Sequence record: OZ035773.1
Strand: one strand, 5' to 3'
DNA length: 64,000 bases
Source of the DNA: Justusliebigvirus VEcB
This document shows positions 1 to 64,000 of the stretch, one piece after another. Within the stretch, counting starts at the first letter, position 1. Every line of letters starts with the position of its first letter. The notes under the pieces are model-generated. The model had not been told where the DNA came from and did no database searches. It saw nothing but the letters and a program-made list of their open reading frames with translations. The translations under genes were made by a program, and so were the position numbers.

Positions 1-1
1 A

Positions 2-361
2 TTCCCTACTGGAACAGTTATTCATTGTGCAAGCGGTAAAAAACATGTTGTTACAGTAGGTGGTGCTTTCTTTAGTGCCAACGAGAAAATAAAAGCAACT
101 GTTACAGGTCAAACCTATCTACAGTCTAATGCTTTAAACTGGGCTAGTAATGGCTACGCTAAAGCAGCAGGTACTAAGATTGTTATTCCAGGTGCAGGTG
201 CAAATGGCGGCGATCTTGTGACAACTATAGCACGTGCTACATATGTGACAAATAGTTTGTACACAATAGATATTGCAGATCCAATTGTAACACCTACAGC
301 AGAGAATACACAAATCAAAGCTCTGAACCCTGTTACTTTTGTTACTGTCAATAATGCTTAA
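2..361 (+). CDS. 3' end of a structural (tail-associated) gene, partial at window edge
   Basis: Frame open from base 2 to TAA at 359-361; Gly/Ala/Thr-rich C-terminus; followed by a hairpin terminator. Confidence 0.4.
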   Translation, partial: FPTGTVIHCASGKKHVVTVGGAFFSANEKIKATVTGQTYLQSNALNWASNGYAKAAGTKIVIPGAGANGGDLVTTIARATYVTNSLYTIDIADPIVTPTAENTQIKALNPVTFVTVNNA

Positions 362-366
362 TTAAA

Positions 367-388
367 AAGGGGCGAAAGCCCCTTTATA
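367..388 (+). terminator. Rho-independent terminator
   Basis: GGGGC-gaaa-GCCCC hairpin followed by TTTAT. Confidence 0.5.
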
Positions 389-402
389 AAAGGAGTAGTA
401 AA

Positions 403-2364
403 GTGATTTTAACACGTCCAAATAGTGCCATTGCAGACATGGTAGAGTCTCGCTATAGAAAGCGTAGAAGTTTTGCAAGTGGTTTTACCTTAAGAGATGC
501 TCGTGAAGCATTGCTCTTTGAAACTGACGGTAACTACTATCAGTGGAAAGGTTCTCTACCTAAAGTTGTACCTGCTAACTCTACTCCTACATCTACTGGA
601 GGGATTTCAGATACAGCTTGGAAAAATGTGGGTAATGCAGATGACATTGCTCAAATAGAATCAGAATTAGATGCTATTGAAGCTGAAATTGAAGATCTTA
701 GAGAATCCATTCCAGAAGCTGGTAAATCAGCTTACCAGATTGCCGTAGACAATGGTTTCCAAGGTACTGAGACAGACTGGTTGGCTTCTTTAAAAGGTGA
801 TCCAGGCGCTCCATTAAAGCTGCTAGGGACGCTATCTAATACCAACCAATTACCTACAACTGGAAACAATGCAGGAGATGCATGGATTGTAGGCGAGAAT
901 ATGTATGCTTGGGATGGTACTGCTTGGAGAAAAGTAAACTCACAGGGGCCAGAAGGTAAATCAGCTTATCAAGTTTGGCTTGCAGCAGGAAACCAAGGTA
1001 CAGAACTAGATTATCTTGCTTCAATTAAAGGTGATAAAGGGGAGCCTGGCCCAGAGGGGCCACAAGGTGTGCCAGGTAACAATGCTAATGGTTTTGATTA
1101 CCAAGGTGCAGCTAATTCAGTTTCAGATCTTCCTTCTGCATCTCCTGGAAACACATCTCAAGCATGGAGTATTGGTACATATCTATACGTGTCAAACGGT
1201 GTAGAATGGATTAATATGGGTGCTATAGTGGGGCCAAAAGGAGATAAAGGCGACAAAGGAGATAAGGGTAACACTGGTGATTCTGCTTATCAAGTCTGGT
1301 TAAATGCTGGTAACGTTGGTACTATTGACGAATATATTGCCTCTCTGAAAGGAGAAAAAGGTGATAAGGGAGACAAGGGTAATCAAGGTGAGCAGGGTAT
1401 ACAAGGCTTAACGGGGCCAACAGGTGCAGGGTTGACCATTATTGATATTCTGACTGACACTTCTGAACTACCAGATACTGGAGAAGATGGTGATGGTTAT
1501 CTAATCAATAATGAACTTTGGGTTTGGTTGCAAGGAGCCACACAGTGGACAAACGTTGGTCGTTTAGCTGGTACTCCAATCACTGCAAAAGGACACGTTG
1601 CGTCTGCAAGTGCACTTCCTCCTACAGCCAATTACGGTGATGCTTATCTGACGGAAGATACAGGTCATCTTTACATTTACACCTATGATGAACAAACTCA
1701 AACTGCTGAATATGTAGATATGGGTAGTTTGAAAGGTGATAAGGGTGAGAAAGGTGACGCTGGTACTAACGGTACGGATGGTGCTACTTGGATTGTTAAA
1801 ACAACAGATCCAATTTCTAGTGATGGTAAACAAGGGGATTATGCCTTTAATATCTCCACTGGTGAGGTGTTCTTAAAAACCTCTACAACTGTCTGGACTT
1901 CTCAAGGTACACTACCTAGCATCACAGATGCACCTAGTGACGGTAAAATCTATGCTCGTAAAGATGGAGCATGGGAAGAACTCACTAGTTCTGTAGATGG
2001 TCAAGATATAGTTCCAACAAAAGTAACAACTAATTTTATAGAGGTTACAGCATACACCAACAACTCTGTTACAGGGGACTGGACACCTCCAGGAACACAT
2101 AACATGAATGTGTTGAATCTTACTGGTAACTCTACTATAAAAGCATGGCCTGGTGTCGAAGATAGCACAAAACCTAAACCATTCTCTGCAATAGTTTATC
2201 TTATCCAAGATGCCACTGGGGGTCGTACTGTTACTTTAGATCCATCTTACAAAGTAATTGGTTCTAGTGATATTAATACAGATCCTAACGGAGTAACAAT
2301 ACTACAACTAACATATTGTGGTGTTGGTGATTACGTGGATGCTATTGTTGCTAAACGCACATAA
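403..2364 (+). CDS. Tail fibre protein with collagen-like Gly-X-Y repeats
   Basis: GTG start after AGGAG; several GDKGDKGDKG / GEKGDKGDKGNQGEQGIQG collagen-like runs interleaved with three SAYQVWLxAGNxGTxxxYxASLKG repeats typical of phage fibres. Confidence 0.7.
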   Translation: MILTRPNSAIADMVESRYRKRRSFASGFTLRDAREALLFETDGNYYQWKGSLPKVVPANSTPTSTGGISDTAWKNVGNADDIAQIESELDAIEAEIEDLRESIPEAGKSAYQIAVDNGFQGTETDWLASLKGDPGAPLKLLGTLSNTNQLPTTGNNAGDAWIVGENMYAWDGTAWRKVNSQGPEGKSAYQVWLAAGNQGTELDYLASIKGDKGEPGPEGPQGVPGNNANGFDYQGAANSVSDLPSASPGNTSQAWSIGTYLYVSNGVEWINMGAIVGPKGDKGDKGDKGNTGDSAYQVWLNAGNVGTIDEYIASLKGEKGDKGDKGNQGEQGIQGLTGPTGAGLTIIDILTDTSELPDTGEDGDGYLINNELWVWLQGATQWTNVGRLAGTPITAKGHVASASALPPTANYGDAYLTEDTGHLYIYTYDEQTQTAEYVDMGSLKGDKGEKGDAGTNGTDGATWIVKTTDPISSDGKQGDYAFNISTGEVFLKTSTTVWTSQGTLPSITDAPSDGKIYARKDGAWEELTSSVDGQDIVPTKVTTNFIEVTAYTNNSVTGDWTPPGTHNMNVLNLTGNSTIKAWPGVEDSTKPKPFSAIVYLIQDATGGRTVTLDPSYKVIGSSDINTDPNGVTILQLTYCGVGDYVDAIVAKRT

Positions 2365-2367
2365 TCA

Positions 2368-2392
2368 AAGCCCCTTCGGGGGCTTATTGTTT
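2368..2392 (+). terminator. Rho-independent terminator
   Basis: AAGCCCC-ttcg-GGGGCTT hairpin then T-rich. Confidence 0.55.
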
Positions 2393-2403
2393 AAGGAGAT
2401 TAA

Positions 2404-4290
2404 ATGTATCCTATTCCTTTATTTATGTCAACAACATCAGCTTCAGTAGTAACAGCTACATCTATAACTACTTCCTCTATTGGTATTGCAATAGTTGGTG
2501 GTAAAAAACAACTGACATACACAGTTACACCCGAAGATGGTGCGTTATTTGATATAGCTTTTTCATCTTCAGATAATACCAAAATGGTTATAGATAATAA
2601 TGGTATGATGGAGTTTGTTGCTGAAGGTGGTTTTGATGCAATAATGACAGCTAAAAATAATTTAGGTGCTGTCTTAACTGATCAATCTGGTGGTTATGCT
2701 TCAGAATTAAGTGTGTACACTGAAAGTCTATCGGCTATGGATGTAGGCACTACTCAACAGTTGGTTGCTACAATCCGTCCAGAAGGTGCTAAAGACCTTC
2801 CAGACATGGTAATTACATACACCACAACAGATCCAGAAGTAGCTACTGTAAGCCCTACAGGATTAATAACTGCTCTTAAAGATGGCAATTGCCGTATAGG
2901 TTGTACTGCAACGTATCAAGGAACAGTTGTGGCCTCTGATAGTTCTTATTTAGGTGTTAATGCTATTCCTGTTATTTCTAATGTAACAGCCGTGGCAAAC
3001 AGTTATGGAGACGTTCGTGTTGCTTGGGATGTAACTGATCCGCTAGATGGTGATACTTATACTGTAGAAGTATTAGATTTAAGTGATAATAGTGTCCAGT
3101 GGACTACAACAACCACGAATACTTACGCCTACTTTGATATCTCTGACTCTATTCCTCTTTATGGGTTTGCTCCAACATACCTTAAAATTAGCGTTAAGAG
3201 CACCAAAGCAGCAGCCGTTATCTTTAATAACTCAATAGCTACAGATGATTCATTCATTAAAGAAGTTATTGTCTTTGCTGGACAAGATAACGTAAATGCA
3301 CACTTTACAGAACTATCTGGTGCAAATAAAGCAGCAATGAGTAGCACAACAGCCCGTAATGCATATGCTACGCAACGTGGTTTAGCAAATGCTGAAGTTC
3401 TTCCGTTAAATACAGCTTCTGGATCATCAGCAGCAGATAAATATGCAGATGATAAAGCTGGAACAGGTACACCAGACAACTACTGGTATGATCTGGATAA
3501 TACAACAGATGGGCCATGCTTAACTAACTTTATCACTAAAGTCACACCTTATGCAAGTAAGGTTAAAGCAATTATTTGGGGACAAGGTGAAAATGATGCT
3601 GTATCAGCATCTTCAACTGTTGCAGGTAGGTACAGTAACACTACACGTTACCATGATGCTACAATAGCTATCTTTGATAAGATGCGTACAATAGTTCCTG
3701 CTTCTCAAGCAAAAATTGTTTGGCAGATCCTAGGACGTTCTTATTTATATGGTGTAGAAGTTAATGGTGTGGATTGGCAGAAGTACAGAAATGTACAAAG
3801 AACCATCTCTACAGCACGTGATGATGTTATCATTGGTTCTTGGGTAGATGGTGCTGAACGTTACAGTGGCTATGTTTATGAAGAAGGTATTGATGGTCGT
3901 ATCCATTATATTTCTTCTGTATACCAAACAGCAGCTACAAAACTTGCTAAATCAGCAGCAGACGGTACAGACTTAACATCAACGTCACCTGTTTGGGTTG
4001 ATATGTCTGTTCCAACAGGAGGAGCCGCTGTAAGACAAGCTAACCAAGATGTAATTATCTCTTGGGAACCAGCAGGATATACTAAACATTACTTCCGAAA
4101 TGTAAACGTCCTCACAGCAGCAATTCTTACAGAACAAACCCTGGGTACTAACACTTACACATTTACTTATGCAGATCAGGTTGAACAATATGGATTTGCA
4201 GCAGGTACAACAGCGTTTGATGTTGCACACTATGATGCTGATAATGACGTGTTATCACCTCTTGTCAGATTTACAGTCAATGTTACATAA
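2404..4290 (+). CDS. Tail fibre/tailspike-like protein with Ig-like domain and SASA/SGNH-type carbohydrate esterase-like domain
   Basis: AAGGAG RBS; N-terminal Ig-like (BIG2-type) segment; central IIWGQGENDA motif resembling sialate-O-acetylesterase-type esterases. Confidence 0.5.
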   Translation: MYPIPLFMSTTSASVVTATSITTSSIGIAIVGGKKQLTYTVTPEDGALFDIAFSSSDNTKMVIDNNGMMEFVAEGGFDAIMTAKNNLGAVLTDQSGGYASELSVYTESLSAMDVGTTQQLVATIRPEGAKDLPDMVITYTTTDPEVATVSPTGLITALKDGNCRIGCTATYQGTVVASDSSYLGVNAIPVISNVTAVANSYGDVRVAWDVTDPLDGDTYTVEVLDLSDNSVQWTTTTTNTYAYFDISDSIPLYGFAPTYLKISVKSTKAAAVIFNNSIATDDSFIKEVIVFAGQDNVNAHFTELSGANKAAMSSTTARNAYATQRGLANAEVLPLNTASGSSAADKYADDKAGTGTPDNYWYDLDNTTDGPCLTNFITKVTPYASKVKAIIWGQGENDAVSASSTVAGRYSNTTRYHDATIAIFDKMRTIVPASQAKIVWQILGRSYLYGVEVNGVDWQKYRNVQRTISTARDDVIIGSWVDGAERYSGYVYEEGIDGRIHYISSVYQTAATKLAKSAADGTDLTSTSPVWVDMSVPTGGAAVRQANQDVIISWEPAGYTKHYFRNVNVLTAAILTEQTLGTNTYTFTYADQVEQYGFAAGTTAFDVAHYDADNDVLSPLVRFTVNVT

Positions 4291-4293
4291 ACA

Positions 4294-4322
4294 AAAAGGA
4301 GCCAATAGGCTCCTTTTCTTTT
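4294..4322. terminator. Bidirectional terminator between convergent gene blocks
   Basis: AAAGGAGCC-aata-GGCTCCTTT hairpin flanked by A-run and T-run, at a plus/minus convergence point. Confidence 0.65.
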
Positions 4323-4325
4323 ATC

Positions 4326-4757
4326 TTAATCAGTGAAAATTACGCTTACATCTTCTTTAGAGAAGAGTTTATGATCTTCACCTTTTGTCTCAAGAGTTTC
4401 ATACAGGTTAAGAAGTTCTGAAACATCTTTCTCTACCAGTTTCTTCAATGTTGCAATTTTCTGTTTGCGATTCTTAATACGTTCAGCTACAACCTTACGC
4501 TGGTATCCGGCAGTACGATAACCTGAGAAAGTTACACCAGTGAGACTTGCAGTTACAGGATCGTAGTGACGTTCAATCTGAAATTTATTAAAAGGTACAG
4601 CGTCATCACGAATAATCTTACCGCCATTACTTACTTGACGAAGACCAGTAACTTGTTCCAGTCGTGCCATAGAAATCTTTGGAGACAGACCAGAGTCCAG
4701 GTTCATACCATTGTTAATCAGTGCTTTCAGGGTGATTTTGCTGTTCAGTGTACTCAT
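4326..4757 (-). CDS. Hypothetical protein
   Basis: ORF with GGAGGA RBS 8 nt upstream of the ATG at 4757; overlaps the upstream methylase ORF by 44 nt. Confidence 0.45.
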   Translation of the reverse strand: MSTLNSKITLKALINNGMNLDSGLSPKISMARLEQVTGLRQVSNGGKIIRDDAVPFNKFQIERHYDPVTASLTGVTFSGYRTAGYQRKVVAERIKNRKQKIATLKKLVEKDVSELLNLYETLETKGEDHKLFSKEDVSVIFTD

Positions 4758-5445
4758 TTAATCGTTCCTCCGCTTGCTTAAAAATATTTACATCGGCTTC
4801 ACAGCCTAAGTATTCTCTACCTGTTAAAAGTGCCGCAACTTGTGTTGTTGCACTTCCAGAGAAGAAGTCTAAGACTACATCTCCTTCGTTGGTGTGTATA
4901 TTAATAAGGTCACAAAACAAAGTCAAGTGTTTTTGTGTTGGATGAAAACGATCTGCTCCTTGATAGATAGGATACTCAAACACACCCTTATGGTAGGAAG
5001 CATTGAAGGTTGGCTTCGAACCTTTAACACAAACAATAGCCATCTCTTTAGCGTTACTAAGATAGTTAACACCACTGTTGATGGGTACAGGGTTTGTTTT
5101 AATCCATTCAATAGTACGGAACATACGAAAACCAAGCGGTTCAAGGATTTCACGTAGCTCCTGGATCTTCCAGATATCATACCAAACTATGCAAGTACCA
5201 CCTTTTCTAAGTACCCTATAGGCTTCTTTGAATACTTCTTTAAAGTAAGGAATATCTACAACATCCCAATCACCAAAGTTGTAAGATACACGGAATCTAT
5301 CTGTATCTTTTCCAGTAGGCTCTCCAGATTGAAAATTTGTGTCACGAGAAATAGCATATGGTGGGTCAGTAAGAATCAAATCTACACTGTTGCTTTCGAG
5401 GGTTTGCAGGTAGTTTAATGCGGTGTTGTTTACAAATTCGCTCAT
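4714..5445 (-). CDS. DNA methyltransferase (beta-class N6-adenine/N4-cytosine)
   Basis: DPPY catalytic motif (LILTDPPYAI) N-terminal, SAM-binding FxGSxTT-like motif (VVLDFFSGSATT) C-terminal. Confidence 0.75.
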   Translation of the reverse strand: MSEFVNNTALNYLQTLESNSVDLILTDPPYAISRDTNFQSGEPTGKDTDRFRVSYNFGDWDVVDIPYFKEVFKEAYRVLRKGGTCIVWYDIWKIQELREILEPLGFRMFRTIEWIKTNPVPINSGVNYLSNAKEMAIVCVKGSKPTFNASYHKGVFEYPIYQGADRFHPTQKHLTLFCDLINIHTNEGDVVLDFFSGSATTQVAALLTGREYLGCEADVNIFKQAEERLNEYTEQQNHPESTD

Positions 5446-5461
5446 TATATCTCCTTCAAAG

Positions 5462-5486
5462 AAAAGGAGCCGTTAGGCTCCTTATA
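5462..5486 (-). terminator. Rho-independent terminator (minus strand)
   Basis: AGGAGCC-taac-GGCTCCT hairpin followed by TTTCTTTG on the minus strand. Confidence 0.5.
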
Positions 5487-5505
5487 TTCACACAATATTT
5501 AACTA

Positions 5506-6453
5506 TTAGAAACAGTGCAGGAAGTTTCGACCATACTGCAAACCAATAGGAGCAAATGGGATATCATCATCGAAATCTTGAACAACAGGTTCTGGTTCTT
5601 TCGGTGCTGGCTCTTTCTTCTCTACTTTTTTAGTTTCTTTCTTAACTTCTTGTACTGGGGTAGACATTCCACGGATAGCAGCAGCTACTTTATCAGACAA
5701 AGCAAGAACTTCACGAGCAGATTCAATAATCTCTTCTGCCGTTACAGTTTTACCTGTATGATCACGACAAGCGTTAAGAATTGCGTGTCCAACTGAAGCA
5801 CCAAGATCATAATCAGTCACATCAACGCCACGATCTTTGGCAATTTCTGCTTTCAGGGTAACAGTTGCAGATTGTACCACACCAGCCAAGTCGAAAGCAT
5901 CACCTTTCACACCAGCACGTAGAAGCTCCAGAGCGCCATTTACAGCGTGTCCTGTTTCAATCCCTACAGTATCACGTTTTTTGTAGTTAGGCTTGCTACC
6001 TTCGTTATTAGATGGCTTATTTCCACCTTTTGAAGAAGATTGTGCTTGCTGAACACCTTCTGTTGAAAGAACAGTGATTTTACCTTTAGAGGAGTTGTAG
6101 TATGTTTTGCCATTCCATTCGGAAGGTTTAACATCCATAGTTACTTCTACACCTTTTTCGATAGTAATCCACTTATCACCATCTTTAACTTGCAGGTTTT
6201 CATGTTCTGGGTGCAGTTTAACTTCACCTAGGCTAACCCAAACACCTTTATCATCAGCACCAGCACCTTTCTCTTTAATAAGCAGAGATGCTTTGTGAGT
6301 TGATTCAATTTTCTTATCTGGCTGACCTGCAACCTTAATATAAGAGACTTTCATTTCATCAAACTTATCCAGTTTGACATATTCAACGATACCTTCAGCC
6401 CAGAATGCTTCTTTTTTAGTACGACGGTCGATTTCAGAATTAATTACTGGCAT
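5506..6453 (-). CDS. Putative ssDNA-binding protein-like
   Basis: Acidic DFDDDIPF motif (SSB C-terminal tail signature) near the C-terminus, followed by an unusual 15-residue extension; Gly/Ser-rich linker. Confidence 0.4.
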   Translation of the reverse strand: MPVINSEIDRRTKKEAFWAEGIVEYVKLDKFDEMKVSYIKVAGQPDKKIESTHKASLLIKEKGAGADDKGVWVSLGEVKLHPEHENLQVKDGDKWITIEKGVEVTMDVKPSEWNGKTYYNSSKGKITVLSTEGVQQAQSSSKGGNKPSNNEGSKPNYKKRDTVGIETGHAVNGALELLRAGVKGDAFDLAGVVQSATVTLKAEIAKDRGVDVTDYDLGASVGHAILNACRDHTGKTVTAEEIIESAREVLALSDKVAAAIRGMSTPVQEVKKETKKVEKKEPAPKEPEPVVQDFDDDIPFAPIGLQYGRNFLHCF

Positions 6454-6469
6454 AAATTCTCCTCTATAA

Positions 6470-6868
6470 TTACATTACTTTAACACAAAACTCTCGTAAA
6501 AGAGTAGCGTCAGTTTCTTCCAACAGGTATTTACCAAGACCAATACCAAATCCTATTTCACCACTTTCGAAATGGAGGATTTGTATCTTTTCTCCACCAA
6601 GGTTAATTACTTTTGCTTTTCCAGGATTATCCAAAACATCTCGTATTGTATCCTGTAGTAGCATTAGTTCACGCTTTGTGATAGTGGTTTCAGATATCTC
6701 TTTGTTTTCTACCCTCACTGTTAAACGATTGTATCCACCAAAGAGACATAGTATTTGAATAAAAAAGGTATTATCTTGAGGTTCAACATCTTTTTTAGTT
6801 AGCTCAAGACGATTAGTTTCTCTACTATAGAACGTCTCGACTAAGATTTTAGAACGATTATCTGTCAT
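6470..6868 (-). CDS. Hypothetical protein
   Basis: Intact ORF in the same-strand array; no recognisable motif. Confidence 0.45.
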   Translation of the reverse strand: MTDNRSKILVETFYSRETNRLELTKKDVEPQDNTFFIQILCLFGGYNRLTVRVENKEISETTITKRELMLLQDTIRDVLDNPGKAKVINLGGEKIQILHFESGEIGFGIGLGKYLLEETDATLLREFCVKVM

Positions 6869-6911
6869 TCAAGTCCTCATAATAACACATAATTATAATG
6901 TTTGTCAACAC

Positions 6912-7526
6912 TTAAATCTTAAATTCTTCGTTGTTAAATGAATCCAGTGTACGTACTTCTGGTTCTTTGGGAATGAAAACGTCTTTTACAAAGCGGAACA
7001 TAGGGAAACGTTCTGCCATTTTACGGACGTGTGCTTCTTTACCTGTGTATCGGTGATTAATAGTACAAATATTAGTTTTCAGTGCAAATTCAAAATCTGG
7101 ATGATATACATAATTTTGACCATCCCAGTAACACAAGCAAATAGCTACATCAAAGTTCCATACGATTTCACTGCGTACACCTTCTTCCATGATCATAAAG
7201 TTAAACTTAAGATCTTTATAGTATGCTTCAAATACCCATTTCAAATGTGGTAGTTCGGCATAAGTGTGTTCTGTTTGCTTAGTAAGTTGTTTAACATTAC
7301 GTGCACCAACACCCAACATCAAAAATTTCTCTACTAATACGAGTGTATTGTGGTTAGGCATACGCAAGTAAATGTCAATATCTTGCGCAGGTTTCTCTAA
7401 TCGCCAATCACGTACAGCGCCGCCAGCTACAATTGCAAACGGATCTACCAGTTGGCACATACGTAATACTTCTAAAGCTCGTACTTTTTGATCTTCAATA
7501 TTCATATTTTCTCCTATCGTGTCCAC
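6912..7526 (-). CDS. Nucleotidyltransferase, tRNA-NT/poly(A) polymerase head-domain-like
   Basis: VAGGAVRDWRL...DIDIYL matches the GGAVRD ... DxD signature of the CCA-adding/poly(A) polymerase family; only 204 aa (head domain only). Confidence 0.5.
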   Translation of the reverse strand: MDTIGENMNIEDQKVRALEVLRMCQLVDPFAIVAGGAVRDWRLEKPAQDIDIYLRMPNHNTLVLVEKFLMLGVGARNVKQLTKQTEHTYAELPHLKWVFEAYYKDLKFNFMIMEEGVRSEIVWNFDVAICLCYWDGQNYVYHPDFEFALKTNICTINHRYTGKEAHVRKMAERFPMFRFVKDVFIPKEPEVRTLDSFNNEEFKI

Positions 7527-8110
7527 TCTTTATGTTGTTCTACATGCTCAAGCATTTCATTATATAGTGCTTTAAGATGTGGAACAACTCTTTCATCTTC
7601 AGTTTCAAAGAATTTTGTAAGCTGTTCTGCCTTAGCCTTCAACCAGCAAAGATGTGCTTCAATTTCAGTATTAAAACGTCCCAGCGTTATAACACGTCCA
7701 TCGCGTTGAATATGGGCTTTATACTTTTTACGATCTTTTTCGTAACTACAACCTACCATAGTTCCATGAGATCTTTTACTTACTCTATAAGCTAAGAACT
7801 TGTTAAGATCTCCTGTTACTAAAAGACAGGTATCGGGAGAGTAAACTCTCCCTCCTATAATATCTTTATCAAGTTCTAAGTTTTCCCAGTTATCCCACGT
7901 TTGCAACCAAGAATAGAAATTGGAGAACAACTTCCATTCTTCACAAACCGTCACCCCATTATAACACGGATCACGTTCTTGTTGACAAGGGGAGTAACAC
8001 CTCCCCAACATAGCCATCCATTTCATATAATGCGGCGTTAGTTTCTTACTACCAGGTAGTGTACTCTCGCCTTCCAAATCATTAATACCTTCACCATATA
8101 CGGTAAGCAT
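7514..8110 (-). CDS. HNH-family homing endonuclease with AP2-like DNA-binding domain
   Basis: WMAMLGRCYSP...YNGVTVCEEW...LDKDI...YSPDTC pattern typical of phage HNH endonucleases; C-terminal RDGRVITLGRFNTEIEAH AP2-like segment. Confidence 0.55.
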   Translation of the reverse strand: MLTVYGEGINDLEGESTLPGSKKLTPHYMKWMAMLGRCYSPCQQERDPCYNGVTVCEEWKLFSNFYSWLQTWDNWENLELDKDIIGGRVYSPDTCLLVTGDLNKFLAYRVSKRSHGTMVGCSYEKDRKKYKAHIQRDGRVITLGRFNTEIEAHLCWLKAKAEQLTKFFETEDERVVPHLKALYNEMLEHVEQHKEWTR

Positions 8111-8137
8111 AAAAACTCCTTTAAAATCAAAGAGATG

Positions 8138-11100
8138 TCAGTGACAAGTTGACCATGAACTACCAACATCGTAACCAGCAGTGAGAGGTACATTAAGATT
8201 GTAATACTCACCAGCTTTATTAACAGCGATAGATGCTAATTCTCCGGCACGACTGTAGGCTGTAAACCAACCACCTTTCGGAGATTCATGTACGTTAGCC
8301 CAAATCTTGCCAGTACGTTTCTCTTCCTCTTCTTTCCAGGCATTAACTTTATCCAAACATTCTTTATCAATTTTCTTTTGTTCTTCTGGATCATCAACTT
8401 GAGTCCAACCTAAAGATTCTTTAGAGAACCATTTAAAATGCACCAGATCACGAGTTACTTCAAGCTGTGCTTCATCGTGATATGCAATCATTTGTTGAAC
8501 GAATGACTTATTTTTCCAGTCATCAACAAAAAAGTCAACAGCTAATCCTTCTTCTTCGATAAGATCGTCGTAGATAACCATTGCTCTTTTTGCACAAATA
8601 ACACCACCACTCTGGAACAGAGAGTTAAGTATTGCGTGTGCAGATCGTGTAGGTACTTTTCTACCATCAATACCGAGAATGTATTTCTTACCTGTTTTAA
8701 CCCAAAAATCATGCAGACGTTCTTTAAGAAGCGCAAGAGGTTTTGCAGCTTCCCAGAAAGCATCGTATACAAGCTGTCCTGTATACATATCACTACCTAT
8801 AGTTTTTGCTACTTTTGCAGCTTGAGCACCATAAGTAATACCATACTTAACAGATTTAGCAGGGCTTCGTTCAAACTTACGACCAATAGTGTCAGAAATA
8901 CGTCGAGCCATCATTGTATGAACATCATTAGGTTTTTCCAATAATAGAGCATTACAATATTCGTGTGGTTCCTGCTCGTACCGCCAACAGTTTCCTGTGA
9001 TGGTAATGCAGTCTTTCTGACGCATGACCCACGTACCAAGTTCTGTTTGTGGACACCAAACATCCTCTACACCCCACTCTTCAATAGTCAAACTTTGAAC
9101 AGGAATGTGAGAGCGGTTAGCCAATGTTGCCACTTTTACTTTCTGCTCTTTTGTATTGAAAGCTACAGAGATATTGCCTCCATGCACCAGGTACGAGGCA
9201 GTTAAAGCTGCTTCAAAAAGTTCACCTGGGTTCTGCGCCCAACGCCAAACAGGTTTTTGTTTATGTTCGTGCCAGTAACCATCTGCAATCAAGAAACCTT
9301 CCAAGAAAGCTACACGCTCGGCATGAGACATATTAACTACACGCTCTACCCACGGAACATCCCATTTACCTTGTTGAACAGAAGTTAAACTATTTACCTG
9401 ATCTTGTTCCATGTTAAATGGAGCATTACAAATAATATTATCTCCTGTGCAAAGCTCGGCAGTTGTTCTGACTTTAGGCACATAAGTATTCCCTGTACTA
9501 CGAGTATTAACATACCAACGGTGATCTGCTGTTGCACGATAAGTATGGGATTTTCCTTTAATCTCAAACGTCTTACTATTTTTATAGAAGACCTTACCTT
9601 TTACTTTAGTCCATTCTTTAAGTCCTGTTTCTGGGTTATATCCTAAGATTTCATCCCCTTCTTGTAGATCGTGATAACCAACCCAACCTTTACGGGTTAG
9701 TGCTTGTGCATCCATAGGTACACAGTAGTGTGATTCTATTTTTGCCTCAAGAGAATCAAAGTCATAACCAATTTGGAAGTATTTTGGAACTTCTACACCA
9801 AATAAGTTACGCATTTCATATCCGTACAGAGATGTTACACGTGGGATATTTGCTACTAACCTATGTTTCATACGAGACGTAGCTGCATCACACGTTGCAG
9901 CAGGAGTTGGTATACGACCATCAGCCCTTACTGCTGCCAGATAACCTTTATCGTAATCCTCTTCATCTTCTTCCCAATCAGCACCACCCCCTAGAATAGA
10001 GTTCCTACGGTGTTTATATGTAAGATACTGCACAATCTGCGTAGCATAAGGAAACTTTTCACCTAGTGCTTCCAAATTAGGACAAATATCTTTCTCTTGC
10101 CCTTTTGTAAAGGAAGGGTTAGTAAGCACTTTAACACCACGACCTTTAGCTTTAGCAATACGATCTCTTAGTTTCCATTCCAAAGTTTCTGGTGTGCACT
10201 CCAGATGATCACATCTGTCCTGGCAGAAGTTAGATGCTAACGTTTGATCAACATAGTCACGAATAGCTTTCTCCATCTGTGCTTCATCTTTCTTAATCTT
10301 AGTGCCAGATTTAAGAGTGATATCTTTATCTTTATATTCAGATGGACTCCAACCTAAACCAACTAACCAGTTTTTAATATGTGTAGTGTCGTCTAAAGTA
10401 GCAGGTACTGTAGGATCACAAATAGGTTCTTCTGCTGGAATAGGTAGTTTAAACTCTTTACCTAGTGCAAATAACCACCAACCATCTTCTTTTTGTACAA
10501 GTTCACCAGAATGTTTCTCTGCAAACTTTATCATGTTACTTGAAGGTTCACCATTCTTTTTAAACTGGAGTTTAGGTGGAATGAATGATTTCAAATAACC
10601 TTTGGTAGCAGGTTTAGGAGGTAGCACAGGTTCTGCCTCTAAACGACATGCTTCCATTCGAGCATCCAGATCACGAATATTATCTTCTGCTTGTTTCATA
10701 TTGAAAGCAAAGCCACGGTGCTCTTGACGTGTAATAATATCAGCTACACGTTGTTCTAAGTTAAATGGTTCAGACCACTTATTATAATCACCCCACTCTT
10801 CCATCAAATAACGGAACACTGCGGTGTTAGCTTTGTTATCGTAAATACAGTAATACAGCATATCTGCTGCAAATGTTTTAAATCTTTCAGTTTCAGGAAT
10901 GTTTTTTCTAAAATCAATTTTAACATCCCCTCCAGCTTTCTTAGATAACTCTGCCAGACTATGACCACCGAAGCGATCAGGGTTTAGTGTCTTACTTAAG
11001 ATCATAGTATCACAAATTTCAATGTTACTATTACCCCAAGTATTGTACTTAATACTGTAGTTGAGTTTAAAAAATAATTTAATTGCCAGTAAGTCAAAGT

Positions 11101-11452
11101 TAATGATGTTATGTCCAACTACTTTGGTAATTTTATAGTTTGAATTACCTTTAAATTTACCTGTTCCATTTACAAAATCAGGAAAATCTTTAAGAGGGAA
11201 ATGGGTATATTCTAAATGCTCATATTCCTCCAGTCGGTATTCATACTTTCCGTCAGTCTCAACATACGGACGACCATCGAAAAGATATTTATCACCATCA
11301 TGGAAAGCAATAATCTCTCCAGTATCATGACTTTCGCACACAATACAGTGCATTGCAAAACTATCTTTTAAACGGTATGGACTTGCCAAGTAATCTACAC
11401 TTTCGTCATTAAGCAAGTTGTTACTTTCAATGTCGAAAGTAAAAGCTCCCAT
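8138..11452 (-). CDS. DNA polymerase, family A, interrupted by an intein
   Basis: Exo I FDIES; motif A DFDSLEAKI; motif B RSPAKSVKYGITYG; motif C YHDEAQLE; 245-aa in-frame insertion immediately after motif A. Confidence 0.9.
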   Translation of the reverse strand: MGAFTFDIESNNLLNDESVDYLASPYRLKDSFAMHCIVCESHDTGEIIAFHDGDKYLFDGRPYVETDGKYEYRLEEYEHLEYTHFPLKDFPDFVNGTGKFKGNSNYKITKVVGHNIINFDLLAIKLFFKLNYSIKYNTWGNSNIEICDTMILSKTLNPDRFGGHSLAELSKKAGGDVKIDFRKNIPETERFKTFAADMLYYCIYDNKANTAVFRYLMEEWGDYNKWSEPFNLEQRVADIITRQEHRGFAFNMKQAEDNIRDLDARMEACRLEAEPVLPPKPATKGYLKSFIPPKLQFKKNGEPSSNMIKFAEKHSGELVQKEDGWWLFALGKEFKLPIPAEEPICDPTVPATLDDTTHIKNWLVGLGWSPSEYKDKDITLKSGTKIKKDEAQMEKAIRDYVDQTLASNFCQDRCDHLECTPETLEWKLRDRIAKAKGRGVKVLTNPSFTKGQEKDICPNLEALGEKFPYATQIVQYLTYKHRRNSILGGGADWEEDEEDYDKGYLAAVRADGRIPTPAATCDAATSRMKHRLVANIPRVTSLYGYEMRNLFGVEVPKYFQIGYDFDSLEAKIESHYCVPMDAQALTRKGWVGYHDLQEGDEILGYNPETGLKEWTKVKGKVFYKNSKTFEIKGKSHTYRATADHRWYVNTRSTGNTYVPKVRTTAELCTGDNIICNAPFNMEQDQVNSLTSVQQGKWDVPWVERVVNMSHAERVAFLEGFLIADGYWHEHKQKPVWRWAQNPGELFEAALTASYLVHGGNISVAFNTKEQKVKVATLANRSHIPVQSLTIEEWGVEDVWCPQTELGTWVMRQKDCITITGNCWRYEQEPHEYCNALLLEKPNDVHTMMARRISDTIGRKFERSPAKSVKYGITYGAQAAKVAKTIGSDMYTGQLVYDAFWEAAKPLALLKERLHDFWVKTGKKYILGIDGRKVPTRSAHAILNSLFQSGGVICAKRAMVIYDDLIEEEGLAVDFFVDDWKNKSFVQQMIAYHDEAQLEVTRDLVHFKWFSKESLGWTQVDDPEEQKKIDKECLDKVNAWKEEEEKRTGKIWANVHESPKGGWFTAYSRAGELASIAVNKAGEYYNLNVPLTAGYDVGSSWSTCH
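8990..9724 (-). mobile_element. Intein in DNA polymerase (245 aa, Cys1 ... Asn245, +1 Cys)
   Basis: Begins CVPMDAQ (codon TGT at 9722-9724), block B TADH, ends ...DCITITGN followed by Cys; internal FLEGFLIADGYW resembles a LAGLIDADG motif; host protein without it is 859 aa. Confidence 0.75.
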
Positions 11453-11518
11453 TCTCCCTCCTTAAAATATTTCTAAAGTCTTAATTTGTTAATACTGTAC
11501 CACAAATTAATTGTTTTG

Positions 11519-11540
11519 TAAAGGGGCTTTCGCCCCTTCT
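11519..11540 (-). terminator. Hairpin, possible terminator
   Basis: AAGGGGC-gaaa-GCCCCTT hairpin just downstream of the 11543 stop; weak T-run. Confidence 0.35.
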
Positions 11541-11542
11541 TG

Positions 11543-11938
11543 TTATTTATTGTCAGCACTTAGTTGTACTTTAATAAGGCAATTAGGGACACCATTGGTA
11601 TTTCTCAAGCCTACACGTTCAATTTTAACAGTGCCTGTCAAACCATTAAAAGTGGAAACAATGTTATTAATGTTTTCATCCTTACTAGTGATATCAAGAA
11701 CAACTTTATCACTGACATTTTTCAACATACGATCTACAAGCTCTCCCACAAAACCACTGGTAGTTTGAATGAGAAGGTATAGACAACCATCCTCAAACCA
11801 CAAATGTTCACCATAAGCATAACCGTATGGTTCTAATTCTGATCCGTCTTGAAATTTAAACTTAGCAATAGTTTTCATATAATCATACGCTAAAGCAGAA
11901 GGGCATACCCCATAGAGGATGTTTTCGTTGTCTTTCAT
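11543..11938 (-). CDS. Hypothetical protein
   Basis: ATG at 11938 preceded by AAGGAG; the longer track ORF start would overlap the primase. Confidence 0.45.
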   Translation of the reverse strand: MKDNENILYGVCPSALAYDYMKTIAKFKFQDGSELEPYGYAYGEHLWFEDGCLYLLIQTTSGFVGELVDRMLKNVSDKVVLDITSKDENINNIVSTFNGLTGTVKIERVGLRNTNGVPNCLIKVQLSADNK

Positions 11939-11948
11939 ATTTTTCTCC

Positions 11949-13721
11949 TTAATAAGAACCAGCAGAAATATTTTCTGGGTTACTTGTGTATTGATCGTAA
12001 TCGTGAAGTGTAGCTGTTTTAATCTCATAGAAGAAACTACCTGCTGCACCAGTCTCTGAGAACTCACGGTTCTTTAGAATGTAGCAATATGTGCGGTTAC
12101 GTTCCATAGGATCTTCAGCTTGTTTATCACGCTCCAGCGCAATTGTGATACCAGCACCTTTAGCAAGGAAGCTACTACCCATTGCATCATCTTCTACAAT
12201 ATGTTCATTACTATTGTTAGAAGACTTTTTAACGTGTGAAATTACAACAATGGTTATTGCATACTCTTTCATAATGCGTTTCAGCCACGTCGCAAGTTCC
12301 TCTTGTTGTGACACGTCCATACCAGAAAGCAAATCAGAATAAGGGTCGATAACAAGAATGGTTACTCCGAAATAAATAATCATTTCCAGAACCTTCTCTT
12401 TAATCACATCTACGTTAGCCCCACGATCATCACAAACATAGAAACGTGGTGTTCCATCTTCTCGTTCGTAAAAATCACGAATCTTTTCTTCATTATCTTT
12501 TAAAATCTTTTCCTTCTCTTCTTTCGTTTTACGGTGAAGAGGGATATGCAAGAATGAAGACAGTAAGTTACGAGAATACTTCTTATACGTTGCCTCCAAA
12601 GATAAAATACCAAGAGTATGTTCTGGGTGTGCAAGAATAATGTGTTTCGTAATCTCGTTAACCAACAGTGTCTTACCGATACTTGTTTTTGCAAGTATAA
12701 CAGTAATTTCTTCTTCTACCAAGCCTCCACCTAACATATTAGAAGCAACACGCATGAATGGAGGAAGGGTGATCATTTTAGCTTCCAGGCATTCCAAGGC
12801 TGCTTCATACAGTACGTTAGAAGCATAAACACCAGCAGGTGTGTACAGTTTAGCTTTGAAAAAGCGATCAAGAAAGTGATCAATTTTTCCTTCTACTAGT
12901 GCCTGGTTAGGATCTTTAACATCCGTTAGTTCCATCACGTAAACTTTATTACGTGGTAAGATTTTAACACATTTCTCAACTGCTGCACGTCCAGCTTCAT
13001 CATTATCCATACATAGAACAATCTTTTTAAATTGATCTAAGAATTTATAACGATGTTGAAGCTGCTTATGCAGAGATGTTTCGCCACAAGTACCAGATAC
13101 TACAGCAGGAACAGGATATTTACCACCCTTGTTATAATCTTTTAGCATCTGTGTTGCAGCCAGCATATCGTGTTCACCACCAACGATTAGAATAGTACCG
13201 CTGTGGTTACGATATTTAAACTCCCCAAAAAGATCACAATCCTTTCCTGTTTCACCGATAGGATGTGAGAAATCTTTTGGATCGATACGTTGTTTATACC
13301 CAGCAATATTGTAATCTTTAGTTGTAGGGTATAGTGTTGAAATTACTTCGCCAGTAGCTTCATCGTACATATAACGTACACCGAAAGGCTTAGAGATATC
13401 TTCACGAATACCGCGATAACCTTTTGGATTAGTTCCAGTGCTGGCTTTTAGTTTATCATGTACTTCAGGATTAAACTCACTACCCAAGATATCCTCCTCT
13501 TCAATTTCTTCGCCGTGTGCATTTAACCATTTTTGATCAGGGATAGTAAAGCCACAAGAAAAACAATGTGCTCCTCGATGGTCTTCATCGGCATCTAAGC
13601 CATATACCATCAAATTGTTTTGTGATCGATCACGCCCTCCTTTCATACAACGAGGACACCCAGTATGTCCTTCTTGACTTAGATCAATGTTATACCCATA
13701 TTTATTTACAACATAAGACAC
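11949..13721 (-). CDS. Primase-helicase (T7 gp4-like)
   Basis: N-terminal zinc ribbon (CPRCMKGG...CFSCGF), Toprim IVLCMDNDEAGRAA, DnaB-like Walker A ILAKTSIGKT; GTG start with AGGAGA RBS. Confidence 0.85.
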   Translation of the reverse strand: MSYVVNKYGYNIDLSQEGHTGCPRCMKGGRDRSQNNLMVYGLDADEDHRGAHCFSCGFTIPDQKWLNAHGEEIEEEDILGSEFNPEVHDKLKASTGTNPKGYRGIREDISKPFGVRYMYDEATGEVISTLYPTTKDYNIAGYKQRIDPKDFSHPIGETGKDCDLFGEFKYRNHSGTILIVGGEHDMLAATQMLKDYNKGGKYPVPAVVSGTCGETSLHKQLQHRYKFLDQFKKIVLCMDNDEAGRAAVEKCVKILPRNKVYVMELTDVKDPNQALVEGKIDHFLDRFFKAKLYTPAGVYASNVLYEAALECLEAKMITLPPFMRVASNMLGGGLVEEEITVILAKTSIGKTLLVNEITKHIILAHPEHTLGILSLEATYKKYSRNLLSSFLHIPLHRKTKEEKEKILKDNEEKIRDFYEREDGTPRFYVCDDRGANVDVIKEKVLEMIIYFGVTILVIDPYSDLLSGMDVSQQEELATWLKRIMKEYAITIVVISHVKKSSNNSNEHIVEDDAMGSSFLAKGAGITIALERDKQAEDPMERNRTYCYILKNREFSETGAAGSFFYEIKTATLHDYDQYTSNPENISAGSY

Positions 13722-13733
13722 ATGATTCTCCTA

Positions 13734-14003
13734 CTAAAATGATTCGTTTGTCTCCATAATATATTGCATTTCCAAATCTTCCATATGTTTCTTAAATTGG
13801 TAAACAATTTCCGATGGGGAAATATCTATATCAAAAAGTTCTTTTGTACCAGAATAAAATCTAATACCATCAACAATAAGACCACCATAATAATCCCAAT
13901 CACTTTCTCGTGAGAAAGGGTTAGGTTCTTCATAATAGTAATCTACTTCAACAATAATAGGTTCTTTATTATCTTGTTTATACTCAAAATCAAAAGTGTT
14001 CAT
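13734..14003 (-). CDS. Hypothetical protein
   Basis: Intact ORF, acidic. Confidence 0.4.
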   Translation of the reverse strand: MNTFDFEYKQDNKEPIIVEVDYYYEEPNPFSRESDWDYYGGLIVDGIRFYSGTKELFDIDISPSEIVYQFKKHMEDLEMQYIMETNESF

Positions 14004-14947
14004 TATAAATCCTCGATAAGCAGTCTGCGGGTTTCATTTAAATCATCAATATTGTAGTTATCTCTTACATACTTAGCAAGAGCTAATCCTTTCTCAATAC
14101 AAACATCAGGAGATTCGATTAAGTATTCTACAATATCTTTCCACTCTTTAACTGAATCAGCAAAGAAGATTAGATCTTTAAATTCTTCAGTATAGTAGTT
14201 CTCTCGTGGCGAACAAACGAGTGGCAAACCTTTAGCACCAGCTTCAAGAATTTTTAAATTACTTTTGGCATTATTAAAATGATTATTTACTAATGGAGCT
14301 ATGGAGATTTGATGACCATCGTATGCTTCCATATAACACTCATAAGGACGAATACCTTCATAAACACAATCTGGTTGAATATCTTCTTTAATTTGCAACC
14401 ATTGAGCACTACTTAACTCTTCGTGATCTCTACGAAATCCACATAAAGTTAAATCTTTACCAAAATCAGGAAGAATTGCTAAATCATGTTTATGGGTTTC
14501 ACTTCCCGCCCAAACTAGGGGACTTTTAGAATAACGGTCTTTAGTAAGAACAAACTGTCCTTCATCAAAAGGTAGTCCGTTAGGCACAATATGTACATTA
14601 TCATTGTATTGGCTTAATTCAACCTTTAATGCCGGAGTTGTTGTAGTTACAAGATCGCTTCTTTCAAGGAACCATTTTAGGTCATCTCGGATTTGATTTT
14701 CAAATAATCCTTCAAGCATATGCCCTTCAGGAATAATTAAAGAATCATCCAGATCCATTACCAATTTAAACCCAAGTTGTTTAAGAGCCAGGAAACCTGG
14801 CTTTCCACGTGTTGGTACTCCATTGAACACAAAAATATTATGCTTAGGATTAATGGTCAGTTTGCGTTTATATGGCAAAATGATTCTATGAAAATCACAT
14901 ACACTATACTTTTCATTTCCGCGTGTGTCAAGAATAATATTAGGCAT
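14003..14947 (-). CDS. Putative glycosyltransferase-like protein (paralog 1)
   Basis: Shares with 14959-15972 the C-terminal block IAPLVxNxFNNxKSNLKILEAGAKGLPxxCSP, reminiscent of GT-B sugar-donor binding. Confidence 0.35.
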   Translation of the reverse strand: MPNIILDTRGNEKYSVCDFHRIILPYKRKLTINPKHNIFVFNGVPTRGKPGFLALKQLGFKLVMDLDDSLIIPEGHMLEGLFENQIRDDLKWFLERSDLVTTTTPALKVELSQYNDNVHIVPNGLPFDEGQFVLTKDRYSKSPLVWAGSETHKHDLAILPDFGKDLTLCGFRRDHEELSSAQWLQIKEDIQPDCVYEGIRPYECYMEAYDGHQISIAPLVNNHFNNAKSNLKILEAGAKGLPLVCSPRENYYTEEFKDLIFFADSVKEWKDIVEYLIESPDVCIEKGLALAKYVRDNYNIDDLNETRRLLIEDL

Positions 14948-14958
14948 ATAGCTCCTTA

Positions 14959-15972
14959 TTAAAGACTTTCAATAACTTGACGACGCAGTTCATTGGCATC
15001 TGCAAGATTATAATTAAGACGAACGTGTTCTGCAAGCATCATACCACGATCTTCTGTGTATCTAGGGTTCCTCATTAGCTTGACAACTTCATAATGCCAA
15101 GATGCTTTAGAGTCTGCATAGATAACAGCCTTTGCATCTACCGGATTGAAGTACGGCAGCACAGGAGAACAGATAATAGGAAGACCCTTTGCACCTGCTT
15201 CCAAAATCTTCAAATTGCTTTTACAGTTGTTGAAGTCATTATCTACCAGGGGAGCAATTGCAATACTGTGACCATCATACACAGACATATACTCACCTAA
15301 ATTTTTAATAGCTGGTTTATACTGTGCATTTGGAATTTTACGTTTTATTTTAACCCACTCCGCAGTAGTTAGATACTGACTATTATTTCCAACAGGTGCA
15401 GAAGGATACACTTCATACCCTGCAATTGTCAATAGTGTATCATCAAATGTATTAGCTACAAGAGATAAATCAGGCTCGTGGCTTGCTCCTCCAGCCCAGA
15501 TAATAGGCGTGTCAGAATTACGGTCTTTTGTCAAAGTAAATTGACCTTCGTCGTAAGGTAGTGCGTTTCTAATTACGACAACATTACGATTTAAATGACG
15601 AATTTTGTAAGCTAGGTATTCTGTTGTTACAGTAACAACATCTGCTAACTTAATCATCTCTACAATAGTCTTTGAGTGATTAGTAAATACGCCAGCCATA
15701 TAATGTTCAGGATTAAGCGAATAAAAATCATCTAAATCAACAATAATCTTAACACCTTGTGCCTTCAGGCGTTTAACTTCGTCTGATCCACGAGAATACA
15801 CTCTATTAAAAACTAAAACGTCTCTCTTAGGTTTAAACGTATTTCCAGCAAATGGCATTACAATACGATGGTAATCACAACCACTGCCTAACTTATTATC
15901 ACACTTAAGTACAGGAGTATTAGGATTTACCATATTTTTGAGCCTCCTCATAAGAGATAAAAGTTTTACCAT
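14959..15972 (-). CDS. Putative glycosyltransferase-like protein (paralog 2)
   Basis: Paralog of 14003-14947 along most of its length. Confidence 0.35.
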   Translation of the reverse strand: MVKLLSLMRRLKNMVNPNTPVLKCDNKLGSGCDYHRIVMPFAGNTFKPKRDVLVFNRVYSRGSDEVKRLKAQGVKIIVDLDDFYSLNPEHYMAGVFTNHSKTIVEMIKLADVVTVTTEYLAYKIRHLNRNVVVIRNALPYDEGQFTLTKDRNSDTPIIWAGGASHEPDLSLVANTFDDTLLTIAGYEVYPSAPVGNNSQYLTTAEWVKIKRKIPNAQYKPAIKNLGEYMSVYDGHSIAIAPLVDNDFNNCKSNLKILEAGAKGLPIICSPVLPYFNPVDAKAVIYADSKASWHYEVVKLMRNPRYTEDRGMMLAEHVRLNYNLADANELRRQVIESL

Positions 15973-16606
15973 TGCGAAGATCCTCCAGTGATTGTTTATA
16001 TTGTTCCCAGTTTACACCAATCCCCTGTTCTTTCTCTTCTTTTGACAGATTCGCAAAAGGTAAAGGATTGTCTCCAAACACATCGTCAGGATGGATAAAC
16101 GCCATAATTCGAATAGGACATGGTACGCCGTGAATACCTCGGTTCAAACCTGCCAGTGGAACGCGCTGAATCCACTCTGCGTCCTCATAACCATAACCGT
16201 GAGTGTATGAGCGGAAATAGCCAGCTTTCTCAATAACTGCACGGGAATACATACCAAACTGGCACATACCTAGTTCCCAAATAACCACTTCACCTTCAAT
16301 ACCTTTTACTTTATCTTTAAAGTATTCAGGCATACCAAAGAAATCCCAGCCATTTTCCTTAGCCTGTTTTACAAAATATGTTTCCCAACCTGGCACAACC
16401 GGATAGCAATCATCATCAAAAATAAACCAGTAATCATACCCTTCATCATAAAACTTTTTCATCAGTTCATTACGGGCATATGCAACACCTTTTCGTTCCC
16501 GATCATACTGTACAACAAAAGTAGCATTAGGATCAGTCACAAGATAATCTTTAAGAGGACGCTTACCTACAGTAATAACACCAACACCAATTTTTGTATT
16601 TTCCAA
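15920..16606 (-). CDS. Putative GT-A-like glycosyltransferase (DxD motif)
   Basis: WFIFDDDCYP resembles a DxD nucleotide-sugar binding motif. Confidence 0.3.
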   Translation of the reverse strand: MENTKIGVGVITVGKRPLKDYLVTDPNATFVVQYDRERKGVAYARNELMKKFYDEGYDYWFIFDDDCYPVVPGWETYFVKQAKENGWDFFGMPEYFKDKVKGIEGEVVIWELGMCQFGMYSRAVIEKAGYFRSYTHGYGYEDAEWIQRVPLAGLNRGIHGVPCPIRIMAFIHPDDVFGDNPLPFANLSKEEKEQGIGVNWEQYKQSLEDLRNGKTFISYEEAQKYGKS

Positions 16607-16615
16607 AATAACTCC

Positions 16616-17179
16616 TTAAATAATTTTATTCATGTCTTGACAATGTAAAAGGTGTGAAACAGCTTTCCTAGGATCATCATTACCTAAACGGTATGTGTGA
16701 AATAAATATAACCCACGTAGTAAACCTAGCCTCTTATTGTTAGCGTGTAATGTTTTAGAGAAAATTATATCAAACTGTATTGATCTTTCCTCAAAAGGGA
16801 TTTCATTCCACAGACTTTTACGAAAGAGAAGAAAGAATCCTGCTAAGATAGCATCTGTAGGTACTTCCTCTATTGAGTTTCCCCATTCTAGATGTGCTCT
16901 TTTTGCAATCTCAATGTGGTGTAATATATTTGGATCTTCACTTCTTTCATTATTAAATAATTGATATGTTGATCCCAATCTATTACAAGATGCACCAAGA
17001 ACATCAAAATCAGGATTTGAACGGACTATTGATTCCAACCAAGCAGGTTGCTCTGGAAGAAGAAACATTGTATCAATGTCTCTTAGGCAAATCCAACTAT
17101 CTTCTGGTAAGACACTTATTGTGTCATTGATACCTTTTCCAATATCTCCAGAAAGATAGGGAGTTATGTGAAATATCAT
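16616..17179 (-). CDS. Hypothetical protein
   Basis: Intact ORF. Confidence 0.4.
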   Translation of the reverse strand: MIFHITPYLSGDIGKGINDTISVLPEDSWICLRDIDTMFLLPEQPAWLESIVRSNPDFDVLGASCNRLGSTYQLFNNERSEDPNILHHIEIAKRAHLEWGNSIEEVPTDAILAGFFLLFRKSLWNEIPFEERSIQFDIIFSKTLHANNKRLGLLRGLYLFHTYRLGNDDPRKAVSHLLHCQDMNKII

Positions 17180-17236
17180 ACTCCCTCCGTATTATTACTT
17201 TAGCATTTTTAGACTAAAAAGTCCAAATGGTTTTAC

Positions 17237-17431
17237 CTATTGATTACGTTTTGCGAGTTCCATTTGGATAGCTAAACTGTGATCTCGTGCTTCCATATAC
17301 TCTTTATATGTTTCATTAAGATGATCACGACAAACATCACGCAGTTTAATCAGTTTATCTGTAGGGATACCACTAAGATCATCCCAAGATTTTACAACTT
17401 CACCAGTATTATTGATCCCAATGGTTTTCAT
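17237..17431 (-). CDS. Hypothetical small protein
   Basis: Intact ORF. Confidence 0.35.
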   Translation of the reverse strand: MKTIGINNTGEVVKSWDDLSGIPTDKLIKLRDVCRDHLNETYKEYMEARDHSLAIQMELAKRNQ

Positions 17432-17687
17432 CTACAACCTCCTTAATTGCTACAGCACAGTTTTTGCAGATACACTGCCCTTTACCTTTAGAAATCTGGA
17501 TGTAAGGTTCATTTTCATTTTCGCCCTTACGTGAGTCATATATTACAGAATTGAAGCACACAACGCAAATATTTTTTAAGATTGTATACTTATCAACTTT
17601 CTTTTTTGTTTTAAAGTTAACTTCAATAACATCAGCCATCAGTGTAACACTCCCAGTATGTTGCTTTGTGACATAACCATAGAACAT
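17409..17687 (-). CDS. Hypothetical small protein, Cys-rich
   Basis: CxxC ... CxxC pairs suggest a zinc ribbon. Confidence 0.35.
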   Translation of the reverse strand: MFYGYVTKQHTGSVTLMADVIEVNFKTKKKVDKYTILKNICVVCFNSVIYDSRKGENENEPYIQISKGKGQCICKNCAVAIKEVVDENHWDQ

Positions 17688-17917
17688 TCAACATTATCGT
17701 GACTACGTGAAAAACGTTCCCAAACATCTTCATCGACTCGTAAAGCTATACAAGGATAGACGTTATCATTGATCATTTCAATTGAATAAACATCCACATT
17801 GTCTTCGTCTTCGATGAACATCATTGCAAACTGTTCTAAATGTTTCCTAATGTAATGTACATCCTCTTCTGTAAGACCAATAACAAGATAACTTGCAACG
17901 ATAACGCCATCTTTCAT
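17639..17917 (-). CDS. Hypothetical small protein
   Basis: Intact ORF. Confidence 0.35.
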   Translation of the reverse strand: MKDGVIVASYLVIGLTEEDVHYIRKHLEQFAMMFIEDEDNVDVYSIEMINDNVYPCIALRVDEDVWERFSRSHDNVECSMVMSQSNILGVLH

Positions 17918-17927
17918 CTATATCTCC

Positions 17928-18437
17928 TTAGCGATAGAATTGATGTTCTTTGTAGCGGTACACTAGAACCATATCTTTTTCCCAGTGTGCTTTTATTGTA
18001 GATTTTTTAAAGTATAATGCTCCTTTTGTAATATCTAATGCAATTCGTAATTCTGGAAAATGCGTATCGAGATAAAGCAGACGTTCTGCTATAGCCTTAG
18101 CTTCCTTCCACTTATCACGTTCCATAACGTTGAATGTCTTTGTGTAAGAGAATTGTCCTTTTTGAAACAAAACTTCTTTTATAGTATCAGGGAAATATGA
18201 ATCTCTAGCCCTATTTAATACTACATTACCAACAGCAGACATACCGCGCTTTCCTTGATTACGACTTTCTGCATAGATTGCACAAGCTAATAGATTTTCT
18301 TTACTATCACGCTTTGTACACTTGTGAACTACTTTAGCAGTTTTTACGTTTGCAGCTTCGGCTTGCGCCACAACAGGTGTAAATGTAAAAGCAGTTAAGG
18401 ATAGTAACGCAATTGCGACAAAGGTTTTTATTGACAA
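17928..18437 (-). CDS. Secreted SleB-like cell wall hydrolase
   Basis: N-terminal signal peptide; LACAIYAESRNQ...VGNVVLNRA...FPDTIKEVLFQKGQFS matches the SleB/Hydrolase_2 pattern. Confidence 0.55.
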   Translation of the reverse strand: MSIKTFVAIALLSLTAFTFTPVVAQAEAANVKTAKVVHKCTKRDSKENLLACAIYAESRNQGKRGMSAVGNVVLNRARDSYFPDTIKEVLFQKGQFSYTKTFNVMERDKWKEAKAIAERLLYLDTHFPELRIALDITKGALYFKKSTIKAHWEKDMVLVYRYKEHQFYR

Positions 18438-18530
18438 ACTTGCCTCCTATTTTGTTAAACGAACTTTTATTGTAACACAGAAGAGGCTGTTTTGCAAGTG
18501 GAGGGGGGATAATCCCCCTCTTAGACTCTG

Positions 18531-19133
18531 TTAGATATTGTAAACCTTTGTATGAGTTACTACACCATCTTCTACAAAATCAATACGTTCTTGATCCGTA
18601 ACTAGTGCAGACAACACTTTAAATTTAATTTTTACACGCTCAAAAGCTGGTTGACCATCTTTAAGATAATTATGTTCAGTTGTCACTGTCTTGTTTACAA
18701 AATCAACTTTTGCTTTACCGTTTTCGCGTAAGTGGAATGTTTTTCCTGCTTTATACACAATTTCAACATTACCTTCGAGAGTAATTCCTTCAAAAAGTTC
18801 ACCCTCTTCTTCATTTTCTTCACTTTTGAACAGACGACGAAATTCTTCCATATCAAGATAAACAACACCTTCAGAATAATTATCAGTAAGATATGTCTTA
18901 CCACCCATTAGCCCGAAATATTGCCAGATTGCCGAATAAACATCACTAGATGATCCAAGGGTTTCTCTGAGTTTAGTTCCACGAATTACTTCATAAACTT
19001 CAAAATTGAAACCAGCCTGCAAAGCATCAAACAGCACATCACTAACTTCTAAAGCATAATCTGGATTGTGTTCAATATCTACAAGAAAATTGCCGCTACG
19101 AATAAGTTTTTGACCTTCTAAAGTAATACCCAT
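18531..19133 (-). CDS. Hypothetical protein
   Basis: ORF with AAAGAGGAG RBS. Confidence 0.45.
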   Translation of the reverse strand: MGITLEGQKLIRSGNFLVDIEHNPDYALEVSDVLFDALQAGFNFEVYEVIRGTKLRETLGSSSDVYSAIWQYFGLMGGKTYLTDNYSEGVVYLDMEEFRRLFKSEENEEEGELFEGITLEGNVEIVYKAGKTFHLRENGKAKVDFVNKTVTTEHNYLKDGQPAFERVKIKFKVLSALVTDQERIDFVEDGVVTHTKVYNI

Positions 19134-19159
19134 TGTTTTCTCCTCTTTTATTTCAAATA

Positions 19160-19180
19160 TGCGCCCCGAAGGGCGCTATG
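19160..19180 (-). terminator. Hairpin, weak terminator
   Basis: GCGCCC-cgaa-GGGCGC hairpin between two minus-strand genes. Confidence 0.35.
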
Positions 19181-19197
19181 ATTTATTACTTGACTTA

Positions 19198-19794
19198 TTA
19201 CTCGAACCAATCGTCGCCAGCGCCGAACGCTTTAACTACATCGTAAATGTCAAGCCCAGCTTTACCCACACCATACGCTTTCAGTTTCCATTCACTATCT
19301 TCCCGTACCAGGGAGGCAACGTGGCAAATGGTGTTACCTGCAAGTTCTGGAGCCAAGAAGTCAAAGTCCAGCAGTTCAACATTACGTTCATCATCGAAGA
19401 TTTTAAGGAAACCTTCGGTAGCGTGACCAAGGCGTTTCTTACCCGTTTCGTCATCAATAGTAATTACAAATGCAATTTCCTGTGCTTCAGCAGAGATATT
19501 ATCCAGTGTAACATCAATCTGCTCCATCTGTCCTACACCGTCACGAACATCTTCACCTGCAAAAGTAGAACGTTCAGGATCAAATTTCTGCGCGTAGCAC
19601 ACCAGGTGACGAGGAGACAACAGTTCCGGCAGACCAGATGCATTGTGTCGGCAAATCAGAGCACTAACATCCAGATCCAGTTTTTCGTTAGATTTCCAAG
19701 AGAATTCCAGACGAATGCGTTTCAGTGCTGGTGCAATCTTTTTCAGAGAAACTTTTTCGCTAGAACCTTTTTTCAGGGAAATTTTCTGAGTCAT
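19198..19794 (-). CDS. TerD-domain protein
   Basis: N-terminal ISLKKGSSEKVSLKK, LDLDVSALIC and C-terminal WKLKAYGVGKAGLDIYDVVKAFG match TerD-family patterns. Confidence 0.65.
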   Translation of the reverse strand: MTQKISLKKGSSEKVSLKKIAPALKRIRLEFSWKSNEKLDLDVSALICRHNASGLPELLSPRHLVCYAQKFDPERSTFAGEDVRDGVGQMEQIDVTLDNISAEAQEIAFVITIDDETGKKRLGHATEGFLKIFDDERNVELLDFDFLAPELAGNTICHVASLVREDSEWKLKAYGVGKAGLDIYDVVKAFGAGDDWFE

Positions 19795-19866
19795 AATTTA
19801 TTATCTCCTTTGTTGTTAATTTACGTTGTCTATTTTACTAATCTTTTCTACAAAGTCAAGCGTTTT

Positions 19867-20661
19867 TTACGCTTTTGCTCCGAATTTTTTAACCCACTCA
19901 CCAAACTCTTCGGATAACAGTTTATCGTAAAGTTCTTCATCAGACAAGGACAAATCTGCAATACCGATAAAATCAACATTATCGTACTCTTTTGCCAAGT
20001 CTTTCAGGAATTTAAAGTTTGCATTACCTACACCAACCATAAACCAGTAAACAGGCGTATTGCGGTGTTTGTTCAGTAAGCTACGTACTGCTGAAGTATC
20101 CATGTTCTCCCCGTCAGTTTGGAAGAAAATCATTGCAGGAGTACGATCAACTTGTGCATCAGTATCTACAACCTGTTCTACAACAGTACGTGTTACTTCT
20201 ACAAGTTCTTTTTTACCAGTTAGTTTAGCAAGGAAACCCTTAGCTGGGACTTCTTCATACTCAACAACTTCGCGTGTAATATTTTTCATAGGTACACTAC
20301 CGAAGTATGTATCATAGATCTCTTGCATCACTGGAGCATAAGCAGTACCACCGTTGATGCAAACATTAGACATGCAAGAGCCGACATAATCATCATACAC
20401 ATCAGCCGTTGCAGGAGGCAGTTCAAAAGAAGAACTATTGAAAGCCCACATGTCAATCTGTGCATTATCATCAAACTTCATACCAAACGGCAGCAGTTTA
20501 CCTACAAAATCACTAACAGTGCCATCACGATACAGCTCACACATACTACCCGAAATGTCTAAGGCGCTACCGACACGAAGAACAACATCGTTAATCTTTT
20601 TCTTACGCAGAGATACAGTAAGAGTTTCTTGACGTTTTTTAAGACTGATTTTATTGGACAT
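19867..20661 (-). CDS. vWA-domain protein (TerY-like)
   Basis: MIDAS-like LDISGSM motif; N-terminus has a TerD-like KISLKK...VSLRK signature. Confidence 0.5.
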   Translation of the reverse strand: MSNKISLKKRQETLTVSLRKKKINDVVLRVGSALDISGSMCELYRDGTVSDFVGKLLPFGMKFDDNAQIDMWAFNSSSFELPPATADVYDDYVGSCMSNVCINGGTAYAPVMQEIYDTYFGSVPMKNITREVVEYEEVPAKGFLAKLTGKKELVEVTRTVVEQVVDTDAQVDRTPAMIFFQTDGENMDTSAVRSLLNKHRNTPVYWFMVGVGNANFKFLKDLAKEYDNVDFIGIADLSLSDEELYDKLLSEEFGEWVKKFGAKA

Positions 20662-20662
20662 A

Positions 20663-20932
20663 TTATTTCTCCTTTCTGAGTGTAATGTTAGTAACTTCTA
20701 AATCCACTTCTACCATTTCTGTATCATATGAAATACAGCTAAGTTGACCTCTTTGTGAACCGTTCAGACACATTGCTTGGTTTGTATTAACTTTAATAAA
20801 CACTAAGTTTCTGAACGTATCTAAACCAGAATCTTGATACGCAACATAATATACGAATGTATCACCTGCGTCAAGTTCTCCAAAACATTTAGGTTCATCT
20901 GATTTATCGTCTTTGATATTAAATTTAAGCAC
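20663..20932 (-). CDS. Hypothetical protein
   Basis: Intact ORF. Confidence 0.4.
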   Translation of the reverse strand: MLKFNIKDDKSDEPKCFGELDAGDTFVYYVAYQDSGLDTFRNLVFIKVNTNQAMCLNGSQRGQLSCISYDTEMVEVDLEVTNITLRKEK

Positions 20933-21488
20933 TGTCTTCTCCTTTACCTGCTCTCAAACCTAAATAGAAAGCCTCTCTGGTAATCTTTTGCAACTCGTTT
21001 AAAGAGATAGTTACAACTAAATCATCTTCAATTTCTAGCTTTGAGTCTTCTTCTGTCTCAATGCAAGTATTATGCACTTTGTGGTAAGGATTGTCAACAC
21101 GTTTAAATTTATTATTTTCAGTGCTGAAGAAGCAATCTGGATCTTCTTCTCCATCACCCCAACCCTGGTTAGGGTCTTCTTCAGATCTTTCTGTTGGGAT
21201 CTCACCTGTAAAGTGCTCTTCTAATACCATAGCGATACCATCTCCAAGATCGGAAGAGAACATCAAATTACAAACTTCTTCCCAAGGCATAGACCACTTA
21301 AATCTTTTACGATTGCCATGTTTATCTTCTTCGTTAGAGAAAACACTACCATAGCTATCATAATTGCCATACATCTCTTCAACAACTTTACCACCTTTCA
21401 AAAGAAATAGGTAGCAAGGAGAACCATCGAAAGAGGTAGAAAGAGCAGCATTACCAGACTCTTTGCACAAGAAACTAAAACACCCCAT
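20925..21488 (-). CDS. Hypothetical protein
   Basis: Intact ORF. Confidence 0.4.
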   Translation of the reverse strand: MGCFSFLCKESGNAALSTSFDGSPCYLFLLKGGKVVEEMYGNYDSYGSVFSNEEDKHGNRKRFKWSMPWEEVCNLMFSSDLGDGIAMVLEEHFTGEIPTERSEEDPNQGWGDGEEDPDCFFSTENNKFKRVDNPYHKVHNTCIETEEDSKLEIEDDLVVTISLNELQKITREAFYLGLRAGKGEDSA

Positions 21489-21688
21489 TATACACCAGCC
21501 TTAAGATCAATTAAAGCCAAAGTTGTTTCAGAATGTGTTTGCTCGTCTACAGGTGCAGTCATATGATAATACAAAAAGTCTTCGGCATCATACCAATCTG
21601 ACTCTTGACCTTGTTTCCAACCATCAATGAAAGCATCTTCCATAATGGTTTGTAATTCTTCACGAGTTAAGTGAATATCTTTATTCAT
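21488..21688 (-). CDS. Hypothetical small protein
   Basis: Intact ORF, acidic. Confidence 0.35.
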   Translation of the reverse strand: MNKDIHLTREELQTIMEDAFIDGWKQGQESDWYDAEDFLYYHMTAPVDEQTHSETTLALIDLKAGV

Positions 21689-21921
21689 TACACATTCTCC
21701 TCTTTTACCAATTCCATCGTTGAACTATCAAAACCATCTTTAGAAGAATAGGTATAGACAGAACGTAGTTCTCGCAGGACAGTAAATACATTAGGATCAT
21801 CTAACCAAGCATCCTGGAGGAGAACATAACGATCTTCATTGTCATACTGGACAGCGATCATAGAACCAGACAGTTTGTAAATTTTAATATTCATAATATA
21901 TTTCTCCTTAAAGTAGACCAC
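21688..21921 (-). CDS. Hypothetical small protein
   Basis: Intact ORF. Confidence 0.35.
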   Translation of the reverse strand: MVYFKEKYIMNIKIYKLSGSMIAVQYDNEDRYVLLQDAWLDDPNVFTVLRELRSVYTYSSKDGFDSSTMELVKEENV

Positions 21922-23011
21922 GTTTAACAGTTTGAATCATACCATCTTCAAGAGATTGCACTTCCTGAATGTAATCAATACGAGCAGCACGGGCTTCAGT
22001 GTTGATCCGATTAGTTTCTTCCAACATTTTAACTAAGTTTTCTTGATCGCGACGTAATGTCTCAATATCCAATACTTGACGATTAGCAAGTTGTGTAGCT
22101 TCAATTTGGTTTTGTGCAGCCAGATCACTACCCATTGCAATAGCAGCATTAAACTCATTCAGTACATTGTTCTGTGTATCGGCTGCTTTCTTCTGGCGTA
22201 GACTTTCAATATACATAGAAAAGTTTGCAGAGTAAGCAGGAATAACATTATTCACAATATTACGGGCTGATCGCATCAAACTTGCAGATACTTTCTGCAT
22301 ACTTTGTACACGTGGCCCCATCTGAACACACAGTAAACGCAAGGCTTTCAGGTCTGCAATACGAATTTCAAGCAGATCCATAGTATCACGAGTACGTTGA
22401 CGCTCTTCTACTTCATTTTCAGGTAGTGTATTAAGGCGAACTTCTTCTTTTTCATAAGTAGCTGTTAGAAGCTCTATATCCCTGTTTAAGCTAAGAGCAT
22501 ATTTTGCAATAGCCTCTTCTAAACGTTGCAGATATCGTAAAGAATCTTCTTCTTTTTTCAAGTCTGTTTGGAGTGTCTTTACCAAACCTTCAATACGATT
22601 ATTGATGGTGTCAAATTCACCAAACAAATCTTCTTTCATACCTAATACTTTCTTAACTAGCTTACCTAAGCCTTTAGATTGTTTAATAGAGTTAGGATCA
22701 AGTTGCTTTGCTTGCTTAATAAGTGCAGTTAAACGTTCACTCATTTCATCTCCCTGAGATGAACGCTGGTGTTTAAGCACTTCAGCATTAAGGTTACGAA
22801 GAGTAAGTCCTGCATCAGCACCAACCTGTTCAATCTCTTCACGAGACATTGGAGGCAGCATTTGTACAGGTCGTGCAACAGCAGGGGCATATACAGGGCT
22901 TGCATCCATAGCACTTGGAGCAAACAAAGACTTACTTTTTTCTGTTGTTGCCGTGAATACACTCATTTCAGACGGTTTGCTTTTTACGGCACTGATAAAA
23001 GGACTGGACAT
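21908..23011 (-). CDS. Coiled-coil protein, possibly TelA-like
   Basis: About 370 aa, predominantly helical/coiled-coil, sited between TerD/vWA and TerC genes; assignment by context and composition only. Confidence 0.3.
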   Translation of the reverse strand: MSSPFISAVKSKPSEMSVFTATTEKSKSLFAPSAMDASPVYAPAVARPVQMLPPMSREEIEQVGADAGLTLRNLNAEVLKHQRSSQGDEMSERLTALIKQAKQLDPNSIKQSKGLGKLVKKVLGMKEDLFGEFDTINNRIEGLVKTLQTDLKKEEDSLRYLQRLEEAIAKYALSLNRDIELLTATYEKEEVRLNTLPENEVEERQRTRDTMDLLEIRIADLKALRLLCVQMGPRVQSMQKVSASLMRSARNIVNNVIPAYSANFSMYIESLRQKKAADTQNNVLNEFNAAIAMGSDLAAQNQIEATQLANRQVLDIETLRRDQENLVKMLEETNRINTEARAARIDYIQEVQSLEDGMIQTVKRGLL

Positions 23012-23079
23012 TCAATTTCCTCCATATTCTTTAGTAGATGGTGATACCTCTGTACCACCATCATAACACAAGTTAAGTA

Positions 23080-23931
23080 TTAAACAAACATATCTAAATA
23101 ATTTGTAGTAATAAATGCTCCATCTGCTTCCAGGTTAACATAACCAGTAGCATTAGTGGTTAAGAAATCCAGATCGAAGGATTCTTTAACACCCCGTACC
23201 TCAACACGAGAGATATCGAATACAGGTAGTGTAACAGCCTCTTCGTGCAATACCGTACCTTTGTAGGTTGCCTTAATGATAAACTTGATATTACCCGTTC
23301 CCGCATCATACAAAACACTTTCAAACCCTTTGAGAGTATACTTATCACCAGAAGTGAAGTGCAAAGTGGCTTTGTTTACAGTACGTTTTTTACGAGGAGT
23401 TCCTTTCACACGTTTATGATCACTACGTTTTTTGTATTTAGGAGTGAATACAAACGATACACTCTCAAGAAAGGTATCAACATCAAGGATTTCAATATCC
23501 TCTGTTGCAGCAAATTTTGAAGTCGTTGCATCAAAATGCTTTCCCCTGCGATCATACATAAAGATATCAAACCGATCTTCTACATCAAACAAATTATGTA
23601 TCTTAATTTCAGAATGCTTGCACATTGCAGCAACCTTAAACTCTTCAAAACGTGGGTGTTCTACAAGCTCTTCAAGTTTTACACCAAAGACAGTATATTG
23701 TTTCGAAGTTTTTTCTGGCGTTGGCATTACAGAAGCATAATCACCGATTGCGCTTTTAAAGCAAAATTGTTCTTGACCTGTATTTTTACCAACGAATTTA
23801 CAGTATTCGTCATCGTGCATACTTTCTTTGGTAGTACCAACAAACTCAAAACCATCTTTATTCTTCTCAAGAATTTCTTGATTAAAGATCCAACCTTCCA
23901 GGCGATAAACTTTACCAACTTCTAGTTTCAT
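23080..23931 (-). CDS. Hypothetical protein
   Basis: Intact ORF. Confidence 0.4.
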   Translation of the reverse strand: MKLEVGKVYRLEGWIFNQEILEKNKDGFEFVGTTKESMHDDEYCKFVGKNTGQEQFCFKSAIGDYASVMPTPEKTSKQYTVFGVKLEELVEHPRFEEFKVAAMCKHSEIKIHNLFDVEDRFDIFMYDRRGKHFDATTSKFAATEDIEILDVDTFLESVSFVFTPKYKKRSDHKRVKGTPRKKRTVNKATLHFTSGDKYTLKGFESVLYDAGTGNIKFIIKATYKGTVLHEEAVTLPVFDISRVEVRGVKESFDLDFLTTNATGYVNLEADGAFITTNYLDMFV

Positions 23932-23966
23932 CTGTTTCTCCTTCTTATTTAATCTGTATTAAATTA

Positions 23967-24572
23967 TTAACGACGACGTGAGCTACTAAAACTACGTTTC
24001 GACGAAGAATAACTTTTCGAAGACTTACTATAAGAGTTAATAGGGCTTGAGTAAGACTTACGAGCAGAGTAATTACTATTCACTTTTGTTGTTGATGGGC
24101 GTGAATACGTTTGTACACTTTGCTGCTTAATTGTGTTTTGTTTAGTGGTTGTATATGTATTCCCTTGTTTATCATAAAAACTATGCTTTTGTGTTGTATA
24201 TGCTTTACTGTTAGTTGTAGGAGCAGCGTTGTTATTAATAATTGTTGTATTGCTACCACCATCTCTATAACCGCCACCGCCACTATTACCACTCAACATA
24301 TGACCAAGAAGCATACCTGTAGCAAACTCACCTACACCAGACGAACCACTGCCGCCTCCTTGCACAACAACTGTTGAAGGTTGTGCAGGTGCTGCTTGAA
24401 CAACTTGAGGTGCAGGTTGATTTACATATTGTTCATCTACCATCTGATTTGGTGTTTGTTGGTAACGTTGGTTTTGTACATTTTCAGAATCATCACAACC
24501 TACCAGCAATGCACTGCCTAAAACAACTGCAACAATAAAAGATTTAATGTTTTTCATTTGTAACCCTCTCAT
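23967..24572 (-). CDS. Putative lipoprotein, low-complexity
   Basis: Signal peptide with lipobox LLVGC; Q/N/S/T/G-rich body. Confidence 0.5.
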   Translation of the reverse strand: MRGLQMKNIKSFIVAVVLGSALLVGCDDSENVQNQRYQQTPNQMVDEQYVNQPAPQVVQAAPAQPSTVVVQGGGSGSSGVGEFATGMLLGHMLSGNSGGGGYRDGGSNTTIINNNAAPTTNSKAYTTQKHSFYDKQGNTYTTTKQNTIKQQSVQTYSRPSTTKVNSNYSARKSYSSPINSYSKSSKSYSSSKRSFSSSRRR

Positions 24573-24763
24573 TTAAAGTCTCAACACAATTTTTAAAATC
24601 TCTAGAGAAACAATACATCTGTTCTCCGTTCCTGTTGATAGTAATTGTATGGTTATCAATATATGTTGTCAATATAAAAATCAAACAAAATAGCCCTAAA
24701 GCAAAACAAATATTTTCAAACAGAATCCAAAGAACACGTAAAACCACCATCAGATCACCTCAA

Positions 24764-24786
24764 CAAAGCCCCCGAAGGGGCTTAAT
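24764..24786 (-). terminator. Rho-independent terminator (minus strand)
   Basis: AAGCCCC-ttcg-GGGGCTT hairpin followed by TTTGTTG. Confidence 0.5.
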
Positions 24787-24789
24787 GAA

Positions 24790-25767
24790 TTAAGCAACAG
24801 TCTGGTCTTCTTTTTCAGGGAAGATTAAACTTGCAAGAACACCCAGCCCAAGAGTACCTAACACAATATACATACTGATCGTCGGGTCAATGTGTGCTGG
24901 CAGGAAACTCATTTTTGCGTGCAGAGTTTCTGCAAACGGATGATACATCAGTTTTACACCAACAAATACCAGGACTACGATAACTGCTTTCTCCAGATGA
25001 ACCAAATACTTCAGTGCAACACTAAGAACAAAGAACAGAGCACGTAAACCTAAGATTGCACAGAGCATCGAAGAGAACACCAGCAGAGGTTCTTGTGTCA
25101 CTGCAATTACTGCTGGAACAGAGTCTACTGCAAAGATTACGTCAACCATTTCCATTACAAACACACAAACCAGAGCCGGAGTTGCTACACGAACACCATT
25201 TTTGATTGTGAAGAACTTCTCACCATCCATCTGATCAGATACAGGGAACAGCTTACGAACAATGCGAGTAGCCCAGTGTTTAGAGTAATCAACTTCTGCA
25301 TCATCATCCCCAGCGAATACCATTTTAGCCGCACAGAAAAGGATGACAGCACCGAAGAAGATATTAACATACCAGCCCAAACTCAACAAGTAAGTACCTA
25401 CTGCTACAAACACACCTCGGAAGACAATCGCACCTGCAATACCCCAAAGTAGAATTTTGTGTTGCAAGTGTGTGCTTTTAATACCAAAACTTGCGAATAC
25501 TGCCACAAATACTACTAAGTTATCTACAGAAAGAGATTTCTCCAACACATACCCACTCAAGAACAAGCTCGCAAAATCAGCACCGTGTTGGAAGTATACA
25601 AAACCATAGTAGGCTAATGATACCCCAATCCAGAAAATTGACCAACCAACTGCTGATTTAAATGAAATCTCTTTGTTTTCTCTGTGTCCAAAGAAATCAA
25701 TACAAATCGACAACACTAAAATACCCACTAAAACAACCACATCAATAATTGGGAAACCCAGTTGCAT
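24790..25767 (-). CDS. TerC-family integral membrane protein
   Basis: Multiple TM helices; conserved EKSLSVDN segment typical of TerC. Confidence 0.7.
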   Translation of the reverse strand: MQLGFPIIDVVVLVGILVLSICIDFFGHRENKEISFKSAVGWSIFWIGVSLAYYGFVYFQHGADFASLFLSGYVLEKSLSVDNLVVFVAVFASFGIKSTHLQHKILLWGIAGAIVFRGVFVAVGTYLLSLGWYVNIFFGAVILFCAAKMVFAGDDDAEVDYSKHWATRIVRKLFPVSDQMDGEKFFTIKNGVRVATPALVCVFVMEMVDVIFAVDSVPAVIAVTQEPLLVFSSMLCAILGLRALFFVLSVALKYLVHLEKAVIVVLVFVGVKLMYHPFAETLHAKMSFLPAHIDPTISMYIVLGTLGLGVLASLIFPEKEDQTVA

Positions 25768-25844
25768 TCTTTTCTCCTCTTTAATGCGGAGGACAATCCT
25801 CCGCTCTATGTCTTATACTATAAACTGTTTTTAAAGAAAGTCAA

Positions 25845-26093
25845 CTAGTTCAGTTCTGTAATTTTAAGTTTATCTTCTTTGTTAATGATAGGGAAAGCTA
25901 CAGCATCACCTACGTCATCAATAAAGCAAATAGCAAGACCACCTTCCACTTTGCTAATCTGACCATTAAAGGCGTGATACGGGGCAGGAACTTGATCTCC
26001 ATCTTCAAGGAGAATAGCCTCGTAAACCTTGCCGATAGTACAATCACGAGTGTTTCTAAATTTTTCAAGCACTTCAACATTTACTTTACGCAT
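25845..26093 (-). CDS. Hypothetical small protein
   Basis: Intact ORF. Confidence 0.4.
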   Translation of the reverse strand: MRKVNVEVLEKFRNTRDCTIGKVYEAILLEDGDQVPAPYHAFNGQISKVEGGLAICFIDDVGDAVAFPIINKEDKLKITELN

Positions 26094-26107
26094 ATAAAAA
26101 TCCTCTC

Positions 26108-26314
26108 TTATTTGTTAGATTGAAAGATACCACGGAGTACCGCAAGAATGAACGTCACACAGACTACACTCCAAAACGTTACAGGAACATGATGCCAGTC
26201 TAAGCCGATAATGTCAATCATATAGTTGTATGCTAAAAGCAGTAGCCAACTAGGGATTAACACAATCAAAAACACAACAATAAAACAACCTAATACTGCT
26301 AAAACACCTGTCAT
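26108..26314 (-). CDS. Small membrane protein
   Basis: Two hydrophobic helices. Confidence 0.4.
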   Translation of the reverse strand: MTGVLAVLGCFIVVFLIVLIPSWLLLLAYNYMIDIIGLDWHHVPVTFWSVVCVTFILAVLRGIFQSNK

Positions 26315-26323
26315 ACTTTCTCC

Positions 26324-27040
26324 TTATTTCAGTTTGTAAACAATTACATTTAAACCTTTGTTTACTAGAGTTTCTTCGATCATAAGTTTTACAATATTCC
26401 AAGAACCTCCAGCCAAACCACAACCAAGCATTGGTAAACCTACAATTTTACCGCCTGAAGATACAACATCGTCTCCCATACTATCTAACGCATTGTAGAT
26501 AGCTTCATAATTCAGGTCACGCTTACCTTCCTCACGACGACTATAACCATATTGTCCATATAAATTATAAATTGTCAAATTGTTTTCTGTATACTTAGTA
26601 AACGTACCTAATTTTTTATAATCACCACGTTTAGTGGCACAATCTGCTTTAAACGCACCAGGCCACTTGCTTTTAATTTTTGGTGCAATACCACTACCCA
26701 TAGTGCAAAAACAGTTACAGCAGTGTGCTATAGCGTCTATATCGCCTCTCTCGGCTGCTGCTAAAAGATCACCGTATACCTCAATGATACCTGCTAGATA
26801 ACTTGTTACAATTTCATCTTCCCAGTACATTTGCTCTACACCACCGATCAGTGCAAAGTTTTGTGTAATGCGATCATCAATATAATTAAGACCTGAAACA
26901 TACACAGCATATTCATCCTGTGCTGTAATACCTTGTACACGAATTCTTAAGACACCATCTTTATCTGTTGCTACACGCCCAAAATCTTTTTCTGTAATAT
27001 TGGTGATAGGATCTCCGAAAGTCGTCACTTTATTAGACAT
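26324..27040 (-). CDS. Macro-domain-like protein (ADP-ribose binding/processing candidate)
   Basis: DIDAIAHCCNCFCTMGSGIAPKI and GLPMLGCGLAGGSW resemble macro domain glycine-rich motifs; ATG at 27040 with AGGGGA RBS and 8-nt ATGTCTAA overlap with the upstream gene. Confidence 0.4.
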   Translation of the reverse strand: MSNKVTTFGDPITNITEKDFGRVATDKDGVLRIRVQGITAQDEYAVYVSGLNYIDDRITQNFALIGGVEQMYWEDEIVTSYLAGIIEVYGDLLAAAERGDIDAIAHCCNCFCTMGSGIAPKIKSKWPGAFKADCATKRGDYKKLGTFTKYTENNLTIYNLYGQYGYSRREEGKRDLNYEAIYNALDSMGDDVVSSGGKIVGLPMLGCGLAGGSWNIVKLMIEETLVNKGLNVIVYKLK

Positions 27041-27890
27041 AATAATCCCCTTTAACATTAGATTTGTTGATAATGTTGCTTTCAAAAAATTGACGCAGGA
27101 AATCAAAGTTCTCTTTGTATTTTTCAATATTATTGTAACCTTCTGCAAGGCAACCAAAGAACAGTTGTTCTACATAATACAAAGGAAGTTGTGAAAGTGC
27201 AATTTTAAAATCAACTTCGCTTTGACTCATTAGATACTTAATAGGACGAACCAAACATTTAGCATCAGTTTCTTGCTTAATCATTTTAATAAAAGCTGCC
27301 AGGTTATTGATATAGTTGAAGTTAAGTGCAGCTTCGGTGTTGGCTTCTGTACCTTCATACTTTGCAAAGTACAGGAAAAACGTATCGTTTTCAACACCTT
27401 CTTTGTCTAAAATTTCAATAAGTTTTTCTTCGTGTGTTCCTGTAATATTAACATCATCAATGAAAATCAGAGTTTTATTACCCCAGAAATCACGATTGAT
27501 AGAGAAAGTGTCACCATCGATCAAAGCCTTACGATCTTCTTTGCTAAGAAATCCATAATCATTGATATAACTCACTTTACGATGAACGATATCCCACTCT
27601 ACTGCTTTACCTCCTTTGATAGAGATTAGGTAGTTGAGGTGATCTACAAAATGTTCAGATAACATTGTAGCTGCATTTTTCACATAGTTATATGGAGATG
27701 GAATAACAACAAAACTTTCATTTGCCAGTCGTTCTTCATACTTAGAAAAGAAACTTTCAGCCAGAATGCGTCCCATTCTTTTTGCTGCCTGGTTACTACC
27801 AAACTTTAGTTTGGAATAATCTGCAATGTTAAATTTTGCTTCCTTCAGGTTAGTAAAAGTATTAGCAAAATGTTGAATTTGATTACGCAT
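27033..27890 (-). CDS. Phosphoribosyltransferase (PRTase)-domain protein
   Basis: TLIFIDDVNITGTHEEK resembles the PRPP-binding motif of type I PRTases. Confidence 0.45.
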   Translation of the reverse strand: MRNQIQHFANTFTNLKEAKFNIADYSKLKFGSNQAAKRMGRILAESFFSKYEERLANESFVVIPSPYNYVKNAATMLSEHFVDHLNYLISIKGGKAVEWDIVHRKVSYINDYGFLSKEDRKALIDGDTFSINRDFWGNKTLIFIDDVNITGTHEEKLIEILDKEGVENDTFFLYFAKYEGTEANTEAALNFNYINNLAAFIKMIKQETDAKCLVRPIKYLMSQSEVDFKIALSQLPLYYVEQLFFGCLAEGYNNIEKYKENFDFLRQFFESNIINKSNVKGDYYV

Positions 27891-28539
27891 TAATAAGTTC
27901 CTCTTTTTTAAGTTTAGCCAACAGGTCTTCTGGATTAATAATATGACAGAACTTCATCCCTGTGTCAACAGCTTTTCCATCATAGATCAAACTATCTCCA
28001 ACGTGTAAAATCTCCTCTGGTGCGAGATCAAACGTTACCATTTCATCAAAAGAGAGTTTAAAAAACCTAGGATCTGGTTTACACAAGCAAAACTCGTCAG
28101 AAAAATGCATAAAGTCGAATGGTAATTTTGTTAAGCCAGAATATACAGCTAAGAAACTACCTGGTACAAAATTAGTATTGCTCTTAATACTCAAAGAATA
28201 GGTTGAACTTAGCTCTTCCAACTTCTTGCAAAGCTCAGGGTTCAATATTGGAGGATGTTTTATAAACATTGCTAAACAGTCTCTTTTTAACCCATCTACT
28301 TTATCAAGATCAATGTTCAAACGAGTAGAAAGTGTTACCCAAGCATCCTTAGACGTTCCACAAATGCCTTTTTCTGCTTTTAAATCCAAGAAAGTTTTTA
28401 CCTCTTTGTAGACGGTAGCTGCTTCTGCCTCAGAACAAGAGGTATACTCGGCAATAACCTTGTTGCGCTCTTCTGCATACAAAGGGTTAGCAGTAATAAG
28501 AGTATTCCATACATCAAAAGAAATATGCTTAACAGTCAT
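27883..28539 (-). CDS. HAD-superfamily hydrolase-like protein
   Basis: N-terminal ISFDVWNTLI (HAD motif I variant lacking the second Asp) and C-terminal VGDSLIYDGKAVDTG (motif IV-like). Confidence 0.4.
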   Translation of the reverse strand: MTVKHISFDVWNTLITANPLYAEERNKVIAEYTSCSEAEAATVYKEVKTFLDLKAEKGICGTSKDAWVTLSTRLNIDLDKVDGLKRDCLAMFIKHPPILNPELCKKLEELSSTYSLSIKSNTNFVPGSFLAVYSGLTKLPFDFMHFSDEFCLCKPDPRFFKLSFDEMVTFDLAPEEILHVGDSLIYDGKAVDTGMKFCHIINPEDLLAKLKKEELINA

Positions 28540-28707
28540 TTTAATCCTCCGTCCAAAAGAATATCATCTGCTTAATTTTATTGATTTCTTGATGTAGTAA
28601 CTTTCCAGCATGTGATTGATCTTTAATATTGACAGCAAGAATTTCAAGTTCCGTTAGTTTTTCTTGGATAGCTTTATATTCATCATCTGTAAGCATTTTC
28701 TTCCCCT

Positions 28708-28911
28708 TTAGAATGGTAATCTTTGTATGTCACTTATCCCCACACCAAGAAGTCTAGCAATATCCTTATCTAAAAGCAACTCTTTTTGTTCTAAAATGTT
28801 AATCAGATCTCCTAATACTTCTTTAATGTCACGATCATTTTTAGCAACGTGACCACCTGCCGTATCAACTTTATCTTTAAAAACAAAGTAATGATCCATA
28901 ATACCCTCCAT
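28708..28911 (-). CDS. Hypothetical small protein
   Basis: Intact ORF. Confidence 0.35.
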   Translation of the reverse strand: MEGIMDHYFVFKDKVDTAGGHVAKNDRDIKEVLGDLINILEQKELLLDKDIARLLGVGISDIQRLPF

Positions 28912-28916
28912 ATAAA

Positions 28917-28942
28917 TAAAGGAGGCTTTCGCCTCCTTTTAT
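28917..28942 (-). terminator. Rho-independent terminator (minus strand)
   Basis: GGAGGC-gaaa-GCCTCC hairpin followed by TTTATTTAT right after the ATPase stop. Confidence 0.5.
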
Positions 28943-28945
28943 CAC

Positions 28946-30106
28946 TTAGTAAGAACGACCACCAAACACATACTCTGTGTAGTTTTTACGTTCTTTGTTT
29001 TTAATAACAACTTCAATGTTGTTGCCTTTATCATCGGTGAACACAAAGTGATAACCGTCACCACCCATTGTACGGATGTGTTTTTCATCATACGTCAGCA
29101 AGATACGGTCTACACCCCAGTAGTAGTCACCTTCTTCGTCTTTATCTTCTACGGTAACGACTCCTTCCATTTCAGGAAGATGCTCTTCTCCTGACTTATG
29201 ATCTACAGCTACAACATAACGATTACCGCTAAACAAACCTTGTGCTGTCATACCGTCAATATCTGTATCTGACGAAACATCTCCTGTACGATCTACACCG
29301 TTAACTTTCAGAAGTTTAACTTCTTTTGCAGCATAGCGGTGTTCAGTAATACTGATACCCATTAATGCAAGTGCATCAGAGAATTTGTCATTAGGGTAAC
29401 GGTTAAGTTCTTCTACTAGTGACTGAACAATATCAAAGTTCAAGTCCACGGAAAGATTATAAAGCGTTTCAAAATCTGGTAAAAAGGCTTTGTTCTCCAG
29501 ATTTTTAGCCAGATAGTCATCCATAGTAGCTTTAGGTAGTTTCTTATAGCTAAAGCTGTAGAAAATACGGCTAGGACGATTACGCAAAAATTCTGATACA
29601 TAACCATCATTTTTAGTCAATACAAACAGCTTGTCATAGCCACCAACACCATCCAGCAGGGTAAGCAAACCATCCTGTGCATCTTTTTCAGCATACAGTT
29701 TATCAAATTCATCGATCATAATCATCACAGGTTGTGTGATTTTAGACATAAAATTGATAAAGCCTTCACCATTAAAAGCACTACCGATAGAAATAGTAGG
29801 AATACCCATTTCACGAAGAGCAGAAGATAGCATTTTAGCTTGCAAAGTTTTACCGCTACCCTTCGTACCCTCAAGGAGAACACCTGTGTTTTTACCTTTG
29901 CGGCTAAGGAACGTCTTGATAATACGTTCTGATTTATCATCAGTATCACCGTATGTTACTGAAGGGACTTCCATATCGTTTTTAGGATACAGGAAGAACT
30001 CACCACTTTGGGTAACACCTACACCAAAAGTTCCTGCTGGAATTTCTTCGATATCTGTACCAGACTTCTGACGCAGGAAGATTTGATTGCCGAAGACTGT
30101 AAACAT
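28946..30106 (-). CDS. AAA-family ATPase (paralog A)
   Basis: Walker A GTKGSGKT, Walker B IMIDEFDK, sensor-1 VLTKN, Arg-finger-like RNRPSR; paralog of 45607-46734. Confidence 0.55.
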   Translation of the reverse strand: MFTVFGNQIFLRQKSGTDIEEIPAGTFGVGVTQSGEFFLYPKNDMEVPSVTYGDTDDKSERIIKTFLSRKGKNTGVLLEGTKGSGKTLQAKMLSSALREMGIPTISIGSAFNGEGFINFMSKITQPVMIMIDEFDKLYAEKDAQDGLLTLLDGVGGYDKLFVLTKNDGYVSEFLRNRPSRIFYSFSYKKLPKATMDDYLAKNLENKAFLPDFETLYNLSVDLNFDIVQSLVEELNRYPNDKFSDALALMGISITEHRYAAKEVKLLKVNGVDRTGDVSSDTDIDGMTAQGLFSGNRYVVAVDHKSGEEHLPEMEGVVTVEDKDEEGDYYWGVDRILLTYDEKHIRTMGGDGYHFVFTDDKGNNIEVVIKNKERKNYTEYVFGGRSY

Positions 30107-30126
30107 AGTTTTCTCCTCTATTTAAT

Positions 30127-30597
30127 TTAGTCAGATTCCCAAATGTTGTCTTTCTTAACCCACATTCGTTGATTATCTGAGCCTCTATAACGTTTCGTTG
30201 TTGGTTGATTCATATCATACTTACCATCTATCACTATGTCAACCAGTTTTTTAATTTTTTCTGGAATTTCTTCAAAAAGATATCCTGTATATAAGACAAT
30301 ATCTTTTTTGTTTCCAAAACAATCTCTTACCTTCTCAAGAACATACTCTACAGTGTCAATGTTCTCTTTGTCAAGAGGTTCACCACCTAAAACTGTTAAT
30401 CCTTTAATGAAAGGTCGAGATAAATCTTCCAAGATAAGATCTAATGTTTCAGCAGTGAACTCTTGTCCGTAGTTATACGACCAGGCTTTCTGGTTAAAGC
30501 AGCCACGGCAACCGTGGCTACAACCGCTCACCCACAAAGAGCATCTTACACCGTCACCGTTGAGCATGTCAACAGGTTCATATCCGGCGTAATTCAA
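30127..30597 (-). CDS. nrdG: Anaerobic ribonucleotide reductase activating protein
   Basis: Radical-SAM CxxxCxxC cluster (CSHGCRGC) near the N-terminus; small size; directly downstream of nrdD with a 4-nt overlap. Confidence 0.8.
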   Translation of the reverse strand: MNYAGYEPVDMLNGDGVRCSLWVSGCSHGCRGCFNQKAWSYNYGQEFTAETLDLILEDLSRPFIKGLTVLGGEPLDKENIDTVEYVLEKVRDCFGNKKDIVLYTGYLFEEIPEKIKKLVDIVIDGKYDMNQPTTKRYRGSDNQRMWVKKDNIWESD

Positions 30598-31535
30598 AAA
30601 TGTTTCTCCCTTTCTAGTACCTCTTGCATTTTACCTTTATTATAAGGGCGAGAGTTAGGGGCAGAAAGGTATCCTGACACTCTTCTGATCACAGATATGG
30701 ATTCTTCTTCATGATTGCCACAACTTGGACACTCGAAGCCTTTAGCCGTTGCTTTAAATTCACCATGAAAACCACATTTGAAACACTGATCTACAGGTTG
30801 GTTCACGCCAAAATAAGGAATTTTGTTGTAGGCATAATCTACAAGAGTTTCCAGTGCTTGCAAGTTATTTTTAAGGTTTGGTGTTTCTACATAACCTATG
30901 TTCCCACCATTACTAATTTGTGCAAAACCTTCCTCATAATCCCACTTTTGGAACGGGGTAGTGTGCATCCACACAGGTTGATGGAAAGAGTTTGTCAAGT
31001 AGTCACGATCAATAGAACCAGGATAGCGATCATTTAATGCTTTGGCAAATTTATAGCACAAGGATTCTGCTGGTGTTCCATACAAACTAAAAGCTAAACC
31101 AGAACGTTCTTTAAATGTGCCACAGATATCCTTCATATATTGAAGGATGTTTTTACCCATTGCTTTTGGATTGGTGTTACCTGGGTATAAAATCTCCATA
31201 GCTTCTGCTAAACCTACATAACCGATACTAATAGAGGCATAACCACCTTCAAATAGTTTACCAATCTCTTCATTAGCTTCTAATCGAGCTAAAGCCCCTT
31301 CCATAAACAATGTAGGGTTTTGAGATGCTTTGGTATGTCTAATACGGTTAACACGTAGCATATGTGCCTTATACGCCATCTCCATATGTTGTTCCAACAG
31401 TTCAGTAAATAAGATGCCCTTTTCACGGGACTCTGCTGCAATGATAGGTAAGTTTAAAGAAACTACGCCTAAGTTGAAACGACCATCATATTTTTCACCT
31501 TGCTCTGTTGCATAGTATGACAAGAAACTTCTACA
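30594..31535 (-). CDS. nrdD: Anaerobic ribonucleoside-triphosphate reductase, exon 2
   Basis: C-terminal zinc ribbon CxxC...CxxC and glycyl-radical motif RVSGYL; frame open upstream of the listed start; proposed exon start at TGT (Cys) of CRSFL. Confidence 0.8.
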   Translation of the reverse strand, partial: CRSFLSYYATEQGEKYDGRFNLGVVSLNLPIIAAESREKGILFTELLEQHMEMAYKAHMLRVNRIRHTKASQNPTLFMEGALARLEANEEIGKLFEGGYASISIGYVGLAEAMEILYPGNTNPKAMGKNILQYMKDICGTFKERSGLAFSLYGTPAESLCYKFAKALNDRYPGSIDRDYLTNSFHQPVWMHTTPFQKWDYEEGFAQISNGGNIGYVETPNLKNNLQALETLVDYAYNKIPYFGVNQPVDQCFKCGFHGEFKATAKGFECPSCGNHEEESISVIRRVSGYLSAPNSRPYNKGKMQEVLEREKHF

Positions 31536-31814
31536 CATTATGTTCAAAGTGGCTCGCAAGGCCACTCCCGCACCATTACGTGCTGCTGCATGTCACCATG
31601 CAGATCAGACTATATCTTCATGCTTAAAGCATGTCTACCATTTGGGGTGTCATAGGCTTACACCCTACGCTGCTACATTCATCACAGCTAGTCGTTAGGC
31701 ATTTCGTAATAGTACCCCCTTCTTCTGTGTTGGGAGTTCTGTTACGTTTAGCACGGGATTGTCTCGTTGAGAGTTCCCCCGTTTAGGCAGATTTTACATG
31801 AGCAGTTATAGTTT
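31536..31814 (-). ncRNA. Group I self-splicing intron (ORF-less, 279 nt) in nrdD
   Basis: Exon 1 ends ...AUGGGU, intron ends ...AUAAUG (omega G); intron GCUCAUG can pair with exon CAUGGGU to form P1 with a U-G at the splice site; R-like GCCUAACGACUAGCU and S-like AAGAUAUAGUCU elements present (P7 GACUA/UAGUC). Confidence 0.75.
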
Positions 31815-32672
31815 ACCCATGCTTGTGACGCGACCATCTGAAGATCCTGTAACTTCTTTGTTTAAAGGTACAGAGATAAAATCAGGATAAATGCGTTCAG
31901 CACAACACTCCATTGCCAGTTGCTTCAAATCATAGTTTGGATCGCCAGCTTTCATGTTAACACCATCTTCCAAGAAGAAGATAACTTTAGGAAACACAGG
32001 AGTTACCCTATCTTTTCCCAACCCTTGTTTGTGCACCATTAGGTAGTTTTTAGTGATCATTCTACCAAAAGCAGAGGTATCCAAACCTAAACTAATTGTT
32101 ATAAAAGGTGACTGACCATTTACACTCATTAGAGTGTTCACTTGGTAGATTAAAGTTTGCATTGCATCATAGACCTGTTTATCTACCATACGCATAGCAA
32201 TATCATAATCGCCAACATCGGCATATATTTTATTAAAACTTGCTTTAACGTATTGACTAAGCCCAGTATCAACATGTGCACAAGTTTGTCCACCATATTG
32301 GCTAGAAGCTACTGCTTGAATAATTTGAGTTAGGACAGTAGTCGCTACACCGATAGATTTTGGTTTTTCAATATGTGCATTACCAATACGGAAACCGTTC
32401 TCAAGCATATCTTGGTAATTTACCAGGCAACAATTAGTTAAAGGTGAGAGTAAATAATCTAAATCGTGGATGTGACCATACCCACTTTTATGCCATTCTG
32501 CTAAATCTTCCGGTAAAATATGGGTCATTGCCATGTGCTTGCTTAGGATACCTGCTAGTAAGTCTCGGTGAGTATTAACAATCATTGCAGGTTTGTTTGC
32601 ATTTTCACGAGTAAATTCTTCGGATGTTTGTTCGAGGAATCCGATTACATCCTCATATAGTTTTTGGGTCAT
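31815..32672 (-). CDS. nrdD: Anaerobic ribonucleoside-triphosphate reductase, exon 1
   Basis: N-terminal half of the reading frame; GGAGGA RBS upstream; terminates 2 codons past the proposed 5' splice site. Confidence 0.8.
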
Positions 32673-32692
32673 TAATCCTCCGTGGAAAATAA

Positions 32693-32716
32693 AAGCCAGC
32701 TTAATGCTGGCTTTAG
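32693..32716 (-). terminator. Rho-independent terminator (minus strand)
   Basis: AAGCCAGC-attaa-GCTGGCTT hairpin followed by TTTTATTTT. Confidence 0.55.
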
Positions 32717-32761
32717 GGTGGATCTTTATTTTAAATCTTTTTCGTAAGATTGTCCTTGATC

Positions 32762-33712
32762 TTAGTCAAGGTTTTTGGTAATACGTGTACAACCGTCAGA
32801 AGTCAAACCGTCAACTTGAGTTTCCCAAGTGCCATGAATATTTCGGAACAATGTTGTTACACCTTTTGGTTCATTAATAATGATTGCCATAACAAGTTTA
32901 GGATCGATAACAGACATAATCTTTTCCTCAATACCCTCTGTAATAACATTATTGCGCACAATATTAATTGCATCTTCTTGTACAGTAAGAGCACTTACGT
33001 TCTTAAGAGTATATACCTGCTGCGTAGTGTAAATGATACGAACATAGCTTACAGAACGAGTAGGCACAGGTTTACGCGGTCGGCGAAAACGTGGTTTTGG
33101 TGAAGATTCAGTCTTACTTTCATTTTTTGAATAATACTCCTCAAACAGTTTAGTAAATGTTTTTACATCAACTACAAACCGATCTTTCCTATATGGAGAA
33201 TTCTTATGTGCACCATTAATACCACTGTTTTCATCGAAGAAAGTAATGTTTTCTTCAGTTGAATATGTTAGATAATGGTCTGCATCTTTCCAATGTGGTT
33301 GTGGACAATGCGGATTACAAACGGAAAGCAGATAACTAATATCTTCTTCCGTTGCACTAGTATCCAGGAAACACGTATTATGCACAGTCAGTTGTACTTT
33401 TTCAGCCATATCTTTTTCTTTATCCTCATTGGTAAGATATTCAGTACGAAGAATTTCCAGAAAATTTTCAGGTGTTACTTCCATAAATGTATATTCAGGA
33501 TGAAGTTCCATATATTCAAATCCACAACCATCTAATTGCTGTAGAAAGTTAGGGTAGAAGAACAAGTCATTAACACTGTGAATCAGATCATTGATTTCTG
33601 CTTCAAACGTGTAACCAAAACTTTTGTGAATTGCCTCGTTAAGAATATGCAGGATACCCATCTCTTCTGCTGCTTTTTTAACTTCCAGTTTATTAGCGTA
33701 AAATGCAATCAT
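32762..33712 (-). CDS. Hypothetical protein
   Basis: Intact ORF. Confidence 0.45.
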   Translation of the reverse strand: MIAFYANKLEVKKAAEEMGILHILNEAIHKSFGYTFEAEINDLIHSVNDLFFYPNFLQQLDGCGFEYMELHPEYTFMEVTPENFLEILRTEYLTNEDKEKDMAEKVQLTVHNTCFLDTSATEEDISYLLSVCNPHCPQPHWKDADHYLTYSTEENITFFDENSGINGAHKNSPYRKDRFVVDVKTFTKLFEEYYSKNESKTESSPKPRFRRPRKPVPTRSVSYVRIIYTTQQVYTLKNVSALTVQEDAINIVRNNVITEGIEEKIMSVIDPKLVMAIIINEPKGVTTLFRNIHGTWETQVDGLTSDGCTRITKNLD

Positions 33713-33729
33713 TATGTTCTCCTTCTAAA

Positions 33730-34164
33730 TTAGTTTAAAATTTCTTTGGCAATGGTAGAAGCAAGTTTTCCATCATATTGATTAGGATACTCTGCTTTAA
33801 GGTGCTTCATCATATCTGGCATTTTCTTGCCTGTCAAGGCAAATTCTTCAGCAATCGCTCGAAGGTCATCTTCAGATAGCATTTCTGGTAAATATTTTTC
33901 CAGAGTGGTGATATCACGCATAGCTCGCTCACATTTGCTAAGGGAAGCATTAACTTTCTTAAGTGAGTCTAGCTCCTCTTTAGCGTGTGCAATACCAATC
34001 TTAACAATGTTAATCATAATATCATCTTCTGATTTATTTAGATTTGCCTTTTGAGTACGAGCAAGGTCAAACTCACCAATAATATTAGTTAACAAAGCAA
34101 AAGCACCCTTATCGGTTGTACGTGCTAAGATACGATCTGCTTTCATTTGTGTCACAATAGACAT
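33730..34164 (-). CDS. GatB/YqeY-domain protein
   Basis: KYLPEMLSEDDLRAIAEEF ... MPDMMKHLKAEYPNQYDGKLASTIAKEIL matches the YqeY/GatB C-terminal domain pattern. Confidence 0.6.
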   Translation of the reverse strand: MSIVTQMKADRILARTTDKGAFALLTNIIGEFDLARTQKANLNKSEDDIMINIVKIGIAHAKEELDSLKKVNASLSKCERAMRDITTLEKYLPEMLSEDDLRAIAEEFALTGKKMPDMMKHLKAEYPNQYDGKLASTIAKEILN

Positions 34165-34176
34165 TCTATTCTCCTC

Positions 34177-34749
34177 TTATTTGCTAATGCTTTGAATGTT
34201 ATTTACAACACGGTTTATTGCCAGTGAAGCCCTAGGCTCCGCAATACCTGTTGCATAGATATAAGGATGACCTTTTGGAGACTCCCTCATACCGAATGAA
34301 CCTAATTCTAAACCATATTCATCCTCTACGTCAACCCCAATATTAGTGGGTACTAAATATGTTTTAACTCCATAGTAAGTAGAGAAGAAACAGCGCATAG
34401 AGTTAGCATACTCTTCAATTGTAGCATCAGGATAGAACTCAATCAACTCCAATTTCAAGAAAATATTAAAATGGGTATCATCTAAATTTTCTTCTGTGCG
34501 GTAACATGGTGTTAGTGCCATATACGGATTACCTACTGCAAATTCAAAACCATCCTTCTCCATTTGCAGGAAAGATTGTTCTGCACTAGCTACATAGTAT
34601 TTACCGTTAGGATGCCCTAATGGGCGATCCTCTTTATTTTCTGGTAGTGTATACGCCAGTATATCAGCATCCACGAGATATGGAACTTCTAACATTTGTG
34701 CAAATCGACCATAGTAATCAATAGCTTGAGCTATTACTGCAACATTCAT
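34177..34749 (-). CDS. Hypothetical protein
   Basis: Intact ORF. Confidence 0.45.
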   Translation of the reverse strand: MNVAVIAQAIDYYGRFAQMLEVPYLVDADILAYTLPENKEDRPLGHPNGKYYVASAEQSFLQMEKDGFEFAVGNPYMALTPCYRTEENLDDTHFNIFLKLELIEFYPDATIEEYANSMRCFFSTYYGVKTYLVPTNIGVDVEDEYGLELGSFGMRESPKGHPYIYATGIAEPRASLAINRVVNNIQSISK

Positions 34750-34997
34750 GATCGACCTCCATTGCGGAATGCACGTTTAGTAATGTTTGACATAGTGATC
34801 AAATCTTGAAGCGTCATATCAGGAAAATGCTGTTCAAGAACACCTTCAACAGCGCCTACAATATCTGATAACTCAATAAGTTGCATCAGCTTGCAATCTT
34901 GATCAATAGCATCTTGAAGTTCATAAAGCTCTTCTTGAATCTTAGCAACAGAACCATATTCCTCTTTGCTAATCTCCTTCAAATGATACCCTGCCAC
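34746..34997 (-). CDS. Small MazG/HisE-like nucleotide pyrophosphohydrolase-like protein
   Basis: All-helical, with acidic EELYELQDA ... IELSDIVGAVEGVLEQ pattern resembling MazG-type NTP pyrophosphatases. Confidence 0.35.
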   Translation of the reverse strand: MAGYHLKEISKEEYGSVAKIQEELYELQDAIDQDCKLMQLIELSDIVGAVEGVLEQHFPDMTLQDLITMSNITKRAFRNGGRS

Positions 34998-35008
34998 TTT
35001 AACCCCCC

Positions 35009-37783
35009 TTAGTTTACCAGTTTATTTATATCTGGTAAAAGATTTATTTCACCTAAGAAATCACCTTCACCTTCCTCTAGCCAACTCTCATATGCTTGTG
35101 CATGATTATAGTTACCATCAAAAGAATCTGCAACAAATTTTTCTACAGTTTTTCGAGATGTGCCAGCACCAAATACACCAAGTTTAATACCATTGATCGG
35201 TAAAGTGGTGCTTGTGGGTACTTTCTCTGTTGCAACACGGTTGATATCTATAATCTCCTGTACGGTTGTATTCCATTGTAAGCATTTAACACAACGGGTA
35301 TGCGCTACATACAGTAGGTTTCGCTCTGCCTCTTCTAGTCCTACCCATTCACCAGTCTTTTTATCATAATTGGAAGGAAAATCATTAGCAACAATAACCT
35401 GATCCCACTCCAAACCTTTAGACTTGTGTGCTGTAGTCAATGTGACTTTTGCTGTAGGAGAATTTCTATGCGTTCTAAGGGTATGTGCTATAGTGTTTGC
35501 CTTACCAGAAACTACAATGTTTAACAAGCGTTTAGCATCTGGATCAGCCTCTGCACACTCAACAAATTCATCCCAGTCTGCGTAAGGTAATACAGTTTCA
35601 TGTTTTACTTTCTCAATATCTCCTCTCCGAAGAGCATTAACACTATCTACCATAGAGATAAAATCCCTGGTATCTACGTTAATAATAATTTCTTCCCCAT
35701 CTGCAATACGATCCATTGCCTCCATAAGCAAGGTTAAATTCTTGCGAAAGATGATAGTGTAAGGTTTTGTATAGTCTACAACATCTGATTTGTAGCTACC
35801 TACTACAGTATCAAAGCCTTTACCAACCAAAGGATGACGCAAAGGTTCTTTATCGCTTAAAATCATATTGGCAATGTTTGCCACTTTGGGGCCAAAACGG
35901 AAGCAAGCAGTTAATGGAAGTTCTGCCCCATACTTAGCTGTTTCAATCATCATATTAGAGCTACCTCTAAATTGATAAATGCAGTTGTGGCTAAGAATTT
36001 CATTGCCAAAGAAGTTAGCAGTATCCTCTACTTCAATATCATAATAGATACCCTCACTATCTACAATGTCCACAATCTCTTCTGCCGTTACAGTATCACC
36101 ATCTTTTACCAACACAGACATGCCTTTAAACAAACCCGCTGCCGGAATTAAGTTATATTTGGCACTGTTCACAGAGGACATGCATTCTTTTAAAGATGCA
36201 AACGGAACTATTTCAAGGATCTTTTGTGCAAAACTCAATGCTTCACGATAAGAATTGAAATATTTACGTACACGGTAACGACCTTCCAATTTAGCAGCAC
36301 TTACGCTTACACCTGCTTTAATCAGTGAAGAATAGATCGGCATTTCACTTTCTGTCCACTCAAAACTAACTTGTGTTCCTTTACAACCTTGCGCTCGCAA
36401 AGTCACTGTTAGCATTTTTCTTTCATCTACTGCACAATTGATGCTGTGCCAGTGTGGATAAGCAAAATGATAATCTTTATCCTCTAAAAGTTTAAAACCA
36501 TTTTGTCCGAATTGTTCAAAGATGTTATTGATCTTTTCTTGATTAATGCCGCGTGAACTTGCTTCAAATACACAAGTAGGAATGCCATATTGTAAACTGT
36601 AAGCCATTTCTTTTTCCATAGCAGCTTCACGGTTTTCAACAATATCCAACACCCATAATTTCTGTGCTTTTTCAGAACGTGTACGTTGCCCCAGTTTAGA
36701 AAAACCTTCTTTATCATCGAATTTGTTAGTGATCCCTACTCGGAAACCTAAATCTTTCCTCCACATTAGGTATACCACCATCTGATCATCTTTCAGAACA
36801 TAGGATGAAGCCCAAATACGATGGTTATGTGTCATATCTAAAGTTTTACCTGTGGCAGTAATAATATTCCTACCTTTTGTACGTGTAGATAAAGTCTTAT
36901 TTGTTACTTTTCTAAATGTAATTTTACCATTAGAATAAGACTCTACCTTATCACCGATTTGTAGGTCTTTCATTGTAACCTGACCATTCTCGGTATTAAG
37001 TACCGTGTTTTCCGACACACATTGGAATTCGTCACCCACTACCACAATTTGTTTTGCAGATTTAGCATTTCGCAGAATAGACAAGAATGCAGGGTTAACA
37101 TCCTGGAATTCATCACCAAAAATAATATCATAACCAAGATCAGCACCAGACAATTCAAACAATTTTACATAGGTGTCATGCGTCATCAAAGTATCTGTAT
37201 TAGGATCAATGCGCTCTCGCCACAATTGTTTTGCATACTTAACTACTTCTGTAATTAGTTTGTGTTCGTTAATACCTTTTCTTTTAATATCTGCAAGATG
37301 TACACTAGGAAAATGTTTACGGCTGATAAAAGGATCATCCGAAAATTCAAACTTACCTACGGTTTGCTTGATCATTAAACCGATCATAGCACGAGTTAAA
37401 AGTGTTTTCCCTCGTTTATCAATAAGATTATTAATCTTAAATTTCTTTGCTATCTCGCTACCTGTACCTGCAACGTTAACATACTGTCCTTCTGGTCGTG
37501 ACAGTTTTGCACGTAAACGATGGTCCAGGAATTGATAGCAAATAGAATGCAATGTACGGCATTCTACATTTAGTGGCATCTTACGTCGTGCTTCTTCTGC
37601 CATGCTTTTATTGAAAGCTAAGTAAAGAATGCGATCTTCTGTACTGTTAGCCAGCAAATAAAGTGTTGACGTTTTGCCTGATCCAGATTTAGCTTGGATA
37701 GTTAAAAAGCGATGGTCTGGAAAAGCCTCCTTAATAGCTGTTTGCTCTTCTGTTGGAGTGAAGCTCAACTCTTTCTTAGCCAT
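35009..37783 (-). CDS. SF1 (UvrD-like) DNA helicase interrupted by an intein
   Basis: Walker A AKSGSGKT, DEFQD box, motif III split as VVGDEFQ | intein | IYQFRGS; start placed at the ATG at 37783 with AGAGAGG RBS. Confidence 0.8.
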   Translation of the reverse strand: MAKKELSFTPTEEQTAIKEAFPDHRFLTIQAKSGSGKTSTLYLLANSTEDRILYLAFNKSMAEEARRKMPLNVECRTLHSICYQFLDHRLRAKLSRPEGQYVNVAGTGSEIAKKFKINNLIDKRGKTLLTRAMIGLMIKQTVGKFEFSDDPFISRKHFPSVHLADIKRKGINEHKLITEVVKYAKQLWRERIDPNTDTLMTHDTYVKLFELSGADLGYDIIFGDEFQDVNPAFLSILRNAKSAKQIVVVGDEFQCVSENTVLNTENGQVTMKDLQIGDKVESYSNGKITFRKVTNKTLSTRTKGRNIITATGKTLDMTHNHRIWASSYVLKDDQMVVYLMWRKDLGFRVGITNKFDDKEGFSKLGQRTRSEKAQKLWVLDIVENREAAMEKEMAYSLQYGIPTCVFEASSRGINQEKINNIFEQFGQNGFKLLEDKDYHFAYPHWHSINCAVDERKMLTVTLRAQGCKGTQVSFEWTESEMPIYSSLIKAGVSVSAAKLEGRYRVRKYFNSYREALSFAQKILEIVPFASLKECMSSVNSAKYNLIPAAGLFKGMSVLVKDGDTVTAEEIVDIVDSEGIYYDIEVEDTANFFGNEILSHNCIYQFRGSSNMMIETAKYGAELPLTACFRFGPKVANIANMILSDKEPLRHPLVGKGFDTVVGSYKSDVVDYTKPYTIIFRKNLTLLMEAMDRIADGEEIIINVDTRDFISMVDSVNALRRGDIEKVKHETVLPYADWDEFVECAEADPDAKRLLNIVVSGKANTIAHTLRTHRNSPTAKVTLTTAHKSKGLEWDQVIVANDFPSNYDKKTGEWVGLEEAERNLLYVAHTRCVKCLQWNTTVQEIIDINRVATEKVPTSTTLPINGIKLGVFGAGTSRKTVEKFVADSFDGNYNHAQAYESWLEEGEGDFLGEINLLPDINKLVN
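35984..37021 (-). mobile_element. Intein in helicase (346 aa, Cys1 ... His-Asn, +1 Cys)
   Basis: Begins CVSENTVLNTENG (block A), block B GKTLDMTHNH, ends IYYDIEVEDTANFFGNEILSHN followed by Cys; inserted in helicase motif III. Confidence 0.8.
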
Positions 37784-37784
37784 T

Positions 37785-38261
37785 TCAACCTCTCTTAATT
37801 TGTTTAACAAGCATAGGAACAAAATCTCGTTTTAAAATTTGTTCAATAATATGATCAGGTAGCTGTTGGAAATTATAATTAAAAGCTACTGTCTCACCTT
37901 TAGGTGTTTCTACCCGCACATATAACATGTTACGAAGTTTATCCACTTGTGCTGTATATTCTAAACCATGTAATTGATGCATTGCAAACATCAAATCATC
38001 AGTTTCAGTTTGGAATCTATCATTTGCTTGCATTAAGGATAAGGTAAAAGGTAGATTTTCCCTAAGAGCCACCTTCTTAGGAACTAGTGAAGGAAAATAC
38101 TCACCAATAACTTCCTGTGTAAGCTGGATACACTCTTTTTCAAGTTGGTTTTGTTCCTTAAGTTCACAAACACTTTTTTGTAAAGTGTTAACCTCTTTTT
38201 GCAAAGCTGCTAGTTGAGCACTTAACTTTCTTTTTTGATTACGACCAAAACGTTTAGACAT
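37785..38261 (-). CDS. Hypothetical protein
   Basis: Intact ORF, N-terminal coiled coil. Confidence 0.45.
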   Translation of the reverse strand: MSKRFGRNQKRKLSAQLAALQKEVNTLQKSVCELKEQNQLEKECIQLTQEVIGEYFPSLVPKKVALRENLPFTLSLMQANDRFQTETDDLMFAMHQLHGLEYTAQVDKLRNMLYVRVETPKGETVAFNYNFQQLPDHIIEQILKRDFVPMLVKQIKRG

Positions 38262-38269
38262 ATTTCCCC

Positions 38270-38785
38270 CTAGTAAAACCCTTTAACAATCTGTATTAAC
38301 TCGGCACAACGGTTGACCAACTTTTCCTCATACAATACACGTTGTGGCATATGTTGTATAATATACTCCATTTGCTCATGCCATGTCCACTTTTCTTTTT
38401 TGTCTGGGATAACATCACTAGCACGAGAATTATCTTTTAATGTTTGTATAATCCAATTGCTTGGAAAGTGCTCTCCACCTTTCTTAAATGGTTTATAGTG
38501 GCCTAGAGTAAATTGAGAATCCCCTGTTAGAGCACCCAATTTATTTAGATGGATAATCAAACTACGAAACACGTAGTATTCATAGATGTTATCCACCGTA
38601 TAGCAAGCATAATATTTCAAGATGCCCTTATCTCGCGGATACTTACCAACATCCAGATTGCACCAGTTGACATTTTCTGGATCATAGTGGTGTTCCTTAA
38701 GCCATATTTCTCTTTCATCAAAGTCTGGATATATTACCGCTCTGCTTACAGAGTCAACAAGTGGAGATTGAGCATCAAAAAACAT
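38270..38785 (-). CDS. Hypothetical protein
   Basis: Intact ORF. Confidence 0.45.
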   Translation of the reverse strand: MFFDAQSPLVDSVSRAVIYPDFDEREIWLKEHHYDPENVNWCNLDVGKYPRDKGILKYYACYTVDNIYEYYVFRSLIIHLNKLGALTGDSQFTLGHYKPFKKGGEHFPSNWIIQTLKDNSRASDVIPDKKEKWTWHEQMEYIIQHMPQRVLYEEKLVNRCAELIQIVKGFY

Positions 38786-38806
38786 TATATTTTCCTTATT
38801 GGTTTG

Positions 38807-39172
38807 TTAAACGTTTTCTAAATCTTTTAAGGCATTACCCAACGTTAGAACAATAACATCGTTTGCTGCCTCTTCCCCATTGATATTGGTGAAATTTGGT
38901 GTGACAAAAGTAACCATATAAAACTCGTCCACCTGGAAGACAGCAATAACACCATCCATCTTAACATCTTGACGAAAGGAAAAACCAAGCATCTTCTCTT
39001 GCAAAGGCATATCCCCTTCCTTCATTACTGCCAGGGAGTTTTCAGGAATGTTATATTTATCTGCTCCGATGTAGATGTACGTAATGTTATCTTTATCGTG
39101 ATGATACAGGGTTGCTTTTTCCATATCTAAACCTGACAGATCAAATACGTTAATTTCTTGTGTAGTCTTCAT
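38807..39172 (-). CDS. Hypothetical protein
   Basis: ATG at 39172 with GGAGGA RBS. Confidence 0.45.
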   Translation of the reverse strand: MKTTQEINVFDLSGLDMEKATLYHHDKDNITYIYIGADKYNIPENSLAVMKEGDMPLQEKMLGFSFRQDVKMDGVIAVFQVDEFYMVTFVTPNFTNINGEEAANDVIVLTLGNALKDLENV

Positions 39173-39536
39173 AAATATCCTCCCAAATCCAATAATCATC
39201 TGTGTAAGTAGGATGCCTTTTATCCCACTCTGTTCTAGCCCAAGCAACCGCTGCTACCAACACATCACCATGACAAGGTTGAGGTGCGCAGAAGCAAACT
39301 AAGTCTTTCCCTTCTAATTCTAATAAATCTTCAAGAGTGATTTTACCACAACGAATTTGCTCCCACAACCACTCTTTATATCTTTGTATAGTTGATCCTC
39401 GTGGTTCATCATCCTTTAACTTAAAAGGATTTGCAAACTTTGAGGCTTTTAACCCCATATGAGGCATAGCTCTGCCAATGTACACTGCACCTTCAGGTAT
39501 TACTTTACCTAAGTGGTAAAAATTTAATACTTTCAT
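39150..39536 (-). CDS. DUF4326-like protein
   Basis: VYIGR ... FANPF ... CFCAPQPCHGDVL resembles the DUF4326 pattern. Confidence 0.4.
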   Translation of the reverse strand: MKVLNFYHLGKVIPEGAVYIGRAMPHMGLKASKFANPFKLKDDEPRGSTIQRYKEWLWEQIRCGKITLEDLLELEGKDLVCFCAPQPCHGDVLVAAVAWARTEWDKRHPTYTDDYWIWEDIYEDYTRN

Positions 39537-39537
39537 A

Positions 39538-39888
39538 TTAACCCAAACACATCTGTGCAATCAAGCCCTGTATAAATTTATTAGCTTCTTTACTGTCGTA
39601 GTCAGTCTCTTCTGGATATCCATCTTCATCGTACACAACTGTACCTTCAATATACCCTGCCTCAATTAAGGCGCGGATTATATCAAATTGCCAGCATGAG
39701 TTACCAAATGGACGTTTACCATTAAAACACTCTTCTTCTCTCCATAACGTAGAGAGTAGTTGTCGGAAATATTCCCGTACAGTGACAGTACCAAGATCTG
39801 AATCCTCAAACATAACATCCAAGGCATCAGGATTGCTTTTCTCTACATAAGGAATATATTTAACACCATTAATAGTTACATCAAGCAT
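39538..39888 (-). CDS. Hypothetical protein
   Basis: Intact ORF. Confidence 0.4.
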   Translation of the reverse strand: MLDVTINGVKYIPYVEKSNPDALDVMFEDSDLGTVTVREYFRQLLSTLWREEECFNGKRPFGNSCWQFDIIRALIEAGYIEGTVVYDEDGYPEETDYDSKEANKFIQGLIAQMCLG

Positions 39889-40251
39889 TTATTTCTCCTT
39901 ATCATCATATTCTAGGAACATATCTGCACGATATGCTTTACGCTCTTCAAACTTAGCAGGATCTACAACAATAAGCAATACAAGGTTAACATCTAAATAC
40001 TTCTTAACAAATAGAAATAAATCTTTTCCACAGTTAAAACCTACACCAGTATAGGCATCCCCATATTGATCTACTGATTTAATCTTCTTACTAACCGTAC
40101 ACTCTATGCTATTCTTTTCTTCTTGGTATAAGGCTTTCCCACCCCAATATGTAAAGAATTTAGTACCGTCAGCACCAAGTTTAAAACCCTCTGTTGCATG
40201 TCCCGCAAATGAAAGTAAACATAACCAAGTGATCATCAGGTACTTTAGCAT
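39889..40251 (-). CDS. Secreted hypothetical protein
   Basis: Signal peptide MLKYLMITWLCLLSFAGHA from the ATG at 40251. Confidence 0.4.
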   Translation of the reverse strand: MLKYLMITWLCLLSFAGHATEGFKLGADGTKFFTYWGGKALYQEEKNSIECTVSKKIKSVDQYGDAYTGVGFNCGKDLFLFVKKYLDVNLVLLIVVDPAKFEERKAYRADMFLEYDDKEK

Positions 40252-40252
40252 T

Positions 40253-40735
40253 TTAACCACCCAATTGCAAATGTTTAGAAAGAACAATATCCCATTGATC
40301 ACCACAACCGTTATCTATGCGGAACATAATGTACGTATCATCTTCTTCTACAACATACCGTACCTCATAGGAGTTACAACAGTCTTCCCAATTTTTAACG
40401 GCTTCTGGTGTATGATGTGTAAGAATTTCATTACCATCATATGACCAAAACAAAGGGGTAAGGTTTTCGAAGGTCAGTGAAGTAGGGTTTACTTCATCTT
40501 TAACTGCTTCCTCATATTCTTTATGCGTTTGTACTGCTTTAGTTAGTGTACTCATGTCTATCTCCTTTTCTCCTTCTTGACTATGGAGGATAGCGAACTC
40601 TCTAAACTCCACTTCACGCCATGTTTTCAGGTAGTGCTTTATGATTTTATCAACATCTGTCTGTTCAACATTACTTTTCAAACAATAGTAATCATGGTCT
40701 TCGCCCATTCTACCCCATATGCTATACATTGTCAT
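40253..40735 (-). CDS. Hypothetical protein
   Basis: Intact ORF. Confidence 0.45.
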   Translation of the reverse strand: MTMYSIWGRMGEDHDYYCLKSNVEQTDVDKIIKHYLKTWREVEFREFAILHSQEGEKEIDMSTLTKAVQTHKEYEEAVKDEVNPTSLTFENLTPLFWSYDGNEILTHHTPEAVKNWEDCCNSYEVRYVVEEDDTYIMFRIDNGCGDQWDIVLSKHLQLGG

Positions 40736-41003
40736 CTGATTGATCCTTTACATTGTTCTTGGCATACACAGGAATAACATCATGGTGATCTTTATTACTT
40801 TCGTCTGTTAAAGCCCAAAACAACTTACCTGCCGGATGTTTAAAGATGTAAGCAATAGGTTCCTCTTCCTGTGCTTCTTTGCTACGGATGCCATCCCGCC
40901 AGGCAAGCCAAGTGTAGATCATCATCTCTTGACGTTCTTCTTCATTAGGCCACAGATGGGGTAGAAAGTTTTTATCAAACCATTGCTTAAATTCTTCAGT
41001 CAT
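40722..41003 (-). CDS. Hypothetical protein
   Basis: Intact ORF. Confidence 0.4.
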   Translation of the reverse strand: MTEEFKQWFDKNFLPHLWPNEEERQEMMIYTWLAWRDGIRSKEAQEEEPIAYIFKHPAGKLFWALTDESNKDHHDVIPVYAKNNVKDQSDDNV

Positions 41004-41013
41004 AGTCTACTCC

Positions 41014-41178
41014 TTAGCGTACAAAGTTAACTTCTGCTTCTTTCAGCTTTGACACTTCTACATAACCACCATGATCATCTTTAATCCATTCTTTTCCTTT
41101 ACGAATGATAACAGGATATGTAGAGTGAGTAAGTTTAGGTACAGATCTTTTTGTTTTAGTGATAGAAATGTTTTGCAT
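41014..41178 (-). CDS. Small ORF (54 aa), not in the ORF track
   Basis: ATG at 41178 preceded by AAGGAGAC; basic protein. Confidence 0.3.
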   Translation of the reverse strand: MQNISITKTKRSVPKLTHSTYPVIIRKGKEWIKDDHGGYVEVSKLKEAEVNFVR

Positions 41179-41238
41179 AGTAGTCTCCTTAGTAAATTTT
41201 ACATAGAGTCTAGATTATTTAGTAGGTAGAGTCAATAA

Positions 41239-41505
41239 CTAATTACTGTTAGATCTGTACTCTGTCTTCCATTCACAATGGTAAACTTCAACAGGTTCTA
41301 ACTTCCAGTGTTCAGGAACTAGTTCAGGACAATATCTACAAAAGAGAAATAGATAGATAACTAAGACAGGTATTAAATAGTAAAATGGTATACGATCATA
41401 ACCATACTTACGAGATAACATGTAGACATATAGATAGGGTATAACAATTAATCCTATAACTATAAGTAAGAAGAGAAGTATAAACCTTAGTGTAGTAACA
41501 TCCAT
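41239..41505 (-). CDS. Small membrane protein
   Basis: Two hydrophobic helices; AGGAGAATA RBS; 9-bp stem hairpin in the 5' leader (41536-41570). Confidence 0.45.
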   Translation of the reverse strand: MDVTTLRFILLFLLIVIGLIVIPYLYVYMLSRKYGYDRIPFYYLIPVLVIYLFLFCRYCPELVPEHWKLEPVEVYHCEWKTEYRSNSN

Positions 41506-41669
41506 AGTATTCTCCTATACAGTAATATACTCTGTTCCTGCCCCTCCATGAGTGACAGGAACAATATCTATAGAGAATACTAACTCGCTTCGCTCGTCAC
41601 CTTTCAGGTTTAGGGTAGCATGTTTTTCTGAAAAAGTCAATACTCTCCACAAAACTTTACAAAATACTT

Positions 41670-41942
41670 TTACATAGGTACAACAGAATCTGTTTTGAAG
41701 TCGTACATATGATTTACACCTGTGATTTTTGACATAGAGATTGCACGTTTAGCACCTGCAATTACCTGGTCTGTCTTCTTAATCTCTTCACGGAACTTAC
41801 GTACAGTTAAAGAGAAGAAACGATGATCCATCCATTGACGATTCACACGATCACGCTTGAAGTGACGGAAATCTTCAATCTGTTTATTGCGTAATCGGCG
41901 CAGTACATGCAACAGTTTATAGTAAGGGTGTTTATTTTTCAT
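41670..41942 (-). CDS. Hypothetical basic protein
   Basis: Intact ORF. Confidence 0.4.
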   Translation of the reverse strand: MKNKHPYYKLLHVLRRLRNKQIEDFRHFKRDRVNRQWMDHRFFSLTVRKFREEIKKTDQVIAGAKRAISMSKITGVNHMYDFKTDSVVPM

Positions 41943-41945
41943 AAT

Positions 41946-42374
41946 TTATTCTCCAAATCGAAAATCGTCAATATCATCAAACCATACACAATGGCGAGTC
42001 CTTTCTTTTTCTGTTGCAGACATTGTTTCAACAGCTTTAGGACTAAGCACAACAGGAGTGTAACGAATAGGTCGTTCATAATAGTAGCCATACTTTTCTG
42101 TATTAGCTGCCTCAAACACTTTACGGCGTTCTTCAAGATCTTCTATGGTGAATCCTACCATATAACCATCATATTTGCTACCCCATCCTTCCTCACTTTC
42201 AACAATTGGAGTATAAAAGCCGTTACGCGTCTCTGACGCTGGTTTTTCTTGAGCCTGAAGGCAAGTCTCCCACCCTGCTTTAAAGACGTTATAGAGCGAT
42301 TTACGCACGTTATGAGTGCCGCTTTCACTTGCTGGATAGAGTTCATTAAATTTGTCTTGAATTTGTTGTGTCAT
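41946..42374 (-). CDS. Hypothetical protein
   Basis: Intact ORF. Confidence 0.45.
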   Translation of the reverse strand: MTQQIQDKFNELYPASESGTHNVRKSLYNVFKAGWETCLQAQEKPASETRNGFYTPIVESEEGWGSKYDGYMVGFTIEDLEERRKVFEAANTEKYGYYYERPIRYTPVVLSPKAVETMSATEKERTRHCVWFDDIDDFRFGE

Positions 42375-42517
42375 ACTCGCCCCTTAGTGATTATTTGACC
42401 AGCTAAACAAATAGCTTGTAGTACAGTAAAGAAGTAGCCTAATTTTACACTACCTAGTACCCAGAATGCAATGTTTGCAAACAAACAAAAAGCAATATTA
42501 AGTTTAAAGAATAACAT

Positions 42518-42718
42518 TTAATCCCCTTCATATTTAGGTAAAGGCATATATGCCACAATAGGAGGGTAATCAAAGTGAAAATGATGGTTCACCACAATAA
42601 TCTTACCAGACATACTTTTATGCACTTCACAATACCCTTTTTCACCATCTTCCATTACCACCACATACTCACCTAGTGGAATATCGTATGGATCTTCTAC
42701 TTTTACCCATTCTGTCAT
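42518..42718 (-). CDS. Hypothetical small protein
   Basis: Intact ORF. Confidence 0.4.
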   Translation of the reverse strand: MTEWVKVEDPYDIPLGEYVVVMEDGEKGYCEVHKSMSGKIIVVNHHFHFDYPPIVAYMPLPKYEGD

Positions 42719-42870
42719 TTTGTAAACTCCTCATAGTAAGGTAAAGCCTTGATCAGTTGTTCTGAAGTGCCATTTTGCACCCACGTAACACCATTGTCAA
42801 CAGAAACATACCCTTTTTTGTCAATAAATTTACGCAGACAGTCAGTGAACTTGTTTTTGTAGATAACCAT
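42715..42870 (-). CDS. Small ORF (51 aa), not in the ORF track
   Basis: ATG at 42870 preceded by AAAGGAGTAAAC; stop overlaps the next start (ATGA). Confidence 0.3.
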   Translation of the reverse strand: MVIYKNKFTDCLRKFIDKKGYVSVDNGVTWVQNGTSEQLIKALPYYEEFTK

Positions 42871-42884
42871 GTTTACTCCTTTGT

Positions 42885-43070
42885 CTATTGTTCTTTCTCA
42901 ACTTTACGCAGTTCATCTCGGCAATTGTTTTGATATTTTTGATCATTTAGTTCCTCATTTGTAAGGACTGTAATTAGTAGTTCATTAACAAGTTTTGGAA
43001 TTGATTTCCCTTCTGCCTTTGCGCGATTTAACAACGCGTTATAAGTTGCAGAGTCAAAATTAATATTCAT
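42885..43070 (-). CDS. Hypothetical small protein
   Basis: Intact ORF. Confidence 0.35.
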   Translation of the reverse strand: MNINFDSATYNALLNRAKAEGKSIPKLVNELLITVLTNEELNDQKYQNNCRDELRKVEKEQ

Positions 43071-43085
43071 TTGGTTTTCTCCTTA

Positions 43086-43442
43086 TTACATCCACAGATT
43101 ATGGAAATACTTAGCAAACAAAATACGACCTTCTAAACGATCTTGCCGCTGTTTTTCATTAACTTCTTCTGGTGGAGTTAAATCCTTAAAAGAGGACTCC
43201 ATTTTTTCAAGAATTTCTAGCCAGTGTTCTGCTGCTCGTTCTTCCATATAAGGTAGATAGTCACCTTTAGCGTGTGGGTACATCCGACGAAGTAACCCAC
43301 TAGGAATTTTAACATTGTTTGTGGCTATCACTTTTGCACGATATGCAGAAAGTGCATTGTAGATCAGTTTACTTAGTGTCACATCCAGATCAAGAAGATC
43401 ACTCTCTTCAAATTGAATTTCATCGTGTACAATTTTCATCAT
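43086..43442 (-). CDS. Hypothetical protein
   Basis: Intact ORF. Confidence 0.4.
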   Translation of the reverse strand: MMKIVHDEIQFEESDLLDLDVTLSKLIYNALSAYRAKVIATNNVKIPSGLLRRMYPHAKGDYLPYMEERAAEHWLEILEKMESSFKDLTPPEEVNEKQRQDRLEGRILFAKYFHNLWM

Positions 43443-43723
43443 GCCTTCTCCCGATCTGCGTCTAATTTCAACAAGAAAGCTGTATACTCTTCCGAACCTT
43501 GGTGTAAAAACATGCGATAAGAGCTTACCAGTTTCTTCGTTGTTGTATAACGTTCCATTTCCCCAACAACACCTCCACCCAGTGTGTAGAGCACAACACC
43601 CTCAAACCCAACATGAGTTACTACTTCAACCAAATCTGTGTTATCCCAATGGTAGTTAGGTGACACAATAAGATCGCCAACTGCCAGTTTAATGTTTGCT
43701 GCTTCGTCTTGTGAATAGTACAT
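43439..43723 (-). CDS. Hypothetical protein
   Basis: Intact ORF. Confidence 0.4.
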   Translation of the reverse strand: MYYSQDEAANIKLAVGDLIVSPNYHWDNTDLVEVVTHVGFEGVVLYTLGGGVVGEMERYTTTKKLVSSYRMFLHQGSEEYTAFLLKLDADREKA

Positions 43724-43735
43724 TTTGTTCTCCTC

Positions 43736-44026
43736 TCACATTAAGACACGTTTTGTACCGATGGGAGCATTGTCGAACATGTTTATCACTTTGTCAAGTT
43801 TGTGTATTAACTCGTTCGTAATGTTCCACTCTTTGTATGATCTCCATTGTTTCTTATTCTCACCTACCTGGTGTAAAACTTTGATTGGTGCATTCAAACG
43901 TACATTGCGTTCTTTGTCCTCTTCAAAAGAGGCTAACCATTTTTCGTTATGCCCATGAACAGCAATAATAATGCCAAAACCATCAAAAGTTTCTGTAATA
44001 TTCTTAGTTGCTAGTGTGATGTTCAT
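43736..44026 (-). CDS. Hypothetical protein
   Basis: First gene of the minus-strand block; AAAGAGG RBS. Confidence 0.45.
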   Translation of the reverse strand: MNITLATKNITETFDGFGIIIAVHGHNEKWLASFEEDKERNVRLNAPIKVLHQVGENKKQWRSYKEWNITNELIHKLDKVINMFDNAPIGTKRVLM

Positions 44027-44085
44027 ATCTAACCTCTTTTGTTACGATGCACACAGAGTACCAGAAATTAATTTCAGATCAAGTA

Positions 44086-44113
44086 TTGACATACTGTTTT
44101 ATTGTGCTAATCT
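44086..44113 (+). promoter_or_regulatory. sigma70-like promoter for the rightward block
   Basis: TTGACA (44086-44091), 16-nt spacer, TAATCT (44108-44113); 33 nt upstream of the ATG at 44146. Confidence 0.5.
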
Positions 44114-44145
44114 TAATGCATACACAAATGAGAGGAGATAAACGA

Positions 44146-44697
44146 ATGCAAAACATCGATCTGACTTGGATAGAAGCCAAAGAAGCAATGTTAAAAGGCA
44201 AACGCGTTAAACATAAATACTTTTGCGAAGGAGAATGGTTTGAAATGCGTAACCGATCCATTGTAGATGAAAAAGGGAATGACATGCAACAATGGTTCAA
44301 AAATGAAATTTGGCAGGGAACAGGTTGGTCTGTAGTTGAAGAGCAGCCTAGCTCAAGCGCACTGTTTAGCCCTATTATGTATTGCGTTATCGGTGCTTTA
44401 GTTGTTGATCACGGGATTGCAGTGGAAAAAGAATGCTGGGAAGAGGTATCTTTTTTCAACCTGGCTTCTTATGCAAAAAGCCATATGCACTTGTTTGAAG
44501 AAGGGGATGAATTTGTTCTTCGTATGCGATATGGCAAAGAATTCAGATTACCACTTGATAATGATGTAGACACTGTTGTAAAATGGTTAGCAGAGCATTA
44601 CGCTTACGATGCAATTTGTGGTCGCAGCTTCGGCAACGAACGCTGGGACATGATTTGTGAAAAATATGATTTTGAGCCGGAGTACGGAGTTTTATAA
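44146..44697 (+). CDS. Hypothetical protein
   Basis: ATG at 44146 with GAGAGGAG RBS; the longer track ORF start would precede the promoter. Confidence 0.5.
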   Translation: MQNIDLTWIEAKEAMLKGKRVKHKYFCEGEWFEMRNRSIVDEKGNDMQQWFKNEIWQGTGWSVVEEQPSSSALFSPIMYCVIGALVVDHGIAVEKECWEEVSFFNLASYAKSHMHLFEEGDEFVLRMRYGKEFRLPLDNDVDTVVKWLAEHYAYDAICGRSFGNERWDMICEKYDFEPEYGVL

Positions 44698-44948
44698 TGT
44701 TAAGTATCACACCTAAAATGATAACAGAAGACGAAGCAGACTTTATTTTCAAATGTGGACGTGTATGGAGAGAATTCACAAAAGGAAATGAAGTGGTTGT
44801 TGTTGTTGAACACAAGATATCTATTCAGGATCTGTTTGGACAATATGTTGATGTTATTAAATTAGGTATTGACAAGGGTTTAGTTGAGGTGTTAACATTA
44901 GATCAAGTTGAAGCAGAGCACCTCGATAAAGTGGTGGTTGAATTTTAA
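44697..44948 (+). CDS. Hypothetical small protein
   Basis: Intact ORF, translationally coupled to the upstream gene. Confidence 0.4.
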   Translation: MLSITPKMITEDEADFIFKCGRVWREFTKGNEVVVVVEHKISIQDLFGQYVDVIKLGIDKGLVEVLTLDQVEAEHLDKVVVEF

Positions 44949-44968
44949 AATACAGACGGGAGAAAGGT

Positions 44969-45142
44969 ATGAGTTTCTTTGTTACAGTATTTATGGCTAT
45001 CTGGATTGTAGTCTCACTCGTTCTTTTCCTGGTGGGTTGTCTGGAAGAGATTAAGAAAGCGGTTATTTGCGGTTTCTTTGGCTTTATTATCTCTCCTGCC
45101 TGGATGTGGTTCTTCATTATGATTGGTTTCCTTAAAAGGTAA
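44969..45142 (+). CDS. Small membrane protein (57 aa), not in the ORF track
   Basis: ATG preceded by GGGAGAAAGG; two hydrophobic helices. Confidence 0.4.
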   Translation: MSFFVTVFMAIWIVVSLVLFLVGCLEEIKKAVICGFFGFIISPAWMWFFIMIGFLKR

Positions 45143-45156
45143 GTGAGGAATAAAGA

Positions 45157-45594
45157 ATGAGTAAAACAAACGCAATCGCAGATAAAGCAACGGATGTACT
45201 TCTGAACATGGTTAACGTCACTATTCAAACAATGAGTGATGTTGTGGAGTTTGGAAAACAACAAATTCCAGAAGTAATCCATCAATTATTAGTGTGGAAA
45301 GCAGTATCCGCAGGTTTATGGCAACTTTTTAGTATTTGCTTTATGTTTATTACTTTTATTGCTGTGCGGAACCTCGTAAAAGCAATTAAAGATAAAGAAT
45401 GCCTGTGGTCACGAGATCGCTATGGTGAAGTATCTGCTTTACCTATTGTTGGTCTTGTTGTCTGTGCTTTCTTTTTCTTTTTAGGATTTGTTATTTTCTT
45501 TTCGAATTTTGATTGGCTAAAAATTATTATTGCACCAAAAGTGTATCTGATTGAATTTGCTGCTGATTTAATTCGTTCATCTCAACAAAGATAA
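45157..45594 (+). CDS. Membrane protein
   Basis: GTGAGGA RBS; two long hydrophobic segments. Confidence 0.5.
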   Translation: MSKTNAIADKATDVLLNMVNVTIQTMSDVVEFGKQQIPEVIHQLLVWKAVSAGLWQLFSICFMFITFIAVRNLVKAIKDKECLWSRDRYGEVSALPIVGLVVCAFFFFLGFVIFFSNFDWLKIIIAPKVYLIEFAADLIRSSQQR

Positions 45595-45606
45595 AAGGGG
45601 GTTAAA

Positions 45607-46734
45607 ATGAAATACACGATTTATGGTGATATTGTAAGTGTAAATAAAGATATGGGCGTGGAATCTAACTATCTTCCACCTGGATTCTATACTGTTAGTC
45701 GTGATCCCCTTGGCAATTACTTTTTAAGCCGTGGTAATCTAACAGGTGTACCGGATGTTCTGTATGGTGAAACAGAAAAACGAGCAAATCACGTTATTCG
45801 TACATTCCATCGCCGGAGTGCACAAGGTAAAAACACAGGCTTGCTTCTGACAGGAACTAAGGGTAGTGGTAAAACTATGTTAGCCAAACTCATTAGTCGT
45901 GACCTTGTAGAAGAAGGTATTCCAACTATTATGGTTACTCAAGCCTACAGTGATGCTAATTTCATTGAACTTATTAGCAAGATCACAGACAAAGCAGTGA
46001 TTATTTTTGATGAATTTGATAAAGTATATGAGAAGAAACAAGATCAAGAAGCACTTCTCACTTTGTTAGATGGTACTGGCAGTGGTAATAAACTGTTTAT
46101 TCTAACTAAAAACAGTGGCTTTATCTCTGAATTCTTTCTAAATCGTCCTAGTCGTGTGTTTTATAATTTTAATTATGATAAAATCTCACTAGAAACTATG
46201 ATTGACTATTTAGATAAAAACCTGGATAACAAAGCACACTTTGATAATTTCCAAAGGCTTTGGGATGTAAGTTTAGAGTTGTCCTTTGATGTGATCCAAG
46301 GTATAGTAGAAGAACTTAATTTCTACCCTGATTTATCCTTTAAAGAATGCATCTCTATGATGGGCGTTTCTTTGGGTGGTGGTAATAAGTGGGATATCAG
46401 CAGCGTTGTTATTAATGGGAAACTTCAGAAAGTTAGCTGGGTATCTAGTTGGCATAACTTCACACCTGCAATCTTTTTAGGTGGCTCGTGCACACTAGAC
46501 GTGTACTTGTCATCTCCAAGTGATGCAGATTCTAAAGAAGCCCTTGCTAATAGCTCTTACGTGGTTTTTGATGATGAAGGAGATGCTCGAATTCCATTGA
46601 ATGCGACAAAAATGAAAGCAGATCTTATTACAGGCGGTAAAATCGTTGTGTTTAGTGATGATCCAGAAGATTCTTTCCGTATTGTTCTGGAACCAACTAT
46701 CACCAATGGTGCAACTTTGGCAAGCGTGTTTTAA
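45607..46734 (+). CDS. AAA-family ATPase (paralog B)
   Basis: Walker A GTKGSGKT, Walker B IIFDEFDK, sensor-1 ILTKN, RPSRVFY; paralog of 28946-30106 with a divergent C-terminal domain. Confidence 0.55.
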   Translation: MKYTIYGDIVSVNKDMGVESNYLPPGFYTVSRDPLGNYFLSRGNLTGVPDVLYGETEKRANHVIRTFHRRSAQGKNTGLLLTGTKGSGKTMLAKLISRDLVEEGIPTIMVTQAYSDANFIELISKITDKAVIIFDEFDKVYEKKQDQEALLTLLDGTGSGNKLFILTKNSGFISEFFLNRPSRVFYNFNYDKISLETMIDYLDKNLDNKAHFDNFQRLWDVSLELSFDVIQGIVEELNFYPDLSFKECISMMGVSLGGGNKWDISSVVINGKLQKVSWVSSWHNFTPAIFLGGSCTLDVYLSSPSDADSKEALANSSYVVFDDEGDARIPLNATKMKADLITGGKIVVFSDDPEDSFRIVLEPTITNGATLASVF

Positions 46735-46749
46735 GTAAGCCAGCAAATA

Positions 46750-46776
46750 AAAACCCGCTCCGGCGGGTTTTCTTGT
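46750..46776 (+). terminator. Rho-independent terminator
   Basis: AAACCCGC-tccg-GCGGGTTT hairpin followed by TCTTGTATT. Confidence 0.55.
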
Positions 46777-46808
46777 ATTGATGCCAGATTTAATAAGAGG
46801 AGTAATAG

Positions 46809-47981
46809 ATGACAGCACCAAAATCATGGGAACAATATAAAGAAGAATTAACACCCCTTGCTAAAAATCGCAATATTCAAATCCTGGGTTATGTTGGTGA
46901 ATGGAAAGGGAACAAGACTAAACTTAAGCTATCTTGCCCTAAACATGGAGAGTGGAACACCACGAACATTAATGATTTTAAGAAGGGACGTGGTTGTCCT
47001 ATCTGTTCTGGTAAGAAGCCGTTAACATGGGAAACAGAATTGCCGATCTTGGAAGAGATAGCACAGAAGAGGGGGTATCAGGTGTTAGGGTACGTGGGAG
47101 AATGGAAAGGGAATAAAACAAAACTTGATTTGTTGTGTCATTGTGGTAATAAATGGGATACTACAAGTATTAACAATTTTAAACGTGGTAGCGGTTGTCC
47201 ACAATGTAAGAGGGAGAGACAAACAATGTCCGACGATCAACATATTGCAGATTTCTTTTCTACAGGGGAATTTAAGGAAGGCACTATCTTCACCAATACA
47301 GGGAAACGTAACAAGCGTGATGCAGTATGGATGGTTGAGTGTCCTGTTTGCTCCCATGATGAATATGTTCAAGCAGGTGTTTGTGATGGTAAATTTTACT
47401 CTGCAGGACATAACCTTAAACAAGGGTATATTCCGTGTCGTTGTGGGAACTATCAGTATACAGAAGACCAGATCACCTATAGGGTAAAAAAGGAAGTAGA
47501 AGGGAAAGGGTATGTCTGGGTAGATTGGATTACCAAACCATCTTCTATAGGTAAGTTTAAATATCTTTGTCTTGTGCATGGGGAGCAGATAGGGAGTGCT
47601 CGTAATTTATTAAGCCTCGGTCAAGGTTGTCCACAGTGTGCTGGTCATAGTCAGCAGCAATTGTATGTTAATGTTGTTAAAGATAATGGTATTATAGTTG
47701 CTCTTAAGTTTGGTATATCTAAAGATAGCGATAGACGATTAAACGGTCAAAATAGCCGTAATCTGTTTTTTATGGAGCGTATTTGTTTATATGATTTTAG
47801 CACAGTGAAACAATGTAGGGCTGCTGAAAGAGCTATAAAGAAAAAATTAAAAACTGGTATTTTAACGGCAAGAGAGTTGAAAGATGGTTATACAGAAACA
47901 GTAAGTGTTTCTGATTTGGAAAATCTTCAAAAAATTATTACACAATATGGTGGCAAATTAGTATACAGTAAGGAGGTGTAA
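46809..47981 (+). CDS. Zinc-ribbon repeat protein with C-terminal T5orf172/GIY-YIG-like region (tentative)
   Basis: Two about 55-aa repeats LGYVGEWKGNKTKL...GCPxC plus further CxxC pairs; C-terminal segment loosely resembles T5orf172-type domains. Confidence 0.3.
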   Translation: MTAPKSWEQYKEELTPLAKNRNIQILGYVGEWKGNKTKLKLSCPKHGEWNTTNINDFKKGRGCPICSGKKPLTWETELPILEEIAQKRGYQVLGYVGEWKGNKTKLDLLCHCGNKWDTTSINNFKRGSGCPQCKRERQTMSDDQHIADFFSTGEFKEGTIFTNTGKRNKRDAVWMVECPVCSHDEYVQAGVCDGKFYSAGHNLKQGYIPCRCGNYQYTEDQITYRVKKEVEGKGYVWVDWITKPSSIGKFKYLCLVHGEQIGSARNLLSLGQGCPQCAGHSQQQLYVNVVKDNGIIVALKFGISKDSDRRLNGQNSRNLFFMERICLYDFSTVKQCRAAERAIKKKLKTGILTARELKDGYTETVSVSDLENLQKIITQYGGKLVYSKEV

Positions 47982-48533
47982 ATGCGGATTACTGATAAGT
48001 ATGTGTTCTTCTTCTCGGCAAAAGATGAATTTAGCAACTGGTATCTATCATCTTTTATTGAACCTTTAGCTCCCAAGTATAATAATTCTATTACAAGTTC
48101 TGTTGAATTTACTTGTGTGGAACAATATATGATGTGGAGAAAAGCATGTTTGTTTTATGATTACAACATTGCATCTTCTATTTTAACCGGAGATCTAAGA
48201 TATACAGGAGAAAAAGAACAGGCATATTATAAGCGACTAGGTAGATTAGTTAAAGATTACGATGAAGCTACTTGGACTTCTTTACGGGAGAAGATTGTCA
48301 AGCGTGGTTTGTATCTTAAATACACACAAAATGAAGATCTCAAAAATAAACTTATAGCTTACGCAGATAAGGAGTTTGTAGAAGCAAGCCCTTATGATTC
48401 TATTTATGGTATCAAAATTGGGATGTGGGATCGGGACGTGGAAAATAAGGATTGTTGGAAAGGACAAAATCTTTTAGGAAAATGGCATACAGACCTTGCT
48501 GTTTATCTAAAAGCACAATCTGATATTTCCTGA
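47982..48533 (+). CDS. NADAR-domain (YbiA-like) protein
   Basis: FSNWY, EQYMMWRKA, EASPYDSIYGIKIG and GQNLLGKWH match the conserved NADAR/DUF1768 blocks. Confidence 0.7.
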   Translation: MRITDKYVFFFSAKDEFSNWYLSSFIEPLAPKYNNSITSSVEFTCVEQYMMWRKACLFYDYNIASSILTGDLRYTGEKEQAYYKRLGRLVKDYDEATWTSLREKIVKRGLYLKYTQNEDLKNKLIAYADKEFVEASPYDSIYGIKIGMWDRDVENKDCWKGQNLLGKWHTDLAVYLKAQSDIS

Positions 48534-48752
48534 TATTTTGAAAATTTTTATTTTTATAAAAAGGGGTGTGGGTTTCATGTACGGAAATTCACCCTCTGCA
48601 CAGTATACCCAGAGTAAGTATTATTCTATACTCTGTTAATAAAGTATTTAATTTGTTTGTTGGACTATGGTATCTGATCTTTAAAAGGCATACTATCTCT
48701 TAACTACTACTTATAACAGAACAGTAAAATCATTTTTATAAAAAGTACAAAA

Positions 48753-48949
48753 TTATTTAAAGTTTTTACAGATTTTTGGGTACAAATTTTGAAAATGAAA
48801 AGTTCAAGTTTGGTCAAAATTATTTAAAGTTTTTGTACGTATTTCTATCCAGATTTTGAAAATGAAAACTTCAATTTTTTAAAAATTCCCCAGTTTATTT
48901 AAAGTTTTTTTGCCTTTTTCCGTAGAAAAATCAAAAATGAAAAGTTCAA
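48753..48949. repeat. Three direct repeats of about 70 bp (iteron-like)
   Basis: Each unit carries TTATTTAAAGTTTTT and TTTTGAAAATGAAAAGTTCAA (48753/48786, 48820/48853, 48894/48931). Confidence 0.7.
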
Positions 48950-48972
48950 TTTCGTGTTTTTATAGGTGTGTT

Positions 48973-49086
48973 AATGAGAATCATTTTCGTTTGTAAATGA
49001 GAATCATTATCATTTAATTATGTAAGTGATAATCATTCTCAGTAAGAGAATGAGAATCATTAGCAAATGAGAATTTTTCTCATTTA
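48973..49086. repeat. Cluster of five AATGAGAATCATT-type 13-mers (Fur-box-like), partly arranged as inverted repeats
   Basis: Copies at 48973, 48996, 49026 (GTGATAATCATTCTC), 49049 and a palindromic AAATGAGAATTTTTCTCATTT at 49066. Confidence 0.7.
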
Positions 49087-49346
49087 GAGAATAACGCGCA
49101 GGGGTGGTGTTTGTCTCGCGCTCCCGTGTCCCCTCGCCATACAATAAGAATAGCATAACCAACAACAAAAGCAAGCGATTATTTTTATCTTTACATTTCT
49201 TTACAAATTTATTTTAGACGAGCCACCGGCGATCAACCTTCCAACCAGTGCCCCCTGGTATGTTAGCCCCGCCTTTACGCCGTGGGGGTGGCGTTTCCTC
49301 TTCTGTATGTAAAACAGTATAAGCCCGATCCCTGGGCTTGTCAAGA

Positions 49347-49613
49347 TTATTTTTTGTTTTCTTGCCAGGATAGGACACCTAACCAAAAATACATGTCGCC
49401 CCGCGCCCCTGGCGGGATCTTGCTTTCCCCGCCGCCACTGCAAGCCCATAGATAACCATTAGCGAACGGATCAAAATGATCTATTTCTTCCACCTTATGA
49501 TCGCCCAGGTTGAGAACGGTTTCAACCTTTAAGCCCGTTGCGCTTGCTACCTGGTGCACCGTGCCGCCTTGCCAGCCTAATGAGTGCATGAGGTGTAGAG
49601 TAGGATTTGTCAT
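49347..49613 (-). CDS. Hypothetical small protein on the minus strand
   Basis: ATG at 49613 with AAAGGG RBS; preceded by a promoter plus stem-loop cassette of the same architecture as the plus-strand array. Confidence 0.45.
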   Translation of the reverse strand: MTNPTLHLMHSLGWQGGTVHQVASATGLKVETVLNLGDHKVEEIDHFDPFANGYLWACSGGGESKIPPGARGDMYFWLGVLSWQENKK

Positions 49614-49635
49614 GGTATCGCCCTTTCTTTGATGT

Positions 49636-49690
49636 GCGCCCTGGTTGGCGCGGTAGAAAGATAATAGCCCTTTCCTTTATAGATAGCAAG
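49636..49690 (-). promoter_or_regulatory. Promoter plus leader stem-loop cassette (minus strand)
   Basis: TTGCTA -35 (49685-49690), 18-nt spacer, TATTAT -10 (49661-49666), GCGCC/GGCGC hairpin (49636-49651). Confidence 0.5.
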
Positions 49691-49724
49691 CAAAAAAGAA
49701 ATGAAAAAAAGATTAAAAAAGGGG

Positions 49725-49753
49725 TTGACGTTCCTCACCTGGTAGCGTATTAT
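49725..49753 (+). promoter_or_regulatory. sigma70-like promoter, divergent from the 49636-49690 cassette
   Basis: TTGACG (49725-49730), 17-nt spacer, TATTAT (49748-49753). Confidence 0.5.
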
Positions 49754-49880
49754 TCATCTTGTCGAGGGGGGCGAGGCACAACGACAATAAACAAAAGGAG
49801 GGCGCAATGTAGGACGGGCAAAGGTGAGGATCTCCACAATCCACCGTCACAATAACATTACTTATAAAAGGTTGATAACG

Positions 49881-49976
49881 ATGATCAAGAAAGAAAACAG
49901 CTTGACGGTTGGAACGATTAACGCTATCATTCTTGCCGTTCCATTTTGGGTTGTAGTTGCGGTTATTATTTTTTAA
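49881..49976 (+). CDS. Small hydrophobic peptide (31 aa), not in the ORF track
   Basis: ATG preceded by AAAAGG; MIKKENSLTVGTINAIILAVPFWVVVAVIIF, a single TM helix. Confidence 0.35.
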   Translation: MIKKENSLTVGTINAIILAVPFWVVVAVIIF

Positions 49977-49984
49977 AAATATTC

Positions 49985-50040
49985 TTGACAACGTTTTTTA
50001 ATCTGATAAGATGTATCACATAGGGCGGCAATAGTGCCGC
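49985..50040 (+). promoter_or_regulatory. Promoter plus leader stem-loop cassette
   Basis: TTGACA, 16-nt spacer, TAAGAT, then CATAGG-GCGGCA-atag-TGCCGC hairpin (50025-50040), SD and ATG at 50065. Confidence 0.65.
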
Positions 50041-50064
50041 TCATAACAGAAGAGAGAAATAATC

Positions 50065-50337
50065 ATGGCATCATATAGCGCATCAATGATCGTAATGGGC
50101 ATCACTGGTAAACCTATGCGCGGTGGCGGATCTTTCGCTAATATTAATATTGATGGGCGTTTATCCCTGGATGCAGCGATCACCGTGGCACGGGAAACAT
50201 TTAAAAAAGAATGCAATTTCAATAAACAAGATTATCTCGGTTTCGCTATTGAAAAAACCGCGCGCTTTGTTGATTATAAAAGCCCAAAAATGGTTGATAC
50301 TACACTAAAAGCGCAAGATGTAGCGTTTTTGCTTTAA
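50065..50337 (+). CDS. Small early protein (90 aa)
   Basis: ORF downstream of the cassette. Confidence 0.55.
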   Translation: MASYSASMIVMGITGKPMRGGGSFANINIDGRLSLDAAITVARETFKKECNFNKQDYLGFAIEKTARFVDYKSPKMVDTTLKAQDVAFLL

Positions 50338-50340
50338 GGC

Positions 50341-50400
50341 TTGACACTGAAAAATAATTTGGTAATATATACCACATAAGGCGGGAAATGGTTTCCCGCC
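50341..50400 (+). promoter_or_regulatory. Promoter plus leader stem-loop cassette
   Basis: TTGACA (50341-50346), TAATAT -10, then perfect hairpin GGCGGGAAA-tgg-TTTCCCGCC (50380-50400). Confidence 0.65.
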
Positions 50401-50425
50401 AGGCCATCAAAGAAAGGGTAATGCA

Positions 50426-50788
50426 ATGAGCAAGCAAATCAATAATATCATGTTAAACCTGGTATCTTTCCGCGACGACGTGAAAAATCTTCCACGTGAT
50501 GCAGTGGATGCACGTATCGAAAGCTATCGCTCACAGATCGCAACGCTACCGCTAAAACGTGATCAACATGCCGCTAATATGATGCTTAATGCTATGCTTA
50601 AAAAGATGATTCAATGTGATCTTACTCTGGCTTATGAATATGCTGGCGATCTCTTTGTAACGTATAGTAAGCCCGTTCCAGGTATGAGCACCACGGAAGA
50701 ATTGCATGCCTTAAATCTGCGACAAGATGCATGGGATAACATGCGCCGTGTTATGGTATGGGTAGAAAGCGGTAAAATTTACGAATAA
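50426..50788 (+). CDS. Small early protein (120 aa)
   Basis: ORF with AAAGGG RBS downstream of the cassette. Confidence 0.55.
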   Translation: MSKQINNIMLNLVSFRDDVKNLPRDAVDARIESYRSQIATLPLKRDQHAANMMLNAMLKKMIQCDLTLAYEYAGDLFVTYSKPVPGMSTTEELHALNLRQDAWDNMRRVMVWVESGKIYE

Positions 50789-50794
50789 AAACGG

Positions 50795-50847
50795 TTGACA
50801 TTGCACTAAAACCTGATAAGCTATCTTAAAGCGGGAATAGTTCCCGC
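50795..50847 (+). promoter_or_regulatory. Promoter plus leader stem-loop cassette
   Basis: TTGACA (50795-50800), 16-nt spacer, TAAGCT, hairpin GCGGGAA-tag-TTCCCGC (50831-50847). Confidence 0.6.
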
Positions 50848-50866
50848 TTACATAGGATAAAACTTT

Positions 50867-51013
50867 ATGAAACAATATGTAATGAGTATTCACACCAAAA
50901 ACGGCGCTACTGTTACGACTCCGGCACGGTTTGCACTTGTAAACCGTTGCAAGAGACTAAAACGAGAGTTAAAAAATAACCGTGCAACGGGCTTTAAACG
51001 CTGGGGAGGATAA
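50867..51013 (+). CDS. Small basic protein (48 aa), not in the ORF track
   Basis: ATG at 50867 downstream of the cassette; stop overlaps the RBS of the next gene. Confidence 0.45.
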   Translation: MKQYVMSIHTKNGATVTTPARFALVNRCKRLKRELKNNRATGFKRWGG

Positions 51014-51015
51014 TC

Positions 51016-51288
51016 TTGTTTTTTCTAAAAGTTTTTGATAATGTGATCGCTTTTGAACATGCTACGACGTTCAACCTGGCGAGATACGCTATCAGGTTTA
51101 AAGATAATGTTTATCCCCGTGCTGGCGGCGGTTACACTATTTTTAATCATCGTAATGCGCAAATAACAGATATAACGAATCCAGATCCTGGGGTGTATCG
51201 CATAGGCTGGCTACCGTCAAAAGACGCGGCAAGCATGTTTAAGGTGTGTAAACTACTAACAGAAGAGGCGAACGAACATGGGGCGTGA
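51016..51288 (+). CDS. Small early protein (90 aa), TTG start
   Basis: TTG start 7 nt after GGAGG. Confidence 0.45.
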   Translation: MFFLKVFDNVIAFEHATTFNLARYAIRFKDNVYPRAGGGYTIFNHRNAQITDITNPDPGVYRIGWLPSKDAASMFKVCKLLTEEANEHGA

Positions 51289-51823
51289 ATATGTGATCCA
51301 GTCCTGGGTAAAGCATGACGCTAATGATCCGCGCATAATACCAGATGACATGATCGATCACATGGTAGGGTATAGCGGGGAGCAGATAGGGAATCGAGCG
51401 GCAAAGAGCAACGGCAACACAAAGGCGCGATCCGTTCGCCCTGGTTGGCTGGTAAATGGTAACGCTGACATTGCAAGCGCCGCAGATCCAAGCGATGACG
51501 CTAAAAATAATCCCTTGTATAGCATTGATCCGGCTTTTAAGGTGTTGGAAGAGTATCCCGCTAAATTAGCCGCACTAGATAAAGCATACGAAGAAAAACG
51601 GGTGGCATGGACTGTATACAACACCGCTAAAATGGTGCTAGATGCAAAATTGATTAAAGCCCAGGAGAAGATCAATAAACTTGTGACCATAGCGCAAGAG
51701 GAAGACCAGGAGGAAGAGGAAGAAATCATTCCTATCCTGGAAGAGGAAGAGATCCAGCCATACATGCCGACGGAAGAGGAAAAAAGACAAGCCTTAAAAA
51801 ATTATAAAAATTGTATTGTGTAA
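51278..51823 (+). CDS. Early protein with acidic C-terminal tail (181 aa)
   Basis: ORF; C-terminus EEDQEEEEEIIPILEEEE. Confidence 0.5.
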   Translation: MGREYVIQSWVKHDANDPRIIPDDMIDHMVGYSGEQIGNRAAKSNGNTKARSVRPGWLVNGNADIASAADPSDDAKNNPLYSIDPAFKVLEEYPAKLAALDKAYEEKRVAWTVYNTAKMVLDAKLIKAQEKINKLVTIAQEEDQEEEEEIIPILEEEEIQPYMPTEEEKRQALKNYKNCIV

Positions 51824-51825
51824 GG

Positions 51826-51854
51826 CTTGACATATGCAAACAAGCCCCGTAATA
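51826..51854 (+). promoter_or_regulatory. sigma70-like promoter (first of a tandem pair) with degenerate leader hairpin
   Basis: TTGACA (51826-51831), 17-nt spacer, TAATAT (51849-51854); imperfect GC-rich inverted repeat follows. Confidence 0.5.
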
Positions 51855-51902
51855 TATACCACATAGAGCGGGGCAACGCCTCAAAGGTGAAATAAAAAAT
51901 CA

Positions 51903-51930
51903 CTTGACACCTGAAATCAGTAAGCTATAA
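51903..51930 (+). promoter_or_regulatory. sigma70 consensus promoter (second of a tandem pair)
   Basis: TTGACA (51903-51908), 16-nt spacer, TATAAT (51925-51930). Confidence 0.6.
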
Positions 51931-51968
51931 TGCTTATATAAATTAAAGCGTTACTAAGGAATAAAATC

Positions 51969-52334
51969 ATGGCTAAAAATATCAATGTCTCTGCTTATGC
52001 TACCCTGGCTAACACTGCTAAAATTGAACTATCCAGCATTGAAGCGGTACATATTAGCGCCCGTCGCTGGTTTCAAAAGTCTTATGGTAATACTTATTTC
52101 TCTTTGATGGTTGACGTTGAGATCGGCGGTAAACTGATTGAGGTCGTTAACGTTCCGTTTCAATATGGTTATGGTGATCATTTTGATACCGTTGCCCTAG
52201 AAGAGTTTAGCAAGGTTATCAACCTGGAAGGTAAAGACTTTTCAAATTATGCTTACCTTTCCCGTTTTTGCCGTGATAATGGGATCGCTGTATACAGTCA
52301 TGCAAGCGATGTTAAACGTAAAAAAGATTTATAA
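51969..52334 (+). CDS. Small early protein (121 aa)
   Basis: ORF with AAGGA RBS. Confidence 0.55.
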   Translation: MAKNINVSAYATLANTAKIELSSIEAVHISARRWFQKSYGNTYFSLMVDVEIGGKLIEVVNVPFQYGYGDHFDTVALEEFSKVINLEGKDFSNYAYLSRFCRDNGIAVYSHASDVKRKKDL

Positions 52335-52340
52335 AAAGTA

Positions 52341-52404
52341 TTGACAGCACGAATAAAAAGCGTAAAATGTTTTATATCAGGACGGGGGAACGGTTTCCCC
52401 TCCT
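52341..52404 (+). promoter_or_regulatory. Promoter plus leader stem-loop cassette
   Basis: TTGACA (52341-52346), 16-nt spacer, TAAAAT, then GGGGGAA-cgg-TTTCCCC hairpin (52381-52404). Confidence 0.55.
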
Positions 52405-52423
52405 AACAAAGAGAGAAATAAAA

Positions 52424-52606
52424 ATGGCTAAATGCACTATCTGTAAGAAAGAAATAGTATTAGTTCCAAGTGCCCGTGAACGTGCCGCTAAGTTTGGTGG
52501 CAAACCGTCAGACTATACGAAAATGTTTACTACCCATGCAGCTTGTCAAGTAGCAAAACGTTCAGAAGAAAGCGTAAAATTAATGCGTAAACTTTCCAAA
52601 AAATAA
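52424..52606 (+). CDS. Small basic protein (60 aa)
   Basis: ATG at 52424 (MAKCTICKK...) after GAGAGA; the track ORF's upstream extension would overlap the promoter. Confidence 0.5.
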   Translation: MAKCTICKKEIVLVPSARERAAKFGGKPSDYTKMFTTHAACQVAKRSEESVKLMRKLSKK

Positions 52607-52608
52607 TA

Positions 52609-52667
52609 TTGACAAAGTATTTTATTACTATATAATGGTTTACATCGAGAGCGGGAATAGTTCCCGC
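52609..52667 (+). promoter_or_regulatory. Promoter plus leader stem-loop cassette
   Basis: TTGACA (52609-52614), 16-nt spacer, TATAAT (52631-52636), hairpin GCGGGAA-tag-TTCCCGC (52651-52667). Confidence 0.65.
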
Positions 52668-52691
52668 CTCACTGAAAAAGAGATTAACATC

Positions 52692-52931
52692 ATGGCTAAA
52701 TCTAAAATGTACAACGGTCACAAAAACAAAACTCATTGGAATGTAAGCCTTTGGATCAACAACGATGAAGGTTTTTATAATCTTGCGCGTGAATTTATCG
52801 CAGCTAACACCAATAAGAATGACGCAGCGCGGGATATGATGTTATTTCTTGAAAGTATGGATCAAGATAAAACGCCAGACGGTTACAAGTTCAGTAAAAC
52901 TGCAATCCGTGCCGCTATGGTTGGAATGTAA
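52692..52931 (+). CDS. Small early protein (79 aa)
   Basis: ATG at 52692 (MAKSKMYNG...). Confidence 0.5.
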   Translation: MAKSKMYNGHKNKTHWNVSLWINNDEGFYNLAREFIAANTNKNDAARDMMLFLESMDQDKTPDGYKFSKTAIRAAMVGM

Positions 52932-53027
52932 AGGAGACATAAAAATGAAACATCGTTCGACCTATCTGACAAAACGTTTTAGCTTAGATCATAAATTAGG
53001 CTATTACGGAAGAAATAGAAAATAATT

Positions 53028-53087
53028 TGACAACGTTTAAAATTAGTGTAAGATGTATCACGTAGGGCGGGAAATGGTTTCCCGCCA
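53028..53087 (+). promoter_or_regulatory. Promoter plus leader stem-loop cassette
   Basis: TTGACA (53028-53033), 16-nt spacer, TAAGAT, hairpin GGCGGGAAA-tgg-TTTCCCGCC (53067-53087). Confidence 0.65.
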
Positions 53088-53108
53088 AATCAAAGAAAGG
53101 TTATCATT

Positions 53109-53336
53109 ATGGCTATCGTTATTGTTCGCGTATCCGGTACGGTTGGGATCTCCCAGGTAGTAGCAGTTATCACCGAGAAGAAAGGGGATGATCTTCACTC
53201 CTCCTTGAATAGCTGGGCGGTCGCTAACTTTGGGCAATGGTCGAGCGTTGAGTACATCGAAGCCTACCAGGTGCCAACGATTAGCCTAACCGATCTAAAT
53301 GTTGATCGCTTGTTGTGCCTGGATGGATTAAACTAA
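53109..53336 (+). CDS. Small early protein (75 aa)
   Basis: ORF with AAAGG RBS. Confidence 0.5.
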   Translation: MAIVIVRVSGTVGISQVVAVITEKKGDDLHSSLNSWAVANFGQWSSVEYIEAYQVPTISLTDLNVDRLLCLDGLN

Positions 53337-53344
53337 AAATAATC

Positions 53345-53401
53345 TTGACAAGATAACTAAAATCAGTAAAATGTAATGCATAGGGCGGCAATAGTGCCGC
53401 C
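53345..53401 (+). promoter_or_regulatory. Promoter plus leader stem-loop cassette
   Basis: TTGACA (53345-53350), 16-nt spacer, TAAAAT, hairpin GGCGGCA-atag-TGCCGCC (53384-53401). Confidence 0.65.
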
Positions 53402-53423
53402 CCTAGTGAGAGAGATTATCAAA

Positions 53424-53639
53424 ATGGCTAATATCCGCACCTTGTTAAAAAATGCAAAGCAAGTTTTATTTTCAGATGACGAATATTTTAATAAAGATAT
53501 TACAGGCGTGAAAAATCTTAAAGATGTGAAAGATGTGATAGGTATTCGCGGATCTTTACGTAAAGGTGACACATACGGTAACAAGGTGCAATATAAATTA
53601 GATCAGTTTTATGATTTTACTTTGACAATTATTTCATAA
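53424..53639 (+). CDS. Small early protein (71 aa)
   Basis: ATG at 53424 (MANIRTLLK...). Confidence 0.5.
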   Translation: MANIRTLLKNAKQVLFSDDEYFNKDITGVKNLKDVKDVIGIRGSLRKGDTYGNKVQYKLDQFYDFTLTIIS

Positions 53640-53645
53640 AACTAC

Positions 53646-53706
53646 TTGCAAACCTGGTAAAATAAAGTAAACTATATTCATTAAGGCGGTGGAATAGCCC
53701 ACCGCC
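53646..53706 (+). promoter_or_regulatory. Promoter plus leader stem-loop cassette
   Basis: TTGCAA -35, TAAACT -10 candidate, hairpin GGCGGTGG-aatagc-CCACCGCC (53685-53706). Confidence 0.5.
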
Positions 53707-53729
53707 TAACAAAGAGAAGAGGAAACATC

Positions 53730-53900
53730 ATGATCACTTTCGCTACCCGTGAAGCCGCTCGCAACGTTGCACGTAAAGTTAACGCCGCCAACCTGGGCGC
53801 TACGCTTAAAGCCCCGGTGAAAGATGAATCAGGAAAATGGATCTTTCCTGGTCTGCGTCACGCTGATAAGCTGGGAACATTAACGTTAAAAAATAAATAA
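53730..53900 (+). CDS. Small basic protein (56 aa), not in the ORF track
   Basis: ATG at 53730 after GAGAAGAGGAAA; MITFATREAARNVARKV... Confidence 0.45.
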   Translation: MITFATREAARNVARKVNAANLGATLKAPVKDESGKWIFPGLRHADKLGTLTLKNK

Positions 53901-53907
53901 TATTCGC

Positions 53908-53966
53908 TTGACAGTAGCATCATTTATAAGTAAAGTAACAACAACGGCGGGAAATGGTTTCCCGCC
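53908..53966 (+). promoter_or_regulatory. Promoter plus leader stem-loop cassette
   Basis: TTGACA (53908-53913), 17-nt spacer, TAAAGT, hairpin GGCGGGAAA-tgg-TTTCCCGCC (53946-53966). Confidence 0.65.
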
Positions 53967-53986
53967 ATCAATAAAGAGATAAGATT

Positions 53987-54346
53987 ATGAAATCAGTAAA
54001 AGCAATTAAAACTTACATTGTGTCGGCTATTTCTTTTGATGGTACTACAACCGAAAAAGAAAAAATCACCGAACTGATGCGCCGTTTTAACTCTGAATAC
54101 TGGTATCAATCTAATCGTGATCGTTATAATAACAATATGGTACAAGCTGTTAAAAGCTGGTTACAAGGTTTACCGTCAGACATCAATATCGCTTTTAATT
54201 ATAACGAGATCGATCAATTATTAATTGAATGGAAGTACATAAAAGAAACAAGCAAAGAAACAACCGTTACCCGTGAGCGGGAAAATTATTGGTTATATAT
54301 TGCAAGCATGATCGTAACTTTGGCAAAATATCATAACGTAGCGTAA
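53987..54346 (+). CDS. Small early protein (119 aa)
   Basis: ORF downstream of the cassette. Confidence 0.55.
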   Translation: MKSVKAIKTYIVSAISFDGTTTEKEKITELMRRFNSEYWYQSNRDRYNNNMVQAVKSWLQGLPSDINIAFNYNEIDQLLIEWKYIKETSKETTVTRERENYWLYIASMIVTLAKYHNVA

Positions 54347-54360
54347 TCGAGAGGAAAAAC

Positions 54361-54498
54361 ATGAACGCATCACAGCAGATCGAAAAATTCAACCGCAACA
54401 AAGCGCGTAAAGATTGGAACGAAGAGATCACCAAAAAAGGCGACAAGCGGAACAAAACAAAAAGAGATCGCAGCACAAAAAGATACTGGAACGAATAA
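54361..54498 (+). CDS. Small highly basic protein (45 aa), not in the ORF track
   Basis: ATG after GAGAGGAAAAAC; Lys/Arg-rich; followed by a terminator. Confidence 0.4.
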   Translation: MNASQQIEKFNRNKARKDWNEEITKKGDKRNKTKRDRSTKRYWNE

Positions 54499-54503
54499 CA
54501 AAA

Positions 54504-54528
54504 AAGGGCGCAATAAGCGCCCTTTTAG
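54504..54528 (+). terminator. Rho-independent terminator
   Basis: GGGCGC-aataa-GCGCCC hairpin followed by TTTT. Confidence 0.6.
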
Positions 54529-54616
54529 CTTATATAGAGGCTTGTTACCCATAGGCAATGGTAACGCCAGGATAAGCCTATAAACCACGTTAGACAGCTT
54601 TACAGGAGCTTTAAAA

Positions 54617-54799
54617 ATGAAATTAGAAGAAATAAGCAAGGCACTAGCCCAGGGGCAAAGGTTAAACGCCCGTTATCGTGATCAATATGGCTTCATAACC
54701 AGCGGCGTGATCCTGGGGATTGAAGGCAATAAGATTTTTATTGACACGTTGAAAAACGTTGTATATAGTGACAATATAATCTCAATAAAACATATATGA
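54617..54799 (+). CDS. Small early protein (60 aa)
   Basis: ORF with AGGAGC RBS. Confidence 0.45.
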   Translation: MKLEEISKALAQGQRLNARYRDQYGFITSGVILGIEGNKIFIDTLKNVVYSDNIISIKHI

Positions 54800-55209
54800 G
54801 GCAAGAAATGAAAAAATTATTGATCGCTGGTTTAATCTCTTTTGGCATGGTTGGAACATCTAGCGCGGCGATATCCTCCACAGTAGCAGAATTAAGCGCC
54901 GTTGATGCAATGGAAAACGTCATGATCATTAATAATGCGATCCCCGATGAAATCATGGAGGATTCACACATGATCGCTTATGGTGCTGTTACACAACTAA
55001 CGGCAAAAATAGATAAATCTATTGTTAATGGCTTAAATGAAGATGTACCATGTGAAATTATTACCAGTGTGCTGACTACTCAAAATTTTACGCCGTGGCT
55101 AAAAAGTATTCAAAAGGTGCATAGTGCAGCCGCAGATCGTAGCAATGAAAAACTAGTGTCAGCACTTGCAACGTATACCCTGGCAAAATGCACTGAAATA
55201 AAAGATTGA
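54796..55209 (+). CDS. Secreted small protein (137 aa)
   Basis: N-terminal signal peptide MKKLLIAGLISFGMVGTSSAA. Confidence 0.5.
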   Translation: MRQEMKKLLIAGLISFGMVGTSSAAISSTVAELSAVDAMENVMIINNAIPDEIMEDSHMIAYGAVTQLTAKIDKSIVNGLNEDVPCEIITSVLTTQNFTPWLKSIQKVHSAAADRSNEKLVSALATYTLAKCTEIKD

Positions 55210-55234
55210 CAACATAGAAAGCACGTTATAAGAT
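55206..55234 (+). promoter_or_regulatory. sigma70-like promoter (no leader hairpin)
   Basis: TTGACA (55206-55211), 17-nt spacer, TAAGAT; AAGGAG RBS downstream. Confidence 0.55.
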
Positions 55235-55256
55235 ACACACAACAAAGGAGAACTAC

Positions 55257-55559
55257 ATGAACGGCATAGCTAAAACGTTTTTTCTTTTTTCTGGTGTAAA
55301 TGATCCATCAATAAAAGTCGATAGTGTAAAAGAAAACAATACTATCACCGCTAAATTGTTTCAAGATGAAACAAATAACGTGCTAATCATTAATCTTAAA
55401 GAAATAACTAAAGGTTATTATACTATTGCTTACCATGCGATCTATCATGCTGGTACTAGCGAGGAAGTGCAAACAAGCAACAACGAAAGCGCGGCGCTAC
55501 CTGGTGATCTGGTGCTGGGCGTTATCAGTTTAATTGTCAATGATTTTTTTAAGGAGTAA
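55257..55559 (+). CDS. Small early protein (100 aa)
   Basis: ORF with AAGGAG RBS. Confidence 0.55.
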   Translation: MNGIAKTFFLFSGVNDPSIKVDSVKENNTITAKLFQDETNNVLIINLKEITKGYYTIAYHAIYHAGTSEEVQTSNNESAALPGDLVLGVISLIVNDFFKE

Positions 55560-55888
55560 AACCATGCCCTATTTACATTTATTTTTCGGGATCTTATTGT
55601 CAGGATCTTTTTTCTTCTGTATACTTGTTTCTATTGTAAACCACGTTTTAAGACATTAAGGAAACAGCATGAAAATTATTCCCGTACAATATAGCGTAAT
55701 AAATCCAGCATACGAGGAAGGAAGGAAAACAAGCATGGCTTTATGTTATATTGCTACTATAGCCATGTTGTTATATATTGTGTTTTAATAGGTTTTATAG
55801 TTGTACGCTTTAAAGGCTTGACAATTTTTTGTTATGCTTTAAACTATATCTTGAAAACGGCAAAGGCCGCAAACAAAAGGGTAAAATT

Positions 55889-56212
55889 ATGAAATCTGTG
55901 ATCGGTGTTTATTTGGATAACTCTGATTTTTTCTATCATCGCGCTCGTTTCCTTGATGCGATTGAAATGATAGAATCAGGCTTTAAAGAGTATCGCCTTG
56001 CACATGATGACCTAGAAGCATTACAGGGCAATAGTGTTTTTACATTGCAAGCGAAAGCACTATGCAAAAGCCGGATCGACATTGCGAGCAAAAAGATAGA
56101 ACGCGGCATGTCCTGGTTACGCACCGCAGAAATCAACATGGGGCAATGGTACGGCGAAAACTTAGAAAATAAACTCACTTTTGTAAATGTAGAAAATATT
56201 AAAGATTATTGA
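55889..56212 (+). CDS. Small early protein (107 aa)
   Basis: ATG at 55889 (MKSVIGV...) downstream of a TTGACA at 55818. Confidence 0.5.
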   Translation: MKSVIGVYLDNSDFFYHRARFLDAIEMIESGFKEYRLAHDDLEALQGNSVFTLQAKALCKSRIDIASKKIERGMSWLRTAEINMGQWYGENLENKLTFVNVENIKDY

Positions 56213-56274
56213 TTGACAGCACACCTGATAAGGAGTATATTGTATCTCATAGAGCGGGGAAATGGTTTCCCCGC
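56213..56274 (+). promoter_or_regulatory. Promoter plus leader stem-loop cassette
   Basis: TTGACA (56213-56218), 17-nt spacer, TATATT, hairpin GCGGGGAAA-tgg-TTTCCCCGC (56254-56274). Confidence 0.65.
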
Positions 56275-56294
56275 CTTAACAGAAGAGATAAGAT

Positions 56295-56579
56295 ATGAAG
56301 ATCACAAAAGCACTTTCCAACTATGCAGCACGTCGCGGATTATGCTTATCCGTTGAAAACTTAGGGAAAGAAGATTTTTTGTGCTTTTGGGAGCTTGAGA
56401 ATGATAATGAGTGGATCTTCTCTTATTCTATCTGCGAAGATCAAAACGGTTGTTTATTAACCTGGCGCGGTAATATCTATCTACCGGAAGAAATCAAAGA
56501 AGAATTGCCAGGCACGATCATGACTGAGAAACAGCTTAAGGAAGTGATTAATTTTGTAGGGCAAAACATTAAAAAATAA
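56295..56579 (+). CDS. Small early protein (94 aa)
   Basis: ORF downstream of the cassette. Confidence 0.55.
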   Translation: MKITKALSNYAARRGLCLSVENLGKEDFLCFWELENDNEWIFSYSICEDQNGCLLTWRGNIYLPEEIKEELPGTIMTEKQLKEVINFVGQNIKK

Positions 56580-56580
56580 T

Positions 56581-56637
56581 TTGACACTAGGCAAACAACG
56601 TAGTAAAGTTTATCACATAGGGCGGCAATAGTGCCGC
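56581..56637 (+). promoter_or_regulatory. Promoter plus leader stem-loop cassette (leader identical to the 50013-50053 copy)
   Basis: TTGACA (56581-56586), 17-nt spacer, TAAAGT, hairpin GCGGCA-atag-TGCCGC (56622-56637); 41-nt leader identical to the cassette at 49985. Confidence 0.65.
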
Positions 56638-56660
56638 TCATAACAGAAGAGAAACAAATC

Positions 56661-56831
56661 ATGATCCCAACTATGTTTTATGTATCGCGCAAAGGTCACA
56701 ATATTTTTTGGTCTGAAGATTTAAATGAAGCCATGACGTTTGCCCGTGATCGTGTTGCTATTGGTGGCGTTAATATCACCGTAACCGATGAAAACGGCAT
56801 TGAATACTATAACGGCGACGATGAAGAGTAA
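56661..56831 (+). CDS. Small early protein (56 aa)
   Basis: ATG at 56661 (MIPTMFYVSRKG...). Confidence 0.45.
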   Translation: MIPTMFYVSRKGHNIFWSEDLNEAMTFARDRVAIGGVNITVTDENGIEYYNGDDEE

Positions 56832-56838
56832 TTAATGA

Positions 56839-56859
56839 GGCGGGGGAGTATTCCCCGCC
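56839..56859 (+). promoter_or_regulatory. Leader stem-loop without an obvious consensus promoter
   Basis: GGCGGGG-gagtatt-CCCCGCC hairpin 20 nt upstream of the ATG at 56879. Confidence 0.4.
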
Positions 56860-56878
56860 GTCAATAAAGAGGTAAATC

Positions 56879-57148
56879 ATGAAAATATCTTTGGACGTTG
56901 CAATCAAGGCCATCGAATCCGGTTACACCCTGGTAAAAGATGATAAGGCTAAAATAGTGCATCATGTTAACAAGGAAACAGGCGAAAGCATGATCACATA
57001 TAAAGCCGCCTACTTTCTCCAATCAGTAGCAGATCCGCGCGTACAGCGCCAGGTCACGGCGGCTATTGCTAAAAAATTATGTGCTTTACAGGGCACAAGT
57101 TTTAACGAGATCGCCCCGTGTTTTGACTGGTCGAGCTTGAAAAAATAG
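56879..57148 (+). CDS. Small early protein (89 aa)
   Basis: ORF with AGAGG RBS. Confidence 0.5.
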   Translation: MKISLDVAIKAIESGYTLVKDDKAKIVHHVNKETGESMITYKAAYFLQSVADPRVQRQVTAAIAKKLCALQGTSFNEIAPCFDWSSLKK

Positions 57149-57149
57149 T

Positions 57150-57211
57150 TTGATAATACGCGGTTATCTGGTAAAGTGTACGACATAGGGCGGGGCAATA
57201 AGGCAACGCCC
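57150..57211 (+). promoter_or_regulatory. Promoter plus leader stem-loop cassette
   Basis: TTGATA -35, 16-nt spacer, TAAAGT, then CATAGGGCGG...CGCCC imperfect hairpin (57188-57211). Confidence 0.5.
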
Positions 57212-57230
57212 ATTAATGAGGGGTAGAATC

Positions 57231-57335
57231 ATGTTAGAGAAAATTTTCACGGTTGTAATAGTGGGCCTGGCGTTATCGGTTGGATTGGTTGCAACTATGG
57301 CTAACATGATCCTATCTTCCCACGGTATCGGCTAA
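57231..57335 (+). CDS. Small hydrophobic peptide (34 aa), not in the ORF track
   Basis: ATG after GAGGGG; MLEKIFTVVIVGLALSVGLVATMANMILSSHGIG, a single TM helix. Confidence 0.35.
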   Translation: MLEKIFTVVIVGLALSVGLVATMANMILSSHGIG

Positions 57336-57349
57336 AAGAGAAACACAAC

Positions 57350-57736
57350 ATGAAAACAGAAATCATTATTGAAATCATCAACGGTTATAAAGAAGCCTTT
57401 ATTTTTGCCGAACCAGCGACGGATCACAATGGGGAATATATTGAGAATCTAGACGATTATGATTTTTCTCCTAGCGCCCTGAAACGTATTACCAGCGATG
57501 TGACCGCCTTTTGTGATGCCAATGATGCCGCTATCTCTGAGGCAATGAGCGACGGCGCTACAGCAAACCAGATCGGGAATGATTTACATTTTACCAGTAA
57601 CGGTCACGGCGTAGGTTTTTGGGATCGCCCTGAAATATACACTACTAACACCGCCAACCGTTTAACTGATGCAGCTAAATTAATGCCATTGGTGCATGCT
57701 TACATTGGTGAAGATAATTTGATTTATATTGACTAA
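57350..57736 (+). CDS. Small early protein (128 aa)
   Basis: ORF with AGAGAAA RBS. Confidence 0.5.
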   Translation: MKTEIIIEIINGYKEAFIFAEPATDHNGEYIENLDDYDFSPSALKRITSDVTAFCDANDAAISEAMSDGATANQIGNDLHFTSNGHGVGFWDRPEIYTTNTANRLTDAAKLMPLVHAYIGEDNLIYID

Positions 57737-57741
57737 AAGTG

Positions 57742-57800
57742 TTGACACCGATCCCCAATATGTTATTATTTACCACGTAGGCGGGAAATGGTTTCCCGCC
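57742..57800 (+). promoter_or_regulatory. Promoter plus leader stem-loop cassette
   Basis: TTGACA (57742-57747), 16-nt spacer, TATTAT, hairpin GGCGGGAAA-tgg-TTTCCCGCC (57780-57800). Confidence 0.65.
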
Positions 57801-57823
57801 AGGTAATCAAAAAGGTAAATACT

Positions 57824-58213
57824 ATGCGCAACCTGGTTTCTGTTTCTAACGTTGAAAAATTTCAATCCTTACAGGGTATCGTTAACAACGTAGCGCCTTT
57901 TTTAGTAAACGGCTTGATCGCAAAGATGAAAAATAAACATCATGCGGCATGGTCTGCTTACTGCTTTGATAATGATGAAAAAGCGGCTGAAATGATGTTA
58001 GATATGCTGTTAGATAGTGTAGAAACATCTTTACCGGAAAACATCGCAGAAGAGATCACCTATCGTTATAATATGGCGATCACTTACCAGGAGGTTGCGC
58101 AATTCAACATGATGGATGATGACGAACAACAGGATCAGGAAATGTTCTGGGAGTATGCGGATCGTCAATCAGCTTTTGATGAAAAATTAGCGATGTATTA
58201 TAACGAATATTAA
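57824..58213 (+). CDS. Early protein (130 aa), acidic
   Basis: ATG at 57824 (MRNLVSVSNVEK...) with AAAAGG RBS. Confidence 0.5.
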   Translation: MRNLVSVSNVEKFQSLQGIVNNVAPFLVNGLIAKMKNKHHAAWSAYCFDNDEKAAEMMLDMLLDSVETSLPENIAEEITYRYNMAITYQEVAQFNMMDDDEQQDQEMFWEYADRQSAFDEKLAMYYNEY

Positions 58214-58227
58214 TACACGGTAAAAGA

Positions 58228-58254
58228 AAGGGGCGCACTAAGCGCCCTTTTTTG
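58228..58254 (+). terminator. Rho-independent terminator
   Basis: GGGCGC-actaa-GCGCCC hairpin followed by TTTTTTG. Confidence 0.65.
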
Positions 58255-58400
58255 TATTCTTTTTCACAATGGAAGCGACACGTAAAGAATAGGCGTAAAG
58301 GTGGCGTAAAACCATCTAAAACCGACTGTAACCGCTTAAACAAGGTAGGAATGATTAATCACCTTACCAGGATGAAAAAGCTGTTATAAAGCTATCTAGG

Positions 58401-58697
58401 GTGTTTAAAGGTGACTTGGTTGAAGTTAGAACAACCGAAGGTTATAGCGACGATTATAAATGCGAGATTCATTTACACAACTGGTACACGGGTAAAACTT
58501 ATGCGCTGAATCATGCGTTTATCGGCAAGGTTGAATATAGAGAAATGATCGACGAAGAAACCGGGCAAGATTTTAGCGATCATGTTTATATTCGTTCAGA
58601 AACATTAGCCGAACGTTTGATCGAGAAAATGAAAGCAAAAAATAAAATTAATTTAGCTCATTGGATTGATATAACAAACGATCCAGCTTATAAGTAA
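58401..58697 (+). CDS. Hypothetical small protein (98 aa)
   Basis: GTG-start ORF; followed by a terminator. Confidence 0.4.
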   Translation: MFKGDLVEVRTTEGYSDDYKCEIHLHNWYTGKTYALNHAFIGKVEYREMIDEETGQDFSDHVYIRSETLAERLIEKMKAKNKINLAHWIDITNDPAYK

Positions 58698-58712
58698 ATA
58701 ACATTTCATACC

Positions 58713-58739
58713 AGGGCGCTTATTGCGCCCTTTCTTTTT
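58713..58739 (+). terminator. Rho-independent terminator
   Basis: AGGGCGC-ttatt-GCGCCCT hairpin followed by TTCTTTTT. Confidence 0.65.
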
Positions 58740-58944
58740 ACCTAAATAAAGATGATAGCTTTTACCTATCAAAAACGTTCACCGAAAAAAGTGAATAGAT
58801 CGCGGTATCGAGCTAATCAAGGAGCAGATGAACAACCATACCATGAAGATCATAAGGCGTTTACAGCGTGTTTTAGACCGTTTATTTTTAATTTCTTCAT
58901 GCAACTATAGGACAAAAACAGTCTTTTTCTTGTCTTTCCTCTTA

Positions 58945-59017
58945 AATGATAATCATTCTTATTTATAGCTGATTATTTATGCAATAAACTGCATAATGCA
59001 ATAATGATAATCATTCT
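58945..59017. repeat. Two copies of AATGATAATCATTCT (Fur-box-like 13-mer)
   Basis: Copies at 58945-58959 and 59003-59017. Confidence 0.65.
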
Positions 59018-59387
59018 TAACTTAAGACCATCTAACTTATAAAATAATAAGTTATCTAACTAAATTAAAGCTAATTATCTTACTTTTATTTATAACATAC
59101 TGTTACTATCTTATTGATAACCTTATATTAAACAACAATAATCAATGTAAATCATTACTAAGCTAACTATAATCTATCTAACCATTAAAACTATAACTAT
59201 AATCTATCGAATTGTTGCACAAAGTAACTATTAAATTGTTAGTAACATTACTAAATAATTCACATCTTATCTATTTATGATCTAATCTTTACCTCCCTAT
59301 TTATTACCTAAATAACCATTTCATGTAGTAATCATTTCATACAATAACTATAACAAGAAATATAATTCGCAAGCGTATCATTAGCAG

Positions 59388-59520
59388 CCTATGCCGGACA
59401 CATAGGCGGCTAATAATAACGCAACTACACCCCCCCACATAATAACTATCGCCGATAGTTATTATTTGTGTTTATGTAGCTTGCAACAATTGCAAGCGCA
59501 ACAATATACATGGTATATTG
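59388..59520. repeat. Cluster of four palindromes
   Basis: GCCTATG...CATAGGC (59388-59407); AATAACTATC-gcc-GATAGTTATT (59441-59463); GCTTGCAA-caa-TTGCAAGC (59479-59497); CAATATAC-atg-GTATATTG (59502-59520). Confidence 0.7.
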
Positions 59521-59618
59521 TATTCCCTTACATTGTTGCGGTGCGTTATTATTAGCTAATGTTTAGAACATTGGCTATAATATAAGCTGCATATAATAAG
59601 CTATACAATAATAAACAT

Positions 59619-59654
59619 AATGAATAATGACACTGAAATGAATAATGACACTGA
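59619..59654. repeat. Tandem 18-bp direct repeat (AATGAATAATGACACTGA x2)
   Basis: Two exact adjacent copies. Confidence 0.7.
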
Positions 59655-59793
59655 TGATCATAATGCGCCACCCTCCAGGGGCGCTATGTGAACACAAAGA
59701 AATCTTTCTTGTCAAGAAAAATATCATCATTATTGCGCAAAATTATTTACATCTGAATAGATGATTTTTCATACTATTGCCCCCATATAACTT

Positions 59794-59854
59794 ACTATTT
59801 GTTGCAATGTATTCCCCTATTTGTTGAGCATAGTTATAGCCTATTTGTTGAGCC
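59794..59854. repeat. Three copies of CTATTTGTTG
   Basis: At about 59795, 59817 and 59841, spaced 22-24 bp apart. Confidence 0.6.
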
Positions 59855-59926
59855 TACTTTCTTAAAAGCGCAATAAATCAGAATTATCTTGATTTTTAGG
59901 TAGTTTTATAGTATAGAAAATATGCA

Positions 59927-59942
59927 AATGATAATCATTATC
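59927..59942. promoter_or_regulatory. Fur-box-like site (AATGATAATCATTATC)
   Basis: 16/16 identity to positions 4-19 of the E. coli Fur box consensus GATAATGATAATCATTATC. Confidence 0.4.
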
Positions 59943-60118
59943 AGCTATCTTCCACGGGTGGCACTATTTCACACCAGATCATTTCATTTGGCAAGGTGTA
60001 GATAGATGTTTAGACTTGCCAAGTTATTGATTTACTTAGAATTTATCTGTTTTGTTGTAAGTAGAGCCTTTTTTGCTCAGAAAATAATCAAAAGTCTTAT
60101 AAGTCATTGAATGATAAT

Positions 60119-60151
60119 GCAAATGATAATTATTCTCATTGATATTTGAGG
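60119..60151. repeat. Degenerate tandem Fur-box-like motifs
   Basis: GAATGATAATGCAAATGATAATTATTCTCATTG. Confidence 0.5.
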
Positions 60152-60512
60152 GGGACGGTCGGGAAAAATCGGGGGGCGCTGAAAATCGCGTTAAGCACCT
60201 CTCGCAAGCGAGCAGTATTTTGCGGCAAGTTATTGATATTATTGACTTTACGCTTATGAAAAGGGGGTGTGTCGAAATAAATCGGGTATACCGGAAAATT
60301 TTTGTGGCATAGATATTTATTTGTCTATATTATGTACAAAGGGGTGTGTTAAAAATATTAGGTATATATAGAATAATTGATAGGGAAATCCTATACTAAT
60401 TCCTCCATTAATGATGTTTCTATGTTGCTGTTCTTGTAATAGATGAAAAGACGCTGTATGATGTGTGGCATGAAACGTAATCCTACAACGTAATCTTATA
60501 AAGGAGTCTGAT

Positions 60513-60878
60513 ATGTGTGTTCCTCTTAGCAGTCCACTGCTGTTAGAATTTTACAAAGCATGGATGGAAGATCATTCCTCAATGCATCGTGAGAATGTTG
60601 GTTTGTGTAATTGCCTTATGGATTACCTGGCAACCACTATGTCAAAGAAAAAACCTACGGAAGAAGATATAGAACATTTCAAGATGGTTCGTAGCAAAAC
60701 GCTGGAAGAGATGAAACTGCAATTCACGTGTGCTGGGCTATCCTCCTTCCTACCCTTTAATTATGATCTTCTGTGTTATGAAGATGAAGGTAAGACACAT
60801 TCTTGCCATACCAACCCAAAGAGATTGCAGTGGGTGAAAGACAGAATCGAAGATGCAAATAATGCTTGCATTGAATAA
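60513..60878 (+). CDS. Small protein, paralog family member 1 (121 aa)
   Basis: AAGGAG RBS; shares LLxFYxxW ... GLCxCLxDxL ... RxQWVxDRIxD with 62575-62943. Confidence 0.55.
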   Translation: MCVPLSSPLLLEFYKAWMEDHSSMHRENVGLCNCLMDYLATTMSKKKPTEEDIEHFKMVRSKTLEEMKLQFTCAGLSSFLPFNYDLLCYEDEGKTHSCHTNPKRLQWVKDRIEDANNACIE

Positions 60879-60960
60879 AAATGTCTGTATAGTGGTTTGC
60901 ATACCGCGCACGACGCGTTTCCATTTTCAATAAAATGTTAGCATTATGGGGAGGTAGAAA

Positions 60961-61422
60961 ATGAGACAACTATCTATACTGGAAGCACATGTGCAATGTG
61001 TTGCAGATTATGTCAAAGAACACTCAAGTTTGTTGGATGTAACCTGTGCAGTGCAAAATGATGTAGGTATTGTCTGTGTGCGACATATCTTATCTGAAAC
61101 TCGTTATGAAGTATTTCGTGCCAAGTTGTTTGGATGTGATCAAGTGCATGTAAACTTCTTGGATTCCAATTTTCGTTATGCTTTAAAAAATATTGAGGAT
61201 TATCTTCCTTGCTCTCCGACCGGATATGTGATGATGGCAGCAAATGAAGTAACACCAAACAATAGTGAGCGGGAAACTTTGTTACGGAAGAAAATACGCC
61301 AACTGCAAGTGTTGAATGAACTGAAAGAAGAGATTGAAAAAGAACTGAAAGAAGATTTTGGTATGCTTCCAAAAGACGCTTTGAAATGGTTTGATGAACT
61401 AGGAGAGGAAAGTTATGAATAA
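60961..61422 (+). CDS. Hypothetical protein (153 aa)
   Basis: ORF with GGGGAGG RBS. Confidence 0.5.
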   Translation: MRQLSILEAHVQCVADYVKEHSSLLDVTCAVQNDVGIVCVRHILSETRYEVFRAKLFGCDQVHVNFLDSNFRYALKNIEDYLPCSPTGYVMMAANEVTPNNSERETLLRKKIRQLQVLNELKEEIEKELKEDFGMLPKDALKWFDELGEESYE

Positions 61423-61591
61423 AGAAACTACTGTGTACTTAGTAACAAAGAATACCCCAGGCTGGAGCCAATGCAGCACTATACCTTACAAGATCTGTGC
61501 AACATTAGAACTAGCACAACGTGCAGAAGCAGAAGTGGATGCCATGCAATACAGCTATGGTGAAATCATTCCTTTTACTCTTGAACAATAA
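61415..61591 (+). CDS. Small ORF (58 aa), not in the ORF track
   Basis: ATG overlapping the upstream stop, after GGAGAGGAAAG. Confidence 0.35.
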   Translation: MNKETTVYLVTKNTPGWSQCSTIPYKICATLELAQRAEAEVDAMQYSYGEIIPFTLEQ

Positions 61592-61602
61592 GGAGTTGTG
61601 TA

Positions 61603-62055
61603 ATGTTTGAAATTGGTAAAGTGTATCGTTTTAAGAACGAATCTTATATCCGTAAGTTTGCTAATGTGTCTGAGTTCAATAACAGGATTGCTTCTTTCTT
61701 AGGTGATTCCTATTTTCGTGTATTAGATATTGATGACTGGTATGGTGTCACTTCTTTGCAATCCTTAGCAGGAGAGCAAGAAATTATCACTCAAAATGAA
61801 GGAGATTTTCTTCAGTGTTACACATTGCTTGTAGAGAGTGAGTTTGAATACTTTGTAGAAGTAGTAGAGGAAGCACCAAAAAGTAAGCATGAAGAGAAAT
61901 ACCTGCTTGTAGTGGATGGAGTTCCAATCGTGGAAACCATCTCCCGTGAGGAAGTTGAAAAAGAGGCAAAACGTTACAAGCTGGATCGTACACAGAGTGT
62001 AGTTGAAGTCTATTCTCTTATTGGTGTTGCAGATGTTCATGTGAACATTGTATAA
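61603..62055 (+). CDS. Hypothetical protein (150 aa)
   Basis: ORF with AAGGAG RBS. Confidence 0.5.
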   Translation: MFEIGKVYRFKNESYIRKFANVSEFNNRIASFLGDSYFRVLDIDDWYGVTSLQSLAGEQEIITQNEGDFLQCYTLLVESEFEYFVEVVEEAPKSKHEEKYLLVVDGVPIVETISREEVEKEAKRYKLDRTQSVVEVYSLIGVADVHVNIV

Positions 62056-62269
62056 TATGTGTAATGATAGATACATTCTTCGTGTATCTGATAAGTCTCC
62101 TATGTTTGACTGGCGGGGCTGGTGGCTACTAGCTCCGATGCTAGGTCTGACTGACGTGGAAAAGGAGGCTTATGTGTATACAAAAGAAGAGATAGAAGAT
62201 AGCCTTTATTTGACAGATAACATTAAGAATGGTATCTTTGAGTGTAAATTGAAAGGAGAGGAAGAATGA
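62048..62269 (+). CDS. Hypothetical small protein
   Basis: Intact ORF, coupled to neighbours. Confidence 0.4.
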   Translation: MYNMCNDRYILRVSDKSPMFDWRGWWLLAPMLGLTDVEKEAYVYTKEEIEDSLYLTDNIKNGIFECKLKGEEE

Positions 62270-62565
62270 CTGTTACAGAAAAACTGCGTTGTATTGCAAA
62301 GCAAAGCGGAGAAGGCTTATGGTTTCCTATTGATGAAGTTATTCAGGACTGTTATGATCAGGCTAAGACTGGCAAATACTCCAAAGCATTTAAACCATCT
62401 GTTTTCGGTTTGGATGATTATCCGACGAATGAACAAGCAAGGAAACGCCAAGTTGATTTGATTGATCTTGCTATGGAAGCACTACGAGAGCGTGGACTTA
62501 GTAAGGTGTATGCTTTAAACACCAAAGAGGGTTTTGTAGATTCAGTGATCGTAGACTGGCATTAA
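62266..62565 (+). CDS. Hypothetical small protein
   Basis: ORF with GGAGAGGAAGA RBS. Confidence 0.45.
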   Translation: MTVTEKLRCIAKQSGEGLWFPIDEVIQDCYDQAKTGKYSKAFKPSVFGLDDYPTNEQARKRQVDLIDLAMEALRERGLSKVYALNTKEGFVDSVIVDWH

Positions 62566-62574
62566 GGAGCAGCC

Positions 62575-62943
62575 ATGCAAGAGAATAATAAAGTGTGTAA
62601 CATGAAAAGCAGCCCCTATTTGCTACAATTTTATGAGTGGTGGTTGGAACAAGAAGATACAAACTTTAGCAAAAAGCATTATGGTCTTTGCACGTGTCTT
62701 GTAGACTTCTTATACAACATTGCTTGGATAAAAGATGTTGAAAATGTATCAAAACTCCAATCCTCTGTACGAGAGGAAATGAAGGAACAATTTAAGAAAG
62801 CGGGTTTGAACCATTTACACCCATTTAATACAGATTTCTCACATTACTTTACGGAAACAGAGCTAGGCACTGCACACCTTAACAAAGAACGTGTACAATG
62901 GGTGATTGATCGTATTCGTGATATGGAGGAATATAATGGTTAA
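62575..62943 (+). CDS. Small protein, paralog family member 2 (122 aa)
   Basis: Paralog of 60513-60878. Confidence 0.55.
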   Translation: MQENNKVCNMKSSPYLLQFYEWWLEQEDTNFSKKHYGLCTCLVDFLYNIAWIKDVENVSKLQSSVREEMKEQFKKAGLNHLHPFNTDFSHYFTETELGTAHLNKERVQWVIDRIRDMEEYNG

Positions 62944-63145
62944 GTTTAAAACCTTCTGTGCAATCACTGTTTGTCTTATTCTTGCATACGTGTTATTCTC
63001 TGGTATCATTCGTTTAGGTGAGTATATGGCAAGAGAAGCTCGTGAAAGTGAAGCTAAAAAAGAACAGTGCATCGTGTTAAAGCACCAAAGGGATGCTGAA
63101 AAATTTCTTGAACAGGATTGTGGGCGCTATGTGAATTATAATTAG
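62936..63145 (+). CDS. Small membrane protein (69 aa)
   Basis: ATG at 62936 after GGAGGAATATA; N-terminal TM helix. Confidence 0.45.
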   Translation: MVKFKTFCAITVCLILAYVLFSGIIRLGEYMAREARESEAKKEQCIVLKHQRDAEKFLEQDCGRYVNYN

Positions 63146-63154
63146 GAGGGAAGT

Positions 63155-63403
63155 ATGTTAGATATTTTTACCTTTGATCGTGTTGGTACACCGATTACCG
63201 AAGAAGAACGTACCAAAATTGAACAAGAATTGGATGCTTTACGTGCGTCTCTTACAGACACAGCCTCACTACAACGTGAAGCTGCACATCTCACAGAGAT
63301 CACTGGTATTCAGTGGAACACGGAGTGGGTTGTAATTACAATTGAAGCGGATATTTGGGGACATGAAGAGACGCTACGTACCGGAGTAGTAACGGTTTGG
63401 TGA
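63155..63403 (+). CDS. Hypothetical small protein
   Basis: ORF with AGGAGGGAAG RBS. Confidence 0.45.
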   Translation: MLDIFTFDRVGTPITEEERTKIEQELDALRASLTDTASLQREAAHLTEITGIQWNTEWVVITIEADIWGHEETLRTGVVTVW

Positions 63404-63449
63404 TAGATGTTATTCTTTTGTGTTTCTTGATATATAAATAGGAGGGTTT

Positions 63450-63674
63450 ATGGTAAAACGTCTGGAATGGGATGCGTGTACTGCTCACGCTTGTCACTGT
63501 GATATTGTTGAAGATCCTAATGGAGAGATGGTGTATTATGAGGATTACGAAGCATTGCACAATGCTGTGATTGCTTTACTGGATGATATTAGCTCACGCT
63601 ATCCAGGACAACAATTCACGTGTCCACATATCCAACTATTAGCCGAACTTACGGAGTATCCAAGTGTTCCATAA
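63450..63674 (+). CDS. Hypothetical small Cys/His-rich protein
   Basis: ORF with AGGAGGG RBS. Confidence 0.45.
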   Translation: MVKRLEWDACTAHACHCDIVEDPNGEMVYYEDYEALHNAVIALLDDISSRYPGQQFTCPHIQLLAELTEYPSVP

Positions 63675-63852
63675 TATGGGTGTCCCTGAACAACTGCTCT
63701 TTATTGTAGGATTAGTAGGCTTATTGGCGGCTGGCGCTAAAGCCGCTTCTCACACGCATCACATAATGTTAAGATTTCTGTTCCTACTCCCTTCTATCCT
63801 TGTATTATTAGTCATATTGATTGATAACATTTTTCACAATTAAGGAGAGGTT

Positions 63853-64000
63853 ATGAGTAAAATTATACCAAGCAGTTATGAATTATTGCAGTTTTATGTA
63901 TATTACTTAGACTGGGTTAATAGATCGAATGTTAAAGACAATGCGATGTTTAGTAAAAACATCTGTTTAACAGAAAGTATCTTCCGTTATTGGCACACAG
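63853..64000 (+). CDS. Small protein, paralog family member 3, partial at window edge
   Basis: AAGGAGAGG RBS; N-terminus YELLQFYVYYLDWV matches the family motif. Confidence 0.45.
   Translation, partial: MSKIIPSSYELLQFYVYYLDWVNRSNVKDNAMFSKNICLTESIFRYWHT

Follow-up and report, generated by a model that had tools for sequence, protein, structure and literature searches.

The anaerobic ribonucleotide reductase gene nrdD of a phi92-like myovirus is interrupted, between the codons for the finger-loop glycine and the catalytic cysteine, by a 279-nt segment that its sequence marks as very probably a group I intron. With comparably high confidence, we propose that two-step, guanosine-initiated self-splicing restores the Met-Gly-Cys-Arg finger loop of the enzyme and that the intron has lost its endonuclease.

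The interrupted gene and its splice junction

The nrdD gene lies on the minus strand of the window, by which we mean the whole 64,000-nucleotide stretch of DNA that was analysed, and direct reading of the sequence places the 279-nt gap at 31814..31536. Exon 1 (31815..32672, minus strand; 286 codons, aligning with residues 5–289 of T4 NrdD) ends in Ser-Met-Gly, encoded by ...AGC AUG GGU, with its final U at 31815. The gap ends ...AUAAUG, with the terminal G at 31536, and exon 2 (30594..31535, minus strand; 313 codons plus stop) starts at 31535 with UGU AGA AGU UUC UUG (CRSFL). In the list of open reading frames, a 288-aa frame (31806..32672) terminates at a UAA three codons inside the gap and a second lies in the exon-2 frame; joining 31815 to 31535 produces an uninterrupted frame of 599 codons. 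The premature stop (GGU/AAA CUA UAA, the slash marking the splice site; 31806..31808, minus strand) also occurs in the JSE, T4, SP21535 and F99 introns. An earlier note, made from these letters without database searches, had claimed the same exon ends, gap length and exon-2 start and an NrdD of about 599 aa after splicing, and each is found at the coordinates it gave. Its description of the gap as ORF-less stands in that there is no homing-endonuclease gene but fails if taken literally, as the gap contains two short plus-strand ORFs and an extension of the exon-2 frame that starts at a GTG (31565). In the phi92 annotation, a gene for a YqeY-like protein and a 190-aa fragment of a seryl-tRNA-synthetase-like gene occupy window positions 33730–34749, just upstream of nrdD.

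The predicted spliced protein aligns end to end with the crystallised T4 NrdD (PDB 1H78; residues 7–598, E = 1.4e-164) and without a gap at the junction, where VTSMG/CRSFL stands opposite T4 VSPMGCRSFL, which answers the earlier note's proposal that the protein be compared with NrdD homologues. Counted along the 1H78 alignment row, the break falls between Gly289 and Cys290 of the T4 enzyme, and Cys290 is the residue that we take to be the radical-initiating finger-loop cysteine. In ribonucleotide reductases, catalysis starts from a critical conserved cysteine in the finger loop, and a methionine of this loop interacts with Cys79 (PMC4493059).

Intron-less alleles exist within the same genus. 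In the Justusliebigvirus genomes W22, EC_OE_11 and alia MN850632, the exons are 98–99% identical to those of the window and continuous over the junction, which W22 reads as AGCATGGGT followed directly by TGCCGTAGT; the W22-type uninterrupted site is ATGGGTTGCCGTAGT. The earlier note had named homologues carrying the two ORFs as separate genes, or as a pseudogene, as grounds for abandoning its reading. Instead, these alleles run uninterrupted over exactly the same junction. Among intron-bearing relatives, PD114, UAB_1 and KKP_3264 match the window at 100% identity in this region and carry nrdD as two annotated genes, and phi92 matches it at 99.8%. The phi92 nrdD intron (FR775895.2) is 99.6% identical to that of the window and has the same position and junction; the phi92 spliced protein (CCF23320.1, UniProt I7IDU2) is identical to that of the window over 599 residues, so that the two systems, which belong to sister isolates, have essentially no difference. 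Because the W22 and alia alleles lack the intron and the spliced product is identical to CCF23320.1, the splice boundaries are fixed. The phi92 record carries a joined CDS, Phi92_gp192A, with the note ‘spliced variant’, and the identity of its 599-aa sequence means that the phi92 annotators had already recognised the intron and its exact junction.

Several database entries call for comment on their own account. Four records labelled ‘Campylobacter phage’ with host C. jejuni (MG065639, MG065645, MG065656 and MG065689) are 99.3–99.6% identical to E. coli phi92-like phages over window positions 31400–31950, and others so labelled (MG065662 etc.) match Vequintavirus; these look like mislabelled or contaminant coliphages. 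The phi92 record also lists a ‘hypothetical tRNA’ within gp190, an AAA-ATPase-like gene, in antisense orientation (window ~29378–29465, equal to 4850–4937 of locus L001), and ARAGORN reports no tRNA anywhere in the 64-kb window.

Ribozyme fold and proposed splicing

A minus-strand search with the Rfam Intron_gpI covariance model (RF00028), a check that the earlier note had suggested, yields a score of 72.5 bits, above the gathering threshold of 50 (E = 1.8e-16), and matches the full model, 1–253, at 31860..31586. The model begins within exon 1, in P1, and ends at P9, leaving the last 50 intron nucleotides (P9.1, P9.2 and the terminal G) outside; no other Rfam match appears in the 64-kb window even at E ≤ 0.1. 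Each computable property of RF00028 membership is present, namely the score, P1, the terminal G and a P3–P9 core whose P3/P7 pseudoknot is included and shows covariation.

The individual elements, all on the minus strand, can be placed precisely. The last seven exon nucleotides, CAUGGGU (31815..31821), encode the Met-Gly of the finger loop and pair with the internal guide sequence GCUCAUG (31797..31803; intron nt 12–18) in the 7-bp P1 that the earlier note had drawn, with a U·G wobble at the cleavage site (U31815) and one internal G·U; P1 is 92.9% paired across relatives. P1 of the window copy leads through UAAAA into P3; the sunY intron is not known to have a P2 between P1 and P3. The P3 5′ strand UCUGCC (31786..31791) pairs with GGUAGA (31634..31639), is 100% paired across relatives and has four of six pairs changed on both sides. 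The P4–P5–P6 domain (31699..31782; nt 33–116), evident in the Rfam match, covariation and folding, includes a P6a/P6b extension (31705..31746; nt 69–110) with P6b formed by ACUCCC/GGGGGU. The R-like and S-like core elements noticed earlier, GCCUAACGACUAGCU and UGAAGAUAUAGUCUGA, are both present, and their segments GACUA (31689..31693) and UAGUC (31608..31612) form P7 in the Rfam match and by covariation. Between P7 and P3′ stand P7.1 (nt 127–146) and P7.2 (nt 150–170), together 31645..31688, with four of five and five of six pairs compensated; these extra helices, typical of subgroup IA, are recovered by both covariation and energy-only folding. P8 (AUGCU/AGCAU, 31620..31632) is 100% paired with five of five pairs compensated, and P9 (31586..31603), capped by a GUGA tetraloop, is found in the Rfam match, covariation and folding. 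P9.1 (nt 232–245) and P9.2 (nt 249–267), at 31548..31583, fall 3′ of the part that the Rfam model covers and are found by covariation and folding. The terminal guanosine, or omega-G, at the 3′ splice site (31536) is kept in all aligned relatives with an assigned 3′ junction, that of the Aeromonas terminase intron being unassigned.

Covariation was counted on a core alignment of eight sequences: the window intron and seven relatives, 64–89% identical, from phage 24-2-1, Vequintavirus SYGMH1, JSE, Vibrio F99 (second intron), T4, Tequatrovirus SP21535 and the Aeromonas terminase gene. ORFs and the interior of P6 were left out of this alignment; with ORFs included, MAFFT misaligned T4 because its ORF is placed elsewhere in the intron. 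A structure of 13 helices and 68 pairs was written from the window sequence, and controls consisted of sliding the 3′ partners by 1–3 columns and of 500 shuffles. Paired cells amount to 92.4%, compared with 33–46% in the slid controls, and changes on both sides occur at 37 of 68 pairs, compared with 7–12. None of the 500 shuffles equalled any observed measure. Taking the structure from one of the aligned sequences favours the count of paired cells, and the counts of compensated pairs are free of that bias. P3, P7.1, P7.2, P8 and P9.2 are each supported mostly through compensatory changes, P7 shows one such change (GACCA/UGGUC in phage 24-2-1), and every helix of the window copy is fully paired. 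The energy-only (MFE) fold of the 279 nt (−85.2 kcal/mol, z = −2.97) recovers P3, P4, P5, P6, P6a, P6b, P7.1, P7.2, P8, P9, P9.1 and P9.2, the P7 pseudoknot being the exception.

We base the proposed mechanism on this anatomy and on established group I chemistry; catalysis, P10 pairing and homing are the parts that we infer. In the pre-mRNA, CAUGGGU would pair with GCUCAUG to form P1, and a free guanosine held in P7 would attack 3′ of the wobble-paired U at 31815. The terminal G at 31536 would next occupy the guanosine site, with exon 2 probably positioned through pairing of UGUAG with CUAUA (P10), and ligation of the exons would restore ...Met-Gly-Cys-Arg... in a 599-aa NrdD. On unspliced RNA, ribosomes would be expected to halt at the UAA three codons into the intron.

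The proposed P10 is tentative. Its guide would be CUAUA (31807..31811, minus strand; intron nt 4–8), facing exon-2 UGUAG (31531–31535), and this pairing is 77.5% paired across relatives. Over the 200 nt on either side of the junction, only exon-2 positions +3, +4 and +6 distinguish the window from W22, TGC CGT having become TGT AGA through two synonymous codon changes. Intron-bearing alleles of four lineages (the window, 24-2-1, SYGMH1 and JSE) all read TGTAGAAGT, whereas the arginine codon is CGN in the intron-less W22, alia, phAPEC8, SPLA5a, RB49, T4 and SP21535, and AGG only in rV5. Exon 2 starts with UGYAG (Arg AGA/AGG) in 45 of 47 metagenomic introns among the matches listed and with CGN in the other two. 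Pooled, AGA/AGG occurs in 49 of 52 intron-bearing and one of eight intron-less sequences (Fisher p = 2e-6), a value that is indicative only given the phylogenetic non-independence of the sequences. UGUAG is complementary to CUAYA, and CUAYA/CUGYA adjoins the guide sequence in most relatives; the window CUAUA is displaced 3 nt 5′ of that guide-adjacent position, and F99 combines an exon 2 beginning UGCCG with GGCA adjoining its guide. A shuffle control for P10 is barely apart from the observed value (4.40 vs 4.30), as nearly all sequences share one pair. The UGYAG signature may thus stem from P10 pairing, the exon strand of which would have to move along with the intron, and co-conversion during homing, which is compatible with the P10 reading, would equally give the same exon-2 pattern.

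Two alternatives to self-splicing deserve consideration. First, nrdD could be permanently split, with the intervening RNA unspliced and NrdD made as two assembling polypeptides, as is reported for the mobE-split NrdA of Aeromonas phage Aeh1. The precedent of a functional split ribonucleotide reductase (PMC3653736, PMC7344957), the two separate CDSs in most records, the RBS-like GGAG and GTG start proposed inside the intron and an in-frame AUG at the intron end all speak for this model. We nonetheless consider it highly improbable. Conservation of a whole core with compensatory changes across phage families would not be expected of a mere spacer, and two independent ORF deletions spared the ribozyme core. 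In addition, the break would cut the Met-Gly-Cys motif of the finger loop (loop role: PMC4493059), and the proposed GTG start sits within the P9.2 helix. Second, the intron could be a decayed, splicing-dead relic in a pseudogene, in keeping with the loss of its endonuclease gene and with the dispensability of nrdD in some relatives, such as several Certrevirus members without nrdD/nrdG (PMC7344957). We give this idea very little credence, since both exons are intact and identical to those in many isolates, the 599-aa product is encoded on 75 contigs, all helices are paired in a window copy that scores highly against the model, the intron is 99–100% conserved in 12 listed records, and the core covaries and was left intact by the ORF deletions. 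An intein or a frameshift was set aside on the stops in the exon-1 frame and the match to an RNA model.

Apart from these models, two potential starts lie near the 3′ splice site. The last three intron bases (31536–31538) form an AUG in frame with exon 2 (AUG/UGU AGA), and a GTG at 31565 (31563–31565), inside P9.2, is the annotated exon-2 start in several records. Either could yield a C-terminal fragment from unspliced RNA, which makes it formally possible that the exon-2 part is translated on its own.

Loss of the endonuclease gene

In phiWec187, arall, SD2, VEcB, nepoznato and nieznany, as well as in the Vequintavirus, JSE and F99 copies, P6 contains an ORF of 166–169 codons for a protein with HNH_3 and I-HmuI NUMOD-like domains (PF22083 and PF13392). 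This product aligns over its full length with I-HmuI of Bacillus phages SPO1/SP82 (1U3E, E = 8e-9). I-HmuI-type introns of Bacillus phages reside in the DNA polymerase gene; the I-HmuI intron thus differs from these sister introns in host gene and ribozyme, and the window differs in having no endonuclease at all. All four endonucleases compared end in EMPND*, and because the codons for this ending are also the P6′-J6/7-P7 segment of the ribozyme (GAAAUGCCUAACGACUAG), protein and RNA share them. The AUG of the phiWec187 ORF is preceded, at a distance of about 7 nt, by a Shine-Dalgarno-like GGGGG that belongs to the 3′ strand of P6b, and the ACUCCC/GGGGGU hairpin covers the endonuclease Shine-Dalgarno sequence in the ORF-bearing sisters.

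Alignments with phiWec187, SYGMH1 and AMO3598 show that the window copy keeps P6b and the last ~7–8 codons of this ORF and has lost the 490 nt between them. The deletion junction falls at ~31710/31711 (minus strand), and the remnant, Tyr-Tyr-Glu-Met-Pro-Asn-Asp-stop (31688..31711, minus strand), overlaps P6a′, P6′, J6/7 and P7. In the 290-nt introns of the AMO3598/PD06/ECGD1 type, a different deletion has kept 11 more nucleotides of the ORF end, and these two independent endpoints identify the ORF-less forms as deletion derivatives; in the window copy, it was the 490-nt deletion inside P6 that removed the homing-endonuclease gene. Phage 24-2-1 has a plain P6a hairpin like that of T4, which represents either a never-invaded form or a clean loss.

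Close relatives of the window therefore occur in three allelic states: no intron, an ORF-less intron of 279 or 290 nt, and a 769-nt intron with the endonuclease ORF. The 29 intron-bearing records among them comprise 12 of the window type, 11 with the ORF and six of the AMO3598 type, and ~54 records match the exons at ≥95%, so that roughly half are intron-less (GenBank/RefSeq duplicates are included in both counts). Two Justusliebigvirus alia records differ, OZ035770.1 having a 280-nt intron and MN850632.1 none, and presence or absence is thus polymorphic within a species. Of the hallmarks of a homing intron, this polymorphism is found, and an endonuclease of its own is absent from the window copy, which has lost autonomous mobility. 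By analogy with I-HmuI, intron-less alleles would be the targets of DNA-level homing driven by the HNH enzyme that the sister alleles encode.

Relatives at two nrdD sites and beyond

The core of the window intron shares 69–74% identity with those T4-type nrdD introns that have its guide sequence, and the T4 nrdD (sunY) intron itself is 70% identical by blastn over nt 12–230 and 71% in the core alignment. Both interrupt nrdD, share a homologous core with homologous P7.1/P7.2 and meet an early in-frame stop after the 5′ splice site; they agree letter for letter in the guide GCUCAUG, in J8/7-P7′ (GAAGAUAUAGUCUGA) and in the P9 hairpin. On the strength of P7.1/P7.2 and sequence homology, the window ribozyme can be assigned to the T4 sunY/nrdD (IA2) family. 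There are several differences, however. The T4 intron lies inside a Tyr codon after ...AYE (...AYE/YEVNTL...), whereas that of the window lies ~100 codons downstream, at a Gly/Cys site that is uninterrupted in T4 nrdD. T4 carries the GIY-YIG enzyme I-TevII 3′ of P9, whereas the window has no ORF and its sisters have an HNH enzyme within P6. Finally, the T4 intron measures 1033 nt (boundaries reconstructed from sequence), compared with 279 nt here. Both insertion site and endonuclease show the window intron to be distinct from the T4 element at its own locus.

Homologous introns occupy the Gly/Cys site in JSE (Krischvirus), FV3-like members of Vequintavirus, Avunavirus 24-2-1 and the Vibrio phages F99 and 184E37.1. 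Those of JSE, the FV3-like phages (for example, SYGMH1) and F99 use the same Met-Gly/Cys-Arg site as the window, with cores 73–89% identical, and retain the 166–169-aa HNH endonuclease gene that the window copy has deleted, as an ORF in P6 that ends ...EMPND* within P7 in an otherwise matching architecture. Exon 2 of JSE and the FV3-like phages begins like that of the window, whereas that of F99 differs.

Some features of these phages stand apart from the comparison. The JSE intron with its HNH endonuclease is complete (locus L005, 1501–2260), and the close relative RB49 is intron-less there; the JSE intron noted in a 2010 review of T4-related genomes is one in gene 43. The annotated start of the JSE endonuclease (L005, 1597) is probably 21 nt too far upstream, the aligned ATG being at 1618. 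The nrdD gene of Vibrio phage F99 has two group I introns (locus L006, ~200–1360 and ~1876–2680), the second at Gly/Cys. The first follows ...QFG, has the guide GCCGAAU and a 309-aa NUMOD4/NUMOD1 ORF annotated as HNH endonuclease, and its first 11 nt (AAACUAUAAAC) resemble the 5′ end of the window intron. The exon downstream of the second F99 intron is annotated as two abutting CDSs (L006, 2629–3288 and 3289–3669).

The breadth of the family was gauged by a pattern scan of IMG/VR (ATGGGT, 10–14 nt, then GCTCATNTAAAA), which covers introns with this exact guide. At least 120 loci match, at least 75 of them with one or both family core motifs downstream. Among the matches listed, at least 47 unique introns could be assigned, all in NrdD of at least three subfamilies, with junctions ...CMG/CRSFLTP, ...STMG/CRTYNG and ...ISPMG/CRAFLSPW; 13 of these 47 introns are 192–355 nt long and 34 are 520–1135 nt. 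The corresponding scan for the T4 site (ATGAGT plus guide) gives 62 matches, only one with both core motifs. We rejected the unfiltered T4-site counts, which are near a rough chance estimate for 17 specified bases with a variable gap. For this guide, Gly/Cys is thus the common site of this ribozyme family in IMG/VR.

The family also extends outside nrdD. In Aeromonas phage 4L372D (locus L007, 2418–2798), an intron without an ORF interrupts the gene for the large terminase subunit. The core of this intron shares 64–72% identity with the nrdD introns, and this homology places the same ribozyme family in an unrelated gene. In IMGVR_UViG_3300036959_000302 (locus L024, ~7677–8300), the same 5′ splice-site hexamer, guide and family P7′ motif occur after ...GGRKSVVMNKLVMG in a gene other than nrdD, which we guess to be an RNA-polymerase beta′-like gene of a large phage; this guide/target pair is thus used beyond nrdD.

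How the two nrdD sites came to host the same ribozyme is a matter on which we can offer only a speculative proposal. Both sites end in AUGRGU and both intron groups share the guide GCUCAU, and on the sense strand of T4 nrdD, ATGRGT occurs at just two places, the T4 intron site and the Gly/Cys site, with ~0.9 occurrences expected by chance in 1.8 kb. A shared hexamer and guide are the pattern expected from guide-sequence-directed (reverse-splicing) transposition between sites. Chance could also account for it, as could ectopic insertion at the DNA level followed by selection for the copies competent to splice. In a 2014 review, rDNA introns are the best circumstantial evidence for spread mediated by reverse splicing (PMC3984707). 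That Gly/Cys is the principal site of the sunY-type ribozyme and perhaps the one where it started out, with the two nrdD sites linked by such transposition, seems to us conceivable but rather unlikely. Grouping of the introns by insertion site was rejected, as T4 is 72% identical to SP21535 and 74% to F99 and features are mosaic; since identity between cores does not follow insertion site, it gives no indication of which way transfer went. If the transposition proposal were true, the UGYAG with which exon 2 of intron-bearing alleles almost always begins would be the sign of a P10 requirement travelling with the intron.

Our literature search found no description of the Gly/Cys intron site, its breadth or its relation to sunY. 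In practical terms, most phi92-like, rV5-like and related records break nrdD into two genes or call the products ‘hypothetical proteins’, and such records should have a joined CDS and an intron feature. The element is of a well-known kind and leaves the understanding of group I introns unchanged. It sits at the radical-initiating cysteine of an essential-class enzyme and provides a natural series in which one mobile intron is seen in three states: absent, present with its endonuclease, and present with the endonuclease deleted in two independent ways. More broadly, for this exact guide, the ribozyme known from T4 sunY has many more relatives at this second nrdD site than at T4's own.

Follow-up and report, generated by a model that had tools for sequence, protein, structure and literature searches.

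The helicase gene of Justusliebigvirus VEcB, a phi92-like coliphage, contains an in-frame insert that splits motif III of its UvrD/Rep-type SF1 product. We put the probability at about 80% that this insert is a real intein of the splicing and homing type, having a functional central domain that is neither LAGLIDADG nor HNH. That the element is a bona fide intein is close to certain; it is of class 1, 346 aa long (Cys1 to His345-Asn346) and located on the minus strand at 35984–37021 of the window, by which we mean the entire 64,000-nucleotide stretch analyzed here (OZ035773.1). As an intein it is ordinary and already annotated; its value lies in the middle domain, a well-folded and strongly conserved module that matches more than 700 protein clusters, sits mostly at one helicase site and was not recognized by the family and structure libraries searched.

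The helicase precursor is encoded at 35009–37783 (minus strand) and comprises 924 aa when read from the ATG at 37783. The open reading frame can be extended to a TTG at 37822 (35009–37822); the ATG is the likely start according to the annotation of sister phages, among which PaulScherrer has identical helicase CDS limits. The precursor matched the UvrD-helicase, UvrD_C and AAA_19 families and, in a PHROGs search, the DNA helicase family phrog_1967 (E=1e-161). Its N-extein (254 aa, 37022–37783, minus strand) harbors motif I (GSGKT) as well as motif II (DEFQD) and breaks off within motif III, after VVGDEFQ. The C-extein (324 aa plus stop, 35009–35983, minus strand) opens with the +1 Cys codon at 35981–35983, the first of the remaining motif III residues (CIYQFRGS), and matches UvrD_C and UvrD_C_2. 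The host protein has both UvrD domains, N- and C-terminal, along with helicase motifs I, II and III, as an SF1 helicase of the UvrD/Rep/PcrA group should. Removing the insert raised the Pfam UvrD-helicase score from 45.3 to 65.9 bits, with the match now spanning motif III; the spliced sequence scored 65.9 bits against PF00580 and 42.7 bits against PF13361. The motif III context GDxxQ[SC]IYxFRG recurs in about 99 homologous helicases.

The insert, CVSENTVLNTENGQ...FFGNEILSHN, corresponds to 346 codons and separates motif III at GDEFQ/CIYQFRGS, leaving VVGDEFQ and CIYQFRGS as its flanks. Both the position and the flanking peptides that an earlier note had proposed agree exactly with the translation of the reading frame, and the canonical terminal blocks that it had listed (Cys1, TxxH, His-Asn and a +1 Cys) are all present: Cys1, T64-H-N-H67 in block B, His345-Asn346 and Cys+1. 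The GenBank intein feature of PaulScherrer corresponds to window positions 35981–37021 and is one codon longer, as the +1 Cys codon is counted in; the boundary of 35984–37021 is therefore the conventional one. Among the homologues, C1, H67 and N346 were unchanged in 109 of 109 and position 64 was Ser or Thr in an equal number, and all 106 inteins of the representative search had one of Ser, Cys and Thr at +1.

The two ends of the insert form the splicing domain. Its N-terminal part (aa 1–75, 36797–37021, minus strand) contains block A with Cys1 and block B with T64xxH67, matches the Pfam Hint, Hint_2 and Intein_splicing families and has its model beta strands within residues 7–71. The C-terminal part (aa 298–346, 35984–36130, minus strand) contains block F with Asp328 and block G with His345-Asn346, is likewise seen in the model and shows a dN/dS of 0.03. 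Profile scores were distributed around the cut-offs: TIGR01443 (intein_Cterm) passed with 20.1–23.4 bits against 15.6, TIGR01445 (N-terminal region) stayed below with 18.6–19.8 against 24.5, and Intein_splicing (PF14890) reached 34.4 bits, 1.4 short of its gathering cut-off of 35.8. With E-values of 2.4e-8 for PF14890 and 9e-7 for Hint, the intein-profile match is well beyond chance. In the AlphaFold (AF2) model of the intein (pLDDT 93.8, pTM 0.90), both ends jointly form a HINT fold. Foldseek aligned this part with the gp41-1, RecA and NpuDnaB mini-inteins at TMt values of 0.81–0.85 and with VMA inteins at E=1.8e-7.

By analogy with intein chemistry, Cys1 would undergo an N-S acyl shift after translation, aided by T64 and H67 of block B, whereupon the N-extein would pass to Cys+1. 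Cyclization of Asn346, aided by His345, would free the intein, and an S-N shift would remake the peptide bond, so that motif III reads through as VVGDEFQ-CIYQFRGS in an active helicase of 578 aa. The predicted tryptic junction peptide of the spliced helicase is QIVVVGDEFQCIYQFR.

The insertion site is also found empty. The helicases of outra, alia, ESCO8 and KKE7M are 98–99% identical, carry no insert and align in one piece. For outra, the gap relative to the window phage is exactly 1038 nt, that is, the intein is missing to the base, and its intein-less allele reads ...GGTGACGAATATCAG directly followed by AGCATCTACCAGTTCCGTGGAAGC... at the site. Distribution of the intein is sporadic: about 38 phage records, each sequenced independently, contain it, with 96–99.8% DNA identity among phi92-like phages, and it is missing from several sister phages having a 98–99% identical spliced helicase as well as from the Phapecoctavirus-group records listed. 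Across the wider family, about 99 of 106 related inteins occupy helicase motif III at GDxxQ/[SC]IYxFRG, as does the annotated intein of SPO1 gp34.33. The earlier identification as an intein is supported by the splicing residues, the modeled HINT fold, the exact empty site and the conserved insertion site.

Differences from the intein-less allele cluster at the insertion site, with 25 of 40 nucleotide differences falling between -27 and +62. Upstream, a tract of about 27 nt (37022–37048, minus strand) is 77% identical to the intein-less allele, as compared to 100% further upstream; downstream, a tract of about 63 nt (35921–35983, minus strand) is 72% identical, as compared to 100% further out. 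The downstream tract encodes Ser, Ile/Val and Ala in intein-bearing alleles and Gln, Lys and Ser/Ala in intein-less ones. Both residue patterns are common to E. coli and Klebsiella phages, the Klebsiella phages KP2025 and phi1_175008 showing the same intein-plus and intein-minus flanks, and between the window phage and KP2025 the intein-plus flanks share only 77% DNA identity. For the same two phages the intein is 89.5% identical (dS 0.33), whereas identity is about 72% over the exteins, where dS is saturated. Base-exact empty alleles in near-identical phages, flank-clustered differences and an intein far better conserved than the host gene when a coliphage is compared with a Klebsiella phage are signatures of homing as read from sequence, and we infer that the element moves by homing or did so until recently. 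Alternatively, the divergence of the flanks may have come about without co-conversion, through subsequent adaptation of the target site or the exteins. Under homing, the intein protein would, in a mixed infection, cut helicase alleles that lack the intein, close to the codons for motif III and most likely through its in-frame central domain (aa ~78–297). The break would then be repaired by recombination with the intein-bearing genome, whereby the intein is copied in, accompanied by extein sequence of about 27 nt on the upstream side and about 63 nt on the downstream side.

The earlier note had credited the insert with room for an endonuclease domain of unnamed type. The size holds, as roughly 220 aa lie between the splicing parts, and as to type, the two candidates LAGLIDADG and HNH were ruled out: the central domain showed no LAGLIDADG motif, Pfam-family match or fold, and no HNH or beta-beta-alpha-metal motif or Pfam HNH match. 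An out-of-frame or antisense endonuclease gene within the intein was likewise rejected, the other reading frames there encoding only 59–77 aa, and so was a decaying mini-intein, on the grounds of dN/dS and residue conservation. Profile searches of Pfam, NCBIfam, PHROGs and the PDB, begun from one member and then from 31 members, gave no match to the central domain, which in terms of sequence is outside every described homing-endonuclease family. A word-index protein search had returned one intein relative; the family was collected by an exhaustive representative search, in which 716 protein clusters matched at E<=1e-3, mostly at the same helicase site. For taxonomy, a cluster look-up of the relatives yielded metagenomic singletons only.

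Within the central domain, a conserved core can be distinguished from a more variable remainder. The core (aa 78–150, 36572–36790, minus strand) is a candidate GIY-YIG-like nuclease core with the conserved positions Y84, M86, G92, R94, G96, R113, E117, W123 and E138; Y84 was kept in 108, R94 and G96 in 109, and R113 and E138 in 106 of 109 homologues. It is followed by a helical linker and an alpha/beta C-subdomain, possibly DNA-binding (aa 151–297, 36131–36571, minus strand), a region that the shorter relatives from SPO1 and S. suis lack for the most part. Substitution patterns (dN/dS 0.05 for the core, 0.20 for the C-subdomain) reveal strong purifying selection on the core. We regard a role of the central domain as a homing or DNA-targeting module as reasonably probable.

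Two confident models agree on a beta-beta-alpha-beta-alpha core with a three-stranded sheet (strands 81–88, 92–98 and 121–128; helices 110–116 and 131–145). This topology is also that of the I-TevI catalytic domain, the UvrC N-domain, Slx1, YhbQ and T5orf172. GIY-YIG nucleases have a Tyr in strand 1, x-G in strand 2, an Arg in helix 1 and A-x3-Glu in helix 2, at positions that would match conserved residues of the core, and several GIY-YIG endonucleases were among the weak BFVD matches. The VEcB core differs from them in having Arg in place of the YIG tyrosine, a longer loop before helix 1 and no significant profile match. For profile comparison we built GIY-YIG profiles from fetched loci, comprising 28 I-TevI-type and 78 YhbQ-type sequences; a word-index search with I-TevI had given only nine close relatives. 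The central-domain profile aligned with each in hhalign at P=0.03 (probability 1.7%), controls ranging from 0.05 to 0.88. Since two true GIY-YIG families align with each other at P=2.5e-4, the likeness was judged suggestive only. In these non-significant alignments, the GIY Tyr falls opposite Y84 and Y-x-G opposite R94-V-G96, and the catalytic Glu (E75 of I-TevI and the corresponding Glu of YhbQ) falls opposite E138; the YhbQ alignment is in register, but Arg94 takes the place of the second GIY-YIG tyrosine. A T5orf172 profile made from ICP1 gp88, ORF121 and ORF130 gave P=0.33, a scan for further T5orf172 relatives returned ICP1 itself only, and neither Pfam PF01541 nor PF10544 matched the central domain. 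Judged from the models, the core may bear a weak, unproven likeness to GIY-YIG nucleases, and descent of the central domain from them falls somewhat short of an even chance.

Six free-standing relatives were examined. These proteins retain degenerate HINT ends, having lost Cys1 and the terminal Asn in six of six cases and the block B His in five, and all six keep Y84, R94, G96, R113 and E138. In two of the three with informative genomic context (P0029 and P0053), the gene is directly downstream of an intact UvrD-type helicase gene, at distances of 11 and 46 nt, respectively, and the neighboring helicases have a motif III with Ala at +1. The arrangement resembles that of T4 seg/mob-type free-standing homing endonuclease genes, which adjoin their target genes. 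It also recalls the 'fractured genes' (Dassa et al., 2009; PMC2677866), as a separate gene follows the very helicase gene into which the intein form inserts, but here the adjacent helicase is intact and not split.

We considered whether the insert could be a HINT-like domain retained in the helicase, either non-splicing or, as in BIL-type domains, only cleaving. The best PDB sequence matches do include BIL2 domains, if at E-values of about 0.3, the Pfam intein score falls slightly under its threshold, and splicing is deduced from sequence. A retained domain would nevertheless have to be reconciled with Cys1, TxxH, His-Asn and Cys+1, all present and kept in 109 relatives, with the low dN/dS of the C-terminal HINT part and with intein-less alleles that are exact. 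Moreover, because the insert splits SF1 motif III, 346 aa remaining there would probably inactivate the helicase. We regard this reading as very improbable. Chance resemblance or an assembly or reading-frame artefact has a negligible likelihood, given the occurrence of the same sequence in about 38 independently sequenced phages, HMM E-values of 1e-6 to 1e-8, a confident structure model and hundreds of homologues.

A more serious alternative is that the intein splices but its central domain is a DNA-binding or structural module, or a former endonuclease kept for folding or splicing, with mostly vertical inheritance and occasional recombination. No nuclease sequence or structure match reaches significance, decayed endonucleases are common in inteins, and many phi92-like phages have the intein fixed, with 96–99.8% identity, all of which would fit. 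The strong purifying selection on the core points the other way, as does the retention of its Tyr, two Arg and Glu residues in free-standing copies that have dispensed with the splicing residues. Free-standing copies also adjoin intact helicase genes in the manner of free-standing homing endonuclease genes. An intein more conserved than its exteins across phage genera, with divergence concentrated in the flanks, likewise counts against this alternative, which we consider unlikely. The preferred reading, an intein homing by means of its central domain, can be extended to a new type of intein endonuclease: a GIY-YIG-derived in-frame core with a variable DNA-binding module, specialized on the motif III codons of UvrD-type helicases and alternating between intein-embedded and free-standing forms beside the helicase gene. 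We offer this extension tentatively and regard it as less likely than not.

The helicase intein is not new, being present in BASEL GenBank records, SPO1 gp34.33 and published surveys of UvrD inteins. PaulScherrer (MZ501100, bas60_0082) and JohannJBalmer (MZ501084) carry the same annotated UvrD/Rep helicase intein at the same site; their records give no endonuclease type and, apart from the added +1 codon, essentially do not differ. Equivalent, unannotated inserts occur in phi92 gp198 and about 35 other phi92-like phages. A 2024 paper stated that no inteins had been reported in coliphages, which the BASEL phage annotations contradict. The annotated 275-aa intein of the SPO1 gp34.33 helicase (which CampHawk and Goe2 also carry) is inserted at the same motif III site (GDDDQ/C...THN/SMYSFRGA), is about 27–31% identical and shares the central core (YLM..RVG..R..E). 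It is 71 aa shorter, however, lacking most of the C-subdomain (aa ~213–293 of the VEcB intein), and has Ser instead of Cys at +1. Bacterial UvrD inteins, 16 in five phyla (Novikova et al., 2016; PMC4760082), share the host family and an insertion within the ATPase core; in the part of that survey used here, site and endonuclease type are absent, so the likeness is limited to these two features. Canonical LAGLIDADG-containing inteins such as PI-SceI, PI-PfuI and TliVMA/PhoVMA likewise have a HINT domain split by an in-frame insert of about 200–250 aa. They were the best whole-model Foldseek matches, via the HINT part; the VEcB insert has neither LAGLIDADG motifs nor that fold, and whole-model TM-scores were only 0.21–0.29 because the inserts do not superpose. 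A survey of intein endonuclease types lists LAGLIDADG, HNH, VSR-like and EndoVII-like domains, with no in-frame GIY-YIG among them, and our literature search found no paper on the VEcB helicase intein or its central domain.

If the middle domain is a site-specific nuclease, it would represent a new homing-endonuclease family with a defined natural target, the codons for motif III in genes of UvrD-type helicases, and novel enzymes for sequence-specific DNA cutting might be drawn from it. Its conserved core followed by a variable extra module is the layout of GIY-YIG homing endonucleases, and the fact that it occurs inside inteins as well as on its own is relevant to how associations between inteins and homing endonucleases form and dissolve. 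Two further elements that the earlier note had named were also recovered in the window: a 245-aa intein in the DNA polymerase at 8990–9724 and a group I intron at 31586–31860.

The window comes from an Escherichia coli phage of the phi92-like group (Justusliebigvirus, Stephanstirmvirinae); over the helicase region, it shares 99.4% identity with phage Antha and 98.4% with phi92. Its helicase ORF occupies 35009-37822 on the minus strand, with a TTG start; an ATG at 37783 (MAKKELSF...) corresponds to the start annotated in sister phages. Translation of the ORF and location of the peptides quoted in the earlier note placed the insert, CVSENTVLNTENGQ...NFFGNEILSHN, at 35984-37021 on the minus strand, with 346 codons bounded by VVGDEFQ and CIYQFRGS, exactly as claimed there. 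The canonical terminal blocks that had been read from the sequence were all present in the translation (Cys1, T64-H-N-H67 in block B, His345-Asn346 and Cys+1, the first C-extein residue), as was Asp328 in block F. Intein and exteins are alike in G+C content (36.9% and 37.7%), and removing the insert raised the UvrD-helicase score from 45.3 to 65.9 bits, the match then spanning the junction. Pfam Intein_splicing matched residues 8-346, skipping the middle, at E=2.4e-8 and 34.4 bits (gathering score 35.8), and Hint and Hint_2 matched at E=9e-7 and E=3e-4. TIGR01443, describing the intein C-terminal region, scored 20.1-23.4 bits (cut-off 15.6), and its N-terminal counterpart TIGR01445 scored under its cut-off. 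An AlphaFold model built with 31 homologues as input had a pLDDT of 93.8 and a pTM of 0.90. When the model was searched against the PDB with Foldseek, its two ends jointly matched the mini-inteins gp41-1, Mtu RecA and NpuDnaB with target TM-scores of 0.81-0.85, the best E-values going to endonuclease-bearing VMA inteins and PI-SceI. Exhaustive HMMER searching with the central region as query returned 716 clusters at E<=1e-3, and 106 full-length inteins could be extracted among the best 150 proteins. Cys1 was present in all 106; the C-terminus was His-Asn in 97 and Ser-Asn in nine, and the +1 residue was Ser (86), Cys (19) or Thr (1). About 99 of these inteins share one site in UvrD/Rep/PcrA helicases, motif III, with the consensus GDxxQ/[SC][IVL][YF]xFRG. 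Profiles, residues, predicted fold and family, that is, every computable feature, thereby support the reading that motif III of an SF1 helicase is interrupted by an intein, and splicing is predicted.

As an intein, the insert is already known and annotated. It appears as a mat_peptide in the records of the BASEL phages PaulScherrer and JohannJBalmer, and the BASEL paper states that comparative annotation was used to identify inteins (PMC8594841); the vB_EcoM_ZYD record reads 'intein-containing UvrD'. Inteins are also annotated at this motif III site in SPO1 gp34.33 and CampHawk, and a survey of bacterial inteins includes UvrD among the host proteins (PMC4760082). The BASEL records and the window also contradict the statement that no inteins are reported in coliphages (PMC11162368, Arch Virol 2024). 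Novelty rests on the uncharacterised, widespread central domain, for which no description was found in the literature, and on its free-standing relatives.

The central domain contains neither LAGLIDADG nor HNH motifs, and the window copy and 31 diverse members gave no match in Pfam, NCBIfam, PHROGs or the PDB sequence set at permissive thresholds. An endonuclease gene lying out of frame or antisense inside the intein was considered and rejected, the other ORFs there measuring 59-77 aa. Modeled alone (residues 72-300), the domain is well folded (pLDDT 91.7), with a predicted core at aa 81-145 (a two-stranded hairpin followed by a helix, a third strand and a long helix), a linker of two short helices, and an alpha/beta C-subdomain at aa 196-293. 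Compared to the window intein, those of SPO1 and a Streptococcus suis prophage are shorter, keeping the core and missing most of the C-subdomain. Across 109 inteins, Y84, M86, G92, R94, G96, R113, E117, W123, A134, E138, S142 and P148 are nearly invariant. Measured against Klebsiella phage KP2025, dN/dS was 0.05 for the core, 0.20 for the rest of the central domain and 0.03 for the C-terminal part of HINT; judging from these low ratios, the central domain is a working domain, and a decaying remnant is ruled out.

Six of the best 150 proteins are free-standing (328-366 aa) and align with the whole intein. They have lost the splicing residues (Cys1 in 6/6, the block B His in 5/6, the terminal Asn in 6/6) and kept Y84, M86, G92, R94, G96, R113, W123 and E138 in 6/6, which indicates that it is the activity of the central domain that is under selection. 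Mainly for this reason, we consider the central domain to be the homing or DNA-targeting module, with a probability of roughly 60%; this widespread, uncharacterised domain is probably endonucleolytic. Phage free-standing homing endonuclease genes, such as T4 seg and mob, typically adjoin their target gene. Among the four relatives whose genomic context was fetched, P0029 (L130 5001-6002, on a 163-kb phage-like metagenomic contig) lies 46 nt downstream of a UvrD-type helicase gene that is intact and free of any insert, and P0053 (L132 3340-4392, also on a metagenomic contig) 11 nt downstream of another intact one. Both helicases read Gln-Ala-Ile-Tyr in motif III, and an intein at this site could not splice because the +1 residue is Ala. 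The two loci look like a switch between intein and free-standing homing endonuclease gene. P0135 has no adjoining helicase gene, and P0072 is located at the start of a 1.7-kb contig, its upstream neighbour being out of view.

The distribution of the intein was tested by tblastn with the spliced helicase, a two-piece match denoting presence and a single piece absence. Two-piece matches were obtained for about 37 phage records. Four sister phages with 98-99% protein identity (outra, alia, ESCO8 and KKE7M) carry a one-piece 1734-nt helicase lacking the intein, and the helicase is also in one piece in the Phapecoctavirus-group records listed (~82% identical). DNA alignment with outra yielded a clean gap of 1038 nt. 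Of 40 nucleotide differences between the window exteins and the 1737-nt outra gene, 25 fall at -27 to +62 of the insertion point, corresponding to a divergence of ~28% in this tract versus 0.9% elsewhere in the helicase, and all seven amino-acid differences lie inside residues 246-271. Klebsiella phages repeat the pattern: KP2025, which has the intein, and phi1_175008, which lacks it, share 97-100% identity at a distance from the insertion point but only 78% in the first 65 nt downstream. In both lineages, intein-bearing alleles have Cys+1, then Ser, Ile/Val and Ala along the downstream tract, whereas alleles without the intein have Ser+1, then Gln, Lys and Ser/Ala at matching positions. The window phage and KP2025 share 89.5% identity in the intein (dS 0.33) and ~72% in the exteins, whose synonymous sites are saturated; from these sequences, the intein is younger than its host gene. 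Sporadic distribution, exact empty sites, intein-linked flank tracts and a younger intein are what homing with co-conversion would produce. Alternatively, the flanks may have diverged by later adaptation, in line with the DNA identity of just 77% shared by the intein-bearing flanks of the window phage and KP2025. Separately, the divergence between the window and KP2025 (L008) inteins is mosaic, with a dS of 0.09-0.10 at aa 1-160 and 0.74 at aa 161-300, suggesting that recombination within the intein swapped the C-subdomain.

As to a possible nuclease type, the predicted core has the beta-beta-alpha-beta-alpha topology of GIY-YIG enzymes, and conserved residues fall at what may be the equivalent GIY-YIG positions: Tyr in strand 1, x-Gly in strand 2, Arg in helix 1 and Ala-x3-Glu in helix 2. 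The second motif tyrosine is replaced by Arg. When viral models were searched with Foldseek, family members ranked top, followed at E 0.04-0.16 by several proteins annotated as GIY-YIG endonucleases. Profiles of I-TevI-type and YhbQ-type proteins, built from fetched loci, each aligned to the central domain in hhalign with P=0.03; the hhalign probability was 1.7%. E138 paired with the catalytic Glu in both of these non-significant alignments, and the YhbQ one paired VVYLM..FRVGIT with FLYLI..LYTGIT. Twelve controls with unrelated domains or one side reversed gave P 0.096-0.88, and two with both sides reversed P 0.05-0.066. The two genuine GIY-YIG families, I-TevI-type and YhbQ-type, matched each other at P=2.5e-4, and a small T5orf172 profile matched the central domain at P=0.33. 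We therefore treat a GIY-YIG core as a lead and not as membership, a tentative assignment that we hold to be somewhat more doubtful than probable. A 2025 survey preprint (10.1101/2025.01.02.630785) gives the endonuclease types reported in inteins as LAGLIDADG and HNH (both in-frame), VSR-like, antisense LAGLIDADG and EndoVII-like (out-of-frame), with no GIY-YIG type.

The earlier note had further mentioned a polymerase intein and an nrdD intron, and both were recovered. A 245-aa intein (ESHY/CVPMDAQ...CITITGN/CWRY) lies at 8990-9724 on the minus strand, within the ORF for DNA polymerase A (8138-11452). It ends in Gly-Asn, not His-Asn, carries a LAGLIDADG-like motif (FLEGFLIADGY) and was not flagged by Pfam at E<=0.001; the helicase-intein family HMM matched its N-terminal HINT part (E=2.6e-8), and the PaulScherrer record annotates the insert as an intein. 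A group I intron at 31586-31860, minus strand (Rfam RF00028, 72.5 bits, full-length model match), falls in the region in which a sister phage encodes its anaerobic ribonucleotide reductase.

Further inteins were also seen elsewhere. The helicase of Klebsiella phage KP13-16 (L003 527-4123, 1198 aa, labelled 'hypothetical protein') has two: one in motif III, 61% identical to the window intein, and one in the Walker A loop (AGTGK/AQPL...VTHN/TSTL) with clear LAGLIDADG motifs and, apparently, Ala instead of Cys or Ser as first residue. Metagenomic giant UvrD-like helicases of 1800-2500 aa (P0003-P0008, P0014, P0073 and others) contain two or three inteins of the family at different sites, namely motif II (DE/C...HN/CQD), AHN/C...HN/SKQ, GTxH/CSPPDEP and motif III, some copies looking disrupted by further insertions. 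A Streptococcus suis prophage ParB-like/adenine methyltransferase (L004 1361-3472) bears an unannotated intein (WQHEP/CQPAG...VTHN/CLYGW) that shares this central core, which extends the family beyond helicases. GenBank MG065639, MG065645, MG065656 and MG065689 ('Campylobacter phage' A150, A145, C3 and A110a, labelled Campylobacter jejuni phages) match the helicase-intein region of this coliphage at 98.5% identity, and their genomes are of phi92-like size; their host labels are probably wrong. Finally, a 367-aa ORF at 21908-23011, minus strand, within the phage replication/early region, strongly matches Pfam TelA (toxic anion resistance, 118 bits).

Follow-up and report, generated by a model that had tools for sequence, protein, structure and literature searches.

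In this study, we examined the non-coding DNA near the right end of a phi92-like Escherichia coli phage, in a window (the whole stretch of DNA analysed) of 64,000 nucleotides. It contains nine 19-bp palindromes, AATGA(G/T)AAT-N-ATT(C/A)TCATT, whose sequence marks them as true operators of the host ferric uptake regulator, Fur, and which Fur probably binds. We tentatively favour a model, to which as a whole we give slightly less than an even chance, where these Fur sites act in cis as elements of the DNA ends and of a module border.

Five of the palindromes lie in 48973-49084 (region 1) and the others at 58945, 59003, 59927, and 60122 (region 2), all nine strong sites being confined to two gene-free regions that amount to 2.4 kb of a genome of ~148 kb. 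The sole further window site at >=15/18 (36466, within a 937-aa ORF) looks like a chance match, and a box at >=15/18 is absent from the remaining ~85 kb of the sister genome. An earlier note on this DNA had described the two regions as essentially non-coding, with at least nine motif copies; indeed, no ORF longer than 57 aa was found in either region, most relatives' records carry no annotated gene there, and ATGAKAATCATTMT with up to two mismatches has nine distinct in-region copies (48974, 48997, 49026, 49050, 49067, 58946, 59004, 59928, and 60123; 22 strand-hits vs 4.4 expected), including four exact ones (48997, 58946, 59004, and 59928; 0 expected). The best copy it had picked out, 59927-59942 (AATGATAATCATTATC), is identical to positions 4-19 of GATAATGATAATCATTATC, which the complete 19-mer at 59924 matches at 17/19 positions. 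The inverted pairs it saw near 49026-49061 are also present, a trivial consequence of each box being itself palindromic. Both regions are poor in G+C (21-31%) and abound in other repeats, as suits functionless chance matches in AT-rich spacer; yet for most thresholds the observed counts were reached in 0/2000 dinucleotide shuffles of the two AT-rich regions alone. This enrichment check, which the earlier note had proposed, excludes AT-richness as the explanation and, together with box conservation across subfamilies while flanks diverge, rules out the chance reading, whose probability is practically nil.

The phage boxes match the Fur consensus at 15-17 of 19 positions, with a perfect 7-1-7 core at 59927, and each forms a 9-1-9 palindrome with extra NAT(A/T)AT hexamers alongside. 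Clusters of box sites show 3- and 6-bp offsets, as described for Fur clusters, and on phased-hexamer layouts Fur binding has been described as dimers and higher-order polymers (PMC2189734). When a matrix derived solely from the nine phage copies was scanned over E. coli K-12 600-640 kb (40 kb), the top ten matches all fell in the fepA-fes, fepD-entS, and fepB-entC regions, Fur-controlled enterobactin promoters that make up 726 bp of the 40 kb; the best host site scored 25.3 bits vs 23.5-32.2 bits for the phage sites. Likewise, BLAST of the region around the second terminal-repeat box (60122) against 5426 E. coli genomes retrieved the fhuE promoter, with 81-84% identity over 43 nt in 4555/5426 genomes. 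The commonest phage half-site, GAGAAT (52% G), differs from the Fur optimum GATAAT, but a GAG half-site is present in known Fur operators too (e.g. fhuE). Given the 7-1-7 core, the 6-bp hexamer phasing, the ent/fep cross-scan, and the fhuE match, the motif is a Fur box, and the resemblance first remarked on in the earlier note is genuine. The phage boxes share with E. coli Fur operators (fepA-fes, fepB-entC, fhuE) the 19-bp consensus, the 7-1-7 core, phased NAT(A/T)AT runs, and sites that overlap one another at 3- or 6-bp offsets. They differ in having no recognisable strong promoter overlap and mostly no downstream gene, and in lying, in arrays of up to five at 23-29-bp spacing, in the terminal repeat and long untranslated spacers of a virulent phage.

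Region 1 and the genes that follow it comprise:
48732..48952, three tandem AT-rich repeats of 67-75 bp (TTATTTAAAGTTTTT ... TTTTGAAAATGAAAAGTTCAA), immediately upstream of the boxes
48973..49084, five Fur-type palindromes forming the region-1 array (48973-91, 48996-49014, 49025-43, 49049-67, and 49066-84)
49085..49340, highly conserved GC-rich non-coding element adjoining the last box, including TCTTTACATTTCTTTACAAA (49188-49207) and ACCGGCGATCAACCTT
49347..49613, minus strand, small gene of 88 aa (phi92 gp224 family, phrog_19316) between the conserved element and the early-gene array
49725..57769, plus strand, box-free right-terminal array of small genes, about 23 in number, in which about 19 strong sigma-70-like (TTGACA) promoter matches occur

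The region-1 boxes, spaced by 23, 29, 24, and 17 bp and scoring 23.5-32.2 bits in the phage-derived matrix, lie ~11 kb (~7.5% of the genome) from the right end, in a conserved untranslated spacer between the remaining genome and the terminal block of small early genes. All related lineages examined have the array, in versions of 1-5 boxes. Box positions are conserved, between diverging flanks, in Phapecoctavirus, Klebsiella, and Citrobacter phages, and Vequintavirinae retain one box in the ~4 kb examined around region 1. In most IMG/VR loci with the full element the proximal box lies 148-152 nt from the conserved anchor, the exceptions being two loci without a box at >=14/18 and one whose sole box is 200 nt from the anchor. 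The distance from the array to the genome end varies (about 9.3% in Schickermooser, from coordinates). The neighbouring tandem repeats vary between lineages, whereas the box does not: their sequence is lineage-specific, with non-homologous analogous repeats at the same place in phAPEC8, KP2025, Tr1, GEC_vB_MG, and W70 (where the box scores 14/18). The adjoining GC-rich element keeps about 80-89% identity even in Vequintavirinae; neither thermodynamic structure (z = +0.9 and +0.8) nor useful covariation in its alignment was found.

Region 2 is the physical genome end, as mapping of the phi92 terminal repeat onto the window reveals; this terminus with its 343-bp repeat was missed by the earlier note, as was the T5 injection-stop counterpart treated below. 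Its features are:
58945..59021, box pair (58945-63 and 59003-21, at 58-bp spacing) enclosing a TATGCA-N-TGCATA palindrome
59380..59580, multi-hairpin element of ~200 nt, with an outer stem (59409-23 / 59542-56) around two 27-bp hairpins
59851..60193, direct terminal repeat (DTR) of 343 bp, one collapsed copy here, placed by aligning DTR-L/DTR-R of the phi92 record to the window
59927..59945, DTR box 1, with TGATAAT-C-ATTATCA as its perfect 7-1-7 core; the left genome end is 77 bp away
60122..60140, DTR box 2, in the phased run TTGAAT GATAAT GCAAAT GATAAT T ATTCTC ATTGAT
60261..60348, plus strand, pair of GGGGTGTG(T) motifs (60261-71 and 60338-48), situated in the left-end leader a little beyond the DTR, with a third copy at 48560-70

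The DTR boundaries in the window, GTTG^AGCC and GTTA^AGCA, are conserved in three genera, and a 342-bp DTR was reported for BME3 (PMC12210895). Schickermooser has a box at the DTR position equivalent to box 1 (+75), and box 2 ends 53 bp from the right DTR boundary. The box pair, ~0.9 kb inside the right-end terminal repeat, has the same 58-bp spacing in phi92 and KP2025 and is partly kept in Schickermooser. In a packaged genome the boxes number eleven, since each terminal-repeat copy contributes two to the five of region 1 and the pair near the right end. The multi-hairpin element (z = -7.4 and -7.5 on the two strands) has an outer stem maintained through compensatory changes in Schickermooser and KP2025. 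By eye on the alignment, a weak conserved promoter-like site, TTGATT-17-TATAGA, stands just upstream of DTR box 1; it is absent from the promoter-scan list. Three copies of AAAGGGGTGTG had also been proposed as a candidate phage-specific promoter or binding motif; those at 48560 and 60338 are exact, while the third has a mismatch and starts at 60261, not 60259, and three copies were reached in 4/100 shuffles. GGTATA follows 12-13 nt after each of the GGGGTGTG(T) motifs at 60261-71 and 60338-48. phi92 conserves these motifs too, and Schickermooser and KP2025 do so in part; support for a phage-specific promoter role of AAAGGGGTGTG is weak.

How such operators serve the phage may be read in several ways. 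Under classical iron-responsive repression a box would lie over a promoter and adjacent transcripts would appear only at low iron, the candidate transcripts being end-proximal leaders, one from the conserved element, or those of the enclosed module. In three genera, the TTGATT-17-TA-rich site seen by eye stops about 10 bp short of DTR box 1; in all lineages aligned, a -10-like (C/G)AGAAT comes after the proximal region-1 box; and the DTR box 2 region resembles the fhuE promoter. Yet promoter scans at the boxes were not significant (11 sites vs 6.2 expected in region 1, 16 vs 14.2 in region 2; none convincingly overlapping), candidate -35 elements at the boxes are not conserved between lineages, and most boxes have no following gene. 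The earlier suggestion of iron-responsive control of the enclosed module is not borne out, since none of its about 19 promoter matches overlaps a box and the boxes lie >=0.6 kb away, behind other elements. Classical repression of the enclosed genes seems less likely, and we regard this kind of repression in general as unlikely. Titration is another reading, according to which the boxes mainly pull Fur off host promoters as the genome replicates. Hundreds of genome copies with 9-11 strong operators would then relieve the repression of iron uptake, of RyhB-mediated iron sparing, and of nrdHIEF, which would supply the iron-dependent ribonucleotide reductases of the phage. The family encodes NrdAB and NrdDG (PMC12210895), and a plasmid-based Fur titration assay shows the principle (PMC2189734). 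The sites are many, of very high affinity as predicted from sequence, and away from promoters, and region-1 copy number runs from 1 to 5 between lineages, as if dose outweighed geometry. Nevertheless, box positions are fixed relative to terminase cut sites and the conserved element across subfamilies, Vequintavirinae keep that single box near region 1, and the T5 array stands exactly at the injection-stop point, a placement that a pure decoy does not need; a mainly titrating role seems unlikely.

Alternatively, the boxes might be bound by a dimeric protein of the phage itself (replication initiator, small terminase, partition protein, or early repressor), their likeness to Fur sites being coincidence or mimicry. 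Indeed, 19-bp palindromes that recur roughly every 23-29 bp next to tandem repeats call origin iterons to mind, such as the four dyad-symmetric 19-mers of lambda ori; 2 kb upstream is an AAA+ ATPase weakly similar to DnaC and clamp loaders, two boxes are near terminase cut sites, and the GAGAAT half-site is off the Fur optimum. However, the phage-only matrix selects host Fur operators with near-perfect specificity, phased hexamers beyond the palindrome are characteristic of Fur, a scan of 28 neighbouring proteins gave no DNA-binding domain, and no Fur homologue was found in the phage genome. Moreover, the unrelated T5-like siphoviruses that carry the same motif would need a shared protein, and none is seen among the T5 pre-early proteins, for which no detectable homologue was found in the phi92-like phage. 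A phage binder, also considered in the earlier note, is distinctly unlikely.

In T5, Repeat Region 3 / the injection stop signal, with its "direct repeat C copies 1-4" and "palindromes E-I" (AY587007, 9468-9640), is the same box array. It scores 20-30 bits with the window-derived matrix, is present in T5-like SP01 also, and has 22 nt of identity (T5 9575-9596) to the region-1 array. Both phages have arrays of 5-7 boxes at 23-46 bp spacing in a gene-free region of >1 kb, at 7.9% (T5) vs ~7.5% of the genome length from an end, bounding a terminal block of small early genes and flanking a GC-rich hairpin; TCTTTACATTTCTTTACAAA is common to both lineages, this 20-mer being 100% identical in SP01 and 95% in T5. 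On the other hand, the T5 array is inside a 10-kb terminal repeat, whereas the repeat here is 343 bp, and lies by paired DnaA boxes and a site-specific nick, whereas no DnaA boxes were found here. Two-step transfer is not known for phi92-like phages, and no A1 or A2 homologues were found in the phi92-like phage. In the T5 literature, as far as accessible, the palindromes are not named Fur boxes. T5 plates on fur mutants, and a role of Fur in T5 is therefore probably modulatory rather than essential.

Other phages offer partial parallels. The stx1 promoter has a Fur box that controls a cargo gene on a temperate phage. The same arrangement is described for sitABCD on lambdoid phages (PMC6969025). 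These too are host Fur operators on phage DNA, but single ones over iron-cargo promoters, whereas the boxes described here are many, without a cargo gene, and at structural landmarks of a virulent phage. The IHF site I1 in lambda cosB serves a host factor in DNA-end processing; like the DTR boxes, it offers an abundant host DNA-binding protein a site close to terminase cuts and at a set distance from them. A perfect Fur box also stands beside a cosN-like GC-rich run in an O157:H7 lambdoid prophage. However, DNA bending by Fur for terminase is unsupported, and the region-1 array is 11 kb from the ends.

Overall, we suggest that Fe2+-Fur would load onto the boxes upon DNA entry into the cell, building bulky nucleoprotein arrays at three fixed places: the terminal repeat, ~0.9 kb inside the right end, and the region-1 spacer ~11 kb (7.5%) inside. 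Those in the terminal repeat would be 77 bp and about 55-70 bp away from the two terminase cut sites. From position, we infer action in cis because the boxes stay clear of strong early promoters and are accompanied by other conserved non-coding elements; neither a convincing promoter overlapping most boxes nor proof of an origin or of two-step entry was found. The boxes may serve as architectural or boundary elements, sensitive to iron, at the DNA ends and module border, affecting entry or holding of incoming DNA, weak end-proximal promoters, replication, or packaging, with Fur depletion during DNA replication as a plausible side effect. The same array is present in the long-unexplained injection-stop region of T5.

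The boxes considered here are nine Fur-box-like palindromes in two gene-free regions of Justusliebigvirus VEcB, five in region 1, the spacer with a box array at 48973-49084, and four in region 2, the DNA holding the boxes at 58945, 59003, 59927 and 60122. Both regions match E. coli myoviruses of the genus Justusliebigvirus (phi92-like, Stephanstirmvirinae), being 97-98% identical to them over region 1 and 91-95% over region 2. The 13-mer pattern reported in an earlier note on this sequence is present in four exact copies, against zero expected, and the copies that it counted, at least nine, were recovered as nine distinct ones with at most two mismatches, all within the two regions that it had named. 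A better description of the motif is the 9-1-9 palindrome AATGA(G/T)AAT-N-ATT(C/A)TCATT, that is, a Fur 7-1-7 unit with at least 1 bp added per side. Agreement with the Fur consensus GATAATGATAATCATTATC amounts to 15-17 of 19 positions at 48970, 48993, 49022, 49046, 59000, 59924 and 60119, with lower scores at 58942 (14/19) and 49063 (13/19); a perfect 7-1-7 core, TGATAAT-C-ATTATCA, is found at 59929-59943, and cores one mismatch away from TGATAAT-N-ATTATCA at 48998, 49027 and 60124. In the overall tally, eight sites reach 15-17/19 and one 14/19. Base composition does not account for these numbers: when the two AT-rich regions alone were shuffled with their dinucleotides preserved, the observed box counts were never reached; in region 1, for example, five sites of at least 14/18 compare with a shuffle mean of 0.04, a count attained in 0 of 2000 shuffles. 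Elsewhere in the window the single comparable site, 36466, falls within a 937-aa ORF and was treated as chance, and the part of a sister genome outside the window (~85 kb) holds no site of at least 15/18. Thus, all nine strong sites of the ~148-kb genome lie in ~2.4 kb of gene-free DNA.

Judged by all available sequence tests, the boxes are Fur-type operators, an identity that has three independent lines in its favour and is borne out more strongly than the earlier note could know. A matrix was built from the nine window copies, picked by the phage's own repeat and not by the Fur consensus, and scanned over positions 600,000-640,000 of E. coli K-12; all ten of the best matches in these 40 kb fall in the fepA-fes, fepD-entS and fepB-entC regions, the classic Fur-controlled divergent enterobactin promoters, which together total 726 bp. 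The best host site scores 25.3 bits, and the phage sites, being the training set, 23.5-32.2 bits. An unbiased BLAST search of 5426 complete E. coli genomes, with 56 nt around the box at 60122-60140 as query, returned one conserved chromosomal locus, present in 4555 of them: the promoter region of fhuE, which codes for a siderophore receptor under Fur repression, with 81-84% identity along 43 nt. In the fhuE locus, the best match to the phage matrix is the promoter site. The same search with the region 1 array gave short, uninformative matches only. Phased NAT(A/T)AT hexamers with overlapping sites 3 or 6 bp apart have been reported as a signature of Fur site clusters (PMC2189734). Here, secondary matches occur at -6 or -3 bp beside six of the nine boxes, and the box at 60122 is a run of four forward and three reverse hexamers, kept in three genera.

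We infer that host Fe2+-Fur probably binds the boxes. A binder encoded by the phage itself is less likely and less economical. A tblastn search of the window and of a sister sequence covering the whole genome, with an E. coli Fur sequence as query, found no Fur homologue (E > 3), and Pfam and PHROGs detected no DNA-binding domain among 28 neighbouring proteins, recognising only NADAR, an AAA+ ATPase, a CapR/T5orf172 endonuclease and a gp30.8-like protein. The 'predicted transcription regulator' of phi92, gp005, has no recognisable domain. The layout of region 1 bears on the same choice. It runs from the end of a NADAR-domain gene through three lineage-specific tandem repeats, the box array and a very conserved GC-rich element of ~250 bp to a small minus-strand gene, an order found identically in phAPEC8, the Klebsiella phage KP2025, Citrobacter phage Tr1 and Vequintavirinae. 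The tandem repeats are entirely different between lineages while the box is unchanged, as would be expected of repeats bound by a phage protein that co-evolves with them, and of a box recognised by something that all hosts share. In most of the 16 IMG/VR loci with the conserved element, the proximal box stands 148-152 nt from a fixed anchor, and two of these loci have an 18/18 Fur palindrome; the exceptions are two loci without a box of at least 14/18 and one whose sole box is 200 nt from the anchor. Single boxes are seen in Salmonella phage GEC_vB_MG (one perfect AATGAGAATCATTCTCATT) and E. coli phage W70 (one GGTGAGAATTATTCTCATT). An IMG/VR scan for the degenerate palindrome gave more than 120 loci, a count that is not interpretable; positions close to the edge of a locus may be artefacts of storage.

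Some marks of a replication origin are present in region 1, namely the tandem repeats, a G+C content of 23% and a gene for an AAA+ ATPase lying 2 kb upstream; of the features of an iteron origin, neither DnaA boxes nor a recognisable initiator was found, nor a skew signal that could be told apart from that of transcription. DnaA boxes (TTWTNCACA) number zero in either region and 12 in the whole window against 11.5 expected, which is chance level. The ATPase gene, which may be of relevance should region 1 be an origin, and an RNA element elsewhere in the window are as follows:

45607-46734, plus strand, AAA+ ATPase (PF00004; weak PHROG similarity to a clamp loader and a DnaC-like loader), its KP2025 counterpart being annotated 'replicative helicase'
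31586-31860, minus strand, group I intron (Rfam RF00028, 72.5 bits)

A structured RNA in the conserved element (49093-49310) was considered and rejected (z = +0.9 and +0.8, with a covariation term of about zero on both strands), and Rfam, at gathering and permissive thresholds, and a tRNA search returned nothing meaningful in either region.

Between the two regions lies the enclosed module (49725-57769), an array of ~23 small genes without assigned function, whose tested products fall in PHROG families of unknown function. From 44047 to the end of the window, every gene is on the plus strand. The module has ~19 strong TTGACA-type sigma-70-like promoter matches on the plus strand, about one per small gene and two of them perfect (12/12), none of which overlaps a box. 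Promoter scans over both box regions were at or near background and conserved -35/-10 pairs were not found over most boxes; sigma-70 promoters over the boxes are, on these scans, not convincing. The best candidate near a box, picked by eye and weak, is TTGATT-17-TATAGA, which ends ~10 bp upstream of the box at 59927-59945 and has a -35 conserved in three genera. Given module promoters without boxes and box regions near background, the iron-responsive control of the module suggested by the earlier note is unsupported.

The boxes of region 2 belong to the physical ends of the genome. The record of phi92, a member of the same genus, annotates left and right direct terminal repeats (DTRs) of 343 bp, which alignment places within region 2, and a terminal repeat of 342 bp was reported independently for another genus member (PMC12210895). 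In the virion, region 2 is thus divided as follows:

58700-59850, untranslated tail of the right end
59851-60193, DTR, present at both ends
60194-60512, leader of the left end

Two boxes are inside the DTR, one 77 bp from the left cut and the other ending 53 bp from the right cut. A further pair, with a spacing of 58 bp, lies ~0.9 kb inside the right-end repeat. In Schickermooser (Phapecoctavirus), a repeat of ~329 bp has boxes at +75 and +254, and in KP2025 the pair spaced by 58 bp and the two boxes of the repeat are all retained, despite diverged flanks.

Other elements accompany the genome ends. Both DTR boundaries read GTTR^AGC (GTTG^AGCC on the left, 59847-59853; GTTA^AGCA on the right, 60190-60196), and conservation in phi92, Schickermooser and KP2025 makes this a candidate terminase cleavage motif; the left boundary motif CCTATTTGTTGAGC (59840) has a second copy 24 bp upstream, at 59816. 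About 300 bp inside the right-end repeat, a multi-hairpin element of ~200 nt (59380-59580; z = -7.4 on one strand and -7.5 on the other) has an outer stem, GCTAATAATAACGCA / TGCGTTATTATTAGC, which compensatory changes preserve in Schickermooser (..AAGCCA / TGGCTT..) and KP2025 (..AACACA / TGTGTT..); the element might work as RNA or as a DNA cruciform. The tail further contains an exact 18-bp tandem duplication (59619-59654, AATGAATAATGACACTGA twice), apparently a single variant copy in phi92 and alia. A second motif, AAAGGGGTGTG, had been proposed in three copies as a promoter or binding motif; two are exact, whereas the third has a mismatch and stands at 60261, not 60259, and the motif is weak, as many copies arising in 4 of 100 shuffles. 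The left-end leader has, at 60261-60380, two GGGGTGTGT-N12/13-GGTATA units followed by ATAATTGATAGG, kept in phi92 and, in part, in two further genera; with GGGGTGTG at the place of a -35, these may represent a phage-specific promoter class.

A counterpart of the region 1 array is found in T5-like siphoviruses. One contig recovered by the IMG/VR scan for the degenerate palindrome is identical in sequence to SP01, a T5-like Salmonella phage, and carries seven boxes in a row, ~29-35 bp apart. T5 has its own array at 9468-9640 (AY587007), labelled 'direct repeat C copies 1-4' and 'palindromes E to I', with boxes of 20-30 bits under the window-derived matrix; T5 9575-9596 is identical, at 22 of 22 nt, to window 48994-49015. 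The T5 array is the untranslated Repeat Region 3 with the injection stop signal, and lies directly left of the calculated shear point of first-step transfer (9618) and of the 7.9% nick (9661). Likewise, the five boxes of region 1 are in ~1.5 kb without annotated forward genes, the T5-type stop signal being characterised by more than 1 kb of gene-free DNA. In both, the array bounds a terminal block of small early genes: it is 11.1-11.2 kb from the right end (60193) in the window, ~7.5% of ~148 kb, and at 7.85% in T5, 7.8% in phi92 and ~9.3% in Schickermooser. The two systems also differ. Paired DnaA boxes in the inverted repeats IRC/IRD are a feature of T5 (Davison 2020) which the window regions lack; the terminal repeat is ~10 kb in T5 but 343 bp here; and tblastn found no homologue of the T5 pre-early proteins (dmp, A1, A2 and others; E > 0.29 for A1/A2). 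Further boxes occur in T5 at 228-250, a strong one ~230 bp from the left end inside dmp, and at 6019-6040 in inverted repeat C. The phi92/rV5-like and T5-like phages also have in common TCTTTACATTTCTTTACAAA (window 49188-49207), 100% identical in SP01 (L082 8538-8557) and 95% in T5 Repeat Region 1 (AY587007 5076-5095). On the other strand this element reads GTAAA-N5-GTAAA, which is the CpxR box consensus; BLAST of the element against E. coli gave short, uninformative matches only. Moreover, in a lambdoid prophage of E. coli O157:H7 strain 4276 (L059 1795-1830), the DNA that separates the lysis genes from the small terminase gene contains a perfect Fur palindrome, TTGCAAATGATAATCATTATCATTT, ~35 bp from a cosN-like GGGCGGGCGGGCG run and with an ATTTCTTTACAAA motif ~190 bp downstream, a Fur box beside a DNA-end site in a third, unrelated phage type.

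The boxes are fixed at the genome ends and at the module border, conserved across two myovirus subfamilies and common to T5-like siphoviruses. Their role in cis can be proposed with less confidence than Fur binding: if selected for such a role, Fur nucleoprotein arrays would be boundary or architectural elements for DNA-end events and for the border of the terminal early module, not repressors of the enclosed genes. Titration of Fur during replication, either as a side effect or as an alternative, is quantitatively plausible, with eleven operators per packaged genome replicating to many copies, a few thousand Fur molecules per cell, and iron-dependent reductases encoded by the phage family. 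Going beyond a boundary role, the arrays might supply the conserved host-factor component of a checkpoint in DNA entry that T5-like siphoviruses and rV5/phi92-like myoviruses share. The terminal ~7.5% of phi92-like genomes would then be delivered or held first, as in T5 first-step transfer, and the stop would be marked or stabilised by Fur on the array and the end-proximal boxes, making Fur the host protein that has long been sought there. We consider this reading improbable; if true, it would tie the progress of infection to the iron state of the cell.

Fur boxes are textbook host operators; what is new is their context, with the terminal repeat, the deep conservation and the T5 injection-stop counterpart, which makes an old question testable. 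No paper searched describes virulent phages with conserved Fur-box arrays at their physical ends and at the borders of modules. Our literature search, mostly outside subscription journals, turned up no report that connects Fur boxes with phi92-like, rV5-like or T5-like phages, and Fur is mentioned neither in the T5 injection-stop preprint nor elsewhere in the searched literature on the injection stop signal. If Fur really loads at the boxes, a lytic phage reads or exploits the iron sensor of its host at the DNA level, which would be relevant to phage therapy, since iron is scarce at infection sites. The T5 link matters most: seeing the T5 palindromes as Fur boxes makes the injection-stop question experimentally simple.
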